A stretch of DNA of 64,000 bases from Candidatus Krumholzibacteriia bacterium (GTDB lineage Bacteria > Krumholzibacteriota > Krumholzibacteriia > JAJRXK01), in contig JBGPIA010000004.1 in assembly GCA_041484665.1 (NCBI GenBank), positions 96,001 to 160,000 on the forward strand, given 5' to 3'. A program made the position numbers and the translations under genes. Below are positions 1 through 64,000 of this stretch, in pieces. The stretch's first letter is position 1; each line of letters starts with the position of its first letter. The notes under the pieces were generated by a model, which was not told the origin of the DNA, ran no database searches, and saw nothing but the letters and a program-made list of their open reading frames with translations.

Positions 1-912
1 TTCGTCGTCGCTGACGGCCACGAACCCGTCGGCATTGTCGATCCCCTCGCTGCGCAGCAGCTCCTGGTCGGTTCCGTCGCCCAGGAGCACCAGGGCCTTG
101 TCCAGCTGGTGGCTCGCGCGCTGCGCCGCCTCGGGGTCGCGGTCGATGAGCTTGACGGTGATCCCGTCCTTGCCCAGCCGGGCGGCCAGTGAGATCCCGA
201 TGTGATTGGCGCCCACGATCATCACGAAGTGGACGGGGGGTGCGGGCAAGGACAGATACTGCAGGCCCTCCTCCATCTTGCCGCTGCGGCCCACCACGAA
301 CACCTGGTCGTCCTCGCGCAGCATCTCGTCGCCGCCCGGGATGATGGTCTGCTCGCCACGCTTGATGGCGGCCACCAGGGCCCAGCGCGAGCCGATCTCC
401 TCCTCGATGGCGCGCAGGCTCTTGCCCACCACCGGCGCTCCGGCGCCGACCCGGGCGCCGATGACCTGGACCCGCCCGTCGGCGAACTCGTAGATGTCGG
501 TGGCCGCGCGCTTGAGCAGCAGCTGGCCGATCTCATCCACCGCCTCGAGATCGGGGTTGATCATCTGGTCGATCTCCTCGAACGCGGAGACCCCCTCGCT
601 GTAATAGTCCTCGCTGCGAACCCGTGCGACCTTCACCGGCACGCCCAGGCGATGCGCCGCCAGGCAGGAGAGGATGTTAATCTCGTCCACGTTGGTGACC
701 GCGATCAAGATGTCGGCTTTCTCGACCCCGGCCTCCTGCAGCAGGCGCGCGCTGGCGCCGCTGCCGTGCAGGATCATGACGTCGAGGCTCTTCTGCGCCG
801 CGGCGACGATCCCGTCGTGGGACTCGATCACGGTGACGTCGTGACGCTCCCGGGAGAGGCGGCGCGCCACCAGCGATCCGACCGCCCCCGCTCCCACGAT
901 GATGATCTTCAT
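1..912 (-). CDS. trkA: Trk potassium uptake system NAD-binding protein TrkA (3' end runs off the window)
   Basis: Manual translation from ATG 912: MKIIIVGAGAVGSLVARRLSRERHDVTVIE...ADILIAVTNVDEINILSC...INPD..., then a second RCK Rossmann motif (VMIVGANHIG...GDGTDQELLRSEGIDNADGFVAVSDDE). Absent from the ORF track because there is no stop inside the window. Confidence 0.95.
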   Translation of the reverse strand, partial: MKIIIVGAGAVGSLVARRLSRERHDVTVIESHDGIVAAAQKSLDVMILHGSGASARLLQEAGVEKADILIAVTNVDEINILSCLAAHRLGVPVKVARVRSEDYYSEGVSAFEEIDQMINPDLEAVDEIGQLLLKRAATDIYEFADGRVQVIGARVGAGAPVVGKSLRAIEEEIGSRWALVAAIKRGEQTIIPGGDEMLREDDQVFVVGRSGKMEEGLQYLSLPAPPVHFVMIVGANHIGISLAARLGKDGITVKLIDRDPEAAQRASHQLDKALVLLGDGTDQELLRSEGIDNADGFVAVSDDE

Positions 913-971
913 GGACGACTCGACCTCTGGGACGACGCGACCTCAAGTGGCTCCGGCGGTCCGTGGCGCCC

Positions 972-1759
972 TCAGAGCGCCAGCTGGCTCGCCGCGCGGG
1001 CTGCGCGCTCGCAGTCCTGTGTACTCACGTCCAGGTGGGTTACCATGCGCAGCCGCGTGGGGCCCAGGACGCTGACCAGCACGCCCGCAGCCGCCGCCCG
1101 GCGGCCACCATCTCGGCTGTGCCGGCCAGCGCGGACCCCAGCGGCGCAGCCAGCCCCTTGCTGAAGCAGACCGCGACCGAGTCGGCTGCTTGCGCCCATC
1201 GCCGCGGTGCGATCGCCGTGGCCACCACCGCGTTCCACAGCCGGGCGCCGTCGAAGTGCGGGCGCAGTCCGCGGGGCCGCGCCCCCGCGGCGATCTGGTC
1301 CATCTCCGCCAGCAGCACGATTGCGCAACCGGCTCGGTTGTGGGTGTTCTCCAGGCACACCAGCGCGGGCTGCGCGCAGTGGATGTCATCTTCGTGCAGC
1401 GCCTCCTCGATCTGCGGCCATGCCAGTGCGCCGTGCACACCGGCGACGGGCGTGAGCTGCAGCCCCGACAGCGCGGCCGGAGCGCCCGCCTCGTAACGCA
1501 GCACGTGCGCCTGCGCCACCACGATCACCTGGTTGCCAGGGCGTGCCTGGGCGGCGAAGTCGAGCTGGTTGGCCATGGTGCCGCTGGGCGTGAACAGGGC
1601 GGCCTGCTTGCCCAGCAGGGCCGCGACGCGCGCCTGCAGCGCCTGCACCGTGGGATCGTCCCCCAGGACATCGTCGCCCACTTCGGCTCGGGCAATCGCC
1701 TCGCGCATGGCCGGTCCGGGCCGGGTCACGGTGTCGCTGCGAAGATCGATGGGGATCAT
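972..1759 (-). pseudogene. ltaE: Low-specificity L-threonine aldolase, internally deleted and frameshifted
   Basis: N-terminal part in one frame ([14 protein letters not shown]...PSGTMANQ...ENTHN...DGARLWNA...CFSKGLAAPLGS...RRLR). C-terminal part in another frame (GVLVSVLGPTRLRMVTHLDVS). Junction near 1085-1090; the usual GGGMRQ-containing segment is missing. Confidence 0.85.
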
Positions 1760-1842
1760 GGGCCTGCCGGCTCCATGGAGAAGGCTCCGGGGCGGAGCGG
1801 GCGCCGCCTCCGCCGGGCGGCGCGGCGGCGGGGCAGGGGGGC

Positions 1843-2121
1843 TCAGGGCATCGCGACGCGGTCCTTGAGCATCTTGCTCACCTTGAACACGGGGACCCTG
1901 CGCGCGGGAACCGGGACGGAGTCGCCGGTGCGAGGGTTGCGCGCCATCCGCGACTTGCGCTGCTTGACCTTGAAGGTGCCGAAGCCGCGGATCTCCAGGT
2001 GCTTCCCCGCCGCCAGGGCGTCGCCGATGCTCTTCAGGAAGAGCTCGACCGCCTCGCTCACCTCTTTCTTGGTCAGACCGGTGCGCAGCGCGATGTCCTC
2101 GACGATATCCTGCTTCGTCAT
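1843..2121 (-). CDS. HU/IHF family DNA-binding protein
   Basis: MTKQDIV...[25 protein letters not shown]...VPVFK, the histone-like DNA-binding signature. Confidence 0.95.
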
Positions 2122-2200
2122 GTCGAACCACCTCGGATCCGCTGATGGCCCCGCACGGCCTTCGCCTGGCCGGGGGCGGAGGGCCGGGAGAGTCCTTCTA

Positions 2201-2229
2201 GGGATACGCTGCCACTAACCCCTTGTCAA
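2201..2229 (-). promoter_or_regulatory. Candidate sigma70 promoter for the HU/IHF gene
   Basis: Minus strand TTGACA-N17-TATCCC; perfect -35, weak -10. Confidence 0.5.
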
Positions 2230-2599
2230 CGTCCAGGTTACTGCCGCTGCGGCAGCCTGCATCGCGGCGCGCGCCCGCCGTGCAAAATCACCCTTCCCCG
2301 CGCTTCCTTTCCGCTCCGGAATCCCCAGCACCGCTGGGTGCCGACGACGGAACATGGGCAACCGCCGTAGCCTGGAGCGCGATCCCCCGTCCCGTGTGGA
2401 GCTACCCTGCGTCCTTGGAGCGCTGGTATACCCTTTGCTTTCCCCCAGGGTCGACCTCGGGGGGCTCGCTGGCCGCGCTCTGCGCGGGCCTGCGCTCCTC
2501 CACGGCGCCAATGCACGCACACAGGCCTACACGGCAAAGCCTGCCCCGCTGGACTTGGAACGGGAGGCCCAGCTCGTAGCGCGGAGGGACTACATCATC

Positions 2600-3052
2600 A
2601 TGGCGGACACCAAGCGCGGCTCGATTCTCCTTCTGCTGAACATGCTCTGCATCGTGTTGCTCGCGGTGGCGGGCTGCAGCAAGGATGCAAGCAAGACGAC
2701 TGCCCCGATCGTCGACACGATTCCACCGTCGATCCCAGACGGCATCGCAGCGGCGGTCGGCGACGGCGACCAGGTGGCTCTCACCTGGCAAGCAAACACG
2801 GTCGACAGCGATCTCCAGGGCTACGTCGTATACCGGAGCAACGAGCTCCTGCAGGGCTTCCGGCCCATCACCGCGCAGCCGGTCACCAGCAACTCCTGGG
2901 TGGACATGCACACGCACGCCGGCGAGACCTACTACTACTCCGTCGCCGCGCGGGACGTGTCCCACAACGAGAGCGGACGGTCGGCCACCTTCGAGGTGAG
3001 CATTCCGCCACCGCCCTACGAGAGCACCCCCACCGAGATCCCGACCCCCTGA
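2600..3052 (+). CDS. Lipoprotein with a fibronectin type III-like domain
   Basis: RBS GGAGGG; lipobox VAGC; FN3 pattern (LTWQAN..DLQGYVVYRS...WVD...GETYYYSVAARDVSHNES). Confidence 0.8.
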   Translation: MADTKRGSILLLLNMLCIVLLAVAGCSKDASKTTAPIVDTIPPSIPDGIAAAVGDGDQVALTWQANTVDSDLQGYVVYRSNELLQGFRPITAQPVTSNSWVDMHTHAGETYYYSVAARDVSHNESGRSATFEVSIPPPPYESTPTEIPTP

Positions 3053-3091
3053 CCGCTGCCCGGAGCTCAGCGGCGCGGGTGCCGACCTGGC

Positions 3092-3124
3092 GCAGAAGCC
3101 CCGGGCCAAGCCCGGGGCTTCTGC
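3092..3124 (+). terminator. Perfect 14-bp stem-loop after the FN3 lipoprotein gene
   Basis: GCAGAAGCCCCGGG-CCAAG-CCCGGGGCTTCTGC; no long U tract. Confidence 0.6.
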
Positions 3125-3219
3125 CGTTGCGGCGGCCTGGGGAGGCGGCCGCCCGGTACCCCCGCTCCCAACGCTCCGCCGCGGCTTGCGGGGCCTGGGG
3201 GTGCCCGATCGCTCCCAAT

Positions 3220-3235
3220 TGGTACAAGTTTCGCT
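3220..3235 (+). promoter_or_regulatory. Candidate sigma54 (-24/-12) promoter for the TPR genes
   Basis: TGGTACAAGTTTCGCT: GG-N10-GC spacing, close to TGGCAC-N5-TTGCW, about 70 bp upstream of ATG 3307. Confidence 0.4.
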
Positions 3236-3306
3236 GCTCCGCCCCTGCCGGCGCATAGGGCGCCCAACCATTGCAGGATCCGCCACCGGTCAGACGCCAC
3301 AAGCCT

Positions 3307-6300
3307 ATGGATCGCAATCTGGAGAAAACCCTGCGCAAGATCCAGGCGCTGCGCGCCGCCGGTCAGCAGGACCGCGCGCTCAAGCAGCTCCAGGATCTCG
3401 CCCGCAAGCACCCCGATACCCCGCATTACCAGTACGAGGCGGCCATGGTCGCCTTCGACCTGGGCGACTACGGGGTCGGGCTGACGGCGCTGAAGGGCCT
3501 GCTGCGCGCCGCCCCCGACACCCGCGAGAAGGTGCTCAAGGCCTGCTGCGACCGGTTCAACGCCCAACCGACCCTGCCGCTGGCCGAGTTCTTGGTCGAG
3601 CAGTTGTTGGCCGACCGCAAGCTCCAGGAGGCGCTGTCCGTCGCCCAGGCGCTCGCCCCGCCCGAGCTGGAGGTCTACCGCAAGAAGGCCAGCGTCCGGC
3701 AGCGGTCGCTCTCGACCTCGCCGGATACCCCCAAGGATCTGCTACGGGCGGGCCACCTCACCCAGCTGGTGATCGCCCGCGCCGCCCGCGAGCCGCAGGC
3801 ACTGGCCGAGTCCATCGAGGCGCTGCTCGCCCTCGACCCCACGCTGGCCCCGGTGCTGGGCGAGATCTGCGCGGCCGCGCTGACCGATCACCAGCGGGAG
3901 CCGCGGCTATTGCTGGTGCACGGCCGCTGTCTGCTGCAGTCCGGGCGCGTTGCGTCGGGCACCGAGAAGCTGGTGGAGGCCTGCAGCCTGCAACCGGCCG
4001 AGGCGCCGGGGGCGCTGGCCCTGGCCAGCGCGCAGCAACCATCGGCCGACCAGCGGGCCGTCTGGCTGCGCTGCGTGGGTGACCTGGCGCTGCTGGCGCG
4101 TGACGGGAAGGTCGCGGCTGCGTCGTTCCGCGAGGCCGCGGACGTGGATCCGACGTTGCGGACCACGCTGCTCTCCCGGCTGGAGGCGGCGCCCGAGCCC
4201 GACTCGAAGGAGGGGCTGGCGGAGTTGCTGAAGCTGCGGCTGCGTCTGATGGTGGTGCAGCGGCACTACGGGAGCATTCCCGCCCTCACCGAGCGGATTC
4301 TCAGCGAGGGTCTGGCGCCCCCCGAGGAGCTGCGCGGGCTCATGGGCGAGGGCTCCGCGGGACCCGCGGGACCCGCGGGACCGCAGAAGCGCCCGGCCGA
4401 GCTGGTCATGATCCTGGCCGAGGCGGCGCTGGCCGCGACCGATCTGCGCGCGGTCGCCAACTACCTGGCCGAGATCCCCGACACCGACGACCACTCCCTG
4501 CACCGGCTCCTGCGCAGCCTCGAGAAGGCGCTGCCCCAATGGCCGCAGGACGACCGCCTGGAGCTGCTGGCTCTGCTGGCGATCGTGCAAGCGCGGGTCG
4601 GCGACCGCGAGGAGTCGAACAAGACCTTGGTCGGCATGTGGGGCGACCGCTCGGACAAGCTCGACGTGCTGTTCGCCATCACCGAGCGCTGCCTGGAGCG
4701 CGTCCATCCCACCCCCACGCTGCTCACGTGCTTCTTGCCGCACGCGCTGCGGCAGGGCAAGGAGTCGCTGGTCGCCCGCGCGCTGGACAGCGTGCTGCGC
4801 CACACGCCCGAGAACGTCAAGTGGTTGGTCACCGATCTCATCGAGTACATCGACGGCCACCCCCAGCACGCCGGAAACCTCCTGAAGCTGCTCGACGAAT
4901 GCGACAAGGACCTGGGGGCCGCCCAGCACCTGCGCTATCCCGTGGCCTGCGCGGCGCTCCTGGCCCAGCGATTCGAGCGTGCGATCCCCGAGTTCCAGAT
5001 CCTGCTCATGGCGCGCCCGCAGCTCGCCAGCGAGGTGCTCGAGCGCGTGCGCAAAGCCCTGCGCGAGAATCCGGGCGACCTGCACCTCAACCTCTCGGCC
5101 TACGAGCTGCTGGCCGAGGAGAAGGCCTGGGGCGAGGCGGCGCAGTGTCTGGAGCAGGCCCTGAAGGCCGATCCCACGCGCATCGAGGAGCTCTCGCAGC
5201 GATTCGACCAGCTGCTCGAGCGCGACCCGCAGAGCCTCGAGCTGTGGCGCTGCTACGCCGATGCGCTGTTCGCCGTGGGCCGCTTCGGACAGGTGGCCGC
5301 GGTCTGCGAGCGGGCCAGCGGCCACCTGCAGCCCGACGAGCAGGGTGATTTCCGCCTGCTGCGGGCGCGCATGATGGTCGAGGACGGACACCTCAGCGAG
5401 GCCCTCGACGTCGTCGCCGAGCTCCTGGAGTCGGGCGCCGTCACGCCCGCGCGCTCGGCGGACGTGGTGCGGGCGGTGGTGGCGGCCGACCCCACGAGCG
5501 GCCGGGCGCAACTGCTGCTGGGTGTGGCCAGCGCGGAGGACGGTCTGCTGGATGCGGCCATCGAGGCGCTGGTCGCCGCGGCCCGCGCGGACCGCACGCT
5601 GGTGGGCGCCGTGACGCAGAAGCTCGAGGAGCTCGCGGCGCGACCCGCGGCGCAGCCAGCCCACCTGGTGCAGCTGGCGGGCTTCTACCGCTGGAAGGGC
5701 GCGACCAAGGAAGCGGCGCGCGCCTACGAGCAGGCCCTGCGCCTGGACCGCGAGATGTCCGAGCGGGTGCTACTGGAGCTCTCGCGGGAGCTCGACGATC
5801 CGCACGGCGACCTGGCGCTCACCATGGTCGGCGCTCGCGCTGCGCGCATGGCCGGCCGGGCGGAGCAGGCCTGCACGCTGCTGACGCAGGTCTACAGCCG
5901 CGACACCGGACGCTTCGAGTCGGTACTGGCCGAGCTGCGCAAGACCGCCGACGATTTCCAGGGCGAGATGCTCGCACCGCGCACCATGGCGCGCGTGCTG
6001 CTGGCGCACCGCTCCCAGTCGGCGGCGGCCGAAGTGATCATGGCGCTGGCGGAGAACACGCGCTACCCGCTCCAGGCTCGCCTGGAGACGCTGCAGGAGT
6101 TCCACAAGCGCCTGTCCGGCCACGCGGGGCTGGCCATCTCGCTGGCGCAGCTGTGGAGCGCCGGCGGCAACGTCGAGGAGGCGGTCGAGCTCCTGTGGCT
6201 GGCCGTCGACGGGGAGGAGCTGGATGCCCCGCGCGCGGCGCGTGTCTGCCGCTCGCTGCTGCAGTCCGCGCCGGAGCACGGCGAGCTGCGCCTGATCCTG

Positions 6301-7158
6301 CACGATCTGCTGCTGCGCCAGGGACAGATCGACGAAGCCATGGCGGCACTGCCCGAGGCGGAGGCGCTGAGCGCCGAGCGCAACGCCGAGCTCAGCCGCC
6401 GGTTCGCGACGCACCGCCCGCGCGTGCTGTCCAAGCCAGTGCTGGCGGCGCGCTGGGTGGCGTCGCTGCGCCGACAGGGCAAGCAGGACGAGGCGCTGAC
6501 CACGCTGCGCACGGCGGCGGAGGCAGCCCCGCAGGCGGAGGCCGTGCCGCTGTGGATCGACCTCGCGCGGCTGCTGCAGGAGTCCGGCCGCGCTGACGAG
6601 AGCCGCGCGATCATCGAGCGGCTGGTGGGCAGCGGCCACGACCGGGGTGCGCTCTACCAGACGCTGGAGAGCTGGTCCAGCCAGCGACTCGATCACGAGA
6701 TCGGGGCCGTGCGCGCCCGGCTGCAGCGCCAGCCGCAGTCGATGGACGCGGCCCTCGACCTGGCCGATCTCCTACTGCGCCAGGGGCGTGCCGACGAGGC
6801 CGAGCAGACCCTGCGCGCGGGGGCCGCCGAAGGCGAGCAGCGCCTGCGGCGTGCCTGCCTGCTGGCGCGAGCCTTTGTGGACTGTGGCCACGCAGCGTTC
6901 GCGGAGGCCGTGCTGCGGCCGCTGGCTGGCGTGGCCGACACCGGCAGCCTGTGGGCCGAGGAGATCCAATTCCGCCTCGCCGACTGCGCCGACCGCCTGG
7001 AGCGCCACGGCGAGGCCCACGCGCGCTTCGTGGCCCTGATCGACAGCCCGCGCTTCGGGCTGCGCGCGCGCCAGCGGGCGAAGGAGGCCTACGCGCGCTA
7101 TCTCGACGACGCCGCCGGCGCCTACCGTGCCGTGCTCTCGAAGGTGACGACCCTATGA
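3307..7158 (+). CDS. Large tetratricopeptide-repeat (alpha-solenoid) protein, about 1283 aa
   Basis: Long ORF with GC3-biased codons; repeated TPR-like helices (e.g. EAAQCLEQALKADP, EAARAYEQALRLD, LWRCYADALFAVGRF); no signal peptide or TM helix evident. Confidence 0.8.
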   Translation: MDRNLEKTLRKIQALRAAGQQDRALKQLQDLARKHPDTPHYQYEAAMVAFDLGDYGVGLTALKGLLRAAPDTREKVLKACCDRFNAQPTLPLAEFLVEQLLADRKLQEALSVAQALAPPELEVYRKKASVRQRSLSTSPDTPKDLLRAGHLTQLVIARAAREPQALAESIEALLALDPTLAPVLGEICAAALTDHQREPRLLLVHGRCLLQSGRVASGTEKLVEACSLQPAEAPGALALASAQQPSADQRAVWLRCVGDLALLARDGKVAAASFREAADVDPTLRTTLLSRLEAAPEPDSKEGLAELLKLRLRLMVVQRHYGSIPALTERILSEGLAPPEELRGLMGEGSAGPAGPAGPQKRPAELVMILAEAALAATDLRAVANYLAEIPDTDDHSLHRLLRSLEKALPQWPQDDRLELLALLAIVQARVGDREESNKTLVGMWGDRSDKLDVLFAITERCLERVHPTPTLLTCFLPHALRQGKESLVARALDSVLRHTPENVKWLVTDLIEYIDGHPQHAGNLLKLLDECDKDLGAAQHLRYPVACAALLAQRFERAIPEFQILLMARPQLASEVLERVRKALRENPGDLHLNLSAYELLAEEKAWGEAAQCLEQALKADPTRIEELSQRFDQLLERDPQSLELWRCYADALFAVGRFGQVAAVCERASGHLQPDEQGDFRLLRARMMVEDGHLSEALDVVAELLESGAVTPARSADVVRAVVAADPTSGRAQLLLGVASAEDGLLDAAIEALVAAARADRTLVGAVTQKLEELAARPAAQPAHLVQLAGFYRWKGATKEAARAYEQALRLDREMSERVLLELSRELDDPHGDLALTMVGARAARMAGRAEQACTLLTQVYSRDTGRFESVLAELRKTADDFQGEMLAPRTMARVLLAHRSQSAAAEVIMALAENTRYPLQARLETLQEFHKRLSGHAGLAISLAQLWSAGGNVEEAVELLWLAVDGEELDAPRAARVCRSLLQSAPEHGELRLILHDLLLRQGQIDEAMAALPEAEALSAERNAELSRRFATHRPRVLSKPVLAARWVASLRRQGKQDEALTTLRTAAEAAPQAEAVPLWIDLARLLQESGRADESRAIIERLVGSGHDRGALYQTLESWSSQRLDHEIGAVRARLQRQPQSMDAALDLADLLLRQGRADEAEQTLRAGAAEGEQRLRRACLLARAFVDCGHAAFAEAVLRPLAGVADTGSLWAEEIQFRLADCADRLERHGEAHARFVALIDSPRFGLRARQRAKEAYARYLDDAAGAYRAVLSKVTTL

Positions 7159-7281
7159 CCCCCGCCGTGCGACAGGCGCCTGCAGAGGCGTCCGCCATCC
7201 ATGGCGGGCGGCGCCGCAGCGCCGCAGCGCCGCGCGTCGCTCGCCATCTGCCCGTCCGTCTGAATCCGCAGGAGTGAAGCC

Positions 7282-8880
7282 ATGCAGGACCGTTCCACAA
7301 GTGTCCGACCGCCGACCAGCAAGTCGGTGCCCCGCCCGGCCGAGGGGCGTGCAGGGGGGACGAACGCGGACGAGGCCTCGGTGCTCGTCATGGAGGCACT
7401 CGAGCGTCTGGCCGGAGCCACCGACCAACTCGCCAACCAGGTGATCCAGCGCCTCGACCGCGTGCGCGACGATCTCGTGGAGGGGGGCGGCGAAGCGGAT
7501 CAGAAGCTGCGCGAGCGCATCGATACCATCGTCACGGAGGTCGCCGGGCGCGTCGAGCGGCTGGAGGCACAGGTCGACCGCGGGTTGCAGGAGCTGCGCC
7601 AGCGCCTGGAGGGCGCGCCGCACGGCGGAGATCAGGGCGGGGGCGCCATCCAGGAAGCCGGGCGCCAGGCGGAGCAGACGCTGCGCGCCGCCGCACAGGA
7701 GGTCAGCGAAGGGGCGCGGTCGCGCGACGCCGCGCTGCGCACGGCGCTGGCCGAGGGGCTTGACAACCTCGGCCGCAACGTCGAGCGCATGGGCTCCGCG
7801 GAGCGCGGGCGGCTCGAGGCGCGGCTGGAGTCCGCGCAGGAGCGCTGGGACCGCGCGTTCGCGGAGCTGCGCGGAGCCCTCGAGAGCGCCGCGCAGGAGC
7901 GGGCGCAGACCGCCCACTCCGTCCAGAGCGCCTTGCAGGAGCAGATGCGCACCCTGGCGCAGGGGCTCGAGCTGGCGCGCGGCGCGTGGGAGAAGCGCAT
8001 GGAGGCCCTCGCCAGCACGGTGGAGACGAGCCTGCGCCAGACCGAGTCCGCGCTGCGCGGAGGGATCTCCGAGCAGCAGCGCGTCTGGCAGCAGCGCCTC
8101 GAGGAGTCCGAGCAGCGGCAGGCCCGCCTGCAGCAGGAGGCGCACGAGCGCCTGGCGCGCGCCGAGTCCATCCTCGCGCGCTTCGAGGCGCAGTCGCAGG
8201 AGCGCCTGAAGGACTTCGAGGCGCGCGTCAGCGGCTGGCACGACGGCCAGAGCACGCGCATGGAGCACATCGAGGAGCAGTCGCGGGGCCTGCGAGCCAT
8301 GGGTGAGCGGCTGGAGCGCAGCCACCAGGACATAATGAAATTCCTGGAGGAGGCCCGCACCCACGCCACCGAGCAGCAGCAACGCGCTGAGCGCGAAGAG
8401 GCGCGCCGGGTGAACAACGCGGGCGTGAGCAGTTACCACGCCGGCGACTACGACGCCGCCCTCAAGTTGTTCGAGAAGGCGATCACCCTCGACACCCGCT
8501 TCGCCGAGGCCTTCAACAACCTCGGGCTCTGCTACACCGAGCTCGGGCGGCACGACGAGGCCACCGCCGCGTTCGAGTCGGCCATCGAGCTGGCGCCGGA
8601 GCTGGGCGCGGTCTACAACAATCTCGGCTACTCCCTGTACCTGCAGTCGAACTACAACGCCGCCGTCGAGATGTACAAGGAGGCCGTCGACCGCAGCAAC
8701 AACAGCAGCGCCGCGTACACCAATCTCGGCAACGCCTACCACAAGCTCGGCGAGACCGACAAGGCGGTGGAGGCATGGCGGCGCGCGGTGGAGGTCGACC
8801 CCACCAACGAGCGCGCGGCCGCCTACCTGGAACGGGTCACGGCCGGGGTGACACCGGCTCCGCGGCCGAAGGCAGGCTGA
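7282..8880 (+). CDS. Coiled-coil/apolipoprotein-like helical protein with C-terminal TPRs
   Basis: RBS AGGAG; about 370 aa E/Q/R/A-rich helical region, then about 4 canonical TPRs (AFNNLGLCY, VYNNLGYSLY, AYTNLGNAY). Confidence 0.85.
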   Translation: MQDRSTSVRPPTSKSVPRPAEGRAGGTNADEASVLVMEALERLAGATDQLANQVIQRLDRVRDDLVEGGGEADQKLRERIDTIVTEVAGRVERLEAQVDRGLQELRQRLEGAPHGGDQGGGAIQEAGRQAEQTLRAAAQEVSEGARSRDAALRTALAEGLDNLGRNVERMGSAERGRLEARLESAQERWDRAFAELRGALESAAQERAQTAHSVQSALQEQMRTLAQGLELARGAWEKRMEALASTVETSLRQTESALRGGISEQQRVWQQRLEESEQRQARLQQEAHERLARAESILARFEAQSQERLKDFEARVSGWHDGQSTRMEHIEEQSRGLRAMGERLERSHQDIMKFLEEARTHATEQQQRAEREEARRVNNAGVSSYHAGDYDAALKLFEKAITLDTRFAEAFNNLGLCYTELGRHDEATAAFESAIELAPELGAVYNNLGYSLYLQSNYNAAVEMYKEAVDRSNNSSAAYTNLGNAYHKLGETDKAVEAWRRAVEVDPTNERAAAYLERVTAGVTPAPRPKAG

Positions 8881-10039
8881 GTCCGGGCGGCTTCGTCTGC
8901 CCAGCGGGCGCGGCCGCGCCGCACGCGCCCGTCGCACGCAGGGCGTCCAACACCTCCGCGATGGAGATGCCCTCCATCGTGCCGTCGCGGCTCTGCACCG
9001 CGGCCACCGCGGAGGAGGGCGGCTTCCACACCGATGCCAGGGTGGGCCCGAACAGCGCCACGGTCGCGGTACCCACCGCGCCCGCCACGTGCATGATCCC
9101 CGTGTCGTTGACCAGGGCGAAGTCGGTCTCGGCTAGGGCGGCCGCGACCACCGGCACCGCGGCGTCGCGCAACACGGGCAGCGGCCGGCCCAGCGCCGAG
9201 AGCGTCTGCGCGGTGGCTTGACCATCGGCCGGCCCCTCGATCAGATAGACGCGCGAGCCGGCCTGCTGCAACGCGGCGATGGCGGCCGCGAAGCGCTCCG
9301 GCGGCCAGCGGTTGCGCTCCTTGCCCGCGCCCGGGTGCACGGCCGCGCGTGGCCGCTCCCCCACCGTGCGCAGGAAGGCGTGCGCGAGCTCGCGGGCGGG
9401 TGCGTCGGGCACGATCAACGTCGAGCGGTCCTGCGTGACGATCCCCGCGGCGGCCAACGGCAGCAGCCCGTGATCGATGGCGTGCGCTCCGGCGTCGGCG
9501 CACAGGGGCAGCGTGAGGTTGTAGAGCCAATCGGAGAAGGTCCAGCCGAACGGGCGGCTCTCCCCGCCGATCACCCGGGGCGCCCCGCTGAGCACCGCAA
9601 TCCAGGCCGACGTTCCGCTGAAGCTCACGGTGTTGAGCACCACGGCCAGGTCGGGCGCGAACGCGCGCAACCGCCTCATGAAGCGCAGCGCGGCCCGCGG
9701 GGAGCGCCGGACGGCCACCTTGTCGAACAACAGAATCTCGTCGAGGTAGGGATTGCCGCGCACCACGCCGTCGTTGACCGGGGCGGTGACCAGCAGCGTG
9801 CGAGCGCCGGGGAATGACTGGCGCAACGCACGAAAGGCCGGAACCGCGCAGAGCATGTCCCCCATCTGGTTGTGCTGGCGCACGATCAGGACGCGCCGCG
9901 GCCGCTCGGCCGCGATCTGCGCCAGAGTCAGCTTGGGCCGGCGGATGAACGGACGCAGCAGCGTCTCCAGCGCTCTCTTCAGCCAGCGGTCGCGCCGCCG
10001 ATTGACTCGTCCCACCATTGCGCTCCTTGCCCGCGACAC
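8837..10039 (-). CDS. Glycosyltransferase family 9 (LPS heptosyltransferase-like)
   Basis: QMGDMLCAVP, NPYLDEI, HPGAGK..RWP, NDTGIMHVAGA, ALFGPT motifs. The start could be 10018. Confidence 0.9.
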   Translation of the reverse strand: MSRARSAMVGRVNRRRDRWLKRALETLLRPFIRRPKLTLAQIAAERPRRVLIVRQHNQMGDMLCAVPAFRALRQSFPGARTLLVTAPVNDGVVRGNPYLDEILLFDKVAVRRSPRAALRFMRRLRAFAPDLAVVLNTVSFSGTSAWIAVLSGAPRVIGGESRPFGWTFSDWLYNLTLPLCADAGAHAIDHGLLPLAAAGIVTQDRSTLIVPDAPARELAHAFLRTVGERPRAAVHPGAGKERNRWPPERFAAAIAALQQAGSRVYLIEGPADGQATAQTLSALGRPLPVLRDAAVPVVAAALAETDFALVNDTGIMHVAGAVGTATVALFGPTLASVWKPPSSAVAAVQSRDGTMEGISIAEVLDALRATGACGAAAPAGQTKPPGLSLPSAAEPVSPRP

Positions 10040-10050
10040 GCCGCCGCCGG

Positions 10051-11202
10051 CTAGCGCCCCCCGCGCCGCGGGGGCTCGTCTTGGTGCGCGCCGGCGCCTG
10101 GCAGCTCCGCTAGGAGGGCGCTGTAGCTGGCATAGCGACCGGGGTCGATGCGGCCAGCTTGCAGCGCGGCGCGCACCGCGCAGCCCGGCTCCTCGACGTG
10201 CAAGCAGTCACGGAAGCGGCACTCTCCGACCTCCCGCGCGATCTCCACGAACGCGGGCGCCAGATCGGCGCGGGTCATCCCCCACAGCCCGAACTCCCGC
10301 ATACCGGGCGTGTCCGCGAGGTAGCCGCCAGCCTCCAGTCGGTAGAGGCGGCTGGTGGTGGTGGTATGGCGACCCAAACCGGTCCGCTCCATCACGCTGG
10401 CCACCCGCAGGCTCAGGTGCGGCTGAAGGCGCGTGAGGAGGCTGCTCTTGCCGGCGCCCGACGGTCCCACGAAGGCATGGATCCCCTCGCGCAGCCGCAG
10501 GCGCAACCGCTCGATCCCCTCGCCGGTGGCCACCGAGCACAGCACCACGGGGTAGCCCAGGCCCTCGTAAAGCGCCGCCAGCGCGGCGGGATCCTCTCCG
10601 GAGGCCAGCTCGGACTTGTTGACGATCAGACCGGCCGGAACGCCCTGGTGAGAGGCCGACGCGAGCACCCGATCCACGAAGCGGACGCTGGGGGCGGGCT
10701 CGTCGCGCGCGACGACGACCCACAGACAGTCCAGGTTGGCGATGACCACCTGCTCGCGCGAGCGGCGCCCGTCGCCGGTTGGCGCGGGGCGGCTGATCTT
10801 GTTGCGCCGGGGCAGGACCTCGTCAATGACCCCCGTCCGCTCCGTGCGCTGGGTGCCACCGCCGTTGGGTGCGGAGTCCGCCGCGACGACGCCCGCGCGA
10901 CCCGCGGTGCCCTTGGGACCCTCGGTGCCCTCGGGAGGCTCAGTGCCCGTGGGGGACACGGGGCCCTGTTGGCCTTCCTTGCGGGGCGTGAAGAGGACGC
11001 GGTCGCCGATCACGGCCAGGCGGACCACCTCTTGGCGGCCCTTGCGGAGGCGGCCGCGCAGGGCGCAGGCCCACGGAAGCAGTGGATCGGCGTGGCTCTC
11101 CTCCACCAGGTAGCGATTGGCGCCGTGCTGGATCACCAGCCCCGGCCGGCTTACCCCCGCGCTGCCGGGAGCGCCGCCGCCCACATTCCCGGCCGCGCTC
11201 AC
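10051..11202 (-). CDS. rsgA: Ribosome small subunit-dependent GTPase A
   Basis: Circularly permuted GTPase motifs NKSE, GPSGAGKSS, GRHTTT, DTPG; zinc finger CRFRDCLHVEEPGCAV. Confidence 0.95.
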   Translation of the reverse strand: MSAAGNVGGGAPGSAGVSRPGLVIQHGANRYLVEESHADPLLPWACALRGRLRKGRQEVVRLAVIGDRVLFTPRKEGQQGPVSPTGTEPPEGTEGPKGTAGRAGVVAADSAPNGGGTQRTERTGVIDEVLPRRNKISRPAPTGDGRRSREQVVIANLDCLWVVVARDEPAPSVRFVDRVLASASHQGVPAGLIVNKSELASGEDPAALAALYEGLGYPVVLCSVATGEGIERLRLRLREGIHAFVGPSGAGKSSLLTRLQPHLSLRVASVMERTGLGRHTTTTSRLYRLEAGGYLADTPGMREFGLWGMTRADLAPAFVEIAREVGECRFRDCLHVEEPGCAVRAALQAGRIDPGRYASYSALLAELPGAGAHQDEPPRRGGR

Positions 11203-11321
11203 ACCTGCACCCCTGCCCGCGTTCTTGCCACAGGGGCCATTCCAGAGGTTGTCGCCGGGCGACCCATTTGATAGCCTGACAGTCCAGCCGATCGGGCGCC
11301 TGCGGCTGCATAGCGATCTCT

Positions 11322-11789
11322 ATGACAATCGACGAGCTGATCCGTCACGTGCAGCCGTCCTCCTCCGTGCTCGCGCTGCAGGCACGGGACAAGCAGACAG
11401 TCCTCACCGAGATCACCGACGCCCTCGTCGAGCGCGGTCACGTCAAGGATCGCGATGTCGTGCTGCAGATGCTGCGCAATCGCGAGCAGCTGGGCAGCAC
11501 CGCCGTCGGCGCCGGCGTCGCCTTTCCACACGGCCGCTCCCTCGCCGTCCAGAAGCTGACGATCCTGGTGGCGCGCAGCGCGCAGGGGGTGGACTTCGGC
11601 GGCCTGGACGGGAAACCGACCCGCCTTTTCTTCGTGCTGATGGCACCCCCCCAAGATAGCGGCAATCTCTATCTGCAGGCCCTCGGCAAGCTCACCGAGC
11701 TGGTCGCTCGCGACGACGTGCGCCGGGCCCTGTTGCAGACCGCGGACCTGGACGCGTTGGTTGGCATCTTAAGGGGGGCGGGCAAGTGA
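11322..11789 (+). CDS. ptsN: PTS IIA-like (Fru/Mtl/Ntr family) phosphoacceptor protein
   Basis: REQLGSTAVGAGVAFPHGRS with the phosphorylatable His; GVDFGGLDGKPTRLFF. Confidence 0.85.
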   Translation: MTIDELIRHVQPSSSVLALQARDKQTVLTEITDALVERGHVKDRDVVLQMLRNREQLGSTAVGAGVAFPHGRSLAVQKLTILVARSAQGVDFGGLDGKPTRLFFVLMAPPQDSGNLYLQALGKLTELVARDDVRRALLQTADLDALVGILRGAGK

Positions 11790-12136
11790 GCCAAGAGCGG
11801 GAAACGCAGCTCCTGGTAGCGCTGCAGGACCTCGAGCAGATGATCCGTGAGGCCGAGGACAAGCGCAATCGGGAGGCACTGGAGAAGATGGGGTTCCCGG
11901 TGACCGGCGTTGAGGAGCTGCGCAAGGCGCAGAAGAAGCTAGAGGACAAGATCGCCCCTCAGGTGCTGGGCCGCTATCGCAAGCTCACGACCCGCAGCGG
12001 CCGGGCGGTGGTGCCCGTGGTCGACGGCACCTGCACCGGCTGTTTCACCAACGTTCCGGCCATCTTCACCAGCTCGGTCAACGCGGGCAAGGTCATCTAC
12101 TGCGAGACCTGCGGCCGCGTGCTCTTCTGGCCCTAG
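11786..12136 (+). CDS. C4-type zinc-ribbon protein (short CT398/HP0958-like)
   Basis: LVALQDLE N-terminal helix; AVVPVVDGTCTGC...CETCGRVL; GTG start overlaps the ptsN stop. Confidence 0.85.
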   Translation: MSQERETQLLVALQDLEQMIREAEDKRNREALEKMGFPVTGVEELRKAQKKLEDKIAPQVLGRYRKLTTRSGRAVVPVVDGTCTGCFTNVPAIFTSSVNAGKVIYCETCGRVLFWP

Positions 12137-12248
12137 GCGGGCGGCGGCCAGATTCCGGCCAGAGTTCGGGCTCCAGCGCTCGCAGTCCGCCCCGTCGATC
12201 TCATCCTAAGCCAATATCAACAAATGAGTTGGCAAATTTGCGGCCGGT

Positions 12249-12264
12249 GGGCACCCCGGTTGCT
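12249..12264 (+). promoter_or_regulatory. Candidate sigma54 promoter for bactofilin, with an upstream IHF-like site at 12215-12227
   Basis: GGGCACCCCGGTTGCT matches GGCAC-N5-TTGCT. TATCAACAAATGA lies upstream, one mismatch from WATCAANNNNTTR. Confidence 0.55.
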
Positions 12265-12315
12265 GGCGCAGGGATGCCCGGACACCGGTTCGACCCTATC
12301 CCGACGGAGGGACGC

Positions 12316-12900
12316 ATGTTCAGCGGCAAGGAAAGACAAAGAAGCGGCGATTACGCGCAGCCCCCCCGCCCCGTCACGACGCAGGGCAAGAGCAACCCAG
12401 AGGGCGCGATCACCGCCTATCTGGGGCCCGACACCCACATCGAGGGGACGCTGCGCTTCCAGCACTCGGTTCTGATCGAGGGCTCCTTCAAGGGAGAGAT
12501 CCACAGCGGCGGCAGCCTCGTCATCGGCGAGAGCGCTGTGGTGGAGGCGCGTATCACGACCCTCAACATCACGATCAAGGGCGTGGTCAAGGGGACCATC
12601 GAGGCCAGCGAGCGGGTCTGCATCCAGGGCAACGGCCAGGTCTACGGCGACATCACCACGGCCTCGCTGCAGATGGACGAGTCGGTGGTGTTCCAGGGCA
12701 GCTGCTCGATGCCGAAGGGAACGACCACCAGCGGCGGCGGCACCAGCACCACCAGCAGCATCACCACCAGCAGCAGCACGAGTGGCAGCAGCACCATCCG
12801 CAACTCGACCCTCAAGCCCTCGGCGATCGACGCCCCATCCTGGAAGGACGAGGACAAGATCTATGACGCGGTCATGAAGACCGCCGACGACAAGAAGTAG
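12316..12900 (+). CDS. Bactofilin (polymer-forming cytoskeletal protein) with a Thr/Ser-rich tail
   Basis: RBS GGAGGG; AYLGPDTHIEGTLRF..VLIEGSFKGEI...VIGESAVVEARI...GDITTASLQMDESVVFQGSCSM. Confidence 0.92.
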   Translation: MFSGKERQRSGDYAQPPRPVTTQGKSNPEGAITAYLGPDTHIEGTLRFQHSVLIEGSFKGEIHSGGSLVIGESAVVEARITTLNITIKGVVKGTIEASERVCIQGNGQVYGDITTASLQMDESVVFQGSCSMPKGTTTSGGGTSTTSSITTSSSTSGSSTIRNSTLKPSAIDAPSWKDEDKIYDAVMKTADDKK

Positions 12901-12977
12901 GGCGCTTCCCCCGGCTCCTTGCTGCAGTTCCGTTCCCGGTCGGTCGAGAAGTAGGCTCTCACGGCGGTCCCGGGGAT

Positions 12978-13003
12978 CGGGCGGCGCGGCGCAGCGCCGC
13001 CCG
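12978..13003. terminator. Hairpin between the convergent bactofilin and Clp-ATPase genes
   Basis: CGGGCGGCGC-GGCGCA-GCGCCGCCCG, a 10-bp perfect stem. Confidence 0.45.
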
Positions 13004-13064
13004 TACTCGTTTCGTGCGGTGGGGTGACCGATCCATGCTGGGGGGGCAGGCGCCCCGGCATCGT

Positions 13065-14354
13065 TCAGCGCCGGTCGGGTGGCCCGCCGGTGTCGGCCAA
13101 CGCGCGGGCGTGGGCCATCACGGTGGTGACCTGCTCGACGACCTGGTTGGCCTCGCCGCCGTCGTCGGCGCCCTCGAGGTCCCTCGACTTCTCCTTCTGG
13201 ACGCGCAGCGCCTCGAAATCGGCGATCTCCGCATCGCTCATCCCGCCCGGCTCCTTCTCGAACACGAAATCCTTGCTCTCGTAGTCCACGGTGACGAGGT
13301 CCCCGCGCACGAGCTGGCCGCTGGAGATCAGGTGGCTGATCGGGGTGACCAGCCGGGCCTCCACGGCACGGCGCAGCGGCCGGGCCCCGAATTGCGGATC
13401 GGTCCCGATTCCGACCAGGGCGTCCTTGGCCGCGTGCTCGACGCGCAGCAGGAAGGGCTCCGCGCAGTCGATGCTGCGGATGTGGATGTTGGCGATCAGG
13501 TTGTCGAGGATCTCGTAGAGGTGGGGCTCCTTGAGCGTATCGTAGACGATCATCTCGTCGAAGCGGTTGAGGAACTCGAAGGGGAACACCTTGCGCGCCT
13601 CGCGCAATGCCGACTCGTGGATGTCCTTGTCCAGGCGCTGCCCCTCGAAACCCCCGTGGAAGCCGATGGAGTGGTGGGCGATGTGCGCTCCCATGGCCTC
13701 GCTGCCCACGTTGGTGGTGAGCACGATGATCGAGCGCGTGAAATCGACTTCCTCGTTATTGCCCAGCACGAGGTTGCCGTCCTCCAGGATGCCCAGCAGC
13801 ATGTTCCAGAGCTTGGGGTGGGCCTTCTCGATCTCGTCGAACAGCACGAGCGACAGGTAGGAGTCCTCCTCGGGGAAGATCTTGTTCACCTTGCCCAGCC
13901 CATCGGCGAACATGCCCAACCCTTCCTGATAGGCCTTCTTGTGATGGCGGTCGAGGTTCTCCTGGCACAAGAGCGGCTTGATCTCGCCGCCCACGTAGCC
14001 CGGGGGGCTGCCCAAGAGCTTGCTCATATTGTAGTGCGCGGAGTACTCCTGGCAGTTGACGCGGGTGTAGGCCTTGCGCGACCCGAACAGCGCCTCGGCT
14101 AGGCAGCGCACGGTCTCGGTCTTCCCCACTCCCGTGGGCCCCAGCAGCATCATGGTAAGCAGCGGTCGCTCGGGATCGCTGATGCCCGCGAGCACGCGGC
14201 TGAATGAGTTCGTGACCGTGTCCAGCGCCGTCGGCTGCCCGATGACCATGCGTTGCATGCGCTCGTGGAAGCGAGCGAGCTGCGGGTTGCGCTTCCCCGG
14301 ATCCAGCCGCAGGCGCTTGGCCGGGCTGCTCGGGCAGGGGGCGGGCTGGGTCAT
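13065..14354 (-). CDS. Stand-alone Clp/Hsp100 ATPase (NBD2 plus small domain only)
   Basis: VIGQ, GPTGVGKT (Walker A), LLGSPPGYVG pore loop, LFDEIEKAHP (Walker B), TTN sensor, SIGF loop, EFLNRFD, GARPLRR. Confidence 0.9.
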   Translation of the reverse strand: MTQPAPCPSSPAKRLRLDPGKRNPQLARFHERMQRMVIGQPTALDTVTNSFSRVLAGISDPERPLLTMMLLGPTGVGKTETVRCLAEALFGSRKAYTRVNCQEYSAHYNMSKLLGSPPGYVGGEIKPLLCQENLDRHHKKAYQEGLGMFADGLGKVNKIFPEEDSYLSLVLFDEIEKAHPKLWNMLLGILEDGNLVLGNNEEVDFTRSIIVLTTNVGSEAMGAHIAHHSIGFHGGFEGQRLDKDIHESALREARKVFPFEFLNRFDEMIVYDTLKEPHLYEILDNLIANIHIRSIDCAEPFLLRVEHAAKDALVGIGTDPQFGARPLRRAVEARLVTPISHLISSGQLVRGDLVTVDYESKDFVFEKEPGGMSDAEIADFEALRVQKEKSRDLEGADDGGEANQVVEQVTTVMAHARALADTGGPPDRR

Positions 14355-14601
14355 CGCGACGTCCTCCGCTGGCTCGGCGAGTCGGTCGCGGCCCTGGATC
14401 GCTGCGCTGCAAAGCGTTGCGTGGGGTGCCGCGGCTCGCGCGGAGGCAATGCAAGGATCCGGCCCGCCAAAGTAGGCCGAGCTCGGCCGCGTGACGCACC
14501 GGGACCCCTCGCGGAGTGCGCAGTGGAAGGACCGGCCGTCGCGCTCCGTCCCCGGGAAGCGCGAGGAATCCCCGGGCAGGAACGAGTTGCCGGCCGGCGC
14601 G

Positions 14602-16443
14602 CTACTGGGGCTCCCAGCCCTCCAAGTACGGCGCGCGAGGACCGCCTGGACGCTCGATCCAGCGGTCGTCGACGGCGGGCGCGATGGGAGAATGCCGTTG
14701 CAAGTAGCGCGTGAGCGCGTCGCGCACGGGCATCATCGTGTACTCGATGCGGTCGGGGGGCACTTGCGCCAGGAAGTCCAGGCCGCTGTTGCCTTCCATC
14801 AGGTAGTCGGTGGTGGCCACCCGATAGATGTGGTCCGGTTGGACCGACAGGCCGCCCACGGTCAGCGCCAACACGCGCTGCCCTGCCGCGGCGTCGGGGT
14901 CGACCACCACGTTCGCGCCGCTCTGGCAGATTCCCGCCGACCCGCGCCCGCTCTTGCGTTCGAGGATCTGGCGCAGCAGCCGGCCGTCCATCTGGACGAC
15001 CACCAGTGCATTGCCGAAGGGCTCCACCCGCAGCATGTCCCCGGAGGTGAGCGGCCCGGCCGGGAGGTCGGTACGCAGTCCTCCGTTGTTGGTGAAGGCG
15101 AAGTCGGCGGAAGCGCCCTCCCGCATGGCGTCCGTGACGAAATTGCCCATCGGGCTGTTGGCGCCACCGCGGCGCGTGAGTTCCACGCGGCTGCGGCCCA
15201 GGCGCACCGACAGACCCGCCGCGACCTTCTGGATGTACGGGCGGAGGCTGTCGGTCATGGCGTGGCTGGGCCACCACTCGTCCTCGAAGAGCGTCACCAG
15301 CACACCGTCGCGCCGCGGGCTCTCGTAGCGCAGCGGGAGCCCCGTCGCGCGATCGATGGTCAGGATCGCGTGGCCCACCGACGAGCCGTTGCCGAACGAC
15401 TCGAAGACCATGGCGTGGGTGACCGGGTCGATCCAGGGCTCGCGGTAGCCGCGGTGGGTGTGTCCGCCCACGACCAAGGGGACGCCCTCGAGCACGTGGA
15501 CCAGGTCCATAGCCCCGCGCACGTCGGCGCGGATGTCCTCGCCGGCGGCAACGCGCTTCTGCAGATTCGCCCATTCTTCCTGCGGGTCGAAGGGCAGCCC
15601 CTCGTGCACCACCAAGACGATGATGTCGGCGTGCTGCTGCTGCTTCAGATCATCGCGGTACTTCTCGATGGCCGGCAGCAGTGCCCCGAAGGCCAGCCCC
15701 TTGATGTTCTCCTCGAACGCCATCTGCGCCGTCCCCGGGGTGACCGCCCCGATGATCCCGATGCGCAGCCCGGCGCGCTCAACGACACGGCAAGGCTCCA
15801 CCCAATCCACCAAGGAGTCGGTCCCCTGCTTGAACAAGTTGCAACAGAGGAACTTCTGGTGCATGCCGTGCGAGATGCGGATGGCCACATCCTTGCCGCG
15901 GTCGAACTCGTGATTGCCGGGAGCGACGGCGTCGTAGCGCATCGTGTTGAAGTAGGTCTCCATCACGCTGCCCTCGGTCAGCGTCCCCACCGGCGCTCCC
16001 TGCCAGACGTCGCCCGCGTCCACGAGCACCATCGCCTCGTCGGGCTTGCCGGCAATCTGCTCGCGCAGCTTCTGGACGTAGGCCATCGCCGAAGCGCCTC
16101 CGCCCAGGGGCGGCGGGAAGTTGGGGTTCATGAAGTTCGCGCCCTCGGGCGCCACGTGGCCGTGGATGTCGTTGGTCCACACCAGGTGGATGCGCGCGAC
16201 GCCCGTGCTGGCCGCGTCGCCCATGGGCGGCGCGACGGCGCAGAGCGCCAGGACCGCTGCCGCCGCGAGTGCGCCGGCGGCACGACGGGCCACTCGACGC
16301 GCGGTCTGGTGGGCGGTGGCGCTCGCAGTGACGCGCGCGCTGACGCGGCCGGCGTGGCGCCGGCCCTCAAGTGCGGCACGAGCGAGCAGATCGGCCGCGC
16401 TAGGCCGTCGCGCTGGGCCGGTCACTGGTCGGAGGAATCGCAT
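14602..16443 (-). CDS. Secreted 5'-nucleotidase / UDP-sugar hydrolase (UshA/CpdB family)
   Basis: TNDIHG, DAGD, GNHEFD, GGHTH metallophosphoesterase motifs; 5'-NT C-domain (NSPMGNFVTDA, NNGGLR, PFGN, TTDYL); signal peptide. Exact start uncertain. Confidence 0.92.
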   Translation of the reverse strand: MRFLRPVTGPARRPSAADLLARAALEGRRHAGRVSARVTASATAHQTARRVARRAAGALAAAAVLALCAVAPPMGDAASTGVARIHLVWTNDIHGHVAPEGANFMNPNFPPPLGGGASAMAYVQKLREQIAGKPDEAMVLVDAGDVWQGAPVGTLTEGSVMETYFNTMRYDAVAPGNHEFDRGKDVAIRISHGMHQKFLCCNLFKQGTDSLVDWVEPCRVVERAGLRIGIIGAVTPGTAQMAFEENIKGLAFGALLPAIEKYRDDLKQQQHADIIVLVVHEGLPFDPQEEWANLQKRVAAGEDIRADVRGAMDLVHVLEGVPLVVGGHTHRGYREPWIDPVTHAMVFESFGNGSSVGHAILTIDRATGLPLRYESPRRDGVLVTLFEDEWWPSHAMTDSLRPYIQKVAAGLSVRLGRSRVELTRRGGANSPMGNFVTDAMREGASADFAFTNNGGLRTDLPAGPLTSGDMLRVEPFGNALVVVQMDGRLLRQILERKSGRGSAGICQSGANVVVDPDAAAGQRVLALTVGGLSVQPDHIYRVATTDYLMEGNSGLDFLAQVPPDRIEYTMMPVRDALTRYLQRHSPIAPAVDDRWIERPGGPRAPYLEGWEPQ

Positions 16444-17852
16444 GCCTGCTCCTGGTGGCCGAGGGCGGTGGACTGGGTGGCGAGCTCGATGCGCACTTCG
16501 TAGCTGCGACCGTCGGTGGCGAAGGTGACGTTGTGCTGGGCGCCGCTGCCGCGGAGGCGGTCGAGCGTGGGCAGGTCGTCGATGGCGTAGACGTGAGCGC
16601 CAATGGCCTGCAGGCGCGCGGTCGCCGCCGACAGCGCGTCCGTCAAATCGCCGTCCCAGACCTGCTGGGTGTTGGGAATGAACGCCACGCGGGGCCGCAG
16701 GGCGTTGATCCACGCTGCGCTGTTGGCGTCGTGCAGGCCGTGGTGCTGGGCCTTGTAGAACTCCACCTCCAGCTGCGCCGCGGGAAAGGCAGCCAGGATG
16801 CTGGCGGTGCTCTGGTCCTCGCAATCGCCGCCCATCATGAAATGGACGTCGCCGTAGGTGAAGCGCAGGACGATCGACTCGTTGTTGATGTCGGTGCCCT
16901 CGTAGCCGGTGAGTCCCACGTCGGGGGCGCGGCTGCTGTTGAGCACCGTGACGTCCACCTGCGGATCGAAGGCCAGCGCGGGGTTGCTGGCCGAAGTGTC
17001 GAAGCGGTACACGACCACGTGGGTTGTGCTGGGGTGGCCTGCCAGGTCGGCCAGGGCCTCGCGGTAGGCGGGCTTGTCGAAGGACTTGGTCGGCGAGTCC
17101 AGAAACACGTCGGGGGGCCGCGAGTCCAGCACCGCGAGGGTGTCCGCCGAGCCGACCATTCCACCGATGTGGTCCAGATGGACGTGGGTCGCGACCATGA
17201 CATCGATCCTGCTGACCCCGTGGGCATCCAGGTACTCGCTCACCGCCCGCGCACCGCTGCGCGGCCCGGCGTCGATCAGTACGTGCTCGCCGCTGGTGGG
17301 CATGGTGAGCAGATGGCTGTCGCCAAAGCCGATGTGGATCATCGTGGCGGTCAGGATTCCCGTCGGCGCCGCGATGGCGGCGGTGAAGGTGTCCACGGAC
17401 GTCGCCGCCACGCTGCCGTTGGTGGCTTCCGAGACCGCCTGCACCCAGACGAGCCGTCCGCGGGTCAGGTCCAACAGCGGCACCGAATGATCGAGCGCGT
17501 ACTGGCGATCGGCCCGCCCGGCCGCCACCGGATACGCCGCGTGATCGAAGCGGCCCACGGCGAATCCGTAGCGCACCCAGCCGCGCGCCGGGACCTCGGT
17601 GCGCCAGCGCACGAGGTTGCCTTGGACCGTGAGGCCGCTGATGCCGATGGGAGCGACCGGACCGTCGCCGCCGCTCTTGCCCGAGCAGCCCAGCTGCGCA
17701 GAGAGCGACAGCAGCAGGATTGCCGCCAGCGCCAGGCGCGCGCCAGCGTGGCAGGCGCCAGCGTGGCAGGCGCCCGCGCCGCGCACGCGGCGGCCTCGCC
17801 GGGTCCGGCCGTGGCCGTGATCGGGACGCGGGCCGTTGGCCCATGCGTACAT
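16422..17852 (-). CDS. ComEC/Rec2-type metallo-beta-lactamase-fold hydrolase (putative nuclease), lipoprotein
   Basis: Lipobox QLGC; FN3-like N-domain; IGFGDS, LIDAG, THVHLDHIGG, INNESIV, GGD, KAQHHG motifs. Confidence 0.85.
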   Translation of the reverse strand: MYAWANGPRPDHGHGRTRRGRRVRGAGACHAGACHAGARLALAAILLLSLSAQLGCSGKSGGDGPVAPIGISGLTVQGNLVRWRTEVPARGWVRYGFAVGRFDHAAYPVAAGRADRQYALDHSVPLLDLTRGRLVWVQAVSEATNGSVAATSVDTFTAAIAAPTGILTATMIHIGFGDSHLLTMPTSGEHVLIDAGPRSGARAVSEYLDAHGVSRIDVMVATHVHLDHIGGMVGSADTLAVLDSRPPDVFLDSPTKSFDKPAYREALADLAGHPSTTHVVVYRFDTSASNPALAFDPQVDVTVLNSSRAPDVGLTGYEGTDINNESIVLRFTYGDVHFMMGGDCEDQSTASILAAFPAAQLEVEFYKAQHHGLHDANSAAWINALRPRVAFIPNTQQVWDGDLTDALSAATARLQAIGAHVYAIDDLPTLDRLRGSGAQHNVTFATDGRSYEVRIELATQSTALGHQEQACDSSDQ

Positions 17853-17881
17853 CGAGAGGTCCCCTCCTGGGAGAGGCTGCG

Positions 17882-19258
17882 CTAGAAGCCGCGCGAGATC
17901 CCGACGACCATGCGGACGACGCTGTCGTCGACCTTGGCATCGTACGCAGGCGCCGGGAAGGTGTCCCCGCCGACGGTGGTGGTCGGGTCGAACAGGATGC
18001 CCAGCGGCTGGCGGCTGGTCTGGCGCTGGAACTGCCCCGTCACGTCCATCATGAAGCCCGCCACCGGCACCCCGAAGCCCGCCGAGAAGATCGACCGGGA
18101 CGACTCGCGATCGCTGTAGTTCTCAAGATAGCGAAACCCGGCCCGCAACGGTGTGCCGTTGTAGAAGATGTGCTCCACGCCCATGCGGACGTCCCAGGTG
18201 TCGCGGAAGTCGGGGGTCGCCGGCAGGCTCACGAGCGCCCGCCGGTAGTTCGTCGCCACCGCCGACCAGAATCGCCGCACCGCCTCTACGGTGAACACCG
18301 TGCGCAGCTCGTTGCGCGGCCGGTAGGCCACTCCCAGGCGCAGCGTGCCCGGGTACTCCAGCTCCACATCGGGGACGCTGGCGTGGGTGACGCTCGTACC
18401 CGAGCTGCGCACGCTGGTCGTGTCGGTGGCCAGCGTACCCTTGACGCTGAAGCGGTGCTCGTAGTCGATGCCCAGGTCCAGGCGGTCATTCACCCGCATC
18501 AGCCCGCCCAGGGAGACCCCCCAGCCGGCCAGGTCGTGCTTCAGGCTCTGGACCGAGTCGGGGGGCGCGTGGAAGCCGGCGATACGGCGATCCTGCTCGA
18601 TGGTCCCGAAGTAGCGGTGGACCGAGAGTCCCACGTGCGCGCCCGCCCCCAGCTCCGCCCCGTAGCCGCCGGTGAGCGAGAGCAGCCGGCCGCGTACCTG
18701 CAGCTGCCGCAGGTCCTGGATGGTGTCGCGGATCTGGGAGAAGGGGCTGGGGTCCCGGAACTCCTCGAAGTAGTCGTAGTCGAAATCGAAACGCTGGAAG
18801 AGGCCCAGGCCCACGGCCATGGCCCGCCGGTGCGGGATGCGGTAGACGACGCCTCCCTGGGCGTCGGTGTAGCTGTGGCTGTTGATCGCGATCGCGCTCT
18901 CGGTCGCGAAGCTCTGGAAACTGTCGTACAGCGGCACGAAGCGGTTCTCGCTCGCGTGCCAGAGGCCCAGCACCAGGTCGGCCCGCACGGTCGAGTCGGT
19001 GAGCGCCAGCGCCGCCGGATTCTGCACCAGGGCGGCACTGCCCTGGAAGACCGCGACGCCGGCCCCCCCCATTGCCCCCGAGCGCGCAGTGAAGCCGTCG
19101 ACGGGCGTCCCGTTGGGCACGTCTAGCAGGGTGGTGCAGCGTGCGGGGGCCGGCAGCAAGGCCGCCGGGACGGCCCAAAGGAGGGCCGACCACAGCACGG
19201 CGCAGCGTTGCGGCGCCGGCCGGATGAGGCAGCAGATTCGCGATGGGACACTCATCAC
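17882..19258 (-). CDS. Outer-membrane beta-barrel, FadL/PorV-like
   Basis: Signal peptide; ARSGAMGGAGVA...NPAAL N-terminal motif; amphipathic strands; C-terminal Phe (GISRGF). Confidence 0.75.
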   Translation of the reverse strand: MMSVPSRICCLIRPAPQRCAVLWSALLWAVPAALLPAPARCTTLLDVPNGTPVDGFTARSGAMGGAGVAVFQGSAALVQNPAALALTDSTVRADLVLGLWHASENRFVPLYDSFQSFATESAIAINSHSYTDAQGGVVYRIPHRRAMAVGLGLFQRFDFDYDYFEEFRDPSPFSQIRDTIQDLRQLQVRGRLLSLTGGYGAELGAGAHVGLSVHRYFGTIEQDRRIAGFHAPPDSVQSLKHDLAGWGVSLGGLMRVNDRLDLGIDYEHRFSVKGTLATDTTSVRSSGTSVTHASVPDVELEYPGTLRLGVAYRPRNELRTVFTVEAVRRFWSAVATNYRRALVSLPATPDFRDTWDVRMGVEHIFYNGTPLRAGFRYLENYSDRESSRSIFSAGFGVPVAGFMMDVTGQFQRQTSRQPLGILFDPTTTVGGDTFPAPAYDAKVDDSVVRMVVGISRGF

Positions 19259-19266
19259 GGACTCCC

Positions 19267-21909
19267 CTAGAAGGTGTAATCCAGCTGGAGGCGGAAGGCG
19301 GTGCTCTCGCGGCGGGCATTGTCGCCGTCGATGGGCGAGCCGGACGGATCGTTGAAGCTGCGGATATCGACGTTGGTCTGCGTCAGCCGGCGGTCGTTGG
19401 TGACCTTGAAACGCAACAGCAGCGAGTCGCTCAAGCGGCTGCGCAGCAGGATCCAGTTGCGGAAGCCCTTGCCGTCCACCACCACGAACTCGTTGTCCTC
19501 GAAGTTGAACAGGAACCCATCGTACATCTCGGTGCTGATGGCCACCGTCAGCCCATCGTTCACATTGTGGGTGAGCAGGGCCTGGACCGCCTGCCCGGGG
19601 CTCGCGGCCTGGGCCAGCGGGTTGTTCTGGCTGATCTGGGCCGCTTGCGACAGGCGCGCGCGCGGCGCGAACTGCGTGTTCGTGGAGCTGTAGAGCAGGC
19701 CCAGCTCGTCATAGTCGCTGAGGCGCAGCCGCATCTCCAGGCGGGTGTCCCAGCTCTTGAACTTGCGAAAGTCCTCAGTGCCCATCTCGCTGCGGCTGGA
19801 GAAGCGCTCGCGCAGGCGGAAGCGTACCGGGAAGATGGGTGCGTACTCCAGGCGCGCGGTCCAGCGCCGCTGGTCCTGCTCGTCGGCCACCCGCTTCCAC
19901 TGGTCGTACTCCAGGCCGGAGATGGTGAGCTTGCGCGAGACGCGGTAGCGCGTGGAGAGGAAAAGCCCGCGCTCTGGCTTCATCTGGGGTGTGTCCAGCT
20001 CCAGCCAGGTCAGCACGGGGTTCTGCAGGCGGAAGGGATCGGTGAGCAGCGTCTGCTCGTAGCGCGTGTCGTTGGAGAAGGAGCGGGCGTACGGGTTGTC
20101 GAAGCCCAGGTCGATGGAGCGATACAGCGCCTGGAGCGTGAGATCCTCGTACTGCACCCAGCCGTTGAGCACGAAGGCGTCGGGGGCGGCGCTGAACAGG
20201 CCCTGCAGCCCGCTGTCGGGGCTGCTGTCCAGCTTGGCGTACTCCCCCTGCAGCGCGGCGTTGGCGTAGACGGTCTGGAATTCCGCGCCCACCACGCGGC
20301 GGAACTTGCCCAGGCGCCGGCTGTCGTAGTCGGCGAACAGCTCGCTGTCACGGCTGTCGAGCAGATCGCGGTTGGCGGGAGCGATGAGCGAGTTCACGTC
20401 GGGATTGAAGTGCTTGTCGTAGCGCGCCTCGTACCCGCTGACACCCACGTAGCTCCCGTTGGTGAGCTGCAGCTTGAGGTTGCCGCCATAGACCGTCTCG
20501 TGGAATGCGTCGCGCCGCAGCAGCAGGGGCGTCCCCTCGGCGGTCTGCAGGCCGGCCAGCTCCTCCTCGGTGAGGCGCGGGAGCATGACCACGTACTTGT
20601 TGACCGTGCCGTCGGGATTGAGCAGGCCGTCCTTGTGCCCGTTGCTGTAGAAAGCGACGCCGTGCAAAGGCCCGGCCGAGCCCTCCGCAGCGATTCCCTG
20701 GAGGGCGAACTCGTGGGAGCGGGACAGGTCGCCCAAGAGCGTCTGCGGTCGCTTGTTGAATCCGGTTCCCGTCTTGCGCGGCAGGAAGTAGTCGGTGTTG
20801 TCCATCACCAGGCCCTGCCCGAAGGCGATGCGGTAGTTGCCGACGACCAGGTTCTCCAGCGCCAGCTTGCCGTTCATCTGCGGCTTCCACGAGACGTAGC
20901 CTTTCGCGGTCTCGTTGAGGTGCTCCTCGCCCACGTTGCGGAAGGTCATCAGACCGCCCTTGAGCTCGTTGCCCAGGCGCAGGCGAAGCTTCGTCAGCAG
21001 ACCCGGGTTGGCGTTGTCCAACCCCCGCACGCCCCAAGCGGTGGCGTGCTCGAAGTCCAGGGGGTCAACCCCGGGCTGGGGCTCCACCAGCAGATCCGCG
21101 TCGTCGAGCGTGTAGGGCGTGTCGAAGTACAGAAGCTGCGCGTCACCGCGCAACTCGTCTGCCTTGCGCTGGGGGGGCTGGTAGGTGACGAAGTCGCGCA
21201 GATTGCGGAAGGCGAAGTAGCTGAGCCCGTCGGCGCCGCGCAGCTGGCGCTCGTTCTCGATGCGGCCCGCCAGCTTGCGCGCCTTCAGGATCGCCACGGC
21301 GTCCACCGGCGAGACGTTCTGGAAGGTCTGCAGCTCGTAGAGATTGAGCGTGTTGACATCCTGGGGATCGCGCAGCTGGTCGAGGTACTCCTCGGCCAGC
21401 TCCTCGCTCGCCCCCTCCTGGGCGAGGAACTGCTGGACCTGCCGGAAGCTCGCGTCGTAGCGCTGGAGCGCCTCGTCCTTTGGATCGGGCGGCAGCGTCG
21501 CCACCAGCGGCCACAGCTTGGCCAACAGCTCGGTGGTCACGCCCTCCACCTCGAGCAGGTCCTGCATCGAGCGGAAGAAGCGCACGTACGTGCGGTAGGA
21601 CCAGAGGTTCTGCGCAACCAGCGCCGGCACGGGCAGCTGCTGCAGCTCCTCGAGGGTGGCCCGGTTGACGTCCAGGCGCCCGCGCAGCAGCGCCGCGTTG
21701 GGCTGCTGCGCGCCCACGCGCGGCGAGATCTCGGTGCGCCGCTGCGTCTCCTCCGGCGACTGGGCCCATGCCGGCGCTGCGCGGGCCAGCATGGCCCCGG
21801 TCACTGCGGCGATCAGCGCGGCGGCTCGCACGGCGGCCGGCAGCGTGGCTCGCAGCCCGACCGGCCGCGCGGTCGCGACCGCGGCGCGGATCGCCCCGCG
21901 CACGCTCAC
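19267..21909 (-). CDS. Outer-membrane barrel protein with two N-terminal ComEA-like helix-hairpin-helix modules
   Basis: LDVNRATLEELQQLP...FRSMQDLLEVEGV and DVNTLNLYELQTF...IENERQL..DGL; VGNYRIAFGQGLV; C-terminal FRLQLDYTF. Confidence 0.85.
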   Translation of the reverse strand: MSVRGAIRAAVATARPVGLRATLPAAVRAAALIAAVTGAMLARAAPAWAQSPEETQRRTEISPRVGAQQPNAALLRGRLDVNRATLEELQQLPVPALVAQNLWSYRTYVRFFRSMQDLLEVEGVTTELLAKLWPLVATLPPDPKDEALQRYDASFRQVQQFLAQEGASEELAEEYLDQLRDPQDVNTLNLYELQTFQNVSPVDAVAILKARKLAGRIENERQLRGADGLSYFAFRNLRDFVTYQPPQRKADELRGDAQLLYFDTPYTLDDADLLVEPQPGVDPLDFEHATAWGVRGLDNANPGLLTKLRLRLGNELKGGLMTFRNVGEEHLNETAKGYVSWKPQMNGKLALENLVVGNYRIAFGQGLVMDNTDYFLPRKTGTGFNKRPQTLLGDLSRSHEFALQGIAAEGSAGPLHGVAFYSNGHKDGLLNPDGTVNKYVVMLPRLTEEELAGLQTAEGTPLLLRRDAFHETVYGGNLKLQLTNGSYVGVSGYEARYDKHFNPDVNSLIAPANRDLLDSRDSELFADYDSRRLGKFRRVVGAEFQTVYANAALQGEYAKLDSSPDSGLQGLFSAAPDAFVLNGWVQYEDLTLQALYRSIDLGFDNPYARSFSNDTRYEQTLLTDPFRLQNPVLTWLELDTPQMKPERGLFLSTRYRVSRKLTISGLEYDQWKRVADEQDQRRWTARLEYAPIFPVRFRLRERFSSRSEMGTEDFRKFKSWDTRLEMRLRLSDYDELGLLYSSTNTQFAPRARLSQAAQISQNNPLAQAASPGQAVQALLTHNVNDGLTVAISTEMYDGFLFNFEDNEFVVVDGKGFRNWILLRSRLSDSLLLRFKVTNDRRLTQTNVDIRSFNDPSGSPIDGDNARRESTAFRLQLDYTF

Positions 21910-22841
21910 GGCGCCTCCTCACCCGTGGGCTTGGGGCCCAAGCGCAGGCTCAGGCCCACCTGGTGGCTGCTGTCCAGCACGCCGCCTCCGGTGGAGAAGC
22001 CGTAGTCGAGGGTGACTACCGGCAGATGGATAGCGAAGCCGCCGGTGAGCTTGTTGGGGTCGGTCTCGATCCCCGCTCGCAGGGACAATGCGCTGGTAAT
22101 CCCCATCTCGAGGCCGCCGTGGAAGCGGAAGTCCTGCCCCATCTGTCCGCGCAGGTCGAAGGTCGTGAGCACGTCTTCGTAGGGCTCGTAGCACAGACCC
22201 ACGGCGATCTGCTGGCGCAGCTCCTCGTCGTCCTCGCCGATGGTCGGGTTGTTGAGATTGCGGGTCAGGAAGCCCACGCGCGTACGGTCGTAGACCGTCA
22301 CCATGGCGCCGATGTCCAGGCCCATCGCCCAGTCGCTGCCCGGATCGATGCCCCCGACCGACTGCGCAAATTCCAGGTTGTAGAAGTTGAGCGTCCAGCC
22401 CACCTGCGCCGAGGTGGAGGCGTCACGGAACAGCCGAAAGCCATGCGAGAGCGAGAACGTCTGCTCGGTGGTCAGGCGCACCTCGTCGCCGCCCGCGCCG
22501 TACTTGACGCCGAACCAGCGGTAGCCGAAGGCCACGCCGCCGGCATTACCCGGCAGGCGGGTGGCGGCGCCAAAGGACGTCAGGCGGTTGAAGGCAGTCC
22601 CGTTGGGCTGGACGGTGGCCGTGGCGACCGAGGGCTGCGCGAGCCTGGGCAGACCGGCGGGATTGTAGTAGAAGTCCCACGCGTCATCGGCCACGGCCGT
22701 GCTGGCCTCCCCCATGGCCCGGGCGCGGGGGCTGACGGCCAGGTCTTCGAACGCCGCGCGCGCCCCCGCTGGCAGCAGTAGCGCGCCCGAGACGGTGGCG
22801 GCCAGCAGCAACGCAATTTGACAACGACCCTGTTGCATCAC
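21906..22841 (-). CDS. PorV/PorP(SprF)-like outer-membrane barrel
   Basis: Signal peptide; SPRARAMGEA.TA.ADD...YYNPAGL; GLDIG; LSLRAG; LDYGF..SHQVGLSL. The start may be ATG 22838. Confidence 0.75.
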   Translation of the reverse strand: MMQQGRCQIALLLAATVSGALLLPAGARAAFEDLAVSPRARAMGEASTAVADDAWDFYYNPAGLPRLAQPSVATATVQPNGTAFNRLTSFGAATRLPGNAGGVAFGYRWFGVKYGAGGDEVRLTTEQTFSLSHGFRLFRDASTSAQVGWTLNFYNLEFAQSVGGIDPGSDWAMGLDIGAMVTVYDRTRVGFLTRNLNNPTIGEDDEELRQQIAVGLCYEPYEDVLTTFDLRGQMGQDFRFHGGLEMGITSALSLRAGIETDPNKLTGGFAIHLPVVTLDYGFSTGGGVLDSSHQVGLSLRLGPKPTGEEAP

Positions 22842-22851
22842 CGAGAGCCTC

Positions 22852-25800
22852 CTAGCGTTGCAGCCGCGTGGCGACGACCACCGGCATCTGCATCGTCTGG
22901 ATCCTGCCCGTCGTCCGGTCGCTCACCAGCAGGTGGACCACGTAGGCGCCGGCCTCCACGATCTGCACCGTGTCGTCGCGGCCATCCCAGCTCACCGTGG
23001 CGCGGTTGTTGGTGAAGACGGCCGAAGGGTCGCTGAATCGGCTGTCGTAGAGCGTCTTGCGCAAACGGCCGGTGAGATCGAAGACGCGCAGCAAGACATC
23101 GGATCCCCGCTGCACGACCGTCGCGGGAACGGTGAAGGTGATCGGGTACGCTTCGCCCTCTCGCGGCAGGAATGTCTTGGGCGGGCCGACCAGCGTCACG
23201 AAGTCGATGAGCCCCTCCTCCACCGGGCGCACCACGCCGGGGGCTGCGATGGCGTTGCCCGTCGGGTCCGCCACGCCCGCCACGCGCACCGACCAGCCCT
23301 GCGCGACGGCCAGTTCGGCGGCCAGGCCCAGCACGACTTGGGTCGCGTCCTGACCCGCGCGGGCCGACTGGACCGCCACCGTCTCCGTAGGGACCTGGGT
23401 GCGGTAGACCGTGTAGTGCGCCACGTCCGCGATGGTGGCCGGATCGAGCGCCTCGTTGAACTTCAAGGTGAGCTCGGTTCGCCCCGTGAGGCTGGCGCGC
23501 AGCAGGGTCGGCGGAATGTCGTCGGGCGGCGGCTGATCGGTGATCTCCTCGCGCACACCCACGAGCACCTGGAAATCGCTCTGGAACTGGCTGCCCGCGC
23601 CCGAGGCCCAGATGGTGTTGCCGACGTTGAAGGCCGCTGCGCCCAGCGCGGTGACGACGCGCACGACGATGGGCCCGCTGCCGTCATTGACCGTGTAGTT
23701 GCTCGCCTCGTTGGCAGCGCCGGGGTTGGTGACGCTCTTGGCTACGATCTGCCCGGTGACGCGGATGTAGGTGCCCTCCCACGCGTGGCTCGCGGCGGTG
23801 CCGGTGCTCAGCGGCGTCGGCTTGAGCGGCGTGTTGCCGCCGCTGACCAGCGTCACCTCCGTAATGCCGGTGATCTCGATGGTGGTGAAAAAGGTGTCGA
23901 CCGTCCCCTTCACCAGCACGATGTTTCCTCGGTCCCGCAGGAGCGGGCTGCCGGCCGAGCTGCCGAACAGGTTGACTCCGCGACCCGAGTCATCCTGGAT
24001 GTATCCGGAGGTGGTCGACCCCCGATAGTTGTTCGGGATGTAGACCTGACCCTGGATTGTGACGGCCTGCCCCTTGTAGGTGTGCAGATTGTTGTGGATC
24101 GCAGCGATCGGGATGGCCCCCGACGCCGTGTGCGTGAAGGTGGCCGTGTCGCCGGACCCGGCCACGATGGCATTACCGGCCAGGTCCTGTAGGCCGTGCA
24201 CGCGCACCGTGTAGCCGACGTTCTCGGCGAGGCTGCCGCCCAGGGTCAGAGTGACGCTGATCCCGGATCCGAGGCTGGCCGCGCTCACCGGCACGGTGCT
24301 CGTCGGCTGAACCGTGCGGAAGACCTCGTAATTGGCGGCCAGGTTGGCGGTGGCGCCGGTCACGGCCTCGCTGAAACTCACCAGCACCTGCGAAGCGCTG
24401 GACGCCGCGGCGCTGGTCACAGTTGGGGGCGTGGTGTCGCCGCCGCTGGTGGTCTCGGCGATGTCGCCCACGACCCCCACCAAGACCTGGAAGTCGGTCT
24501 GGAACTGGGCGCCCGCGCCGGCTGCCCGGATCGTCTGTCCGACGTTGAATGCAGGCGCGCCCAGGGCGGTCACCACCCGCACGAGGACGTTTCCGCTGCC
24601 GTCGTTGACCGTATAGTTCGTCGCCTCGTTCGCGGCTCCCGGATTGGTGACGGCCTTGGCCGTGATGGGACCGGTGACGTTGATGTAGGTCCCTTCGTAG
24701 CTCGTGCTGCGCGCGGCTCCCGTGCTCAGGGCCAGGGGCGTCAACGGCACGTTGCCGCCGCTGACCAGCGAGATCTGCGTGAGCGTGACGACCTCGATCG
24801 TCGTGAAGAACGTGTCGACGGTCCCTGTCACCAGCACCACGTTGCCGCGGTTCTGCAGCTGCGGATCGTTGCTCGTGCTGCCGAACAGATTGATCCCCCG
24901 CCCCGAGCCGTCCTGGATGTAGCCCGAGTAGGTCGTGCTGCCGCGATAGTTGCTCGGAATGTAGACCTGCCCCTGGATCGTGACGACCTGCCCCTTGTAG
25001 GTGCGCAGGTTATTCTGGATCGTGGCGATGGGGATGGCGTTGCTAGGTGTGTACGTGAAGGTGGCGCTGTCCCCGGCGCCCGCGGCGACGGCGTTGCCGG
25101 CGAGGTCCTGCACGTTGCTGACACGCACGGTGTGGCCGACGCCAGCCGGGAGCGCGCTGCCCAGGGTCAGGGTCGCAGTGAGCCCGTCCCCCGAAAGGCT
25201 CGCCGCGGTGACCGTCACGGTGTTCGCTGGCGTGGCGGTCTGGAAGACCTGGTAGTTGGCCGCCACCTGGCCCGTGGCAAGCGTGACCGCCTCGCTGAAG
25301 TGCACGACCGCCTGCGTCGCGCTGCTGGCCGAGGCGCTCGTCACGGTCGGAGGCGTGGTGTCCCCCCCGCTCGCCAGGGCGATGTCAAAAGAGTTCCCCA
25401 CCAGGATCTGGTAGTCGGTCTGGAACTGCGCGCCCGCGCCGGCCGCCCGGATCGTCTGTCCGACGTTGAACGCCGGCGCACCGAGCGCGGTGACCACGCG
25501 CACCACGATGTTTCCACTCCCGTCGCTCACCGTGTAGTTGGTCGCCTCGTTCGCAGCGCCCGGGTTGGTGACCGCCTTGGCGCTGATGGTCCCGGACACC
25601 TGGATGTAGGTCCCCTCGTAGCTGTGGCTGGCTGCGGCGCCGGTGCCCAGTTGCACGGGCGTCAACGGTGCGTTCCCCCCGCTGACCAGCGAGATCTGCG
25701 TCAGCGTGACGACCTCGATCGTCGTGAAGAACGTGTCGACGGTCCCTGTCACCAGCACCACGTTGCCGCGGTTCTGCAGCTGCGGATCGTTGGTCGTGCT

Positions 25801-26385
25801 GCCGAACAGATTGATCCCCCGCCCCGAGCCATCCTGGATGTAGCCCGAGTAGGTCGTGCCGCCGCGATAGTTGCTCGGAATGTAGACCTGGCCCTGGATC
25901 GTGACGACCTGCCCCTTGTAGGTGCGCAGATTGTTCTGGATCGTGGCGATCGGGGTGGCGCTCGGTCCGCTGCTGAGCGTGAAGGTCACCGTGCTGCCGG
26001 CCGCGATGGGGTTGCCCTGCAGGTCCTCCACGTTCTGCACGCGCACGGTGTAGCCCGTGCTGCTGGCCAGGTCGCTGCCCAGCGTGAGCGTGGCCACGGC
26101 TGCGTTCACCGAGGCGGCGCTCACCACGACCGTGCTGGCCGGGGTCGCAGTCTCGAAGATCTGGTAGTTCGAGGCAGTACCGCCCGTGAATGGGTCGACC
26201 GACTTGGAGAACGTCACCCGCACGGTGCGCGCGTCGGGCGCCGTGGCGCTCACCAGCGCGGGTGCCTGCGCCCAGACCGCCGGGGGGTCGGCCACCAAGA
26301 GCGCCACGGCGCACAGCAGCAGGAGAGCGGAGAGCGGGCGGGCGATCCGGGGAAACCCGTGGGAGAGAGCACGACGGCTGCGCAA
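22852..26385 (-). CDS. Secreted multidomain protein: 4 Ig-like domains, 3 pairs of OB-fold-like domains, C-terminal FlgD/T9SS-like sorting domain
   Basis: TTG start with AAGGAG RBS; signal peptide ending AVWA-Q; three ~306-aa modules (PIATIQ..GQVVTIQG...YIQDGSGRGINLF...GNVVLVTGTV / YEGTYI.V.G.I...YTVNDGSG..VVRV); CTD LRVFDLTGRLRKTL...WDGRDD...GAYVV. Confidence 0.8.
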   Translation of the reverse strand: MRSRRALSHGFPRIARPLSALLLLCAVALLVADPPAVWAQAPALVSATAPDARTVRVTFSKSVDPFTGGTASNYQIFETATPASTVVVSAASVNAAVATLTLGSDLASSTGYTVRVQNVEDLQGNPIAAGSTVTFTLSSGPSATPIATIQNNLRTYKGQVVTIQGQVYIPSNYRGGTTYSGYIQDGSGRGINLFGSTTNDPQLQNRGNVVLVTGTVDTFFTTIEVVTLTQISLVSGGNAPLTPVQLGTGAAASHSYEGTYIQVSGTISAKAVTNPGAANEATNYTVSDGSGNIVVRVVTALGAPAFNVGQTIRAAGAGAQFQTDYQILVGNSFDIALASGGDTTPPTVTSASASSATQAVVHFSEAVTLATGQVAANYQVFQTATPANTVTVTAASLSGDGLTATLTLGSALPAGVGHTVRVSNVQDLAGNAVAAGAGDSATFTYTPSNAIPIATIQNNLRTYKGQVVTIQGQVYIPSNYRGSTTYSGYIQDGSGRGINLFGSTSNDPQLQNRGNVVLVTGTVDTFFTTIEVVTLTQISLVSGGNVPLTPLALSTGAARSTSYEGTYINVTGPITAKAVTNPGAANEATNYTVNDGSGNVLVRVVTALGAPAFNVGQTIRAAGAGAQFQTDFQVLVGVVGDIAETTSGGDTTPPTVTSAAASSASQVLVSFSEAVTGATANLAANYEVFRTVQPTSTVPVSAASLGSGISVTLTLGGSLAENVGYTVRVHGLQDLAGNAIVAGSGDTATFTHTASGAIPIAAIHNNLHTYKGQAVTIQGQVYIPNNYRGSTTSGYIQDDSGRGVNLFGSSAGSPLLRDRGNIVLVKGTVDTFFTTIEITGITEVTLVSGGNTPLKPTPLSTGTAASHAWEGTYIRVTGQIVAKSVTNPGAANEASNYTVNDGSGPIVVRVVTALGAAAFNVGNTIWASGAGSQFQSDFQVLVGVREEITDQPPPDDIPPTLLRASLTGRTELTLKFNEALDPATIADVAHYTVYRTQVPTETVAVQSARAGQDATQVVLGLAAELAVAQGWSVRVAGVADPTGNAIAAPGVVRPVEEGLIDFVTLVGPPKTFLPREGEAYPITFTVPATVVQRGSDVLLRVFDLTGRLRKTLYDSRFSDPSAVFTNNRATVSWDGRDDTVQIVEAGAYVVHLLVSDRTTGRIQTMQMPVVVATRLQR
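23560..25960. repeat. Three intragenic tandem modules, period 918-921 bp
   Basis: 25681-25950 and 24760-25029 differ at about 7 of 270 positions by hand comparison; a third, more diverged copy lies near 23840-24110. Confidence 0.9.
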
Positions 26386-26509
26386 GAGACCGGCTCCTTG
26401 CCCCGGACCGGCGCGGCCGGCTCGCGGGGATCGGGGTGGGGGCTGGATTCGTCGCGCTGGCGGGCCCGCACGACGGCATCCCGGCAACCGCGCCGGAAGC
26501 GGAAGGGGA

Positions 26510-26538
26510 ACCATAGCACCCGGGCGCAGACCCGTGAA
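26510..26538 (-). promoter_or_regulatory. Candidate sigma70 promoter heading the six-gene operon
   Basis: Minus strand TTCACG-N17-TATGGT with an extended TGn (TGCTATGGT). Confidence 0.45.
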
Positions 26539-26654
26539 GCCCCTCCCGCACGCCGCAGGGAAGGAAGCGGAGGGGTGGAAATCAAGAAAAAGAGGGGCGT
26601 CGCGCGTGCAATGCGTCATGCCGCCCTGGCGAGGCCGGGGCGGCGCGCCTGCGA

Positions 26655-27137
26655 TTAGAAGTGCTTCGCCTCTTCGGCCATCAGGGCGTCGAGGATCCGG
26701 GCGGGCGTCGTCGCGCACCGGACCGCTTTCAAGAACGACTCCATGCGGGCCAGGCGCGAGATGCGCGCGAGCACGCGCAACTGCTGACCGGGCTGGTCCT
26801 TCTGGCCGGCCAACAGGAAGACCAGGTCGACCGGCTCGCCGTCGACGGCGTTGAAGGGGATGGGGCGGGTCAGGCGCGCGATCACCACCAAGCTGCCCAC
26901 GACCGCCTCACTGCGGGCGTGCGGGATGGCGATCCCTCCGCCGATCCCCGTGCTCTCCACCCGCTCGCGAGCGAGCAGGTCGGCCAGCAGCCGCTCCCCA
27001 TCCACGACCTTGCCCAATTCGACCAGACGTCCCACCAGGGAGCGGAGGCACTCCTCGCTGGTTGCGACCGACAGATCGGCGATGACCGTCTCCGGCGACA
27101 CGTAGTTGATGAGCTTCATCGTAGTCTCGTCCGCCAT
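26655..27137 (-). CDS. Second PTS IIA-like (Ntr/Fru family) protein
   Basis: RERVESTGIGGGIAIPHARS; FNAVDGEPVDLVFLL; LARISRL. Start is 27137 or 27119. Confidence 0.88.
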   Translation of the reverse strand: MADETTMKLINYVSPETVIADLSVATSEECLRSLVGRLVELGKVVDGERLLADLLARERVESTGIGGGIAIPHARSEAVVGSLVVIARLTRPIPFNAVDGEPVDLVFLLAGQKDQPGQQLRVLARISRLARMESFLKAVRCATTPARILDALMAEEAKHF

Positions 27138-27180
27138 GGGCGCCCGCGCCGTTGCGCGCCCCAACCAGGAACTCCTGGCA

Positions 27181-28257
27181 CTATCTGGGCGTGGCACCAT
27201 CGTCCTTCGCTTTCAAGAACCGTTCCACGCTGTCGGCGACCTCCGCGAACGCCCGGGCGGAGGCGCTGGCGGGGTGGGCCACGACGACAGGACGGCCGGC
27301 ATCCCCACACTCGCGGACGACCGTCTCGATGGGAACGGCCCCCAGGAAGGGGACGCCGTAACGGTCGCTGGTGCGCTTGCCACCGCCTTTGCCGAAGATC
27401 TCGGTCTCGTTCCCGCAGTGGGAGCAGACGAAGCCGCTCATGTTCTCCACCACACCGATGATCGGAGCGCGGGTCTCCTCGAACATCTGGATGCCGCGCA
27501 CGACATCGATCAGCGCCACGTCCTGGGGGGTGGTGACCATGACCACTCCCGACAGGGGCACCTTCTGCACCAGCGTCAACTGCGCGTCGCCGGTCCCCGG
27601 CGGCAGGTCCACGACCAGAATGTCGAGCTCGCCCCACAGTACGTCGCCAAGGAACTGCGAGACGGCCGCCATGACCATCGGCCCGCGCCAGATCATGGCC
27701 TTCTCCTGGGGAACCAGGAAGCCGATGGACATGTTCCGCACGCCGTGTTTGTCGATGGGGATGATCTTGCGCTCGGCGGTGATCGTGGGCTGCTCATCGA
27801 TGCCCATCATGGTGGGCAGGCTGGGACCGTAGATATCGGCATCCATCAACCCCACCTTCAGCCCCTTGCGCGCCAGCGCGAGCGCCAGGTTGGTCGCCAC
27901 CGTGGACTTGCCCACGCCGCCCTTCGCGCTGGCGACCGCGACGCAGTGGCGGATGCCCGGCAGCATCTGGCGGCCGGACAGCGGATCGGGGGATTTCTGA
28001 GGCGCCTGCTCCTTGCGCCGCAGCTCGAGGCCGACTCGTCCCACGCCGGGCAGGGCGCGTAGCGCAGCCTCGGCGGCGGCGCGGATCTGCTCGACGGACG
28101 CCGGCTCTGCAATGGTGTGCTCGATCACGACGGCGACGTCACGGCCAGTGACCGTAACCTGCCGCACGAGGCCGAACGAGACGATGTCCCGGGAGAACCC
28201 CGGGTACTTCACCGTCCGCAGCGCCTGCTGCACCTGATCCTCGGAGATGTCGGGCAT
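27181..28257 (-). CDS. mrp: Mrp/ApbC (NBP35) Fe-S cluster carrier ATPase
   Basis: N-terminal DUF59-like domain; SAKGGVGKST, DADIYGPS, WRGPM, DLPPGTGDAQL, ENMS..CSHC. Confidence 0.95.
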   Translation of the reverse strand: MPDISEDQVQQALRTVKYPGFSRDIVSFGLVRQVTVTGRDVAVVIEHTIAEPASVEQIRAAAEAALRALPGVGRVGLELRRKEQAPQKSPDPLSGRQMLPGIRHCVAVASAKGGVGKSTVATNLALALARKGLKVGLMDADIYGPSLPTMMGIDEQPTITAERKIIPIDKHGVRNMSIGFLVPQEKAMIWRGPMVMAAVSQFLGDVLWGELDILVVDLPPGTGDAQLTLVQKVPLSGVVMVTTPQDVALIDVVRGIQMFEETRAPIIGVVENMSGFVCSHCGNETEIFGKGGGKRTSDRYGVPFLGAVPIETVVRECGDAGRPVVVAHPASASARAFAEVADSVERFLKAKDDGATPR

Positions 28258-28277
28258 GACCCTCCTTGTTGGCCCGC

Positions 28278-28315
28278 CGCGGCCGGATGCGGACAACGCG
28301 GCCGGATGCGGACAG
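28278..28315. repeat. 19-bp tandem direct repeat upstream of mrp
   Basis: CGCGGCCGGATGCGGACAA / CGCGGCCGGATGCGGACAG. Confidence 0.8.
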
Positions 28316-28477
28316 CGCGCCCAGTGGGCGCCGCGCAGGGCGCCCCATTGACGCTGCCCGCAGCCGGCCGGGATACTCCGCGCCTGCGGGGGCCGCGCCT
28401 GGCGCGCGGACGGTAAGCAAACACAGACCCCGCAGGCGAGCAACCCGAAAAGGCACACGATTCCAGGAGCGCCCCGC

Positions 28478-29251
28478 TTGCCCTCCTTGAGCGTCACGCT
28501 GATCGTGCGCGACGAGCAGGAGAACCTGCCCGACGCCCTGCGCAGCTGCGAAGCGCTGGCCGACGAGATCGTCGTGGTGGACACGGGCAGCCGCGACGCC
28601 ACGCCGAGCATCGCGCGGGAGCACGCCAAGGTCCGCCTGCTGCACGCCGACTTCCAGGACTTCAGCCAGGCGAAGGGCCTGGCCCTGGAGCAGGCAACCG
28701 GGGAGTGGGTGCTGGCGCTGGACGCCGATGAGCGCGTCAGCCAGCAGCTCGCGGACGCCATTGCGCGACTGCGCGCCAGTGGCGAACTGGCGCGCCACGC
28801 CGGCTACACCATCCACCGCCAAACGCGCATCCTCGGGCGCACCATGACGTCCATGGGTCTGCAGCGCGACGATCCGCTGCGTCTGTTCCGGCGCGAGGGG
28901 GCAAGCTACAACCGGCGGCCGGTGCACGAGGGGATCGTGCTTCCGCCGGGCGCGAGCGTGGGCCGCCTCGAGGAGCCTCTGCTCCACCACACCTTCGGCG
29001 GGGTCGACGCCTACCTGCGCAAGATCGACCTCTACACCACGCTGGAGATCAGGGAGGGCGGGCGGCGATTCAGCCTCTGGCACCTGGTGGCGGGACCGCC
29101 CAGCACATTCCTGCGCTTCTACGTCAGCCGCGGCGGCTACCGCGACGGGTTCCAAGGCTTCCTGTGGGCGAGCCTGACCGCGATCGGGGTGTTCCTGCGC
29201 GACGTCAAGCTCTGGATCGCCCGCGAGCAGGCGGCCGGACGCCTGCGCTAG
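28478..29251 (+). CDS. Glycosyltransferase family 2 (WaaE/KdtX-like LPS beta-1,4-glucosyltransferase)
   Basis: LSVTLIVRDE, VVDTGSRDAT, WVLALDADE, RLFRR, VHE, GYRDGFQG. Confidence 0.9.
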   Translation: MPSLSVTLIVRDEQENLPDALRSCEALADEIVVVDTGSRDATPSIAREHAKVRLLHADFQDFSQAKGLALEQATGEWVLALDADERVSQQLADAIARLRASGELARHAGYTIHRQTRILGRTMTSMGLQRDDPLRLFRREGASYNRRPVHEGIVLPPGASVGRLEEPLLHHTFGGVDAYLRKIDLYTTLEIREGGRRFSLWHLVAGPPSTFLRFYVSRGGYRDGFQGFLWASLTAIGVFLRDVKLWIAREQAAGRLR

Positions 29252-30849
29252 CGCGCTCCCAGGAGTTTGCGCTCAGCGATCTCCCGCCCGCGGTCGGTGA
29301 ACTCACGGAATGGATGCCCGGGGCACTGGCCGTCGAGGTAGTCGTAGATGGCCAGCGCTTGCTCGGCTCCCGCGTCCTGCCGCACCAGCTCGTCGGCAAT
29401 CTGGACCAGGCCCTTGATGGCCGGCACGAGGCCGGGGTCGAGCCCTAGCAGGCGCGTGTAGAGCGAGGTCGCCACGTCCAGCTTGCGCAGCACCTTCTGG
29501 GCGTGGGCGACCTTCAGCCAGTCCTCGGGCGAGAGTCCCAGCTCGTCCAGCTGGTCGGCGAACGGCTCGAGCAGGTCACCGATGGCGCCGTGGCTGCCTA
29601 GAGCGCAGGACTGCTGCGCGGCCTCGCGCGCCGTGGCCAGCGCGATGCCGGGGCGTACCTGCTTCTCCAACGCGGCCAAGCGCGCCAGCAGCTGCGGCTG
29701 GCGTCCCCGCGCCGCCATCAGCTCGTCCAGCTCGGCGAGCGCCTTGGCCGGTTCGGTGCGGGCCAGCCGCTCGTTGGCGCGTAGGACCTCCAGCACGCTG
29801 GCGTTGGCGAGCTGGCTCTTGGGGGGCAACGCGTGCTCGGGGGTGACCGCCGCCGCGCGTGGCCCGGCGTGCGGCGGGTTGGGCATCGTGGCGTGGGGTG
29901 GAGTGGCCGACCCGGCACGCGGGGCCGGGCGAGCCGATGCCGAGGCCGCCACCGTGGCCGCCGCCGAGGCCGCCGAGGCGGCCGCGGCCGCCTCGATCAG
30001 AGCGGAGTCCACGGCGCGCGAGACGCCGCCCGCCGCGAGGCCGAAAATCTGCACCGAGCCACTGTCCGCGGCAGACGCGCGCGGCTTTGGACCCGACGCG
30101 CCGGCATCCACGCCGACCACGCCCACGCGGATGAATCCGCCGACGAGCCGGCCGAGCAGCAGCAGCATCACGCCAAAGCTATAGACACCGGCGATGACGC
30201 CAAAGGCGACCATCGCATTGAGCTTGCCGTTGCCCAGGGCGACGGCGAACAGGTAGGCGAGCCCCATCCCGCCCAGCGAGCCCCCCAGGTACACCGCGAT
30301 CAGGGCGGCGACGTCGTGGCCGCGGCCTGCGAACATCGAGCGCCACTGCTCGCGGTCGAGGAGGTCGGCGAAGCTGAGCGCGGAGACGCTCGCAATCAGG
30401 AACAGAGGCGGAAGCAGCGCGAAGGAGAGCACCAGGAGGGCCAGCCCCGGGCCCACGGCGCCGGCGACGCCGCCCGTCATCAGCCGGGCGGGGAGGTCCT
30501 GTGCCACCCCGCGCGCCAGCAGGCCTGCGGGGATCAGCCAGAGCAGGTTCAGGAACAGGAAGCGACCCAGCGCCGCCACGGCCTCGGGCCAGTTGGAGCC
30601 GTCGTCCTTGAAGAAGCCAGCGTGCGGCGACCCGAACGCGCTCTGCAGCGCGATGCGCAGCAGGAACAGGCTGTTGACCACGAACAGGACCAGTGGCATG
30701 AGACCGCTGCCGGCCCCCGACCGCAGCAGCACCCCCAGTCCCAGCAGCAGGCCGCCACAGAACAGCCCGATGACCACTGCATACGGAGAAAGGCTCTGCC
30801 AGAGGATCGCGGCGACCTCGCCGCCGTACTGGCCATTCTTGCGTTCCAT
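29248..30849 (-). CDS. Multi-pass membrane protein with an Ala/Pro linker and C-terminal TPR-like domain
   Basis: About 6 hydrophobic segments, then a low-complexity linker, then helical repeats. Confidence 0.65.
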   Translation of the reverse strand: MERKNGQYGGEVAAILWQSLSPYAVVIGLFCGGLLLGLGVLLRSGAGSGLMPLVLFVVNSLFLLRIALQSAFGSPHAGFFKDDGSNWPEAVAALGRFLFLNLLWLIPAGLLARGVAQDLPARLMTGGVAGAVGPGLALLVLSFALLPPLFLIASVSALSFADLLDREQWRSMFAGRGHDVAALIAVYLGGSLGGMGLAYLFAVALGNGKLNAMVAFGVIAGVYSFGVMLLLLGRLVGGFIRVGVVGVDAGASGPKPRASAADSGSVQIFGLAAGGVSRAVDSALIEAAAAASAASAAATVAASASARPAPRAGSATPPHATMPNPPHAGPRAAAVTPEHALPPKSQLANASVLEVLRANERLARTEPAKALAELDELMAARGRQPQLLARLAALEKQVRPGIALATAREAAQQSCALGSHGAIGDLLEPFADQLDELGLSPEDWLKVAHAQKVLRKLDVATSLYTRLLGLDPGLVPAIKGLVQIADELVRQDAGAEQALAIYDYLDGQCPGHPFREFTDRGREIAERKLLGAR

Positions 30850-31076
30850 CGCTGCGCTCCCGGGAGAGTCGCATTCTGCAATGCGGCCTCCCTTCTCGGG
30901 ATGGATGGGCGGTCGTTCCCCAACACTGGAGCGGCGACGCAAGGATCGCGCCCGGACCGGGTTGCGCCGGATGGGGTGCGCTGAGGGCGGCGCTTCCCGG
31001 TTGATCCCCGGGGGGCTCCGTCGCCGCGCCGGTCGCGAGCGCGCAAGCAGCAATCCCTGCCGGGTTGCAGCGCAGG

Positions 31077-31421
31077 CTAGGGCTGGGCGAAGGAGGCGAC
31101 GGCCGCCGCCTCATCCTCGAACGTCTCGAAGATGAGCTCCAGCTGCGTAACGTGGAGGATGTTGTCGATGCGGTCGGAGACCTCGGCGATCTTCATGCGG
31201 CCGCCGTTCTTGACCAGCGTCGTGTACGCCGAGACCAGCAGCCCCAGCCCCGTGCTGTTGATCCACTTCACCTTGGAGAGGTTCAGCACGATATCGACCT
31301 TGCCCTGGGAGATGAAGCTCTTGATCGTGTTGTTGAACAGCTCGAAGTCCTCGCCGCCCATGATCTTGCCCGAGATGTCCAGGACGGTGACGTCACCCTT
31401 GTCGCGCTGCTTGATCTTCAA
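31077..31421 (-). CDS. STAS-domain anti-sigma-factor antagonist
   Basis: TTG start after GGAGGG; VLDISGKI, VLNLSKVKWINSTGLGLLV, FETFEDE. Confidence 0.92.
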   Translation of the reverse strand: MKIKQRDKGDVTVLDISGKIMGGEDFELFNNTIKSFISQGKVDIVLNLSKVKWINSTGLGLLVSAYTTLVKNGGRMKIAEVSDRIDNILHVTQLELIFETFEDEAAAVASFAQP

Positions 31422-31465
31422 GAGACCCTCCCCGGCGTACCGCCACGCCCTCCCGCCGCCCCCGA

Positions 31466-34111
31466 CTACTGCACCATCGTGACGGCGCGCGCGCGCACGC
31501 TGCCAGCCGCTTCCAGGCGCACCTGGTAGACCCCGCTCCCCAGGCGCGAGCCCGCATCGTCCCGGCCGTCGAACACGGTGCTGAACGCCCCAGCCGGCCG
31601 CCGTTCGTGCAGCAGCGTCCGTACACGCCGGCCGCGCGCGTCGAATACCGACAGATCCACAGCCCCGGCCGCGGGCAGCGTGAATGGGATGAGCGTGGCG
31701 GGGTTGAACGGATTGGGGACGTTGGCCGCAAGCGTCAGGCGTGCCGGGGCCGAGGTTGCATCGCTGACGGCGACCTCCCCGAGCCACTGTTCGGGCGACT
31801 GCGGGGTGGCGCCCAGCATGCGGTAGGTGCGCCGCCCGGCCAGGGGTGTGGGGTCGAAGACGGCCCCCTCACCCTGCGCCGCGGGCAGCGCCTGCACCAG
31901 CGCGTAGTCGCCCTGGCCGTCGCGGCGCTGCAGCAGCAGCTGCGTGAGCGTCCCCGCCTCGGGCAGGCGCCACTGCACCCTCACGCCGCCGGGCTGCGGC
32001 CGCGCTGAGAAGTCGAGGAGCGTGACCGCCGGGACCAGGCAGTTCCCGACCGCCCGCTGAGCATCGAGCTTGCCGTAGCCCCACGCCACATTGGGCGTGG
32101 CGCCGGTCTGCGCGTCGGTCTGCCCCCCGCACTCGAGGTACTGCTTCGCCAGCGCGGCGTTCATGTTGGGGAAGCGCTCGAGCATCAGCGCCACCGTGCC
32201 GGCGACGTGGGGGCCGGCCTGGCTGGTCCCCTGCAGCAGCCAGTGTTGCCCGTCGGGCTCCACCAGCGGGTCGATCTGCGGCGAGCGCGTGACGGCCGAC
32301 GAGAGGCTGGAGATGATCCCCTGCCCGGGGGCGGCGATCTCGGGCTTGAGGACGCCGTCCCGCCGCGGGCCATTGGAAGAGAAGGTCGACAGCGCTCCCA
32401 GGGTGGGCAGCGGGTTGTACTGGTAGTTGTTCCCGTCGATGGACGACCACGTGCGCTTGGACACGTAGCTCGCGACGGCGATGACCTTGGACGCGGTCGC
32501 GGGCGAGCCGACCACGCCCAGCGCGTCCCGTCCGGCCGTGAAGCTCGCCTCCCCGGAGCCAGCGATGGTGTCGAGGTAGATCCAGGCGTCCACCTGCTCG
32601 GTGGCTCCGCCCGCGGTCGCGACGAACGTGAAGGTCCAGTTCCCGGCCCGCGGCGGCTGCGCCGCCACGGAATCGTAGATGCGGATCGTGATGCTGCGCA
32701 TCCCGTTGGGCTGCACTCCACCCACGCCGTTGAGGATTTCGATCCGTCCGTCGGCCGTGAGATTGGCCGTCGAGGATGTACCCTTCACCACCGGTCCGAC
32801 CGCGATGCTATTCGGGCTGAGCACGCTGACCCGCACGCTGGCCTGGTCGCGCGCCCAGGCGTTGATCTCCAGATCGTCGTTGCCTGCGCCGCCCTGTGGC
32901 GTATACGCGGCGACGTTCGCGACGAGGCTGACGCCGCTGCCGGCCGCATTGCCCTTGGCGTGGATCGCGGCGGCGCCCTCATTGCCGGCCGATGCCACGA
33001 TCACGCGCCCCGGGCCCACCAGGGCGTCGAGAGCCACTTCCAGGCTGCCGGTGCCGTCGTGCGGCCCGAACTGGCTGCCGAGGCTGAGATTGACGACCGC
33101 GGGGAGAGCGAGCGAGGTAGCCTGTTGGAATACGTAGCGCACGCCATCGAGGATCCCCGTGTCGGACAGGTTGGTCTTCACGGCGACGATCGTCGCTTCC
33201 GGCGCAACCCCGATGAAGCGGTACGCGGGCCTCGAGTTGCCGGTTGCGCGGCCCGAGCCGGCGGCGATCCCCGTCACGTGGGTGCCGTGTCCGTCGGTGT
33301 CCATCAGGCGCGCCGTGCCCGCGGAAAGCTGCGCGGAGGTCCAGCCCGTTCCATAGGCAAAGCCAGACGGCGGCCCCGGGGACGCACCGAAGTCCATCTG
33401 GTCCCAGGCGGCGTAGAGGCGGTCGTTGCCCAGGCCGTCGCGGAAGTCCTGGTGGCCGGGGTCGACGCCGCTATCGACCACTCCGACCACGACACCCTGG
33501 CCGCTGAGTCCGGCGTACACGGGCGGAGTGCCGCTGGCGTTATGGACGAGGTCGGCCTTCAGCGCGGGCCCGCTGACGTCAAGATGCAGCACGTTGCGCC
33601 CGGCCCCCTCCAGGTGGCGGACGCCCGCGATAAAGAGCAGCGCGGGCACCCGCTCGAGGGGCAGGTGGATGGCGGTGATCCAGGGGCCGCGGCCGGGGGT
33701 GTCGGTGGCGACCCGCGCTCCGATCCGGGCGCCGAGGGCCTCGAGCGCCGCGGGGAGCACGTCGCCTTCCACCAGCAGGCCGGCGGTGTGGCCCCCGTCG
33801 AAGGTGGCCACACTCGCCACTGACGGCAGCGGCGCACCCTGCTGCACGCCTGCCTGCTGCGGCGCTTCGCGCGCGGCGGCCTGGAGGTAGCCCAGGATGG
33901 TAGCCACCCGATCGTCGTAGCTGCAGCCGCCGGCGCTCGAGACCGGTGCCGGCAGCGCGGCGATTGCGGCCAGGAACAGCCAGGCGCCCGTCAGCAGTCG
34001 CGCGGTCGCCAAGCTCGCCGCCCGCCTGCCTGGGGCTGCGGCGCCGGGCCAAAGGACGGCGGGCCGACCAGGCGTTGGTGTGCCGCGCTGGACGCGGGTG
34101 GAGCGGAACAT
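31466..34111 (-). CDS. Secreted S8 subtilisin-like serine protease with an inserted jelly-roll region and FlgD-like CTD
   Basis: VDSG, HGTHVTG, SAGN, GTSQAGPHVAG; C-terminal NVPNPFNP...VFDARGRRVRTL...FDGRDD...SGVY. Confidence 0.92.
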   Translation of the reverse strand: MFRSTRVQRGTPTPGRPAVLWPGAAAPGRRAASLATARLLTGAWLFLAAIAALPAPVSSAGGCSYDDRVATILGYLQAAAREAPQQAGVQQGAPLPSVASVATFDGGHTAGLLVEGDVLPAALEALGARIGARVATDTPGRGPWITAIHLPLERVPALLFIAGVRHLEGAGRNVLHLDVSGPALKADLVHNASGTPPVYAGLSGQGVVVGVVDSGVDPGHQDFRDGLGNDRLYAAWDQMDFGASPGPPSGFAYGTGWTSAQLSAGTARLMDTDGHGTHVTGIAAGSGRATGNSRPAYRFIGVAPEATIVAVKTNLSDTGILDGVRYVFQQATSLALPAVVNLSLGSQFGPHDGTGSLEVALDALVGPGRVIVASAGNEGAAAIHAKGNAAGSGVSLVANVAAYTPQGGAGNDDLEINAWARDQASVRVSVLSPNSIAVGPVVKGTSSTANLTADGRIEILNGVGGVQPNGMRSITIRIYDSVAAQPPRAGNWTFTFVATAGGATEQVDAWIYLDTIAGSGEASFTAGRDALGVVGSPATASKVIAVASYVSKRTWSSIDGNNYQYNPLPTLGALSTFSSNGPRRDGVLKPEIAAPGQGIISSLSSAVTRSPQIDPLVEPDGQHWLLQGTSQAGPHVAGTVALMLERFPNMNAALAKQYLECGGQTDAQTGATPNVAWGYGKLDAQRAVGNCLVPAVTLLDFSARPQPGGVRVQWRLPEAGTLTQLLLQRRDGQGDYALVQALPAAQGEGAVFDPTPLAGRRTYRMLGATPQSPEQWLGEVAVSDATSAPARLTLAANVPNPFNPATLIPFTLPAAGAVDLSVFDARGRRVRTLLHERRPAGAFSTVFDGRDDAGSRLGSGVYQVRLEAAGSVRARAVTMVQ

Positions 34112-34174
34112 GGCGGTCTCCTCGCAGGGGGTGGGGCCGCCCGCGCGACCCGGTGGACCCGGCGACGGTGCAAG

Positions 34175-34209
34175 AAAAAAGCCGGACCCTCCCGCCTGGG
34201 GGGTCCGGC
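34175..34209 (-). terminator. Rho-independent terminator closing the Rieske/cytochrome operon
   Basis: Minus strand GCCGGACCC...GGGTCCGGC followed by TTTTTT. Confidence 0.8.
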
Positions 34210-34300
34210 AACTCTTCAACTGCGCGGCCTCGCGGTCAAGGCCGCCGCGCGCTGCGCAGCTGCCCGTGTCCGCCGGCCAGCCGGGGACCGCATGGGCCCG

Positions 34301-35047
34301 TCAGCCGCCCAAGGTCAGATCGAGCGCCGTGGGCTTGCCGGCGGTGATCGTGACCTTCTGCTCCTGCTCGCCGAACTTCTCATGCCAGATCTTGACCGTG
34401 TAGCTGCCCGGCGGGATATCGGCGATGGTGAACTTCCCGTCGGCGTCGGAGACCGCATAGTAAGGACTCTCGACGGCCATGATGAACCCGTTCATCCACG
34501 TGTGGCCAGCGTCGCACTTGATGTGCATGAGGCCGGACTTCTTGATCTTGACCGGCTGCTTCATGCCCTGCGTCGGCAGCGCCCGGTTGAAGACAGTCTG
34601 GTCGCCGACTGCATAGCCGTGGCTGTTGTGCAGGATCGGGTCGTCGTTGGTGACGGTGAGGTCGTTGCCGACCATCATCGCCTGGACGTGCGGATGGTAG
34701 CGGCACTCCTTGTTCTGCAGCACCGCCGGGGGCAGCGTCTTGGGGTCCTTGCCCGACGTGATCCCGACGAAGTAGACGATCACGTTGGCGAGGCCGCCGT
34801 CCTTGCCCGCGACCACGCTTTCGTCGGGGACAAAGGCGTGGCAGACGCTCTGGTCCTTGGTCGTGGGGATGGTGCCGGCCTTCGGAGCGACGCCCTTGAC
34901 CTTCATCGTTCCTGTGAGGCTGCCGCCGCCCGAGACAGACGTCACGGTGTACTTGGGAGCTGCTGGAGCCGCGGCCTCCTGCGCGTAAGCGGCTGCCACC
35001 GCCAACAGCAGCAGGATCGCGAGCATTGCCAGGGCCTTGGTTCTCAT
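34301..35047 (-). CDS. Secreted carboxypeptidase-regulatory-like/cupredoxin protein (putative type-1 copper site)
   Basis: Signal peptide; NDDPILHNSH ... KCDAGHTWM; C-terminal DADGKFTIADIPPGSYTVKIWHE. Confidence 0.75.
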   Translation of the reverse strand: MRTKALAMLAILLLLAVAAAYAQEAAAPAAPKYTVTSVSGGGSLTGTMKVKGVAPKAGTIPTTKDQSVCHAFVPDESVVAGKDGGLANVIVYFVGITSGKDPKTLPPAVLQNKECRYHPHVQAMMVGNDLTVTNDDPILHNSHGYAVGDQTVFNRALPTQGMKQPVKIKKSGLMHIKCDAGHTWMNGFIMAVESPYYAVSDADGKFTIADIPPGSYTVKIWHEKFGEQEQKVTITAGKPTALDLTLGG

Positions 35048-35169
35048 CGCGTCGATACTCCTTCTGGTTCGCTGGGCTGAAGCGGTGCTGCGCGCCCCGC
35101 GGTTCTACACCCGCTCCGGTCGATTGGTTCCGCCGTCCCCCTGGGGACCGCGGAGCCGCACTCACGCCA

Positions 35170-35274
35170 GGCAGAGCCTCCGTGGCCCGAGACAACGCCT
35201 CCACGGCCCGAGGCAGAGCCTCACTTGCCCTTGGCAGAGCCTCTCTGGCTCGAGCTGGAGGCTACCTGGCTCGA
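35170..35274. repeat. Five degenerate 21-bp tandem repeats spanning the cytochrome stop codon
   Basis: ggcagagcctccgtggcccga / gacaacgcctccacggcccga / ggcagagcctcacttgccctt / ggcagagcctctctggctcga / gctggaggctacctggctcga. Confidence 0.7.
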
Positions 35275-38088
35275 AAAGGTCATCAAGTAGTCACGCAACG
35301 CCTCGATGTGCTGCGGAGCTTCGGGGAAGAAGTACTCACCGTCGGCGTAGAAGAACGTCGGCATGTTGGTGCCCGGCATCTGGGTCTGCGGATCCGTGAG
35401 CCACGCGACGACCCAGTCCGGCCGCAGGCGCTTGCTGGCCATGGCCAGATTGGGGGCCAGCTGGCTGCGGTCCGCCGCGCTCGCTGCGGTGACCTTCGCC
35501 GGATGGCACTGCTGGCACTTGTAGATCGCGAAGAACTGCGCCCCGTCCTTGGCGTGCGGAAAGGACTGCAGCGCCGGCAGGGGATACGGGTCGTCGTTCT
35601 TCTTGGCCAGGGCCATGAAGTAATTGGCCGCCGTGCCCGCCTCCTCCGGGGTGAAGCCGAAGGTCGGCATGCGCACCTGCACCCACGGGCGGATGGGGAA
35701 TGGCCCGTGGAGGAACTCGACCAACCAGTCCGGTTGGACCTTTGCCCCCTCGTTGGCCAGGTTGGGCGGCCGCATGGCCGGCTCGGGGATGACGTCATAG
35801 ATCGCGCCACCCTCCCCCTCGATCACGTGACAGCCGCGGCAGTTGCGGAACGCGATCAGCCGCTCGCCCTTGGCGATGAGCTCGCCGCGACTGTCCACGC
35901 GCTTGGTCCGATCCAGGGGCACGGTGTTCTTGCTCCAGGCGAGGATGTTTCCCACGATGGCCTGGGCCTGCGGCTCGCTGAAGCCGAACTCCGGCATGCG
36001 CGCCTTCTCCCCCGGCAGCATGTGCATGCCTTCGTCGAAGTTGCGCGGGTGGAGCATCTTGTGCGTGAGCCATGCCTCCAGCGAGGGCTCGAGCCGGACG
36101 TTGTTGAACGCCAGGCGCGCCACGGGCTTGCTCCCCTCCTCGGTGAGCTCGGTGCCGATGGGCAGCGTCTTCTCGAAACCCGCGATTTCGTGACAGCCGA
36201 AGCAGCCCTGGCGCGCGATGATCTTCTCCCCCAGCAGCACCGCGCGCTGGTGCGCGGCGAGCTTGGTGAGCTGCTCGCGCGCGACCGCGACCGGCTGGGT
36301 GTTGGTGAGGTAGTCCATGATCACCGCCTCGACCATCGCCGAGTCGGGCGCGCTGCGCCGGTACGGAGTGTCGTCGCTGCCGCGCAGTGTCGTGAGGTAC
36401 GCAGTGACGTCGAGGGCCTCCTGCTCGGTGAGCCGCAGGTTGGGCATGGCAGTCTTGCTGTCGTACTGTCTGGGGTCGCGGATCCAGTTGAAAATCCACT
36501 CCGGGCTGGTCTTGGTGGCAACGGCCTCCAGGTTCGGCCCGCGCTCGCGGGGCGTGACCGCCCAGTCCTGCTTGGCGTCCTGCTCGGGCCCGATCATGTG
36601 GCAGGCCCGGCATCCGATCGACTCGAACAGCTCCTTGCCCCGGGCGGCGTTGCCGCGCTGGCCGGCGGGCATGGCGTAGGCCCCCCTTGCGGACTTGTCG
36701 AACAGGTAGGCCACGATGCCGTTGACCTCGGCCGCGCTGCGTTTGCTCCAGTAGTCGGCGTCGCCGCGGTACTCGCCCACGACGTTCTCGAGGTTGAAGA
36801 CCCGGGGCATCTTGCTGTGCGCGCGCACCAGCTTGGGGTCGTTGATCCAGCGGTAGGCGAAGGCGGGCGTGAGCTTGCGGGCAACCTGCAGCAGGCTGGG
36901 TCCGATCTTGGGCAGCCCCTCGTAGCCAGCGATCTTGTGGCACCCGTAGCAGCCCGAGCGCTCCACCAGATCCCGGCCGCGGTCGTACTGCGGCGCGCCC
37001 CCGATGTGCCGCGTGCCCTGGTGGCACTTCAGGCACCCGGACTCGTAGTTGTGCGCGGCGAACATCGGCCATTCCCAGTAGTGCATCGGCTTCCAGCCGT
37101 ACTGCTTCCGCCAGCGCGCCGCCTCCTCCTCGTCGTTGGGCGTATGTGCCGTGCGGTTGAAGTCGAGCCCGTTGGGGCGGCCTCCGTGGCACTCGGTGCA
37201 GCCGAAGTCGGCCAGGGAGTGCTTGCTGTTGGAACCGACGAACAGGTCGAGCTTGGGGTGGGTGCGGAAGGGTTGCGGGGCATCCTCCCAGCCCGCCTTG
37301 TCGATCGCCAGATGGCAGGTCTGGCAGCGGTCGATCCTGGCGGTCACGCCGAAATTCACTGTGTAGGTGAGGTTGGGCGGCAGGACCTGTTGGATGCGGA
37401 TCGACGGCGCGATGAAGTCGAGCATGGCGAAGTTGAGCAACCGGTTGCTGAACGTGGGCGCGATCTTCAGCAGGCGCTTCTCCATGGTCCGCACGCTCTT
37501 GGTCAGCTCGTCGAGCTTGGCCGCGGCGTCGTCGTGCTGGCGCGTGATGTCGGCCAGCTGGGCGCTGACGGAGTCGCGCCGGGCTGCCGCCGCTTCGGAG
37601 GCGAGCCGGCGCCGCGACAGCTCGTCCTCCATTCCCTCGATCTTCGAGCGGAGCTTCATGGCCGCGTCGGCGTCATGGCGCTCCTGCGCGGCACCGAACT
37701 CATACTTGACGACGTCGTACGCTGCCTTCAGGAAGCGGGAGGACTGGTCGCGCACATACCAGTCACCGCTGGTCTGGTGCAGGCGCGCCTGCGCGGCGGC
37801 CAGGCGGTCCTGGTGCCCCTGGAGCTCGGCCTGGGCCTGGGTGACCGCTTGCCGGGCAGCGTCGAGCTGCTGCGGCCCGATCTTCTCCAGCTCCTGCGCC
37901 TCGGCCTTCTGCAGGCGCTCGCGCTCCAAACGGTAGTAGTCGCGCTGGTACCGTTTCCAGTCGCGGTTGTAGTCGTCGACGACCATGCCGATCACGCAGA
38001 CGACCATCAGCACGGACAACGCGGCGAACCACCCATTCAGCCGCGGGATGTTGTATTCGTGCAGCGTCTGGGAACGCGCCATGGGCAA
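35221..38088 (-). CDS. Membrane-anchored octaheme cytochrome c with an N-terminal coiled coil
   Basis: N-terminal TM helix; CxxCH x8: CQTCH, CTECH, CLKCH, CYGCH, CRACH, CFGCH, CRGCH, CQQCH. The start may be ATG 38082. Confidence 0.92.
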   Translation of the reverse strand: MPMARSQTLHEYNIPRLNGWFAALSVLMVVCVIGMVVDDYNRDWKRYQRDYYRLERERLQKAEAQELEKIGPQQLDAARQAVTQAQAELQGHQDRLAAAQARLHQTSGDWYVRDQSSRFLKAAYDVVKYEFGAAQERHDADAAMKLRSKIEGMEDELSRRRLASEAAAARRDSVSAQLADITRQHDDAAAKLDELTKSVRTMEKRLLKIAPTFSNRLLNFAMLDFIAPSIRIQQVLPPNLTYTVNFGVTARIDRCQTCHLAIDKAGWEDAPQPFRTHPKLDLFVGSNSKHSLADFGCTECHGGRPNGLDFNRTAHTPNDEEEAARWRKQYGWKPMHYWEWPMFAAHNYESGCLKCHQGTRHIGGAPQYDRGRDLVERSGCYGCHKIAGYEGLPKIGPSLLQVARKLTPAFAYRWINDPKLVRAHSKMPRVFNLENVVGEYRGDADYWSKRSAAEVNGIVAYLFDKSARGAYAMPAGQRGNAARGKELFESIGCRACHMIGPEQDAKQDWAVTPRERGPNLEAVATKTSPEWIFNWIRDPRQYDSKTAMPNLRLTEQEALDVTAYLTTLRGSDDTPYRRSAPDSAMVEAVIMDYLTNTQPVAVAREQLTKLAAHQRAVLLGEKIIARQGCFGCHEIAGFEKTLPIGTELTEEGSKPVARLAFNNVRLEPSLEAWLTHKMLHPRNFDEGMHMLPGEKARMPEFGFSEPQAQAIVGNILAWSKNTVPLDRTKRVDSRGELIAKGERLIAFRNCRGCHVIEGEGGAIYDVIPEPAMRPPNLANEGAKVQPDWLVEFLHGPFPIRPWVQVRMPTFGFTPEEAGTAANYFMALAKKNDDPYPLPALQSFPHAKDGAQFFAIYKCQQCHPAKVTAASAADRSQLAPNLAMASKRLRPDWVVAWLTDPQTQMPGTNMPTFFYADGEYFFPEAPQHIEALRDYLMTFSSQVASSSSQRGSAKGK

Positions 38089-38112
38089 CCCCCCGCCGGA
38101 CCGCGGCGGCTT

Positions 38113-39189
38113 CTAGATGTTGAAGAAGTATTCGGGGATCGCGATCAGGTACTTCAGGTTGAAGAGCCAGCGCAGCACCATCTTGATGGGCAGCGCCATC
38201 ATCGCCAGGAACAGCAGCATCAGGATCGCGAAGCGCAGCCGGGACATCTGCCGGTGCATCGGCCGCAAGTAGGTGCGCGACAGTACCCAGCCAGCCACGG
38301 AGAAGTAGGCTCCGACCGCCACGAATCCGGGCAGCTCGCGCACCAGCCAGAAACTCGGCAGCGGCTGCCCGAGCAGGCGGATCCAGAAGTACTCCGAGAG
38401 ATTGACGTTGACCAGCGCCTCGAGCTTGTGGATATCCCACACTTCGTAGGGACCGAAGAAGTTCCAGTTGGGACCGCGCAGGAACGTGCCCAGGAAGATC
38501 AGCACGCACCACAGCACCACGAATCCGAACAGGAACCACGTCACCGCGAACCGGCGCTGCCGGAACGTGTAATAGCCGTTGCCCAGCGGGTTGGGGTCGA
38601 TGTAGGGGACCGCCATCAGCCCCAGGATGATCAAGCTGGGGAAGACGACCCCGGCCAGCCATGGGTCGAAGTAGACGAGCATCTCCTGCAGGCCCAGGAA
38701 GTACCAGGGCGCCTTGCTGGGATTGGGGGCCAGCACCGGGTTGGCCGGCTCCTCCAGCGGGGCCTTCAGGACAACCGACCAGACCACCAGCAGCGCCCCG
38801 ACCAGCAGCATGGAGAGCAGCTCGATGTACACCAGATCGGGCCAGCACCAGACCTTCTTGCCTCCCTCTTGCGCCTCGTCGCTGGGCAGCCCCATCGCCA
38901 TGCGGTCGTCGTTGGCCACGCCCTGGCTGAGCGCACCCCAGAGCGCCAACCAGACCAGGTAGACCATGATGATGATGGGGATGTTGTCCGCTTTGCTGAT
39001 GATGATATGGAAGTTGGGGTCGAGCGCGCTCAGGGAGAAGAACAGCGTGAGCGCGAGCGTGCCCGCCAAGAGGCCCGCTTTGTTCCAGGCCACGCGCGTG
39101 TAGACCAGTCCGAGCAGACCTGCCATGGACAGCAGGATGTAGTACTGGGGCTGCGACAGGAAGTTGACGACGTCCTTGAACCACTGCAT
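38113..39189 (-). CDS. Cytochrome b subunit IV (PetD/QcrC-like) with extra TM helices
   Basis: WPDL, APLEEPANP..PNPSKAPWYFLGLQEML (PEWY-equivalent), VPYID.NP, FLRGPNW. Confidence 0.85.
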   Translation of the reverse strand: MQWFKDVVNFLSQPQYYILLSMAGLLGLVYTRVAWNKAGLLAGTLALTLFFSLSALDPNFHIIISKADNIPIIIMVYLVWLALWGALSQGVANDDRMAMGLPSDEAQEGGKKVWCWPDLVYIELLSMLLVGALLVVWSVVLKAPLEEPANPVLAPNPSKAPWYFLGLQEMLVYFDPWLAGVVFPSLIILGLMAVPYIDPNPLGNGYYTFRQRRFAVTWFLFGFVVLWCVLIFLGTFLRGPNWNFFGPYEVWDIHKLEALVNVNLSEYFWIRLLGQPLPSFWLVRELPGFVAVGAYFSVAGWVLSRTYLRPMHRQMSRLRFAILMLLFLAMMALPIKMVLRWLFNLKYLIAIPEYFFNI

Positions 39190-39218
39190 GGGCGTGCCTC
39201 CGGCGGCGGCTGAGCGGC

Positions 39219-40007
39219 TTAGAGGGGACCCGAGATCCCGCCGTCCTTGCGGACGCGCCAGAAATGCACGGCCATGCCCGTGCCCGCCACCAGCGGGAAG
39301 GCTACGCAGTGGAAGACGTAGAAGCGCAGCAGCGCCCCGGCGCCCACGAACCGCCCGCCGAGCAGGGCGAAGCGAACGTCGTCACCCACGTGTACCAGAC
39401 TGATGTCGCCGATCTTCAGGAACGCCGATCCGGGGCCCTCGTGGCCCAGGAGCGGCGTCGCGCGGGCCATGTTGCTGCCGACGGTGATGGCCCAGATGGC
39501 GAGCTGGTCCCAGGGAAGCAGGTACCCGGTAAACGACAAGAGCAGCGTCAAGACCAGCAGGATCACGCCGACGTTCCAGTTGAATTCCCGGGGCGGCTTG
39601 TAGCTGCCGGTCATGAAGACGCGGAACATATGGATCCAGACCGCAATCACCATGGCGTGCGCGCCCCAGCGGTGCAGCTCGCGCATGACGCCCAGGGGAA
39701 CCTGCTCCCGCAGGTCGATCATGTCGGAGTACGCGTACTCGATGGTGGGCCGGTAGTAGAACATGAGCAGGAGCCCGGTGATCGTCTCCACCAGGAACAG
39801 GAAGAACGAGAGCCCGCCGGCGCACCATGTGTACTTCAGCTTGACGCCCGACTTGCGCACCTTCACCGGGTGCAGGTGGAGGATCACGTTGCTCATGATC
39901 ACGAGCACACGGTTGCGATCGGTGCCCGGGTAGCCGTGGCGGAAGAACGAGGTCCACAGCTGCGAACGCGCCACCGATCGCTTGATCTTCTCCCAGCTCG
40001 ACGTCAT
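39219..40007 (-). CDS. petB: Cytochrome b6-type subunit (PetB/QcrB)
   Basis: WCAGG (heme ci Cys), HRWGAH...[30 protein letters not shown]...VHF, GISGPL terminus. Confidence 0.92.
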
Positions 40008-40092
40008 GTCACCTTTCCAGAGCTCGATCGTCTCCACACGCGCGCGGTGCGCCGCCGTGACCCGGCGTCGCAAGCGCGCAGGGCTGCCCCCG

Positions 40093-40698
40093 TCACACCT
40101 TCACGAAGGCGTCGGGGTTGGTCCACTGGCCTTTCTCGTACTGGAATTTCTGGTTCTTGTCGATGACCAGCTGGCCGTCGTCGCCGACCAGGATCTTGTA
40201 GCGCTCCAGCGGGCGCGGCGCCGGTCCCTCGAAGTTGATCCCGGTGATGTAGAAGCCGCTGCCGTGGCACGGGCACTTGAACTTGCGCTCCGCCACCAGC
40301 CAGTTGGGCGGGCAGCCCAGGTGCGTGCAGGTGGAGTTGAGCGCGTAGATCGAGTGCTCGTCGCGGACGATCCAGACGCCGAATTTCGCCTTGAAGCGCT
40401 CGTCGACCTGCCCCACCTCGTACTCGGAGGGGAAGCCCGCCTTGAACGTGCTGGGTGGCTCGAACAGCACATTGGGGAAGAAGAAACGGCCGATCGTGGT
40501 GCCGATGAGAGCGGCACCGGCGGTGAACACCAGCCACGCCGCGCCGAGCAGCGGGAAGAAGCCGCGGCGGGTCGTCTTGGCCGTGAGCGGCGGCAGCGCC
40601 GCGCCGGCGAGCAGCGCCTCCGCCCGGCGCGTCGGCGCGGAGGCAACCATGCTGTCGGGCTGGGCCGGCGGGGACGCGCTCTTTTCCGTGTCGGTCAT
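40093..40698 (-). CDS. petC: Rieske 2Fe-2S subunit (PetC/QcrA)
   Basis: Tat motif TRRGFF plus TM helix; CTHLGC and CPCHGS boxes; GPAPRPL. Confidence 0.93.
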
Positions 40699-40804
40699 CG
40701 ACCTCACCTGGACGTCGCGATGGAGCGGAGCGCGGTTCGGGCGCAGCGCAAGGGGCGCAGGCCCACATTGCACGTGGCGGGGGACTGCCGCCAGGGGGTG
40801 TGAG

Positions 40805-40834
40805 ACTATATAGAGAGCCCGGCCGCAGCGTCAA
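40805..40834 (-). promoter_or_regulatory. Candidate sigma70 promoter for the Rieske/cyt b operon
   Basis: Minus strand TTGACG-N18-TATAGT. Confidence 0.6.
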
Positions 40835-40888
40835 ATCGAATCCTGGCCGGCGAGGGCAGGACCGCGCGTCCGTCCGCGGCGCGCCCGC

Positions 40889-41821
40889 TCACGGGCCGTG
40901 CAGCGCGCGCAACTCGGCGCGGGCCGCCTCCTGCACCAAAAGGAAGGGAGCCTGCTGCGCCAGGGCCTGCAGCAACGCCAGCCGCTGCGGCGTGGGCGCG
41001 CGCGCCTGCAGCTGGCCCAGACCCGCCACCGCCATGCGCATGAGCTCCTGCGCCCCGGCCTGGGTCACCCCTGGCTGGCCCGTCAAGTAGGCGGGCTCGA
41101 GCAGGCGGTCGAGCACGCCCTCGCCGGCATCGCTGCCCAGCCGCGCGAGCGCGATGGCCGCGTGCCACGTGACATCCGCCGCAGGGTCCTCCAGACGCGC
41201 GGCGAGCGGGGGGATCGCCGCCGGGTCGCCGAGGTTTGCCAGGCTCGCCACCGCCACCAGCCGGATCCCCTTGTCCGGGTCGCCGCAGAGCTCCAGCAGG
41301 CGCGGGAGCGCCGCGATGGCGCGGGCATTGCCCAGGGCCACCACCGCATAGACCCGAGTCTGCGGGTCGGGGTCGCCGGTTGCGCCAAGCAGTGCCGCAA
41401 CCGCCTCGGGACTGTCCGACAGGTCCTTCACCTTCGAGAGGCAGACGGTCAGGTAGCGGCGCAGCTCCGCGTTGCCGCTGCTGCGCTGGTAGAGAGCCAG
41501 CAGCTGTCCGCGAAAGCCGGCGTCGTCCAACAGCGCCGGATTGGCCACGATACGCTTGGAGAGCTCGAAGGCGGCCTGGCCGCGCCGGCGGCTGTCGCCG
41601 GTCGCCACTGCCTGCAGGATCTCCGCAGGGCGCTTTTGCGAGCCCACCAGGAAGTTCATGGCCAGGAAGATCCCCACCGCAACCGCCACGATCACCGCCG
41701 GGATCAGGAACAGCTGCGCGATGGCGCGCAGCGACCCCTGCGGAGCATGCGGCTCCTGGAACGGTGGGATCTCCGGCTCTGCGCCTGTGGAAGCCGGGGG
41801 CTGCGGGGGCCTGTCGCTCAT
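40889..41821 (-). CDS. Membrane-anchored HEAT-repeat protein
   Basis: TM segment LFLIPAVIVAVAVGIFLAM; HEAT repeats DPDPQTRVYAVVALG, DPDKGIRLVAVASLA, DPAADVTWHAAIALA. Confidence 0.85.
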   Translation of the reverse strand: MSDRPPQPPASTGAEPEIPPFQEPHAPQGSLRAIAQLFLIPAVIVAVAVGIFLAMNFLVGSQKRPAEILQAVATGDSRRRGQAAFELSKRIVANPALLDDAGFRGQLLALYQRSSGNAELRRYLTVCLSKVKDLSDSPEAVAALLGATGDPDPQTRVYAVVALGNARAIAALPRLLELCGDPDKGIRLVAVASLANLGDPAAIPPLAARLEDPAADVTWHAAIALARLGSDAGEGVLDRLLEPAYLTGQPGVTQAGAQELMRMAVAGLGQLQARAPTPQRLALLQALAQQAPFLLVQEAARAELRALHGP

Positions 41822-41863
41822 GGAACGGGGCGGCGTGACGTGGGGCGGCGTGGAGTTGCAGGC

Positions 41864-42343
41864 TCAGGTGGACTTGTAGCCCTGCTCCAGCCAGAAGCGG
41901 TGTTCGATACGCGGGCCGCCGATGTATTCCGGGACCCAGATCGCCTGCTTGATGCAGACCTCCTCGCACAGGCGGCAGCCGACGCACTCCTTCTCGTCGA
42001 CGACGGCGATCCACTGGGGGATCCCGCTGGCCTCCTGCTCGGGCGCCTCCACCAGTGAGATGCAATCGAACGGGCAGATCGTCACACAGTAGTCACAGCC
42101 GGTACAGGCGTCGATGTCGACGACGGCCTTGGGCATCTCCTTGGCCCTGTACTGGTGCACCAGCTCGCCGCGGTCGTTGTAGATGCACTCTACGGGGCAG
42201 TACTTGCCACAAACGCTGCAGTCGATGCAGAGCTCCGGAATGATGACATGGAGCTCCTTCTTGCCGCCGACGATCGCCTCCGTCGGGCACTTGATGGCGC
42301 ACACCTGGCAGCCGATGCAGGATTCGGTGATGACGTGCGGCAT
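41864..42343 (-). CDS. Polyferredoxin with four [4Fe-4S] motifs
   Basis: CIGCQVCAIKCP, CIDCSVCGKYCP, CTGCDYCVTICP, CVGCRLCEEVC. Confidence 0.92.
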   Translation of the reverse strand: MPHVITESCIGCQVCAIKCPTEAIVGGKKELHVIIPELCIDCSVCGKYCPVECIYNDRGELVHQYRAKEMPKAVVDIDACTGCDYCVTICPFDCISLVEAPEQEASGIPQWIAVVDEKECVGCRLCEEVCIKQAIWVPEYIGGPRIEHRFWLEQGYKST

Positions 42344-42429
42344 GGGTGCTTTCTCGTAACGACGCGCGCGGGCGCGCGCGGCCGATCTGCGCACTATACA
42401 CGATGGCGCGCGAGGCGAAAAGAGCGCCG

Positions 42430-43035
42430 TTACACTCCGTTGTAGCGCTGCTCGCTCCAGGGGTCGGCATCGTTGTGGTAACCGTACCGCTCCCAGAAGC
42501 CCGGCTGGTCGTCGGCCAAAAGCTCCAGCCCGCTCACCCACTTGGCACTCTTCCACGCGTAGCGCTTGGGAATGACCAGGCGCAGCGGGCCGCCGTGCTC
42601 TGGCGGAAGCGGCTCTCCGTCGTGCGCCCACGCGAAGAGCACGTCGTCGTCGCGCAGCGCCGCCAGCGGGAGGTTGGTGGTGTACCCGCCGAAGGCGTGC
42701 ACCATCACGAACTCCACCCCACGGCGAGGGACGATGTGGGAGAGCAGATCGCGGGTCCGGATCCCGGTCCACCGGTTGTTGAGTTTGCTCCAGTGCGTGA
42801 CGCAGTGGAAGTCACTCACCACCTCCACGACCGCCGCCAGCGCCTGGAACTGATCCCAGGTCCACTCCCTCGGCTGCTCCACCTGGCCGAACACGCGGAA
42901 CTGCCAGCTGAGAGTGTCGATCCTGGGGACGTTGCCGAACGTGAGCACCGGCCACTTGTGCGTGAGGTGCTGTCCGGGCGGCAGCCGCCGCATCTCCTCG
43001 GGGGTGAGGTTGGACTTCAGCGGGGTCGACGCCAT
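42430..43035 (-). CDS. Sulfite-oxidase-like molybdopterin oxidoreductase (YuiH/MsrP-like, no signal peptide)
   Basis: RLPPGQ..T.KWPVL, DFHCVTHWS, YTTNLPL, EHGGPLRL..P..YAWKSAKW, GFWE..GYH. Confidence 0.92.
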   Translation of the reverse strand: MASTPLKSNLTPEEMRRLPPGQHLTHKWPVLTFGNVPRIDTLSWQFRVFGQVEQPREWTWDQFQALAAVVEVVSDFHCVTHWSKLNNRWTGIRTRDLLSHIVPRRGVEFVMVHAFGGYTTNLPLAALRDDDVLFAWAHDGEPLPPEHGGPLRLVIPKRYAWKSAKWVSGLELLADDQPGFWERYGYHNDADPWSEQRYNGV

Positions 43036-43141
43036 GGGACCTCCTGGCAGCGGGAGCCTCCAGTGCGGCGCTGGATGGCCCCGGGAGCGCATTGGGTTGC
43101 AGGATAGCGACAACCGGGCCAGTGCGGTAGGCTGCGGCGTC

Positions 43142-44095
43142 ATGCGACCGCATCTGGAAGTGTCTCGGGCCGCGGGGGACTTCCCACCCCCGGGTCTGCG
43201 GCGGCCGGAGCGGGCCCCACTGCAGCGCGTTGCAACCGGGGTGCTGGCGGTCTGCTGTGTGCTGGCGTGCCTGGCGCCCGCCGCGCCGACCGCGCCCGCC
43301 GCGCCCACCGCTGCGGGCGCGATTTCGACCGCATCGGCGGGACCCCAGTCGCCCGGGCGCCCGCCGAGCCCGCCGACCTCGGTCGCGATCGCACCGATCG
43401 CAGCCGCCGGGACGCGTCCCGTGCCTTTCTCGTTCCGCCAGCTCAAAGGCCTGCCCCATGAGCTCGGGCGTGGCGATCTGCTGCTCACCACGGCAGCCAT
43501 GGGCGCCGCGGCGCTGGCCGTCTCCCCGATCGACCGCAAGGGCGTGGACTGGACGGCGCGGCACGCGCCGCTCGGCCGCGGCGCGGTCGACATCGGCTAC
43601 CAGATCGGGCACCGCCGCACCCAGGCGGTTGCCATGGCCGCACTGGCGTTGGGTGGGCTCGCGCTGGGCGAGGAGCGCGTGCGCGATACGGGGCTACTCC
43701 TGCTGGAGGCGCAGTTGTTGAGCGCGGGCGCCGGACAAGGGCTCAAGGCGCTCGTCGGCCGCGTGCGGCCCGATGGGAGCGATGACCAGTCGTTCCCTTC
43801 GGGGCACGCGATCGCCGTCTGGACGGCGGCCGAGGTCCTCCAGCGACGCCACGGCTGGTGGATCGGAGCGCCTGCGTTCGCCGCCGCGGCCTACACCGGA
43901 CTCAGCCGCGTGCAGGGGGAACGCCACTTCCCCAGCGACGTGCTGGCGGGCTTCGCGCTGGCGCACTGGATTGCCGCGGCGACGACTCGGTCCGCGGAGC
44001 CTGCCGAGCCCGCACCGCCCCACGCCGCGTTGCGATGGCTGCCGGCTCCCTGCCCGGGCGAGCCCGGCCTCGCGCTGGTGCGGGCGCGCTTCTGA
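43142..44095 (+). CDS. PAP2 family phosphatase
   Basis: K...GRVRP, SFPSGH, SRV...RHFPSDV motifs; start uncertain. Confidence 0.85.
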   Translation: MRPHLEVSRAAGDFPPPGLRRPERAPLQRVATGVLAVCCVLACLAPAAPTAPAAPTAAGAISTASAGPQSPGRPPSPPTSVAIAPIAAAGTRPVPFSFRQLKGLPHELGRGDLLLTTAAMGAAALAVSPIDRKGVDWTARHAPLGRGAVDIGYQIGHRRTQAVAMAALALGGLALGEERVRDTGLLLLEAQLLSAGAGQGLKALVGRVRPDGSDDQSFPSGHAIAVWTAAEVLQRRHGWWIGAPAFAAAAYTGLSRVQGERHFPSDVLAGFALAHWIAAATTRSAEPAEPAPPHAALRWLPAPCPGEPGLALVRARF

Positions 44096-44259
44096 GCGGG
44101 AACATCCGACGCGCGCCGCGCCCCCCGACCCGGCGCGGGCCCCCCAGACCGCTCGCCGGCCCTTCCCCGGGCGCCCTGGCACAGCCCCTGCAGCTTCAGC
44201 CCCACCCCCGCGGATCCGCCGCACGGGGCAGCAGGGAAGCGCCCGCCATCATCGGTCCT

Positions 44260-45726
44260 TTGCAGAACGCACGACGCAGGGAGCGCCTCGCCCGGGGTGC
44301 GCGCTGGCGCTGGATCGCGCTGCCGTGCGCGCTCTTGGTGCTCGTGCTGGCCAGTGTCGGCGGGCCCGCCCGCAAGCTGATCGGCAACGGCGCCTACGTC
44401 GCGGCCTACGACGTCGTGGTGTCCGATCCCGCGCGCGGCGTGCTGGAGATCACCCTGCGCATCCGCGACTTCGACGGCCCGCAGCTTCTGCTCGGCCGCG
44501 CGACGGGCGCCAGCGATGCGGGCACGGCACCGACGGCAAGCTTCCGCCTACGCGATGCCTGCGACGCGCGCGGCCGGATGCTGCCCGTGGCTGATGAGGG
44601 GAGGACCTGGCGCATCGCGCCGGAGCGGGGCCCGCTGACGGTACACTACCAGGTGGCGCTACAGGCCCGCCGCCCCACCGGCGACTTCGACGACGAGCTG
44701 TTCAGCCGCTGCGACGAGCAGGGGGCGCGGCTCCTGGGTGCCGATGTGTTCCTCTTCCCGATGGTGGGCGAGCCGGGAGCGTTGCAGGTGCGTTACCAGC
44801 TCCCGCCAACGTGGCGCCTGGTGCACCCCTTCCAGACTGGCGAGCTGACCGCCAGCTACCCGAATTTGCGCGCCCTCTACCACTCGGTGGTCGCTGCCGG
44901 ACCCTACCGGGTGCTGACCCGGGACGTGGGTGGGTGCGCGCTGGTCCTGGCGGTGCTGGGCGAGTTTCGGTTCAGCGACGACGTGCTGCTGGACGTGCTC
45001 TCGCGGCTGGCGCGCTACGAGCTCTCCTTCCTCGGTCCGGCGCCGCGGCCGCGCTACGTGTTCGTGGTCAACCCGCATCCCAAGACCGGCGATCCGCAGC
45101 GACTCCACTACTTCGGCCTCAATTTCGACGGCAGCATGCTCCTGCTCATCGACGGCGATACCGACCGCGAGCGTCTCAACGCAGAGCCGGCGTCGCTGTG
45201 CGCCCACGAGTTCTTCCACAACTGGCTCGGGGAGACGGTGCGCCAGAGCGACTACGCCATGAATTGGTTCATCGAGGGCGTCACGACCTTCTACGCATAC
45301 CAGGTCCGCATGGACGCGCAGATGCTCCCGTTCGACGACTACACGCGAGACCTGGCCGGCCGCTATCGGGAGGAGTACATCTCCTCCAGCCTGCGCGATC
45401 GTGAGAGCGTGGCCATGGCCGGGCAGACGGTGCTGGAGGACGAGGCACACACCCGCTATCTGTACGCGGGCGGGTTGCTGCTGGCGGTCGCTCTCGACCA
45501 GGAGATCGACCAGGCCACCGGTCAGCGCGCGTCGCTCGACGATCTCGTGCGGGGCCTGGTGAAGCGCGCGCGCCACGACGACGGCTTCCTGCTCACGCGC
45601 GACACGCTGGAATCGCAGCTGCGAGAGCTCACCGGCCGCGAGTTCGGTCCATGGCTCGCCCGGTACGTGTACGGCACCCAGGTCCCCCAACTGCCGGCGT
45701 ACGTAACCACAGCACCGCGCTCCTGA
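44260..45726 (+). CDS. M61/gluzincin family zinc metallopeptidase
   Basis: N-terminal hydrophobic helix; AHEFFHNW...WFIEGVTTFY; Y..G.L.A..LD; start uncertain. Confidence 0.8.
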   Translation: MQNARRRERLARGARWRWIALPCALLVLVLASVGGPARKLIGNGAYVAAYDVVVSDPARGVLEITLRIRDFDGPQLLLGRATGASDAGTAPTASFRLRDACDARGRMLPVADEGRTWRIAPERGPLTVHYQVALQARRPTGDFDDELFSRCDEQGARLLGADVFLFPMVGEPGALQVRYQLPPTWRLVHPFQTGELTASYPNLRALYHSVVAAGPYRVLTRDVGGCALVLAVLGEFRFSDDVLLDVLSRLARYELSFLGPAPRPRYVFVVNPHPKTGDPQRLHYFGLNFDGSMLLLIDGDTDRERLNAEPASLCAHEFFHNWLGETVRQSDYAMNWFIEGVTTFYAYQVRMDAQMLPFDDYTRDLAGRYREEYISSSLRDRESVAMAGQTVLEDEAHTRYLYAGGLLLAVALDQEIDQATGQRASLDDLVRGLVKRARHDDGFLLTRDTLESQLRELTGREFGPWLARYVYGTQVPQLPAYVTTAPRS

Positions 45727-45821
45727 CGCGCCGCAGGGGGGGGCCGCCGTCTGCGGCGCCGGCGTCGCCGCCGCCCCGAGCCGCGCCGCGGCCGCCGAAG
45801 CGGCCGGCCCACGGCCCGCCG

Positions 45822-46112
45822 CTAATTGCGCATCTTCTCACTGCCCGTGGAGAAGATCGTCTCCAGGTCGAACTTCGAGAAGACCTTGAAGGCGAGCAGC
45901 GTCTCGCTGCGCTCGATCCCCTCGACCAGCAGGATGCGTTGCGTCACCAGGTCGGCGAGCGCCTCATTGTCCTTCACGCGGATCATGGCGATGAGGTCGT
46001 ACTTTCCCGCCACGGAGAAGACCTCGGTGACCCCCGTGAGCTCCACCAGCGACTCGGCCACCTGATTGATGGCGTCGCGCTGCGTGTTGATCATCACCAG
46101 AGCGGTGACCAT
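45822..46112 (-). CDS. Stand-alone Lrp/AsnC ligand-binding (RAM) domain protein
   Basis: VTALVMIN...GVTEVFSVAGKYDLIA...GIERSETLLAF; no HTH. Confidence 0.9.
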   Translation of the reverse strand: MVTALVMINTQRDAINQVAESLVELTGVTEVFSVAGKYDLIAMIRVKDNEALADLVTQRILLVEGIERSETLLAFKVFSKFDLETIFSTGSEKMRN

Positions 46113-46205
46113 ATGAGTGCCTCCTTGGGCCGGCGGGCCCCGCGCCGGAGGTGGCCGCGCCAGCGCGGGCGCGCTGGCGGATCCTGGGGCGAGGGGGCGG
46201 GGTGA

Positions 46206-47234
46206 TTAGTCGAGATCCTTGATTCGCCGCAGGTTCACCCCCGCCTGCATGAACTCCAGGTACGTTTCAGGGGGATCGGTGAGCTCGTCCAGCGCGTCGA
46301 GCACCTCGTCGTCCAGCTCGAGGTCGAGGGCGGCCCAGTTGCCGCGCAGCTGCTCCGGGCTGCGCGGGCCGATGATCGCACTGGTCACGGCCGGCTGCTC
46401 CAGCAGCCAGCGCACGGCGAGCGCGACGGGCGTCGTGCCCAGCGAGCGCGCCTTGCCGACCACCGCGTCCACCAGATCGAAATTGCGGTCGTGGAACATG
46501 CGCTTCCTCCACGGGGCCATGATGTCGTCCTGCCCCGGGTCGGTGAGGCGCGAGCCCGCCGGACCGCGGCCGCTGCGGTCATACTTGCCGGCCAGCATGC
46601 CGAAGGCGAGCGGGCTCCACGCCAGCACGCCCACGCCGTACTCCTGCGCCGCCGGGAGTAGCTCGTGCTCGATGTCCCGGCACAGCAGGCTGTATTGCGG
46701 CTGCGTCGTGACGAACCGCTCGTAGCCGCGCGCGTCGGCCCGCTCCAGGGCCATCGCCATCTGCCAGCCCGTAAAATTGCAGCAGCCGACGTAGCGCACC
46801 TTTCCCGCGCGCACCAGGTCGGTCAGGGCGGCAAGGGTCTCCTCGATCGGAGTGAGCACGTCCCAGATATGGAGCTGGTAGAGGTCGATGGCATCGATGT
46901 GCAGGCGGCGCAGGCTCGCCTCGGCCTGGTCGACGATGTTCTTGCGGGTGCTGCCCATCCGGTTGGGCCCCTCGCCCTCCGGGAAGAAGCACTTGGTGGC
47001 GACGACCACGTCCTCACGCCGTCCCTGGATCGCCTTGCCCACGATCTCCTCGCTGCGGCCACCTCCGTAGCGATTGGCCGTGTCCACGAAATTGCCGCCG
47101 CGCTCGAAGTAGGCATCGAGGATGGCAAGGCTGGTCGGCTCGTCGCAGCCCCAGCCTGCGTTGCCGAAGTTCATGGTGCCCAGGCAGAGGGGCGAGACCT
47201 TCAGGCCGCTGCTTCCGAGCATGCGGTAGGGCAT
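46206..47234 (-). CDS. Aldo/keto reductase
   Basis: LGSSGLKVSPLCLGTM, DTANRY, ATK, SLRRL..D.IDLYQLH, GKVRYVG, WSPLA.G.L.GKY. Confidence 0.95.
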   Translation of the reverse strand: MPYRMLGSSGLKVSPLCLGTMNFGNAGWGCDEPTSLAILDAYFERGGNFVDTANRYGGGRSEEIVGKAIQGRREDVVVATKCFFPEGEGPNRMGSTRKNIVDQAEASLRRLHIDAIDLYQLHIWDVLTPIEETLAALTDLVRAGKVRYVGCCNFTGWQMAMALERADARGYERFVTTQPQYSLLCRDIEHELLPAAQEYGVGVLAWSPLAFGMLAGKYDRSGRGPAGSRLTDPGQDDIMAPWRKRMFHDRNFDLVDAVVGKARSLGTTPVALAVRWLLEQPAVTSAIIGPRSPEQLRGNWAALDLELDDEVLDALDELTDPPETYLEFMQAGVNLRRIKDLD

Positions 47235-47522
47235 GATCGTGAGCTCCTTTCCCGAGGTCGTGGCGGCGAAGATCGGGTGGGCACAGGCGGGCCGTCCGGC
47301 GCGATTGTAGCGCGGTGCGCAGCAGCTGTCTTGGGGAGAGTGGCAACCGCCCGCGCGGGCGCCGGGCCAACCGATGCGCCCTGGGTGGCCGGCGCGGCAC
47401 GCCAGCCCGAGCCGATCCCGGTCAGAGGAAGAGCGCAGCCACCGCCGCGCCCCTTCCCGATCCACGCGCTGTCCGCCGCCGGTCGAACGCGCCACAGCCT
47501 GCGGCTGCGGCGCAGCGGCGCG

Positions 47523-48212
47523 TCAGGAGGTCGACTTCGCGGTCTTGCTCTCCTTGGTTGCCGCGGCGGTGTACTTCACCGAGCAGCCGTACGACCTGGG
47601 CGCCGCCACCTCGATGGGCGTGCCGGCCAGCAGGCTGGTGAGCGCCGCAGCGACGTAATTCTTCGGCGCCTGGGCGTCGCCGCGCGGGTCGTCGTCGATC
47701 GCGCCCGCGAACGCCAACATGCCATCCTTGTCGATGACGTACATGTGCGGCGTCGTCTTGGCACCATACAGGTGACCGACCTCGCCGCTGGGATCCAGCA
47801 GCGTCAGGTACGGCAGACCTTGCTCCTTGGTCCACTTCTCGGTGTCGGCCGGCTTGTTGTAGTGCGTGCTGTTGATGGCCAGCCACACCACGCCCTTGTC
47901 GGTGAACTTCTGCGCCAGCCCGATCATGGTCTTCGCCTTGTAATGGCGCTGGACGAACGGACAGTCGGGGTTGGTCCACTCCAGCACCACGATCTTGCCG
48001 GCGTAGTCCTTCAGGGAATGCGACTTGCCCTGCGCGTCCACCAGCGTGAACTGCGGAGCCGGGGCGCCGATCGTCGGGCCGGAACTGTCGGGCGACAGCT
48101 CCACGGCCCAGACCGGCGCGGCGGCCGCCAGCAGCGCGACCAAGAGCGCCGTGATCCAGCCCGTCGTGCGCACCCGCGACGACGGGCCGCGCGTGTTCCA
48201 TTGCATGCTCAT
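47523..48212 (-). CDS. Secreted thioredoxin-fold redoxin (AhpC/TSA-like)
   Basis: Signal peptide; APQFTL.D, VVLEWTNPDCPFV, YGAKTTPHM, GAIDD, YGCSVKY. Confidence 0.9.
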   Translation of the reverse strand: MSMQWNTRGPSSRVRTTGWITALLVALLAAAAPVWAVELSPDSSGPTIGAPAPQFTLVDAQGKSHSLKDYAGKIVVLEWTNPDCPFVQRHYKAKTMIGLAQKFTDKGVVWLAINSTHYNKPADTEKWTKEQGLPYLTLLDPSGEVGHLYGAKTTPHMYVIDKDGMLAFAGAIDDDPRGDAQAPKNYVAAALTSLLAGTPIEVAAPRSYGCSVKYTAAATKESKTAKSTS

Positions 48213-48257
48213 CAGGTGTCCTCCTCGAGGGTTACAGGGGTCTGTGGAATGAAGCGG

Positions 48258-50732
48258 TCAGCCGGATACGGGCTGCATAGCCCAGCCCTGCGCGGTGCGG
48301 CTCGGGCCGGCCTTCTCCAGAGCGTCCAGCACGATGTCCTTCGTGATGAGCTCGGGGAGCACGATTGGCTCCTCGAGCCGTCCCGCGGGAAAAACCGCGT
48401 AGAACGGCACGCCGCCGCGGCCGAAGCGGCGCAGCACCTGGGTGATGACCGGGTCGCGGTTGGTCCAGTCGCCCTTCATGGTCAGCACCTGCAGGTCCTT
48501 CAGGCGCGTGCCCACGGCGGCGTCGGCCAGGACCGTGCGCTCGTTGACCTTGCAGGTCCAGCACCACTGGGCCGTGAAGTCGATGAACACGGTGCGGCCC
48601 CCGCGCACGGACTGCTCCAGCATCGCCAGGTCGAACGGGACCCAGGTCAGGCCGTTCTTGCCCTGCTGCGGGCTGGATGGCGCTGGCGACGAACCGGCGT
48701 TCGCAGCCACCGCCTCGGCGCGCAGCGGCTCGCGCAGAAACGCCCACCACGCGCCGGCCACGATGACGATCATGGCGCCCCACACCACCAGCCGCCGGCC
48801 GCTGCCGCTGCTGAGGGTGAGCAGGCTGCCGTACAGCCACAGGGCCAGCCCGACCGCCAGCAGGAACGCCAACGTCCAGACCACCGCGTTCAACCCGCGC
48901 TGGTTCCCCAGCACCCACAGCAGCCACACCAAAGTCGCCATCAGCAGGAAGCCCATGGCCTGCTTGAACCGGTCCATCCACGGACCCGGCTTGGGCACTA
49001 CGCGCAGCCAGGCGGGGTTGAGCGACAGCACCACGTAGGGCAGGGCCAACCCGGCGCCGATCGCGAGGAAGATGGCCAGGATCGCCCAGGCTGGCTGGGT
49101 GAAGGCGAAGCCGAGCGCTGTGCCCAGGAACGGCGCCGTGCACGGCGTGGCCAGCGCGGTGGCGAGCAACCCGCTTACGAACGACTCGGCACCGGCGCTG
49201 CCCTTGCCGGCCGCGCCGATCTGGACCGGAAGGATGACCTCGTACACGCCGAACAGACTGAGGCCGAAGGCGAACACCACCGCCGCCATCACCACGACGA
49301 AGACCGGGTTCTGGAACTGGAAGCCCCACCCCAGTTGCTCGCCCGCCGCCTGCAGCGCGATCACGGCGATCGCCAGCGCCGCGAAGGACGCCAGCACCCC
49401 GGCGCTGAAGAAGAGCGAGAGGCGCAGCACCGTGCGTCGGTCCTCGCCCGCGTGCTGCACGAAGCCCAGCACCTTCAGCGACAGCACCGGCAGGACGCAG
49501 GGCATGACGTTGAGGATCAGCCCGCCCACGAGGGCGAGCAGCACGTAGTAGGCGAGCGGCCGATGCGTCGACGTGCGCGCGGGTTGCCCTGCGGGCGGCG
49601 GCCCGAGCAGGCCGCCGGCAGCGGCGGGCGCCGCGGGTGCGCCCCCTGCCGCGCCGTCCCCAGCAAGGGCCGAAGCCTCGCCGACCAGCACACGACCGAA
49701 CAGATCGGTCGCCACCGCGCGCACCGCCTCCTGGGGGCCCGCCACGGGGATGGGCACATCGATGTCGGCGAACACGGGATCCGCCTGCGGTATCTCGAGC
49801 TGCAGCACCCCGCGCAGGTGCACCGTCTCGCCCGCGGGCGCGTTCTGCGCCACTTGCAGCGGGACCACGACTACGAGCTCGGGGCCGGTCGCGCCCGCCC
49901 CCGCCAACACGCGATGGACCGCCGCGCCGACCTGCAGCACCTCCAGATACTCGGGAAACCACGTGATCCGCGCGGAGTCCGCCGTGGCCAGCCCCCGCAC
50001 GCGCAGGGCAGCGTGGGCCGACTGGCCCGGCGGCACCGCGCTCAGGCTGAGCACCTGCTCCGCCGAGAGCCCCGGCCACTGGTCGGCCGGCCGGGGCAGG
50101 CGCGCGCGCGCCTGGGCCAGCAGCAGAGCGTCGCGCTGCGGCGTGGCGGCGGGCTTGGCTGTGACCGGCAGCTGCAAGGAGATCTCTGCGTTGCCCGGGA
50201 TGCAAAGGTCCTTGCACATGAGCCAGGAGACCTTCGCGCGCACCGTCAGGCGGTCTCCCTCGCGCAGGCCCGGCGGCGGCGCGAAGGACGCCAGCAGAAC
50301 CACATCGTCGGTGTAGCCGTAGGTGACGAGGTCGCCGGCCTCTTCGTAGCGGTGCGGCGCGGGCCAGCGCAGCTCGCCCGCGCTCGCGCCGGCGGGGAGC
50401 TCCCACGTCACCTGCGTGGGCAGCCCTGCGTCGCCTCCGTTCTTCCAGTAGGTGTGCCACGCGGGGTCCATGTGCAGATGGACGCCAAGCGTGACCGCCT
50501 GCCCGGCGCCCGAACTCGGCGCACCCGGGGCGACTGGGCCCGTGGGAAAGAGCGATGGCGGGTCGGCGAGCAGGCGCGCCGTGACCGGGCTGGGCTTGGC
50601 GGACGGGCGGACCGGCGGATCCGCTGCGGCGGCGACGGACCCGCGCAATGCCAGCAGTACCGCCAATGACCAGGCCGGCGGCCCGGCGGCCGGCGCCAGC
50701 CATGGAAACCGGTTGCGGGGGTGTCGCTTCAT
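48258..50732 (-). CDS. dsbD: DsbD-family thiol:disulfide interchange protein (N-terminal Ig-like domain, TM domain, thioredoxin)
   Basis: WHTYWKN.GDAG, CKDLCIP, LNVMPCVLPV, ATPCTAPFLG, PKPGPWM, FTAQWCWTCK. Confidence 0.92.
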   Translation of the reverse strand: MKRHPRNRFPWLAPAAGPPAWSLAVLLALRGSVAAAADPPVRPSAKPSPVTARLLADPPSLFPTGPVAPGAPSSGAGQAVTLGVHLHMDPAWHTYWKNGGDAGLPTQVTWELPAGASAGELRWPAPHRYEEAGDLVTYGYTDDVVLLASFAPPPGLREGDRLTVRAKVSWLMCKDLCIPGNAEISLQLPVTAKPAATPQRDALLLAQARARLPRPADQWPGLSAEQVLSLSAVPPGQSAHAALRVRGLATADSARITWFPEYLEVLQVGAAVHRVLAGAGATGPELVVVVPLQVAQNAPAGETVHLRGVLQLEIPQADPVFADIDVPIPVAGPQEAVRAVATDLFGRVLVGEASALAGDGAAGGAPAAPAAAGGLLGPPPAGQPARTSTHRPLAYYVLLALVGGLILNVMPCVLPVLSLKVLGFVQHAGEDRRTVLRLSLFFSAGVLASFAALAIAVIALQAAGEQLGWGFQFQNPVFVVVMAAVVFAFGLSLFGVYEVILPVQIGAAGKGSAGAESFVSGLLATALATPCTAPFLGTALGFAFTQPAWAILAIFLAIGAGLALPYVVLSLNPAWLRVVPKPGPWMDRFKQAMGFLLMATLVWLLWVLGNQRGLNAVVWTLAFLLAVGLALWLYGSLLTLSSGSGRRLVVWGAMIVIVAGAWWAFLREPLRAEAVAANAGSSPAPSSPQQGKNGLTWVPFDLAMLEQSVRGGRTVFIDFTAQWCWTCKVNERTVLADAAVGTRLKDLQVLTMKGDWTNRDPVITQVLRRFGRGGVPFYAVFPAGRLEEPIVLPELITKDIVLDALEKAGPSRTAQGWAMQPVSG

Positions 50733-50866
50733 GCTGAGGGCCGCGCGCGGGGGGGATCAGGGAACAGTATCCTGCGGGGAGCCTGCCGTTGCCAGTGCGG
50801 TCGGGTCAAGTTGTTGTCAATCACGGGTCTGGGACGGCACCGGGGTCGCGGCCGCGGCGGCGCGCG

Positions 50867-51667
50867 CTACTTCTTGCGCCGGCGCCCACTGTCGTCGTGC
50901 AACTCGGCGACGACGTACGTCCCGCTGCGCTGGTCCTCGCGCAGGGTGATGAACCCGTTCTCCTCCGCGTCCTCCAGCAGATCGCTGAAGCTGCGGTAGC
51001 CGTAGGCACCCTCGTTGAACGACGAGCGCTTGCGCTTCATCGTGTCCTTGACCATCGAGGAGTAGAGCACCTCGTAGTTCTCGCGCTGGAGCGCGCGGAT
51101 GGCGCCGATCAGCAGCTGGAACGCCTCGCGCTTCTCCTTGGGGACATCCTTGCCCGTGCCGGCGGGAGCCTCCTGCTCCTGGGTGCGTCCCAGGTCCTCG
51201 TAGTAGATGAACTCGTCGCAGTTGTCGGCCAAGAGCGGCGAGGTGGAATCCTTCATCCCCAGCCCGATCACGTGCTTGCCGTTCTCCTTGAGCTTGGAGA
51301 CCAGCGGGCTGAAGTCGCTGTCGCCCGAGATGATCACGAACGTGTCGACGTGCTCCTTGCTGAAACACAGGTCCATGGCGTCGACGCACAGGCGGATGTC
51401 CGCGGAGTTCTTCCCGGTCATCGTGCGCTTGGGGATCTCGATCAGCTCGATGCCGGACTCGTGCAGAGCCTGCGTGAACTTGCGGAAGCGACTCCAATCG
51501 GCATAGGCGACCTTGGCGATCACTTTGCCCTTCTCCAACAGGCGATCCAGGATCCGCCGGATGTCGAACTCATCGCCCTTGCGGTTGCCGAAGCCCAGCG
51601 CCAGGTTCTCGAAGTCGATGAAGACCGCAAGATTGCGCTGGACGGTCGCGGCGGCTTCCCTGGGCAT
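50867..51667 (-). CDS. NYN (LabA/DUF88) domain protein with C-terminal OST-HTH/LOTUS
   Basis: AVFIDFEN, AYADW, GKNSADIRL.VDAM, SGDSDFSPL, CDEFIYY; FNE..YGYRSFSDLLE. Confidence 0.93.
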   Translation of the reverse strand: MPREAAATVQRNLAVFIDFENLALGFGNRKGDEFDIRRILDRLLEKGKVIAKVAYADWSRFRKFTQALHESGIELIEIPKRTMTGKNSADIRLCVDAMDLCFSKEHVDTFVIISGDSDFSPLVSKLKENGKHVIGLGMKDSTSPLLADNCDEFIYYEDLGRTQEQEAPAGTGKDVPKEKREAFQLLIGAIRALQRENYEVLYSSMVKDTMKRKRSSFNEGAYGYRSFSDLLEDAEENGFITLREDQRSGTYVVAELHDDSGRRRKK

Positions 51668-51735
51668 GGGTCGGCTCCTGACGCAGAGTATTCGTGACGC
51701 CGGCGGGCGGGGTCCCCGCCGCGCGTACCAGCACT

Positions 51736-52734
51736 CTAGCGCGGGGGCTCCTCGCTGGCCAGCACGGCGCGCGGCGGATCCGCGGCGGCAGTCGCCGGCG
51801 CTGACGGGCGCGGCGGACGGGGCGGATGCGGCGGGCGGGCCGGACGGGCCGCGAGGGCGACGCCTCCGACCACCAGCAGCGTGCCCAGCAACATGCGCAG
51901 GGTCGTGCGCTCGTGCAGCACGAGCGCGCCCACGCCCACCGCGATCAGCGGGGTCAGGTACGCGATCAGCGACAGGCGGGTGGCGGTGACGTAGCGCAGC
52001 AGCCAATAGTAGAGGCTGAAGGTCACCGCCGAGCCGAACAGGGCCAGGTAGAGCACGATCCCCACGGACACGCGGTCGAGGGAGATCGAGCGGTGTCGCT
52101 CCAGCGCCCAGGCCAGGGCCGCCATGACTCCGGCTGCCATGCCCATGGGCACCGCCGAGAGCGACAGCGGGTGGACGTCCTTCCCCCAGCGCTTCACCGA
52201 CACCAGCGATACGGCCGACGCCAGCGGAGAGAGCAGCATCACCCCCGAGGCCCGCGCGACATGCGGACCGCCCAGCAGCGCGAAGTCCTCCGAGAAGATC
52301 ACGGCCACTCCGGTGAACCCAGCAAGCGCACCCGCGATCTGCCACCGCGCCAGGCGCTCCTCCTTGAGGGTGAAGTGGGCGAAGATGGCCACGAACAGCG
52401 GAAAGGTCGCGAAGAGCACTGCGGCGAGTCCCGACGGGACCCACTGCTCGCACCAGTAGACGATCGCGTAGGAGATCCCGAACGAGAAGAAGGCCAGCAC
52501 CAGCCAGAGCATCCGCTCCTGGCGTGTGCGGCCCAGGCGCACGCCCAGCACCCGGCCCGACACCAGCAGGATGGCCGACGCCAGCACGAAGCGCATGGCC
52601 AGCGCGGTGAACGGCGGGATCCCCAACAGCCCGACGCGAACGGCGGCGAACGTCGTTCCCCAGATGAGCACCAGCAGCGCGAAGGTGGCCAGGATCACCA
52701 GGCGCCCCGGAGCGTGCTGCGGCTGGGCGGACAT
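51736..52734 (-). CDS. EamA/DMT family transporter
   Basis: LIWGTTF, PPF...RF, VPSGLAAVL...PLF, two EamA repeats. Confidence 0.92.
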   Translation of the reverse strand: MSAQPQHAPGRLVILATFALLVLIWGTTFAAVRVGLLGIPPFTALAMRFVLASAILLVSGRVLGVRLGRTRQERMLWLVLAFFSFGISYAIVYWCEQWVPSGLAAVLFATFPLFVAIFAHFTLKEERLARWQIAGALAGFTGVAVIFSEDFALLGGPHVARASGVMLLSPLASAVSLVSVKRWGKDVHPLSLSAVPMGMAAGVMAALAWALERHRSISLDRVSVGIVLYLALFGSAVTFSLYYWLLRYVTATRLSLIAYLTPLIAVGVGALVLHERTTLRMLLGTLLVVGGVALAARPARPPHPPRPPRPSAPATAAADPPRAVLASEEPPR

Positions 52735-52921
52735 GCGCGCCAATATAGGGCAGCGCGGCGCGGGGGCCAGGGGCGCGCGGCGCAACTCGCGGCGCCGACA
52801 ACTCGCGGCGCGGACCTTTCGGCCTCCCGACGAGCGTGGTACACTTGAAGTGCGATCTCTGCCACACTCGGCCTCCCTCGCGATCGCCCCTCTCCCCTTG
52901 GACACGACCCCTGGAGCCGAC

Positions 52922-55732
52922 ATGTCCGCTCAGCTCGAGCTTCTGCCCGGGACGTCGCGGGCGCTTGCCCTCGCTCGGCGCGCGCGCCACGCAGTCCGCA
53001 CGGCCATGCGGCTGCTCTGCGCGCTGAGCGCGCTGCTGCCGGCCGTGGCCGCGGCGCAGTCCGTCGCGGACGTGGACGACAACCCCGTCCCGCTGCACCG
53101 GCGCGAGGAGGCCGCGCTCAAGGGCGCCGCACTGAGCCGCATGCGCGCCCTGCGCAAGGACGGCGGGCGGTCGGGCGTAATGCCCGCCGCCGTCAGCCCC
53201 AACCAGGCGAGCTACGACGTCACCTGGTACAAACTGGTCCTCGATCTGGATCCCAGCACCCAGATCGTCGCGGGAACGGTCACGATGAGGGCGCGGGTGG
53301 TCAGCGGCCCGCTCAGCGCGGTCGAGCTGGACCTCGACTTGACCATGGCGGTCTCGGCAGCACGAGCGGCCGGCTTGCCCGCCGTCTTCAGCCATCCCGG
53401 CGCGGTGCTCACCGTCAACCTCGACCGCGCCTACGCCACCGGCGAGGCGTTCACGATCGATGTGGACTACGCCGGTACGCCCAATCCGGTCTACGGGTCG
53501 TTCGGCTTCGACACACGCCTCAGCCAGCCTCTGATCTGGAGCTTGAGCGAGCCGTTCGGGGCGCGCGCGTGGTGGCCGTGCAAGGACGATCCATCCGACA
53601 AAGCCGACTCGGTCCGCGTGGTGGCGACCGTCCCGAGCAACCTGATCGTCGCCAGCAACGGCGTGCTGACCGGCACCACGCTGGCCGGCGTCAAGAAGAC
53701 CTACAGCTGGAACCACCGCTACCCGATCGCGGCCTACCTGGTCTCGGTGACGGCCCACCCCTTCACCGTACAGACGGTCAACTACGCGCCGCTGGCGGGG
53801 GGCTCCATGCCGGTGACGGTCTGGAGCTACCCGGACCAGGCCGCCTCGGCCTTCGCGCTGGCGAATACAACCGTGCAGATCCTCGGCGTCTACGCCGCGC
53901 GCTTCGGCGAGTACCCTTTCACCACGGAGAAATACGGCCAGGCCCAATTTCCGTGGGGCGGCGGTATGGAGCACCAGACCTGCACGAGCCTCTGCTGCTG
54001 GGATGCGAACCTGATCTCCCACGAGCTGGGGCACCAGTGGTTCGGCGACGCCGTCACCTGCCGCAGCTTCTCCGACATCTGGCTCAACGAGGGGTTCGCC
54101 ACCTACTGCGAGGCGCTGTGGGACGAGTCCCAGGGCGGCACCGCAGCCTACTGGGCCAATATCCTCGCCGACCGCTACTACGGTAGCGGCACCATCTGGG
54201 TGCCCCCCGCGGATCTGGGGAACTTCAACCGCATCTTCGACGGCAATCTCAGCTACAACAAGGGTGCGTGGGTCCTGCACATGCTGCGCGGCATCGTCGG
54301 TGACACGACGTTCTTCAACATCCTGCGGACCTACGAAGCCAGTCCGACGCTGCGGTACGGCACGGCAACCACGGCCGATCTCCAGGCCGTGGCCGAAACG
54401 GTGAGCGGCCTCGACCTCAGCGACTTTTTCCACGACTGGATCTACGTCCCGTACTGCCCCACGTATTCGCACACGTGGTCGGCGACGCCCAACGGCGGGA
54501 GCTGGAACCTCACGCTGACCATCGAGCAGCTCCAGAGCCAGGAGCTCTACACCATGCCCATCCGGGTGCGGGTCACGACGTTGGCCGGCATCGAGGAGTT
54601 CGTGGTGCAGAACAGCCTCGCATCACAGACCTACGCGCTGACGACGGCAGCGCAGCCGCTTATCGTGGATCTGGACCCCGACCAGTGGATCCTACGCACG
54701 ATCGAGAATCCGATCGGCACTCCGACCTTCCACCGCGGCGTGCTGGTGGTGAACGGCGTGAGCTGGAGCAGCTACGGGGCCGAGATCACCACCGCCTTTC
54801 AGGACAGCGCGTTCAGCGGGCGTTCCCCGTTCAGCTTCTGGGACTGCTTCCCGCCGCCCGCGGGAGGCTACGTGGCGCAAGTGCCCGCACCGCTGGGCAA
54901 CGGCGCGCTGCCGGCCAGCGTGCTGGGGCAGTTCTCCACGGTGATCTGGGTGGGCAACAACTTCGGGGTCGACCTGGACGTGTGGACCAACGCGGCGATC
55001 CTGTCGTACCTGAAGGTGGGCGGAAACGTGCTGCTGTTGGGGCGGCAGGGTCAGGACTTCCTCACGCCGGCTCGCGCGAGCTACCCCGGGATCCGGTGGG
55101 CCGAAAGTCCGACCAACACGATCCAGTCGGCCACGGCGGCCCACCCGGCAATGGTGACCATGTCCCCGCTCGGCCCTCAGACCCTGGTGGCCGTGTTCGA
55201 GACCGGATTCGACCGCAGCGAGAGCACGCTGCTGTTCAGCGAGACGCAGAGCTTCGCCACCACGCGAGCCCTGGGCGTCTGGCGCCATCCGCTGGGTGGG
55301 GGGACGCAGCGGCACAGCGGCGGTCACTTCGCCCACATCGCCGGACGTCCGTACCGCTGGACGCACGCCAGCCTGCGCACGAACATCCAGGCAATCTTGC
55401 AGCAGCTCTTCCACGAGCCGGCCACGCCGACCGCTGCGCCGCCGGCGCTGGTGGGCGTGACGCGCTTGCAGCCGCCCGCGCCCAACCCGTTCAACCCGCG
55501 CGTGGAGGTGCGATTCAGCCTGGCGCGCGCGGGGCGGATGCGGCTTGCGGTCTACGATCTGCGCGGGCGCCTGGTGCGCACGCTGGTGGACGCCGTGCAG
55601 CCCGCCGGCGAGGACGCAGCGGTGTGGGATGGGCTGGATGACGGCGGCGCCGCAGTGGCCTCTGGCGTGTACACGCTGCGGATGGACGCCGCCGGCCAGA
55701 TGCTGCAGCAGAAGGCGACGCTCATCCGCTGA
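52922..55732 (+). CDS. Secreted M1 family aminopeptidase with FlgD-like CTD
   Basis: ARAWWPCKD.P.DKA, GGMEHQ, HELGHQWFG, WLNEGFATY, YNKGAWVLHMLR; CTD APNPFNP...VYDLRGRLVRTL...WDG.DD...SGVY. The start may be 53006. Confidence 0.92.
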   Translation: MSAQLELLPGTSRALALARRARHAVRTAMRLLCALSALLPAVAAAQSVADVDDNPVPLHRREEAALKGAALSRMRALRKDGGRSGVMPAAVSPNQASYDVTWYKLVLDLDPSTQIVAGTVTMRARVVSGPLSAVELDLDLTMAVSAARAAGLPAVFSHPGAVLTVNLDRAYATGEAFTIDVDYAGTPNPVYGSFGFDTRLSQPLIWSLSEPFGARAWWPCKDDPSDKADSVRVVATVPSNLIVASNGVLTGTTLAGVKKTYSWNHRYPIAAYLVSVTAHPFTVQTVNYAPLAGGSMPVTVWSYPDQAASAFALANTTVQILGVYAARFGEYPFTTEKYGQAQFPWGGGMEHQTCTSLCCWDANLISHELGHQWFGDAVTCRSFSDIWLNEGFATYCEALWDESQGGTAAYWANILADRYYGSGTIWVPPADLGNFNRIFDGNLSYNKGAWVLHMLRGIVGDTTFFNILRTYEASPTLRYGTATTADLQAVAETVSGLDLSDFFHDWIYVPYCPTYSHTWSATPNGGSWNLTLTIEQLQSQELYTMPIRVRVTTLAGIEEFVVQNSLASQTYALTTAAQPLIVDLDPDQWILRTIENPIGTPTFHRGVLVVNGVSWSSYGAEITTAFQDSAFSGRSPFSFWDCFPPPAGGYVAQVPAPLGNGALPASVLGQFSTVIWVGNNFGVDLDVWTNAAILSYLKVGGNVLLLGRQGQDFLTPARASYPGIRWAESPTNTIQSATAAHPAMVTMSPLGPQTLVAVFETGFDRSESTLLFSETQSFATTRALGVWRHPLGGGTQRHSGGHFAHIAGRPYRWTHASLRTNIQAILQQLFHEPATPTAAPPALVGVTRLQPPAPNPFNPRVEVRFSLARAGRMRLAVYDLRGRLVRTLVDAVQPAGEDAAVWDGLDDGGAAVASGVYTLRMDAAGQMLQQKATLIR

Positions 55733-55820
55733 TCCGCCGGAGAGAGAGGCCTGCGAGCCGCTCCGCCCGCCCCGGCGCCCGCCGGCCAGGGCCGCGGGCG
55801 GAAGAGCGTGTCCGCATACG

Positions 55821-57137
55821 CTACGTCCGCGCTTCCTCCGGGGGCTTGACGCGGCGAAACGCTGCGTACAGCAGCACGTCGTAGGTTACCTTCATCCCCG
55901 CGCCGAGCATCAGAGGCGCTCCCAGCGACAGTCCCTGCATGAGCGAGCCCGCGAACGCGGGCGCCACGGCCCACGCGCCCATGCGCACCAGGTGCGTGAC
56001 GCCCGAAGCAAGCACGCGCTCCTGCGGTCGCACGACGGCCATCACGTAGGATTGGCGGGTGGGGACGTCCATCTCGACCAGCCCCTCGCGCAGCAGGAAC
56101 AGCCCTGCCGCCACCGGGAAGCTCGGCGCGATCGCCACGGTGAGCAAGAGGATGCTGGATGGGATGTGCGTGAAGACCATCGTGTTCACCAACCCGATGC
56201 GCCGCGCCAGCCAGGCCGCGCCCAGGTGCGACAGGGCATTCAGAACGCGGGCGCCGAAGAACAGTACGCCGATGCGTGCCTCGCTCACGCCGAAGCGCTG
56301 GTAGAAGTAGTACGACAGCAGTGCCGCCGTGAGGAAGCCCCCGCCCAGGCTGTCGAGCGCGAACAGCGCGCTGATGCGCACGAGGATCCGGCGTGAGGCG
56401 GGCGCCAGCGGCTCGCGCCGCGCGCCCGTTCTGCGGTCCTGCGCGGGGTTATCCTCCACGGAGTCGTCGCCCCCACCATCCTCCCCACCACCCCCCGCGT
56501 TGGCGTGCTCCAAGAGGTCCAGCGAGCCGCCGCGGCGTGCGGGCGCGGTGGGCTCGACCGCCGTAGAGAGCCTCGCGTACAGCGGCACGGGCAGCAGCAA
56601 GAGCAGCGCGTAGACGGCCACGCTGGCGCGGAAACCAGCCAGCTCGCTAAGGCCAGCGGCCCGCTGGAGCAACAGCGGCAGCCCGGCGCCCAGGCTGCCC
56701 AGCGCGTGGCCGGCGTCCTGCACCACGTTGTACCAGGCGAAAGTGCGCGTGCGGTGGGCGTCGTCGGTCGTGGCCGGCAGCACGGCCTGCTCCAGCACGA
56801 GCGCCGCGCCACGGTCGCGCCCCATGCCGTTGACCATCCCGGCGAAGGCCGCCAGGGCGAGCGCCATGGGCTGCGACAGCACTGCGCACGCTGCCCCGCC
56901 GGCCGCGCCCAGCACCGCGAGACCGCTCAGGAACCGGCGGCGGCCCATGCGGTCGGCGCGCAGCATCGCCAGCAGGCTCGCGGACGCGGCGCCAGCCAAC
57001 CCCGCCGTGACGACCCACCCGATTTGCGCGGCCGGCAACCGCAGCTTCGCCAGATACACGCCCAGCAGGACGCCCACCATGGCGGTGGCCAGCGCACGCA
57101 GGAAGGCGCACGTGTACAACCTCCCGCGGTCATCCAC
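55821..57137 (-). CDS. MFS transporter
   Basis: ADRMGRRR motif A; about 12 TM segments; MDVPTRQSY; acidic Gly-rich central loop. Confidence 0.9.
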   Translation of the reverse strand: MDDRGRLYTCAFLRALATAMVGVLLGVYLAKLRLPAAQIGWVVTAGLAGAASASLLAMLRADRMGRRRFLSGLAVLGAAGGAACAVLSQPMALALAAFAGMVNGMGRDRGAALVLEQAVLPATTDDAHRTRTFAWYNVVQDAGHALGSLGAGLPLLLQRAAGLSELAGFRASVAVYALLLLLPVPLYARLSTAVEPTAPARRGGSLDLLEHANAGGGGEDGGGDDSVEDNPAQDRRTGARREPLAPASRRILVRISALFALDSLGGGFLTAALLSYYFYQRFGVSEARIGVLFFGARVLNALSHLGAAWLARRIGLVNTMVFTHIPSSILLLTVAIAPSFPVAAGLFLLREGLVEMDVPTRQSYVMAVVRPQERVLASGVTHLVRMGAWAVAPAFAGSLMQGLSLGAPLMLGAGMKVTYDVLLYAAFRRVKPPEEART

Positions 57138-57224
57138 GGGGACCGGCCCTGCGGTCGAGATCGTCGAGCCGCACGCGTAAGGAGGATGGTGTAGGGTGCG
57201 CTTCGCACCCTCGCACGCCCATCG

Positions 57225-58139
57225 TCAGTGCATCCCGCTCTGCGCGCGCCCCGTCTGGTCGAGGGCCGCGCGAAGCCCCTTGGCCAGCGCATCAGTCGGC
57301 CCCACTCCCCAATAGTGGAGAAAGAGCACGCGCGGCTCCTCGCCGGTCATGTGCTGGTGGATGGCCACCACGTCGATCCCGGCCCCGCGCAACGCCCGCA
57401 GCACCCCTTGCAGCTCGGTTTCGAGCATGGCCACATCGCCGTCGACCACCGCGCGGTCGTCGGTGCCGGCGAATGCTGCCCAGGTGTTCACGCCCATGGC
57501 GCCGCCGATCGGGTGACCGTGCATCCGGGCCAGGCGCCCGAGAACGACCTTGAGCACGCCGTCCTTGAAGGTCCCCTTGGCGCCGAGGATGGCTGCGATG
57601 CGGCCGGGGTCGAGGGTGGACTGCGCGGGATCGACGTCCGCCCGTGGTACCTCGCCCCTGCCGCCGCTGGTTTCTTTGATCTTCGCGAACACCTGGCCAA
57701 CCGCGCCAGCAAGCTGCGCTTGGTCCCCCATGCCGGCGATGTGCATGAACATGACCCTGGGCGTATCCCACAAGAAATGGTTGTGGAGCGCCGTCACGTC
57801 CAGGCCGTTGTCGAGCGCAGCGCTCATGACCGGGTTGACCTGATCCTCGAGCAGCACCAGGTCGCCCATGACCATGGTCTGCTCACCCGCCCGCTGGAAC
57901 GCGGCCCAGCACGTGAGGCCCATCGGTGGAGTCATGCGCACGCCGGCTACGCTCACCGCCAGATCGCCGCGCGGGAGCGAGACCTTGAACACGCCCTCGC
58001 TCTCGTCGAGCTGGCCCTTGGCGGCGGTGAGCTGCTCGATTCGCGCCGCGTCGAGTCCTGCAGCCGAGCCGGTGGACGGGACCTGCGCGTGCGCCGCTGG
58101 CGCCAGCACGCAACACAAAACGATGATCGCGCTCCTCAT
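57225..58139 (-). CDS. DUF1259 (LppY/LpqO-like) secreted protein, two repeats
   Basis: Signal peptide; WAAF...GDLVLLEDQVNPV...TALHNH...FMH, repeated as WAAF...GDVAM...AIHQH...FLHYWG. Confidence 0.85.
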   Translation of the reverse strand: MRSAIIVLCCVLAPAAHAQVPSTGSAAGLDAARIEQLTAAKGQLDESEGVFKVSLPRGDLAVSVAGVRMTPPMGLTCWAAFQRAGEQTMVMGDLVLLEDQVNPVMSAALDNGLDVTALHNHFLWDTPRVMFMHIAGMGDQAQLAGAVGQVFAKIKETSGGRGEVPRADVDPAQSTLDPGRIAAILGAKGTFKDGVLKVVLGRLARMHGHPIGGAMGVNTWAAFAGTDDRAVVDGDVAMLETELQGVLRALRGAGIDVVAIHQHMTGEEPRVLFLHYWGVGPTDALAKGLRAALDQTGRAQSGMH

Positions 58140-58237
58140 CAGGACTCCTCGTGTGGGGTATGCTGCATTGCACTGCCCGGCATGCCACATCCGCGGCACG
58201 CGGGCGGAGCCGCGTGGCCGCGCCGTCTGCAGCGACC

Positions 58238-59161
58238 TTACAGCGCCACCTCGCGGCCCAGGAAGAAGCCCTCCTCGCCCTGTGCCTGATACAGGGGCAA
58301 GAGCAGCACCCCATCCAGAGGTGCGCGCACCTCGCCGGTGCGATCGTGCGCCAGGAGCTGGCCGCGGCGGACGCGCTCGATGTTGGAGAACCCCGGCTCC
58401 ATGCGGAACGCGTCCTGCGGAGCGATGGCGTAGCGGGCGTGGACCTCGATCAGGCGCGGCCGCCCGGCGCGGGCTTGCTCGAGCAGGGCCTGATGGCGAG
58501 GCAGGTCCTCTACCAGCTGCGGCTCGAGCAGGCCAGCGACCGTGGCGGCGGCCCACAGCACGGCCTCGTGCCGATCCACGGAATCCGGGCTCTCGTTCTG
58601 CCCCGCCTCCACTCCCAGGCACGTGCAGCCCCGGCGGCGCATGGACTCCAGCAGCACACCGTGCACCTGCTCCAGCAGGCCGACGATCACCGTCAGCGGC
58701 AGGCGCAGGGCGAGGTCGTCCGGACGCGCCGCCCGGGCGATCATCGAGAACGGGATCCCATCGGCAGAGGTGGTGTGCAGGTCGAGGAAGGTCACCGGTC
58801 CGCGGGCCCCCTCCAGAGCCACGTCGAGCTCGGTGAGCAGCTCGGCCTGCTCGTGCTCCTCCGGCACAGCGTCCGCGGCCAGGGACCGCGCTCGCAGCCG
58901 GTGCAGCTGGGCGTCGGTCCAGCGGCGGTTGAGGTCCTCGTGGAGGTAGCGGCGCCCCTGCGCCAGCGCGCGCACGTTGCCGCGCAACGCCAGGAAGTCG
59001 CCCTGCATACGGCCAGCCAGCTCCGCCAGGCGGGGCTGCACGCGCTCGGCCGCGCGCACGCCCGCGGGCTCGTTGCCGTGGATGCCGGCGACCACCAGGA
59101 GCAGCGGGCCGGGCTGCGCGCCGCGCACGCGGCCGATCACGCGGGCAGGCTCCCCTGCCAC
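58238..59161 (-). CDS. Succinylglutamate desuccinylase/aspartoacylase (M14-like) family protein
   Basis: GIHGNE, GN..A....RY...DLNR, DLHTTS, EAGQ. Confidence 0.9.
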   Translation of the reverse strand: MAGEPARVIGRVRGAQPGPLLLVVAGIHGNEPAGVRAAERVQPRLAELAGRMQGDFLALRGNVRALAQGRRYLHEDLNRRWTDAQLHRLRARSLAADAVPEEHEQAELLTELDVALEGARGPVTFLDLHTTSADGIPFSMIARAARPDDLALRLPLTVIVGLLEQVHGVLLESMRRRGCTCLGVEAGQNESPDSVDRHEAVLWAAATVAGLLEPQLVEDLPRHQALLEQARAGRPRLIEVHARYAIAPQDAFRMEPGFSNIERVRRGQLLAHDRTGEVRAPLDGVLLLPLYQAQGEEGFFLGREVAL

Positions 59162-59162
59162 G

Positions 59163-61082
59163 TCAGTCCTGCTCCCGCAGCTTCTGCTCGAGGAGCTCGC
59201 GGGCGATGTCCATGAAGTCGTCCTCGGTGACGATCCCCACCAGGCGCCCGTCGTGCACCACCGGCAAGCAGCCGATGCGGTGTTTGCGCAACAACGCGAT
59301 CGCCTCCAGGGTCGGCGTGTCGGGAGTGACCGTGATGAGGTCGCGCTTCATGACCTCGGCCACCGCAAGCGATGTGCCGTCCGCTGCGTGGCGGTCGTGC
59401 GCCAGGACGCGCAGCACGTGGCGGTACGACATCAGACCCACCAGCCGGTGCTCATGGTCCTCCACGGGGATGTGGCGGATGCGTTCCCACTCCATCAGGT
59501 TCGCCGCCAGGTCGATGGGCTCGTCCTCGCGCACGGTGTACAGATCGGTGGTCATGAACTGCTCGACGGTACAGTAGTTGTGCTGCCAGCCGCCTGCCTC
59601 CTCCAGACGCGCCGGCTCCCACTCGGCCACCGACTGCCCCGCCTTCTGCCGCGCGATCGTGGCGGCGGTCAAGGCGTTCAGGCGCTCGCCGAGCGTGCCT
59701 TGGTCTTTCATGGTGGCCAGCGAGTGCATGAGCCAGCGCGAGCCCGACTTGCCCCGGCGGACGCGTCGCTCGATCACCTCCAGGTAGCGTCGGACATCCT
59801 CGCCGTCGATCCCGCGGCGTTCCAGCGCCTCCTCGCACTGGGGTAGCAAGTGGTCGAGGATCAGGTGGCTGACCGGCAGCTCCTTGCCCTCCAGCCAGGT
59901 CATCTGCGCGCTGAGGCCCTGGCGCGCCGCGGCCACGAAGTTCATCTGGGCGTGCTCGAACTCCATCACTGCGGTGATGTCCGGGTAGCGGTCCGAGAGG
60001 GCGCTCATCATGCCGTACCAGAAAGTGGCGTTGGCCAGCTCGTCCACGACGCTGGGGCCGGCGGGCATCACCCGATTCTCGATGCGCAGGTGCGGCTTGC
60101 CGTCCAGGATGCCGTAGCACGGACGGTTCCAGCGATAGACCGTTCCGTTGTGCAGCCGCAGCGCTTTCAGCTCCGGCGCGATGCCCCGGTTCAGCTTGAT
60201 GAAGGGATCCTCATCCGGCTCGGTGCCGATCAGCGTGCGGAAGCGCGCAACGTCCTCGCGGTAGAGCTCCAGCACCGACTCGCGCACCCAGCGGCTGCCG
60301 AACGTCACGCGCGGGCTGCTCTCGCGCATGTGGAGGCTGGTGGTGCGCGTGTCCACGGCCTGTTGGAACAATGCGATGCGCGTCTCGGCCCACAGCCGCT
60401 TGCCGAACAGGAGCGGCGAGTTGGTCGCCACGGCCAAGACCGGCGCGGTCGCCACCTGGGCGACGTTGTACAGGTTTGCGAACTCGTGGGCGGCCACCTG
60501 GAAGTGGAGCTGGAAACTGGTGTTGGCCGCCTCGACCATTGCGGAGTCGTGGCGCAGCAATAACTCGTCGATTCCCTTGATGTGGAACTCGTAGTTGCTA
60601 CCGCGCAGCTTGGTGAGGGCGTCGTTGATGGCCTGGTAGCGCGGCTTGGGGGTCATGTTGTCCAGCGTGAGGTCCGACTTGCGGATCGTGGGCAGGATGC
60701 CCGTCAGGGCGATCTCCAGGCCGATCGCCTGGGCGGCCGCGCGCGCCTTGGCGATGAACCCGTCCAGCTGGCGCTCCATGCGGCGGAGGCAGTCGCCGCC
60801 GAACACGCTGGGATCAATGTTGACCTCCAGGTTGAAGAGCCCGAACTCGGTGACGAAGTGCGGGTCGTCGAGCTGCTCGAGCATCTGGAGGGCGGCCGGT
60901 GCAGGTCGCCAGCCGCGGTCGACCAGGAACATCTCCTGCTCGGCGCCGATGCGCCGCACCCCCGACTCGATCATGCCGTCGCGGATCATCTGCTCCAGCG
61001 CGCGCAGCTCGTTGAGCAGGCGGCGCATGAATTGGCGCCGGCCCTCGCCCTCGAACCGGGTGTCGACCTCTTGGGGTTTCAT
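59163..61082 (-). CDS. Glutamate-cysteine ligase (GCS2-like) carboxylate-amine ligase fused to a CBS pair
   Basis: IGAEQE, TEFGLFNLE, GILPT, EAANTSFQLH, NSPLLFG, HNGTVYRWNR, HLRIENR; C-terminal CBS domains (VEQFMT...IRHIPV; VAEVMK...IGCLPVV). Confidence 0.9.
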   Translation of the reverse strand: MKPQEVDTRFEGEGRRQFMRRLLNELRALEQMIRDGMIESGVRRIGAEQEMFLVDRGWRPAPAALQMLEQLDDPHFVTEFGLFNLEVNIDPSVFGGDCLRRMERQLDGFIAKARAAAQAIGLEIALTGILPTIRKSDLTLDNMTPKPRYQAINDALTKLRGSNYEFHIKGIDELLLRHDSAMVEAANTSFQLHFQVAAHEFANLYNVAQVATAPVLAVATNSPLLFGKRLWAETRIALFQQAVDTRTTSLHMRESSPRVTFGSRWVRESVLELYREDVARFRTLIGTEPDEDPFIKLNRGIAPELKALRLHNGTVYRWNRPCYGILDGKPHLRIENRVMPAGPSVVDELANATFWYGMMSALSDRYPDITAVMEFEHAQMNFVAAARQGLSAQMTWLEGKELPVSHLILDHLLPQCEEALERRGIDGEDVRRYLEVIERRVRRGKSGSRWLMHSLATMKDQGTLGERLNALTAATIARQKAGQSVAEWEPARLEEAGGWQHNYCTVEQFMTTDLYTVREDEPIDLAANLMEWERIRHIPVEDHEHRLVGLMSYRHVLRVLAHDRHAADGTSLAVAEVMKRDLITVTPDTPTLEAIALLRKHRIGCLPVVHDGRLVGIVTEDDFMDIARELLEQKLREQD

Positions 61083-61127
61083 GCGGGGGACTCGCGTGGG
61101 GGGGACGCGGCATCCTATTGAAAATCA

Positions 61128-61156
61128 ATCGTATACGCCGGGCGCGGAAGGTTCAA
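61128..61156 (-). promoter_or_regulatory. Candidate sigma70 promoter for the GCS2-CBS/deacylase genes
   Basis: Minus strand TTGAAC-N17-TACGAT. Confidence 0.6.
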
Positions 61157-61301
61157 GAGCGGAGAGTCGCAGAGCGTGCCAGGCCCTGCACGCAAGCTCT
61201 GCGCGCCGGCGCAGGCCAGCGCCGGTGCGGGCAGGTGCGGACAGGTGCGGGCCGACGCGCGCCGAGCCGGCCGGTGCGGGCAGGTGGGCCGCGCCGCGCG
61301 T

Positions 61302-62036
61302 TCAGGCGGGCGCGAGCTCCTCCAGGTATTGCGGCAGCATCCGTCGCCAGGTGGGCCAGTCGTGGTGCCACTCGTCGCCCCAGGGGTCGACCCGGTTGGG
61401 GATGCCCTTGCGCCCGAGCTCGTTCGCCACGCGCCAGCTCTCCCCGATGTCCTCGGCGCGCCCCTGCCCCGACGCCAGCAGCACGAAGCGCGTGCGCAAT
61501 CTCTCCAGGTGGGCGCCGTCCACGTCCCTGAGGAAATGCAGCGGCGAAGCCTCGTAGTAGTCCTCGTTGTAGTCCTTCTGGAGCAGGAAGCGCTGCAGGT
61601 CGTAGGTGCCGCTCATGCAGAGCGCCTTGCTGAACACGTCGGGGAAGCGGCAAAGCACGGCCAGCGCATTGTAGGCGCCGATCGACGCCCCGGCCGCAAC
61701 CACCTCGATGCCCGCAGTGGCGCAGTCCATGCGGATGGCCGGCACCACCTCGTTGTAGATGAAGGAGTGGAACTGATTCTGAACCCAGGAGCGATGGCGG
61801 TCGCTGCCCTGACCCTCGATCCACGCCCGGCCGGCGACGCTGTCGCAGGAGTAGATCTTGACCCGGCCAGCCTCCAGCAGCGGCTGGCAGGCGTCGATCA
61901 TGTGGAAGCGCTCGATCTCCTCGGCGTCGCCGCCCGCGGTGGGGAAGAGCAGCACCGGCACGCCGAAGGTCCCCCAGCGTGCAACGGTGATCTCCTCTCC
62001 CAGGCGCTCCGAGCGCCAGCGCTCCACCTGTTTCAT
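61302..62036 (-). CDS. Alpha/beta-hydrolase putative esterase
   Basis: PVLLFPTAGG, GASIG nucleophile elbow, MSGTYD, HDWPTW. Confidence 0.88.
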   Translation of the reverse strand: MKQVERWRSERLGEEITVARWGTFGVPVLLFPTAGGDAEEIERFHMIDACQPLLEAGRVKIYSCDSVAGRAWIEGQGSDRHRSWVQNQFHSFIYNEVVPAIRMDCATAGIEVVAAGASIGAYNALAVLCRFPDVFSKALCMSGTYDLQRFLLQKDYNEDYYEASPLHFLRDVDGAHLERLRTRFVLLASGQGRAEDIGESWRVANELGRKGIPNRVDPWGDEWHHDWPTWRRMLPQYLEELAPA

Positions 62037-63409
62037 GCCGGCGCACCGCCCTGCGCGGCGCGCCCACCCGAGCCGCCCGGGCTGCGTCCCGGCCCGCGCG
62101 CCCCGCCGCCCCCCGCTGTCGCGCGGGCCGCCAGCGCCTGGGGTGACAGATCGGGCGCCGCGGTCGGCTCCGGCCCGGCGCTCGCGTCCTGGCGCCATTG
62201 CTGGATGCGGGCAAAGAACAGCTCGGTGAACCGCTCGACCTCGTGCGGCGGGAACAACGCCTCGACCTTCTGGCGCACCGCGTCCTTCGCGCGCTCGCTG
62301 CCGAAGAACTCCCACGCGACCTCGTCGAGGTGGCGCAGGTGCGTGGCGCAGAACTCCACGAACTGATCCTCCGTGTAACGCTCGCGGGCGATGGCCGCAT
62401 AGGCGCGCAGCCGCTCGCGCAGCGACAGCTCCTGCCGCGCGACGGCGTAGAACGGCTCCCAGTCGAGCGTCTTGCGCATGGGACGCTGGGTGGCGGCCGC
62501 GAACACCGACCAGCGGATGTAGGCGAGCACCAACCATGGGAAATGATAGTGCAGCGACGTCACCTGCGAGTCGGGACAGGCGTTGGCGAAGTCGATGGGA
62601 TGGAGGACGCCGTCGCGGCGCAAGGCCTCGCAGGAGTTGAAGTCCCAGCCGAAGAACGCGTTGATCGTAAGCGTCATGTCCCGCATCACGCCCAGGTCCT
62701 CGGCGGACATGAAGTCCCGGTCGATGGTGTAGCGGTCGTGGAGCGGGGCCGCTGCGTCGTAGCGGATCACCTTGGTCAATGGGCCCATGCCGATGCAGCG
62801 CACGAACAGGTCGAACGGCGTGACGGCCTGCTGCAGGTGCATCACGTACCTGCCGCTCTGCTCGTAGGCCGCGCGCAGGGCCAGCTCGTTGTCGATGCGG
62901 CTGACGCCCACCCAGCCCCCGCCGTCGTAGGGCTTCATGAACAGGGGGTACCCCAGCTGCGCGCCCAACTCGCCCAGGTCGAACAGCTTGGCGTAGCGGT
63001 GCAGCGTCGGGCCCAGGTCGTCCTTGGGCTCGTACTCCTTGGGCGGCACCATGGCCGTCTCGGGCACGGGCAGCCCCAGGGCCATCATGGCGCAGTAGGT
63101 GGAGTGCTTCTCCATGGCCTGGACGCTCCACGGATTGTTGAGCACGTAGAGCCCGTCCATGAGCACAGCCTTCTTGATCCATTCGCGGCTGGTATGGAAC
63201 CAGTGCGTGAGCCGGTCGATCACCAGGTCATACTTGCAGGGCTGCCGCAAGTTGAACGGCTCGATGGTGACGCGCTCGACGGCGAAGCGCACCGTATCGC
63301 CGCCCTGCGGCAGCGCCAGGTCCAGCCGCCGCATGATCTCCTCGTAGCAGAGGGGCCAGCAGATGTCGGCTCCCAGGGAGAGCCCGATCTGGCGGGTCAC
63401 CGTCGGCAT
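62033..63409 (-). CDS. ATP-grasp (RimK/glutathione synthetase-like) ligase
   Basis: VIDR..H, LNNP, LGLPVPET..VP.K, YPLFMKPYDGGGWVGV, FNSCE, IDFANACPD. Confidence 0.88.
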   Translation of the reverse strand: MPTVTRQIGLSLGADICWPLCYEEIMRRLDLALPQGGDTVRFAVERVTIEPFNLRQPCKYDLVIDRLTHWFHTSREWIKKAVLMDGLYVLNNPWSVQAMEKHSTYCAMMALGLPVPETAMVPPKEYEPKDDLGPTLHRYAKLFDLGELGAQLGYPLFMKPYDGGGWVGVSRIDNELALRAAYEQSGRYVMHLQQAVTPFDLFVRCIGMGPLTKVIRYDAAAPLHDRYTIDRDFMSAEDLGVMRDMTLTINAFFGWDFNSCEALRRDGVLHPIDFANACPDSQVTSLHYHFPWLVLAYIRWSVFAAATQRPMRKTLDWEPFYAVARQELSLRERLRAYAAIARERYTEDQFVEFCATHLRHLDEVAWEFFGSERAKDAVRQKVEALFPPHEVERFTELFFARIQQWRQDASAGPEPTAAPDLSPQALAARATAGGGGARGPGRSPGGSGGRAAQGGAPA

Positions 63410-63484
63410 ACGGTCCTTTCGCTGCAACGCTGGCAGCGGCGCTTGGAGCGCGCGGTGCGCGGTCCGGCCGCGCGGCGTGGCCCT

Positions 63485-64000
63485 CTATTCATACACCATC
63501 CACAGCGGGCCCGGGAATAGCCACGAGAGGCCCTCGCGGAGCCGATCGCGCCAATTCTCCCAGTTGTGGCCGTCGCGCGCCTCGACGTAACGCACCTGCA
63601 TACCGGTGGCCTGCAGGAGCGGAACCAGCGACCGGTTTTCGTAGATGAGTGACTCGTAGATGCCGCAGCTGACGAACAGGCGGTCCGCCACGTGTACCGG
63701 CTGGCTGCGGAACGCGTTCATGAACGAGACGATGGGGTCGAACAGCGGCCCACGCTGGTTGTGGCGGCCGATGTCCGTGAATGCGAACGACCCGGACTGC
63801 AGCAGCAGCCGCCCGTAGAAGCCGGGCGCGCCCCAGGCCGCATGCAGCGATGAGACGGCGCCAAAGCTCGCGCCCATCAGCCCGCGCCCCTCGGGCCGCG
63901 CCAGGAGCGGGAACCGCTTCTCCAGCTGCGGCACGAGCTCCTCGGTGAGGAAACGCGTGTGCCCAAGGTCGCCCACGTACTCGTTGAGGCGCTCGCGCGG
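63485..64000 (-). CDS. Enterochelin-esterase-like alpha/beta hydrolase (5' end beyond the window)
   Basis: EELVP, GLMGASFG, LQSGSF, DGHNWENWRD. Confidence 0.85.
   Translation of the reverse strand, partial: PRERLNEYVGDLGHTRFLTEELVPQLEKRFPLLARPEGRGLMGASFGAVSSLHAAWGAPGFYGRLLLQSGSFAFTDIGRHNQRGPLFDPIVSFMNAFRSQPVHVADRLFVSCGIYESLIYENRSLVPLLQATGMQVRYVEARDGHNWENWRDRLREGLSWLFPGPLWMVYE

Follow-up and report, generated by a model that had tools for sequence, protein, structure and literature searches.

Extracellular DNA is a major pool of phosphorus and nitrogen, for the use of which few taxa and mechanisms are known (PMC8289736). It is known to cross the outer membrane either through the pilus secretin or by a TonB-dependent route of the DdbC type. 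DdbC is encoded in ddbABCDEF, a DNA-utilisation locus of Bacteroides thetaiotaomicron with six genes for envelope functions, namely secreted nucleases with shown activity, an outer-membrane transporter (DdbC, annotated as TonB-dependent) and a binding subunit of the DUF5689 family (DdbD), which is p202-HIN-like and for which the structure 4jbm is cited; a DNA depletion phenotype is also reported (PMC12478041). Homologues of DdbC and DdbD, together with a HhH protein, are essential for transformation in Riemerella anatipestifer (RA0C_RS04915/04920/02645; PMC8459023). Further points of comparison are the competence route ComEA-PilQ-ComEC (PMC3879209, PMC12455585), the pairing of T9SS cargo with a cognate shuttle (type B CTD with PorP/SprF; PorV; PMC12618676) and BamG, a FadL-family barrel acting as docking partner of the larger barrel BamA (PMC12611786).

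The window (the whole stretch of 64,000 nucleotides that was analysed) carries an operon of six co-oriented genes on the minus strand, within 14602..26385. The spacing of the genes, at 10, -4, 8, 29 and -22 bp, is exactly that given in the earlier note, and its domain calls proved to be real for all six of them. The features of the locus are as follows:

26386..26654, minus strand, upstream intergenic region of 269 bp, presumed promoter
22852..26385, minus strand, gene 1, 1177 aa, exported cargo with a plausible TTG start
23208-22852, minus strand, T9SS-like tail of gene 1 (about residues 1060-1177), matching the PorU C-terminal domain
21906..22841, minus strand, gene 2, 311 aa, small PorV-like barrel
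19267..21909, minus strand, gene 3, 880 aa, two (HhH)2 modules and a predicted 24-strand beta-barrel
about 21678-21502, minus strand, HhH module 1 of gene 3, HHH_3 (Pfam)
about 21363-21184, minus strand, HhH module 2 of gene 3, HHH_3 (Pfam)
about 21153-19273, minus strand, beta-barrel of gene 3, predicted 24 strands (AF2)
17882..19258, minus strand, gene 4, 458 aa, FadL/TodX/BamG-like barrel
16422..17852, minus strand, gene 5, 476 aa, lipoprotein with a ComEC/Pce-type metallo-beta-lactamase (MBL) domain
14602..16443, minus strand, gene 6, 613 aa from the ATG at 16443, UshA-family 5'-nucleotidase

The start codons of genes 1, 3, 5 and 6 appear plausible, and GC3 of the coding parts ranges from 0.82 to 0.98, with the exception of the initial 150 bp of gene 6 (0.72). 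Export signals of the products were assigned by eye, and the lipobox pattern was matched in 12/12 relatives of gene 5. The candidate promoter claimed earlier was not recovered, the scan of 26300-26720 giving 0 sigma-70-like sites; a scan of the upstream intergenic region for a terminator was likewise blank. This 269-bp gap is preceded by a gene on the same strand.

No description of this architecture was found in the literature searched, in which coverage of subscription papers is thin. The earlier note knew of no characterised system of this kind, but a tested functional analogue exists in ddbABCDEF (PMC12478041), of which the operon may represent a counterpart with a different channel. Both are six-gene envelope loci, and the OB pairs of gene 1 are related to DUF5689, the family of DdbD, through a transitive link. 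The two differ in that gene 3, which matches no TonB receptor, joins HhH modules to a predicted 24-strand barrel, whereas DdbC is annotated as TonB-dependent; that gene 1 ends in a T9SS-like tail and is paired with a PorV-like barrel; that the constant enzyme here is a 5'-nucleotidase; and that one predicted nuclease, itself optional, stands against the nucleases of ddb. The claimed lack of a TonB receptor was borne out, with no TonB-receptor or plug match (Pfam, NCBIfam) in the six proteins, and the TBDT fold matches of the gene 3 model are generic.

The Riemerella genes resemble the locus by description only, in the idea of a pilus-independent route made up of an outer-membrane barrel, a DUF5689 protein and a HhH protein, but there the predicted periplasmic HhH protein is separate and the barrel is DdbC-like (PMC8459023). 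The (HhH)2 fold in gene 3 and the ComEC-type domain in gene 5 recall ComEA-PilQ-ComEC, yet gene 3 is devoid of the DNA-binding hairpin features and the MBL of gene 5 is a free lipoprotein without a channel. The link between a CTD protein and a small barrel is reminiscent of T9SS pairs, although the tail of gene 1 is FlgD/PorU-like, gene 2 is PorV-like under cut-off and a third, large barrel is linked to the two. Genes 4 and 3 may be likened to BamG and BamA, with the differences that gene 4 scores under the BamG cut-off and that its partner here is not BamA.

The genes occur together across phyla in a survey of 80 close and 80 distant loci, and the co-occurrence counts show that their arrangement exceeds chance. 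Wherever gene order could be judged in the close loci, it ran from cargo tail via small barrel, HhH barrel and FadL-like barrel to nucleotidase, and in the distant loci genes 3, 4 and 6 are kept together. Gene 4 adjoins gene 3 in 68/68 close and 64/66 distant loci, and gene 6 is found in 56/56 and 50/51, respectively. With the MBL found in 12/56 close loci only, hence optional, and genes 1-2 absent from 25/52 distant loci, the core consists of genes 3, 4 and 6; the operon is conserved, but not as a six-gene system. The distant loci form 21 groups at 60% identity, and those lacking gene 2 stem from two groups only. As the genomes are related, loci counts overstate independence. The AAA gene downstream, found in 48/53 close loci, was rejected as a core member given its occurrence in 0/80 distant ones. 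The Mrp gene that also flanks the operon in the window is likewise found in 0/80 distant loci, and conservation of the core is independent of chromosomal context. The locus is patchy, being present in 75/155 genomes, and its core recurs in several uncultured phyla.

Within this core, gene 3 is the candidate channel. Its AF2 model (pLDDT 86.8, pTM 0.83) has 24 long strands, and no close solved structure for the barrel was found among the matches listed (TMq <=0.32), which does not prove a new fold. Size-wise, two ushers of 24 strands, FimD and PapC, are among its best fold neighbours (Z about 13), and gene 3 also matches the HhH of the T2SS protein GspK weakly. The inferred lumen faces, assigned by strand parity and not by coordinates, hold 24 conserved basic versus 12 acidic residues, clustered on strands 14-18; conserved acidic loop residues could neutralise this arginine wall. 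Looking for gene 3 in split or shortened form yielded 16 matches, read as mostly fragments. The genome holds a second trio of cargo, small barrel and HhH barrel, without a nucleotidase, and its HhH barrel aligns with gene 3 over the HhH part only, which gives no support for homology of the barrels. Gene 4 matches Toluene_X over the cut-off (36.1 bits), placing it in the FadL family; its similarity to BamG (E 3.5e-14) scores 52.7 against a cut-off of 250, and that to TodX reaches E 3e-10. By analogy, gene 4 is likely to be a docking partner of gene 3 rather than a DNA pore.

The nucleotidase assignment of gene 6 was upheld: both UshA-family domains (Metallophos and 5_nucleotid_C, Pfam) are present, the metal-ligand motifs DIHG, DAGD, GNHE and GGHTH are all intact, and the protein matches 3ivd at E 2.7e-53 and UshA at about 2e-27. 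A locus-specific hydrophobic loop near its N-terminus, FMNPNFPP, recurs in 57/59 and 56/62 homologues. Seven distant loci encode a half-length nucleotidase with decayed metal motifs. Gene 5 is closest to ComEC beta-lactamase-like domains, as suggested earlier, with 9ic4 and 30bt as best solved matches (E 1.5e-17). Its motifs HVHLDH (at 223) and HHG (at 370) contribute to an alignment with ComEC that covers DxG, HxHxDH, NN-S, GD and HHG and includes the metal ligands, with a His replacing ComEC D600. A Pfam search of gene 5 gave no match to the Competence channel domain PF03772. Judged by its sequence, gene 5 is likely a nuclease or other phosphodiesterase, and in 7/80 distant loci its slot holds a PLD-like gene instead.

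Other genes adjoin some of the distant loci, including a same-strand downstream DHH phosphoesterase (9/80), an ABC binding protein with permeases (9/80) and a nucleoside phosphorylase (5/80, and 2/80 close loci); uridine kinase genes are also found among the neighbours. These accessory genes agree with the nutrient use proposed in the earlier note, pointing to nutrition rather than transformation, and the non-homologous partners (OB/LTD repeats, PLD-like, DHH, ABC importer, nucleoside phosphorylase) appear to share a nucleic-acid theme. The genome encodes ComEA, ComEC, DprA and two secretins outside this locus, the full ComEC on another contig, and a ComEC query against the 160 surveyed loci gave no match. 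In the relatives, ComEC (59/61) and secretin (59/61) occur regardless of locus presence; as they are near-universal, a role of the locus as substitute for the pilus/ComEC route was rejected.

Gene 1 consists of a signal peptide (by eye), three Big_5-OB-OB units, a further Big_5 (four in all by Pfam) and a T9SS-like C-terminal domain, its OB pairs lying at residues 143-336, 450-643 and 757-949. In the AF2 model, which covers residues 750-1177 (pLDDT 94.1), OB2 superposes on the AspRS anticodon domain (Z 12.6, rmsd 2.5, 88 aligned), OB1 on AsnRS (Z 11.2), the OB tandem on p202 HIN 4jbm (Z 10.0, rmsd 6.2, 162 aligned) and the tail on PorU 1054-1158 (Z 11.3, rmsd 2.9, 104 aligned), PorU also being the Foldseek top match. 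Structural matches of the OB domains are mostly nucleic-acid binders; YgiW, which is not known to bind nucleic acid, scores Z 10.7. By sequence, the OB pair gave no useful match in the PDB. With the OB-A profile, 6/6 of the DUF5689 loci covered give a match to the first half of their DUF5689 domains (iE 5e-10 to 2e-6), and the five proteins scanned from these loci all exceed the Pfam DUF5689 cut-off, each with two PLD domains. Since the DUF5689 profile (PF18942) gave no direct match in this genome, the link to gene 1 is transitive; the DUF5689 atlas lead for the OB repeats is 0.93, with DUF5689 on 13% of members. The repeats are, as had been claimed, predicted OB folds, here related to DUF5689. 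The surface DNA 'net' built upon them is weakened: the repeats carry a net negative charge (means -3.9 and -3.1) and occur in 9/59 close loci only, LTD repeats taking their place in most relatives. CBM_56 and PKD domains are also common in gene-1 variants. In the nuclease Xds, OB and LTD are both accessory domains, and the LTD was dispensable (PMC6746945).

Gene 2 is likely a dedicated shuttle or anchor for gene 1. It matches NF033709 PorV_fam under cut-off (E 2e-12), its family profile matches PorV 6h3i_F at E 2.7e-8, and a tail-bearing cargo lies upstream in 20/27 distant loci with gene 2 and in 0/25 without it. The PorV, FadL and BamG matches of genes 2 and 4 are weak overall, Toluene_X on gene 4 being the single curated cut-off passed. 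The genome further contains SprA_N over cut-off, 17 PorV-family matches, 8 PorV_fam matches over cut-off and ~35 weak paralogous tails; the GldN profile gave no match in the genome, and its controls were silent too.

Taken together, we lean slightly towards reading the operon as a TonB-independent outer-membrane complex that would import short DNA/RNA fragments or nucleotides as food, the nucleotidase serving as sink. Sequence, models and synteny show which parts are present, how they fold and that genes 3, 4 and 6 form a conserved core; the steps that follow we infer. Gene 1 would be exported via the SprA-type translocon of the genome, and gene 2, as its cognate barrel, would retain it at the surface; there the OB pairs of gene 1 would bind nucleic-acid fragments. 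These would pass through the gene 3 barrel along its arginine-lined wall, gated by conserved long loops, gene 4 serving as structural partner as BamG does for BamA. An exchangeable phosphodiesterase, MBL here and PLD-like in other lineages, would cut the oligomers. The products would then lose their phosphate to the nucleotidase, whose conserved loop probably serves for docking; this would maintain an inward gradient, so that a metabolic sink would replace the ComEA ratchet. Nucleosides and phosphate would then enter by inner-membrane transporters, such as the ABC importer of some lineages. It counts against this explanation that the MBL, PLD, DHH and UshA families all also act on non-nucleic phosphoesters.

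Possible, though doubtful, is the broader claim that gene 3 founds a new family of nucleic-acid channels that have 24 strands and need neither TonB nor a pilus, within a hydrolysis-driven 'nucleic-acid utilisome', made up of gene 3 and its FadL-like partner, a T9SS-displayed OB/LTD collector and a loop-docked periplasmic nucleotidase. If true, Krumholzibacteriota, Eisenbacteria, Edwardsbacteria, WOR-3 and other uncultured lineages would use it as recyclers of extracellular DNA/RNA phosphorus, and this third channel family would add to the two known outer-membrane routes, provide a metagenome marker gene for nucleic-acid foragers in uncultured phyla and offer a new large pore for structural work.

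The main alternative, which we regard as unlikely, is general phosphoester scavenging, where the pore and the enzymes would handle small compounds that are phosphorylated or contain a phosphodiester (glycerophosphodiesters, phosphocholine, sugar nucleotides, NAD, cyclic nucleotides), while gene 1 would be an adhesin or carbohydrate-binding surface protein. The acidic OB repeats and the CBM_56 and PKD domains of many gene-1 variants are compatible with such a role, as are the HxHxDH motif in 12/12 gene-5 relatives, against HxDxDH in ComEC, and the ABC binding proteins beside the loci, which are SBP_bac_1/8, a family with binders of sugars and of glycerol phosphate among its members. However, gene 5 is far closer to ComEC than to Pce, which is nearest in structure to the ComEC domain but was not among the matches at E <=0.01. 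Also, the dominance of nucleic-acid binders among the OB matches, the DUF5689 link and the nucleoside phosphorylase and uridine kinase neighbours favour nucleic acid, and a 24-strand barrel is large for small solutes.

Less likely still is a ComEA-type ratchet, in which the fused HhH modules would pull long dsDNA through gene 3, for food or recombination. Module 1 does adopt the (HhH)2 fold, superposing on ComEA 8dss with Z 10.4 and rmsd 1.2 over 64 aligned residues; module 2 (NVSPVDA) carries a mild positive charge (+1.3 in close and +2.0 in distant loci) and arginines that are nearly invariant; and the essential role of DdbC/DdbD homologues and a HhH protein in Riemerella transformation would fit as well. 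Nevertheless, the GIG hairpin and basic patch of ComEA (V. cholerae G60, K62, K63) are absent from both modules. Module 1 (LPIPxEVA) has a one-residue deletion in the hairpin and is acidic in essentially all relatives: its mean net charge is -3.6 over 106 rows, none of them positive, and -3.0 over 45 distant ones, compared with +7 for the stand-alone ComEA of the genome. Module 2 has Asp in 106/106 rows at the position of K63, where K63E abolishes transformation in V. cholerae (PMC3879209). This lysine test is not absolute, since the genome's own ComEA is also without the lysine pair (T-L). Two tethered modules would presumably be unable to accumulate along DNA as free ComEA does; the constant partner is a nucleotidase, and the competence genes are encoded elsewhere. 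The HhH modules are apparently repurposed away from canonical DNA binding, and the ratchet claimed in the earlier note is weakened, keeping its fold but not its binding features.

Very unlikely, finally, is that genes 3 and 4 form an assembly or export channel of the envelope (a private surface-protein translocon, or a nucleotide/DNA exit) with the nucleotidase recycling a by-product, a reading to which the usher neighbours, the GspK match, the second trio and the likeness of gene 4 to BamG, which docks a lipoprotein on BamA (PMC12611786), lend themselves, but which is opposed by the persistence of genes 3, 4 and 6 in 25 loci without genes 1-2, so that gene 3 is no translocon dedicated to gene 1, by the presence of SprA, by a patchiness unlike that of essential biogenesis machinery and by the import-type accessory genes.

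In relatives lacking the locus, its replacement by a ddb-type system found no support in family f6, where DUF5689 occurs in 11/11 genomes and gene 3 in 0/11. In the four f6 loci covered, the barrel near the DUF5689 gene is Wzi-like rather than a receptor of the DdbC type, and the three f6 DUF5689 proteins scanned are DUF5689-PLD-tail fusions.

Six ORFs were recovered on the minus strand from the window sequence, and the co-oriented arrangement described in the earlier note, with its coordinates and its gaps of 10, -4, 8, 29 and -22 bp between genes 1 to 6, was reproduced. The upstream and downstream genes lie 269 bp and 247 bp away, respectively. The single promoter that had been placed ahead of the operon was not recovered, a scan of the operon's flank finding no sigma-70-like candidate, and a terminator scan at the operon was also blank. 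Signal peptides of the products were judged by eye. The operon and two other genes of the window are:

14602-26385, minus strand: genes 1 to 6, in order a cargo with a T9SS-like C-terminal domain (tail), a PorV-like barrel, a barrel with two HhH modules, a FadL-like barrel, an optional ComEC-type MBL lipoprotein and a 5'-nucleotidase
13065-14354, minus strand: single-module ClpB-D2-like AAA+ gene adjoining the locus
31466-34219, plus strand: 917-aa subtilisin-like protein with a similar tail at its C-terminus (motifs by eye)

Most of the relatives carry the label Krumholzibacteriota, and some are named Eisenbacteria or otherwise. Gene 3 was matched in 22 of 61 relatives (one match being HhH-only) and, across the phylum, in 75 of 155 genomes, all from 3 of its 9 families. 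Among close loci (the best 80 of 193 genome loci, counted where flanks sufficed), gene 2 (75/75), the gene 1 tail (71/71), gene 4 (68/68) and gene 6 (56/56) are invariably present, and gene 5 occurs in 12/56. AAA and Mrp, the flanking genes, are kept as well (48/53 and 39/49), indicating that part of this co-occurrence is plain synteny. Distant full-length homologues fall in clusters of which 4 of the 20 looked up were named, as Edwardsbacteria and WOR-3. In the distant loci (the best 80 of 479 confirmed metagenome stretches, forming 21 groups at 60% identity), AAA and Mrp are found in 0/80, gene 4 in 64/66, gene 6 in 50/51 and gene 2 in 35/62. An adjacent tailed cargo occurs in 20/52 of these, that is, in 20/27 with gene 2 and 0/25 without it; the loci lacking gene 2 stem from two groups, and the crude ORF caller may account for some missing genes. 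These counts define genes 3, 4 and 6 as the core and genes 1-2 as a detachable pair, so that the co-occurrence expected of all six genes held for the core but not for gene 5 in close loci or gene 2 in distant ones. One genome (G045; contigs C5, C90 and C117) carries three copies of gene 3, G006:C5 and locus L115 carry frameshifted copies that may be assembly errors, and the 1251-aa fusion protein P0198 joins TPR repeats with a complete homologue of gene 3.

The locus, whose parts, folds and synteny are seen in the sequences and structure models, is real and conserved, and the literature searched gave no account of the six-gene architecture. Its closest tested system, in the available part of PMC12478041, is the Bacteroides thetaiotaomicron DNA-utilisation locus ddbABCDEF, which appears to share its purpose and a DUF5689-like binder (DUF5689 being the family of DdbD) but has a TonB-dependent transporter; the locus would therefore work like a ddb locus without being one. 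The claim that no characterised system has this architecture stands for the literature searched, yet a tested functional analogue exists. Further locus types may be listed in the supplements of that paper. Single Krumholzibacteriota and Eisenbacteria MAGs have several predicted secreted nucleases, according to the accessible portion of PMC11495043; PMC8459023, PMC11532111, PMC8289736 and PMC6746945, likewise seen in part, were cited with the comparison. Gene 3 belongs to an unstudied family of predicted channels. We infer that nucleic-acid fragments would enter as nutrients through gene 3, with hydrolysis acting as a sink, a reading given a little better than an even chance and favoured over its rivals, the first of which, general phosphoester scavenging, is unlikely.

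The closest solved relatives of gene 5 are ComEC beta-lactamase-like domains (E 1.5e-17), and HxHxDH is present in 12/12 gene-5 relatives. In the available text of PMC12455585 the ComEC domain is an endo- and exonuclease that an OB fold assists, its nearest homologue in structure being Pce, a phosphocholine esterase. The localisation of the gene 5 product is a prediction. Gene 6 encodes an intact UshA-family enzyme by sequence match and motifs, whose loop FMNPNFPP occurs in 57/59 close and 56/62 distant homologues, with a near variant in the remaining six distant ones, and is absent from the genome's other nucleotidase. The 7 half-length forms, whose metal motifs have decayed, keep the loop or a near variant of it, and a docking role is probable. 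In loci L148 and L150-L155 a PLD-like gene precedes this half-length nucleotidase, which has lost intact metal motifs but retained the loop, and an ABC importer lies downstream in 4 of them.

Accessory genes in the same best 80 of 479 distant loci include a PLD-like gene between genes 4 and 6 (7/80), an ABC binding protein with permeases (9/80), a DHH phosphoesterase (12/80, 9 of them same-strand downstream), a nucleoside phosphorylase (5/80) and an MBL-plus-tail protein (1/80). Upstream of one close locus lie genes for an amidohydrolase, a uridine kinase and a nucleoside phosphorylase, and a second close locus is followed downstream by an EEP-family gene on the other strand. Unrelated neighbours are also numerous, including peptidases, trigger factor and pyruvate phosphate dikinase (49 of 131 candidate neighbours scanned). 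In locus L166 (14534-17575) genes 4 and 6 are separated by an inserted restriction-modification cassette with methylases and a BsaWI-like endonuclease. At L131:15352-16695, and in 11 similar matches, a second downstream cargo combines a tail with a metal-binding HxH start, presumably PHP-like; behind it some loci have another PorV-like barrel and then a DHH gene.

The AlphaFold2 model of gene 3 (106 rows; residues numbered from nt 21831) has a pLDDT of 86.8 and, by our count, 24 long strands. All matches listed by Foldseek and VIA were generic barrels (TMq <=0.32; Z <=15.2 at rmsd 5-6), and the atlas, as a lead only, likens the barrel chiefly to HhH-domain clusters of Bacteroidota and Fidelibacterota (0.95). 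Lumen faces, assigned via strand parity, carry 24 conserved basic versus 12 acidic residues, clustered on strands 14-18; the most conserved parts are the long loops 335-376 and 574-619, where acidic and basic residues are mixed. We consider ComEA-style import of long DNA improbable. The ComEA-type fold proposed for the HhH modules is kept, module 1 superposing on ComEA, but hairpin features of DNA binding are not: module 1 has a hairpin deletion and a mean charge of -3.6 (106 close rows) or -3.0 (45 distant rows), and the highly conserved module 2 (+1.3 close, +2.0 distant) has Asp in 106/106 at the position aligned to V. cholerae K63, where K63E abolishes transformation (PMC3879209, as far as its available text goes). 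The lysine pair is missing, too, from the genome's own ComEA (charge +7, canonical hairpins), so module 2 might yet bind phosphate by other means. Within the 160 loci, one ComEC query had no match; ComEC, ComEA, DprA and two secretins are encoded elsewhere in the genome, and ComEC and a secretin each occur in 59/61 relatives. At L129:3497-8153 a stand-alone ComEA neighbours ORFs resembling pilB, pilT and pilC. The window's genome also holds a second, diverged trio without a nucleotidase (L128:4851-9159, on G000:C3, minus strand), comprising a protein with LTD x2 and an FlgD-type tail, a probable small barrel, and a 549-aa protein with HhH and a likely barrel, which aligns with gene 3 in the HhH part alone.

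By profile, gene 2 is PorV-like and gene 4 FadL/TodX/BamG-like. The excerpts available of two papers describe BamG as a docking barrel of the FadL family (PMC12611786), and T9SS cargo as often linked to cognate shuttle barrels (PMC12618676). By analogy, genes 2 and 4 may both be anchors in a putative complex; envelope assembly or export by the locus is the least probable reading, well below the uptake of nutrient fragments. The genome encodes SprA and has 17 PorV-family matches, of which 8 exceed the cut-off; GldN gave no match there, in a search whose controls were also silent.

Gene 1 reads (Big_5-OB-OB) x3, Big_5, tail. A model of residues 750-1177 (pLDDT 94.1) shows two OB folds matching tRNA-synthetase anticodon domains, PolC, RPA, Stn1 and Teb1 (Z about 11-12.6, rmsd 2-3); as a pair they match the HIN domains of p204 (Z 10.4, rmsd 19.4) and p202 (Z 10.0, rmsd 6.2), and the match of the tail is to the C-terminal domain of PorU (Z 11.3). 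A profile of the first repeat matches the first half of DUF5689 in 6/6 DUF5689 loci fetched from relatives, and 5/5 scanned proteins of these score above the Pfam cut-off for DUF5689 and also carry a tail and two PLD domains. Against the OB/DUF5689 reading count the absence of a direct PF18942 match in the window's genome, a YgiW match to the OB fold (Z 10.7) and the net acidic repeats, in which aromatics are conserved. The OB folds earlier proposed are borne out by the model, but the nucleic-acid net built on them is weakened by this acidity and by variation: OB pairs occur in 11/77 gene-1 sequences, the window's included, and scanned variants without them carry LTD on the same tail, often with CBM_56 or PKD. 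A stand-alone paralogue in the window's genome (L127:7677-10691) combines an OB pair, Big_5, LTD and a tail. DUF5689-FN3-2xPLD-tail proteins at L211:8694-11126 and L212, L213, L214, L215 and L216 (5/6 scanned) are candidate secreted nucleases. DUF5689 is also present in 11/11 genomes of f6, a family lacking the locus; in the 4 f6 loci that were fetched, its gene has a Wzi-like barrel nearby.
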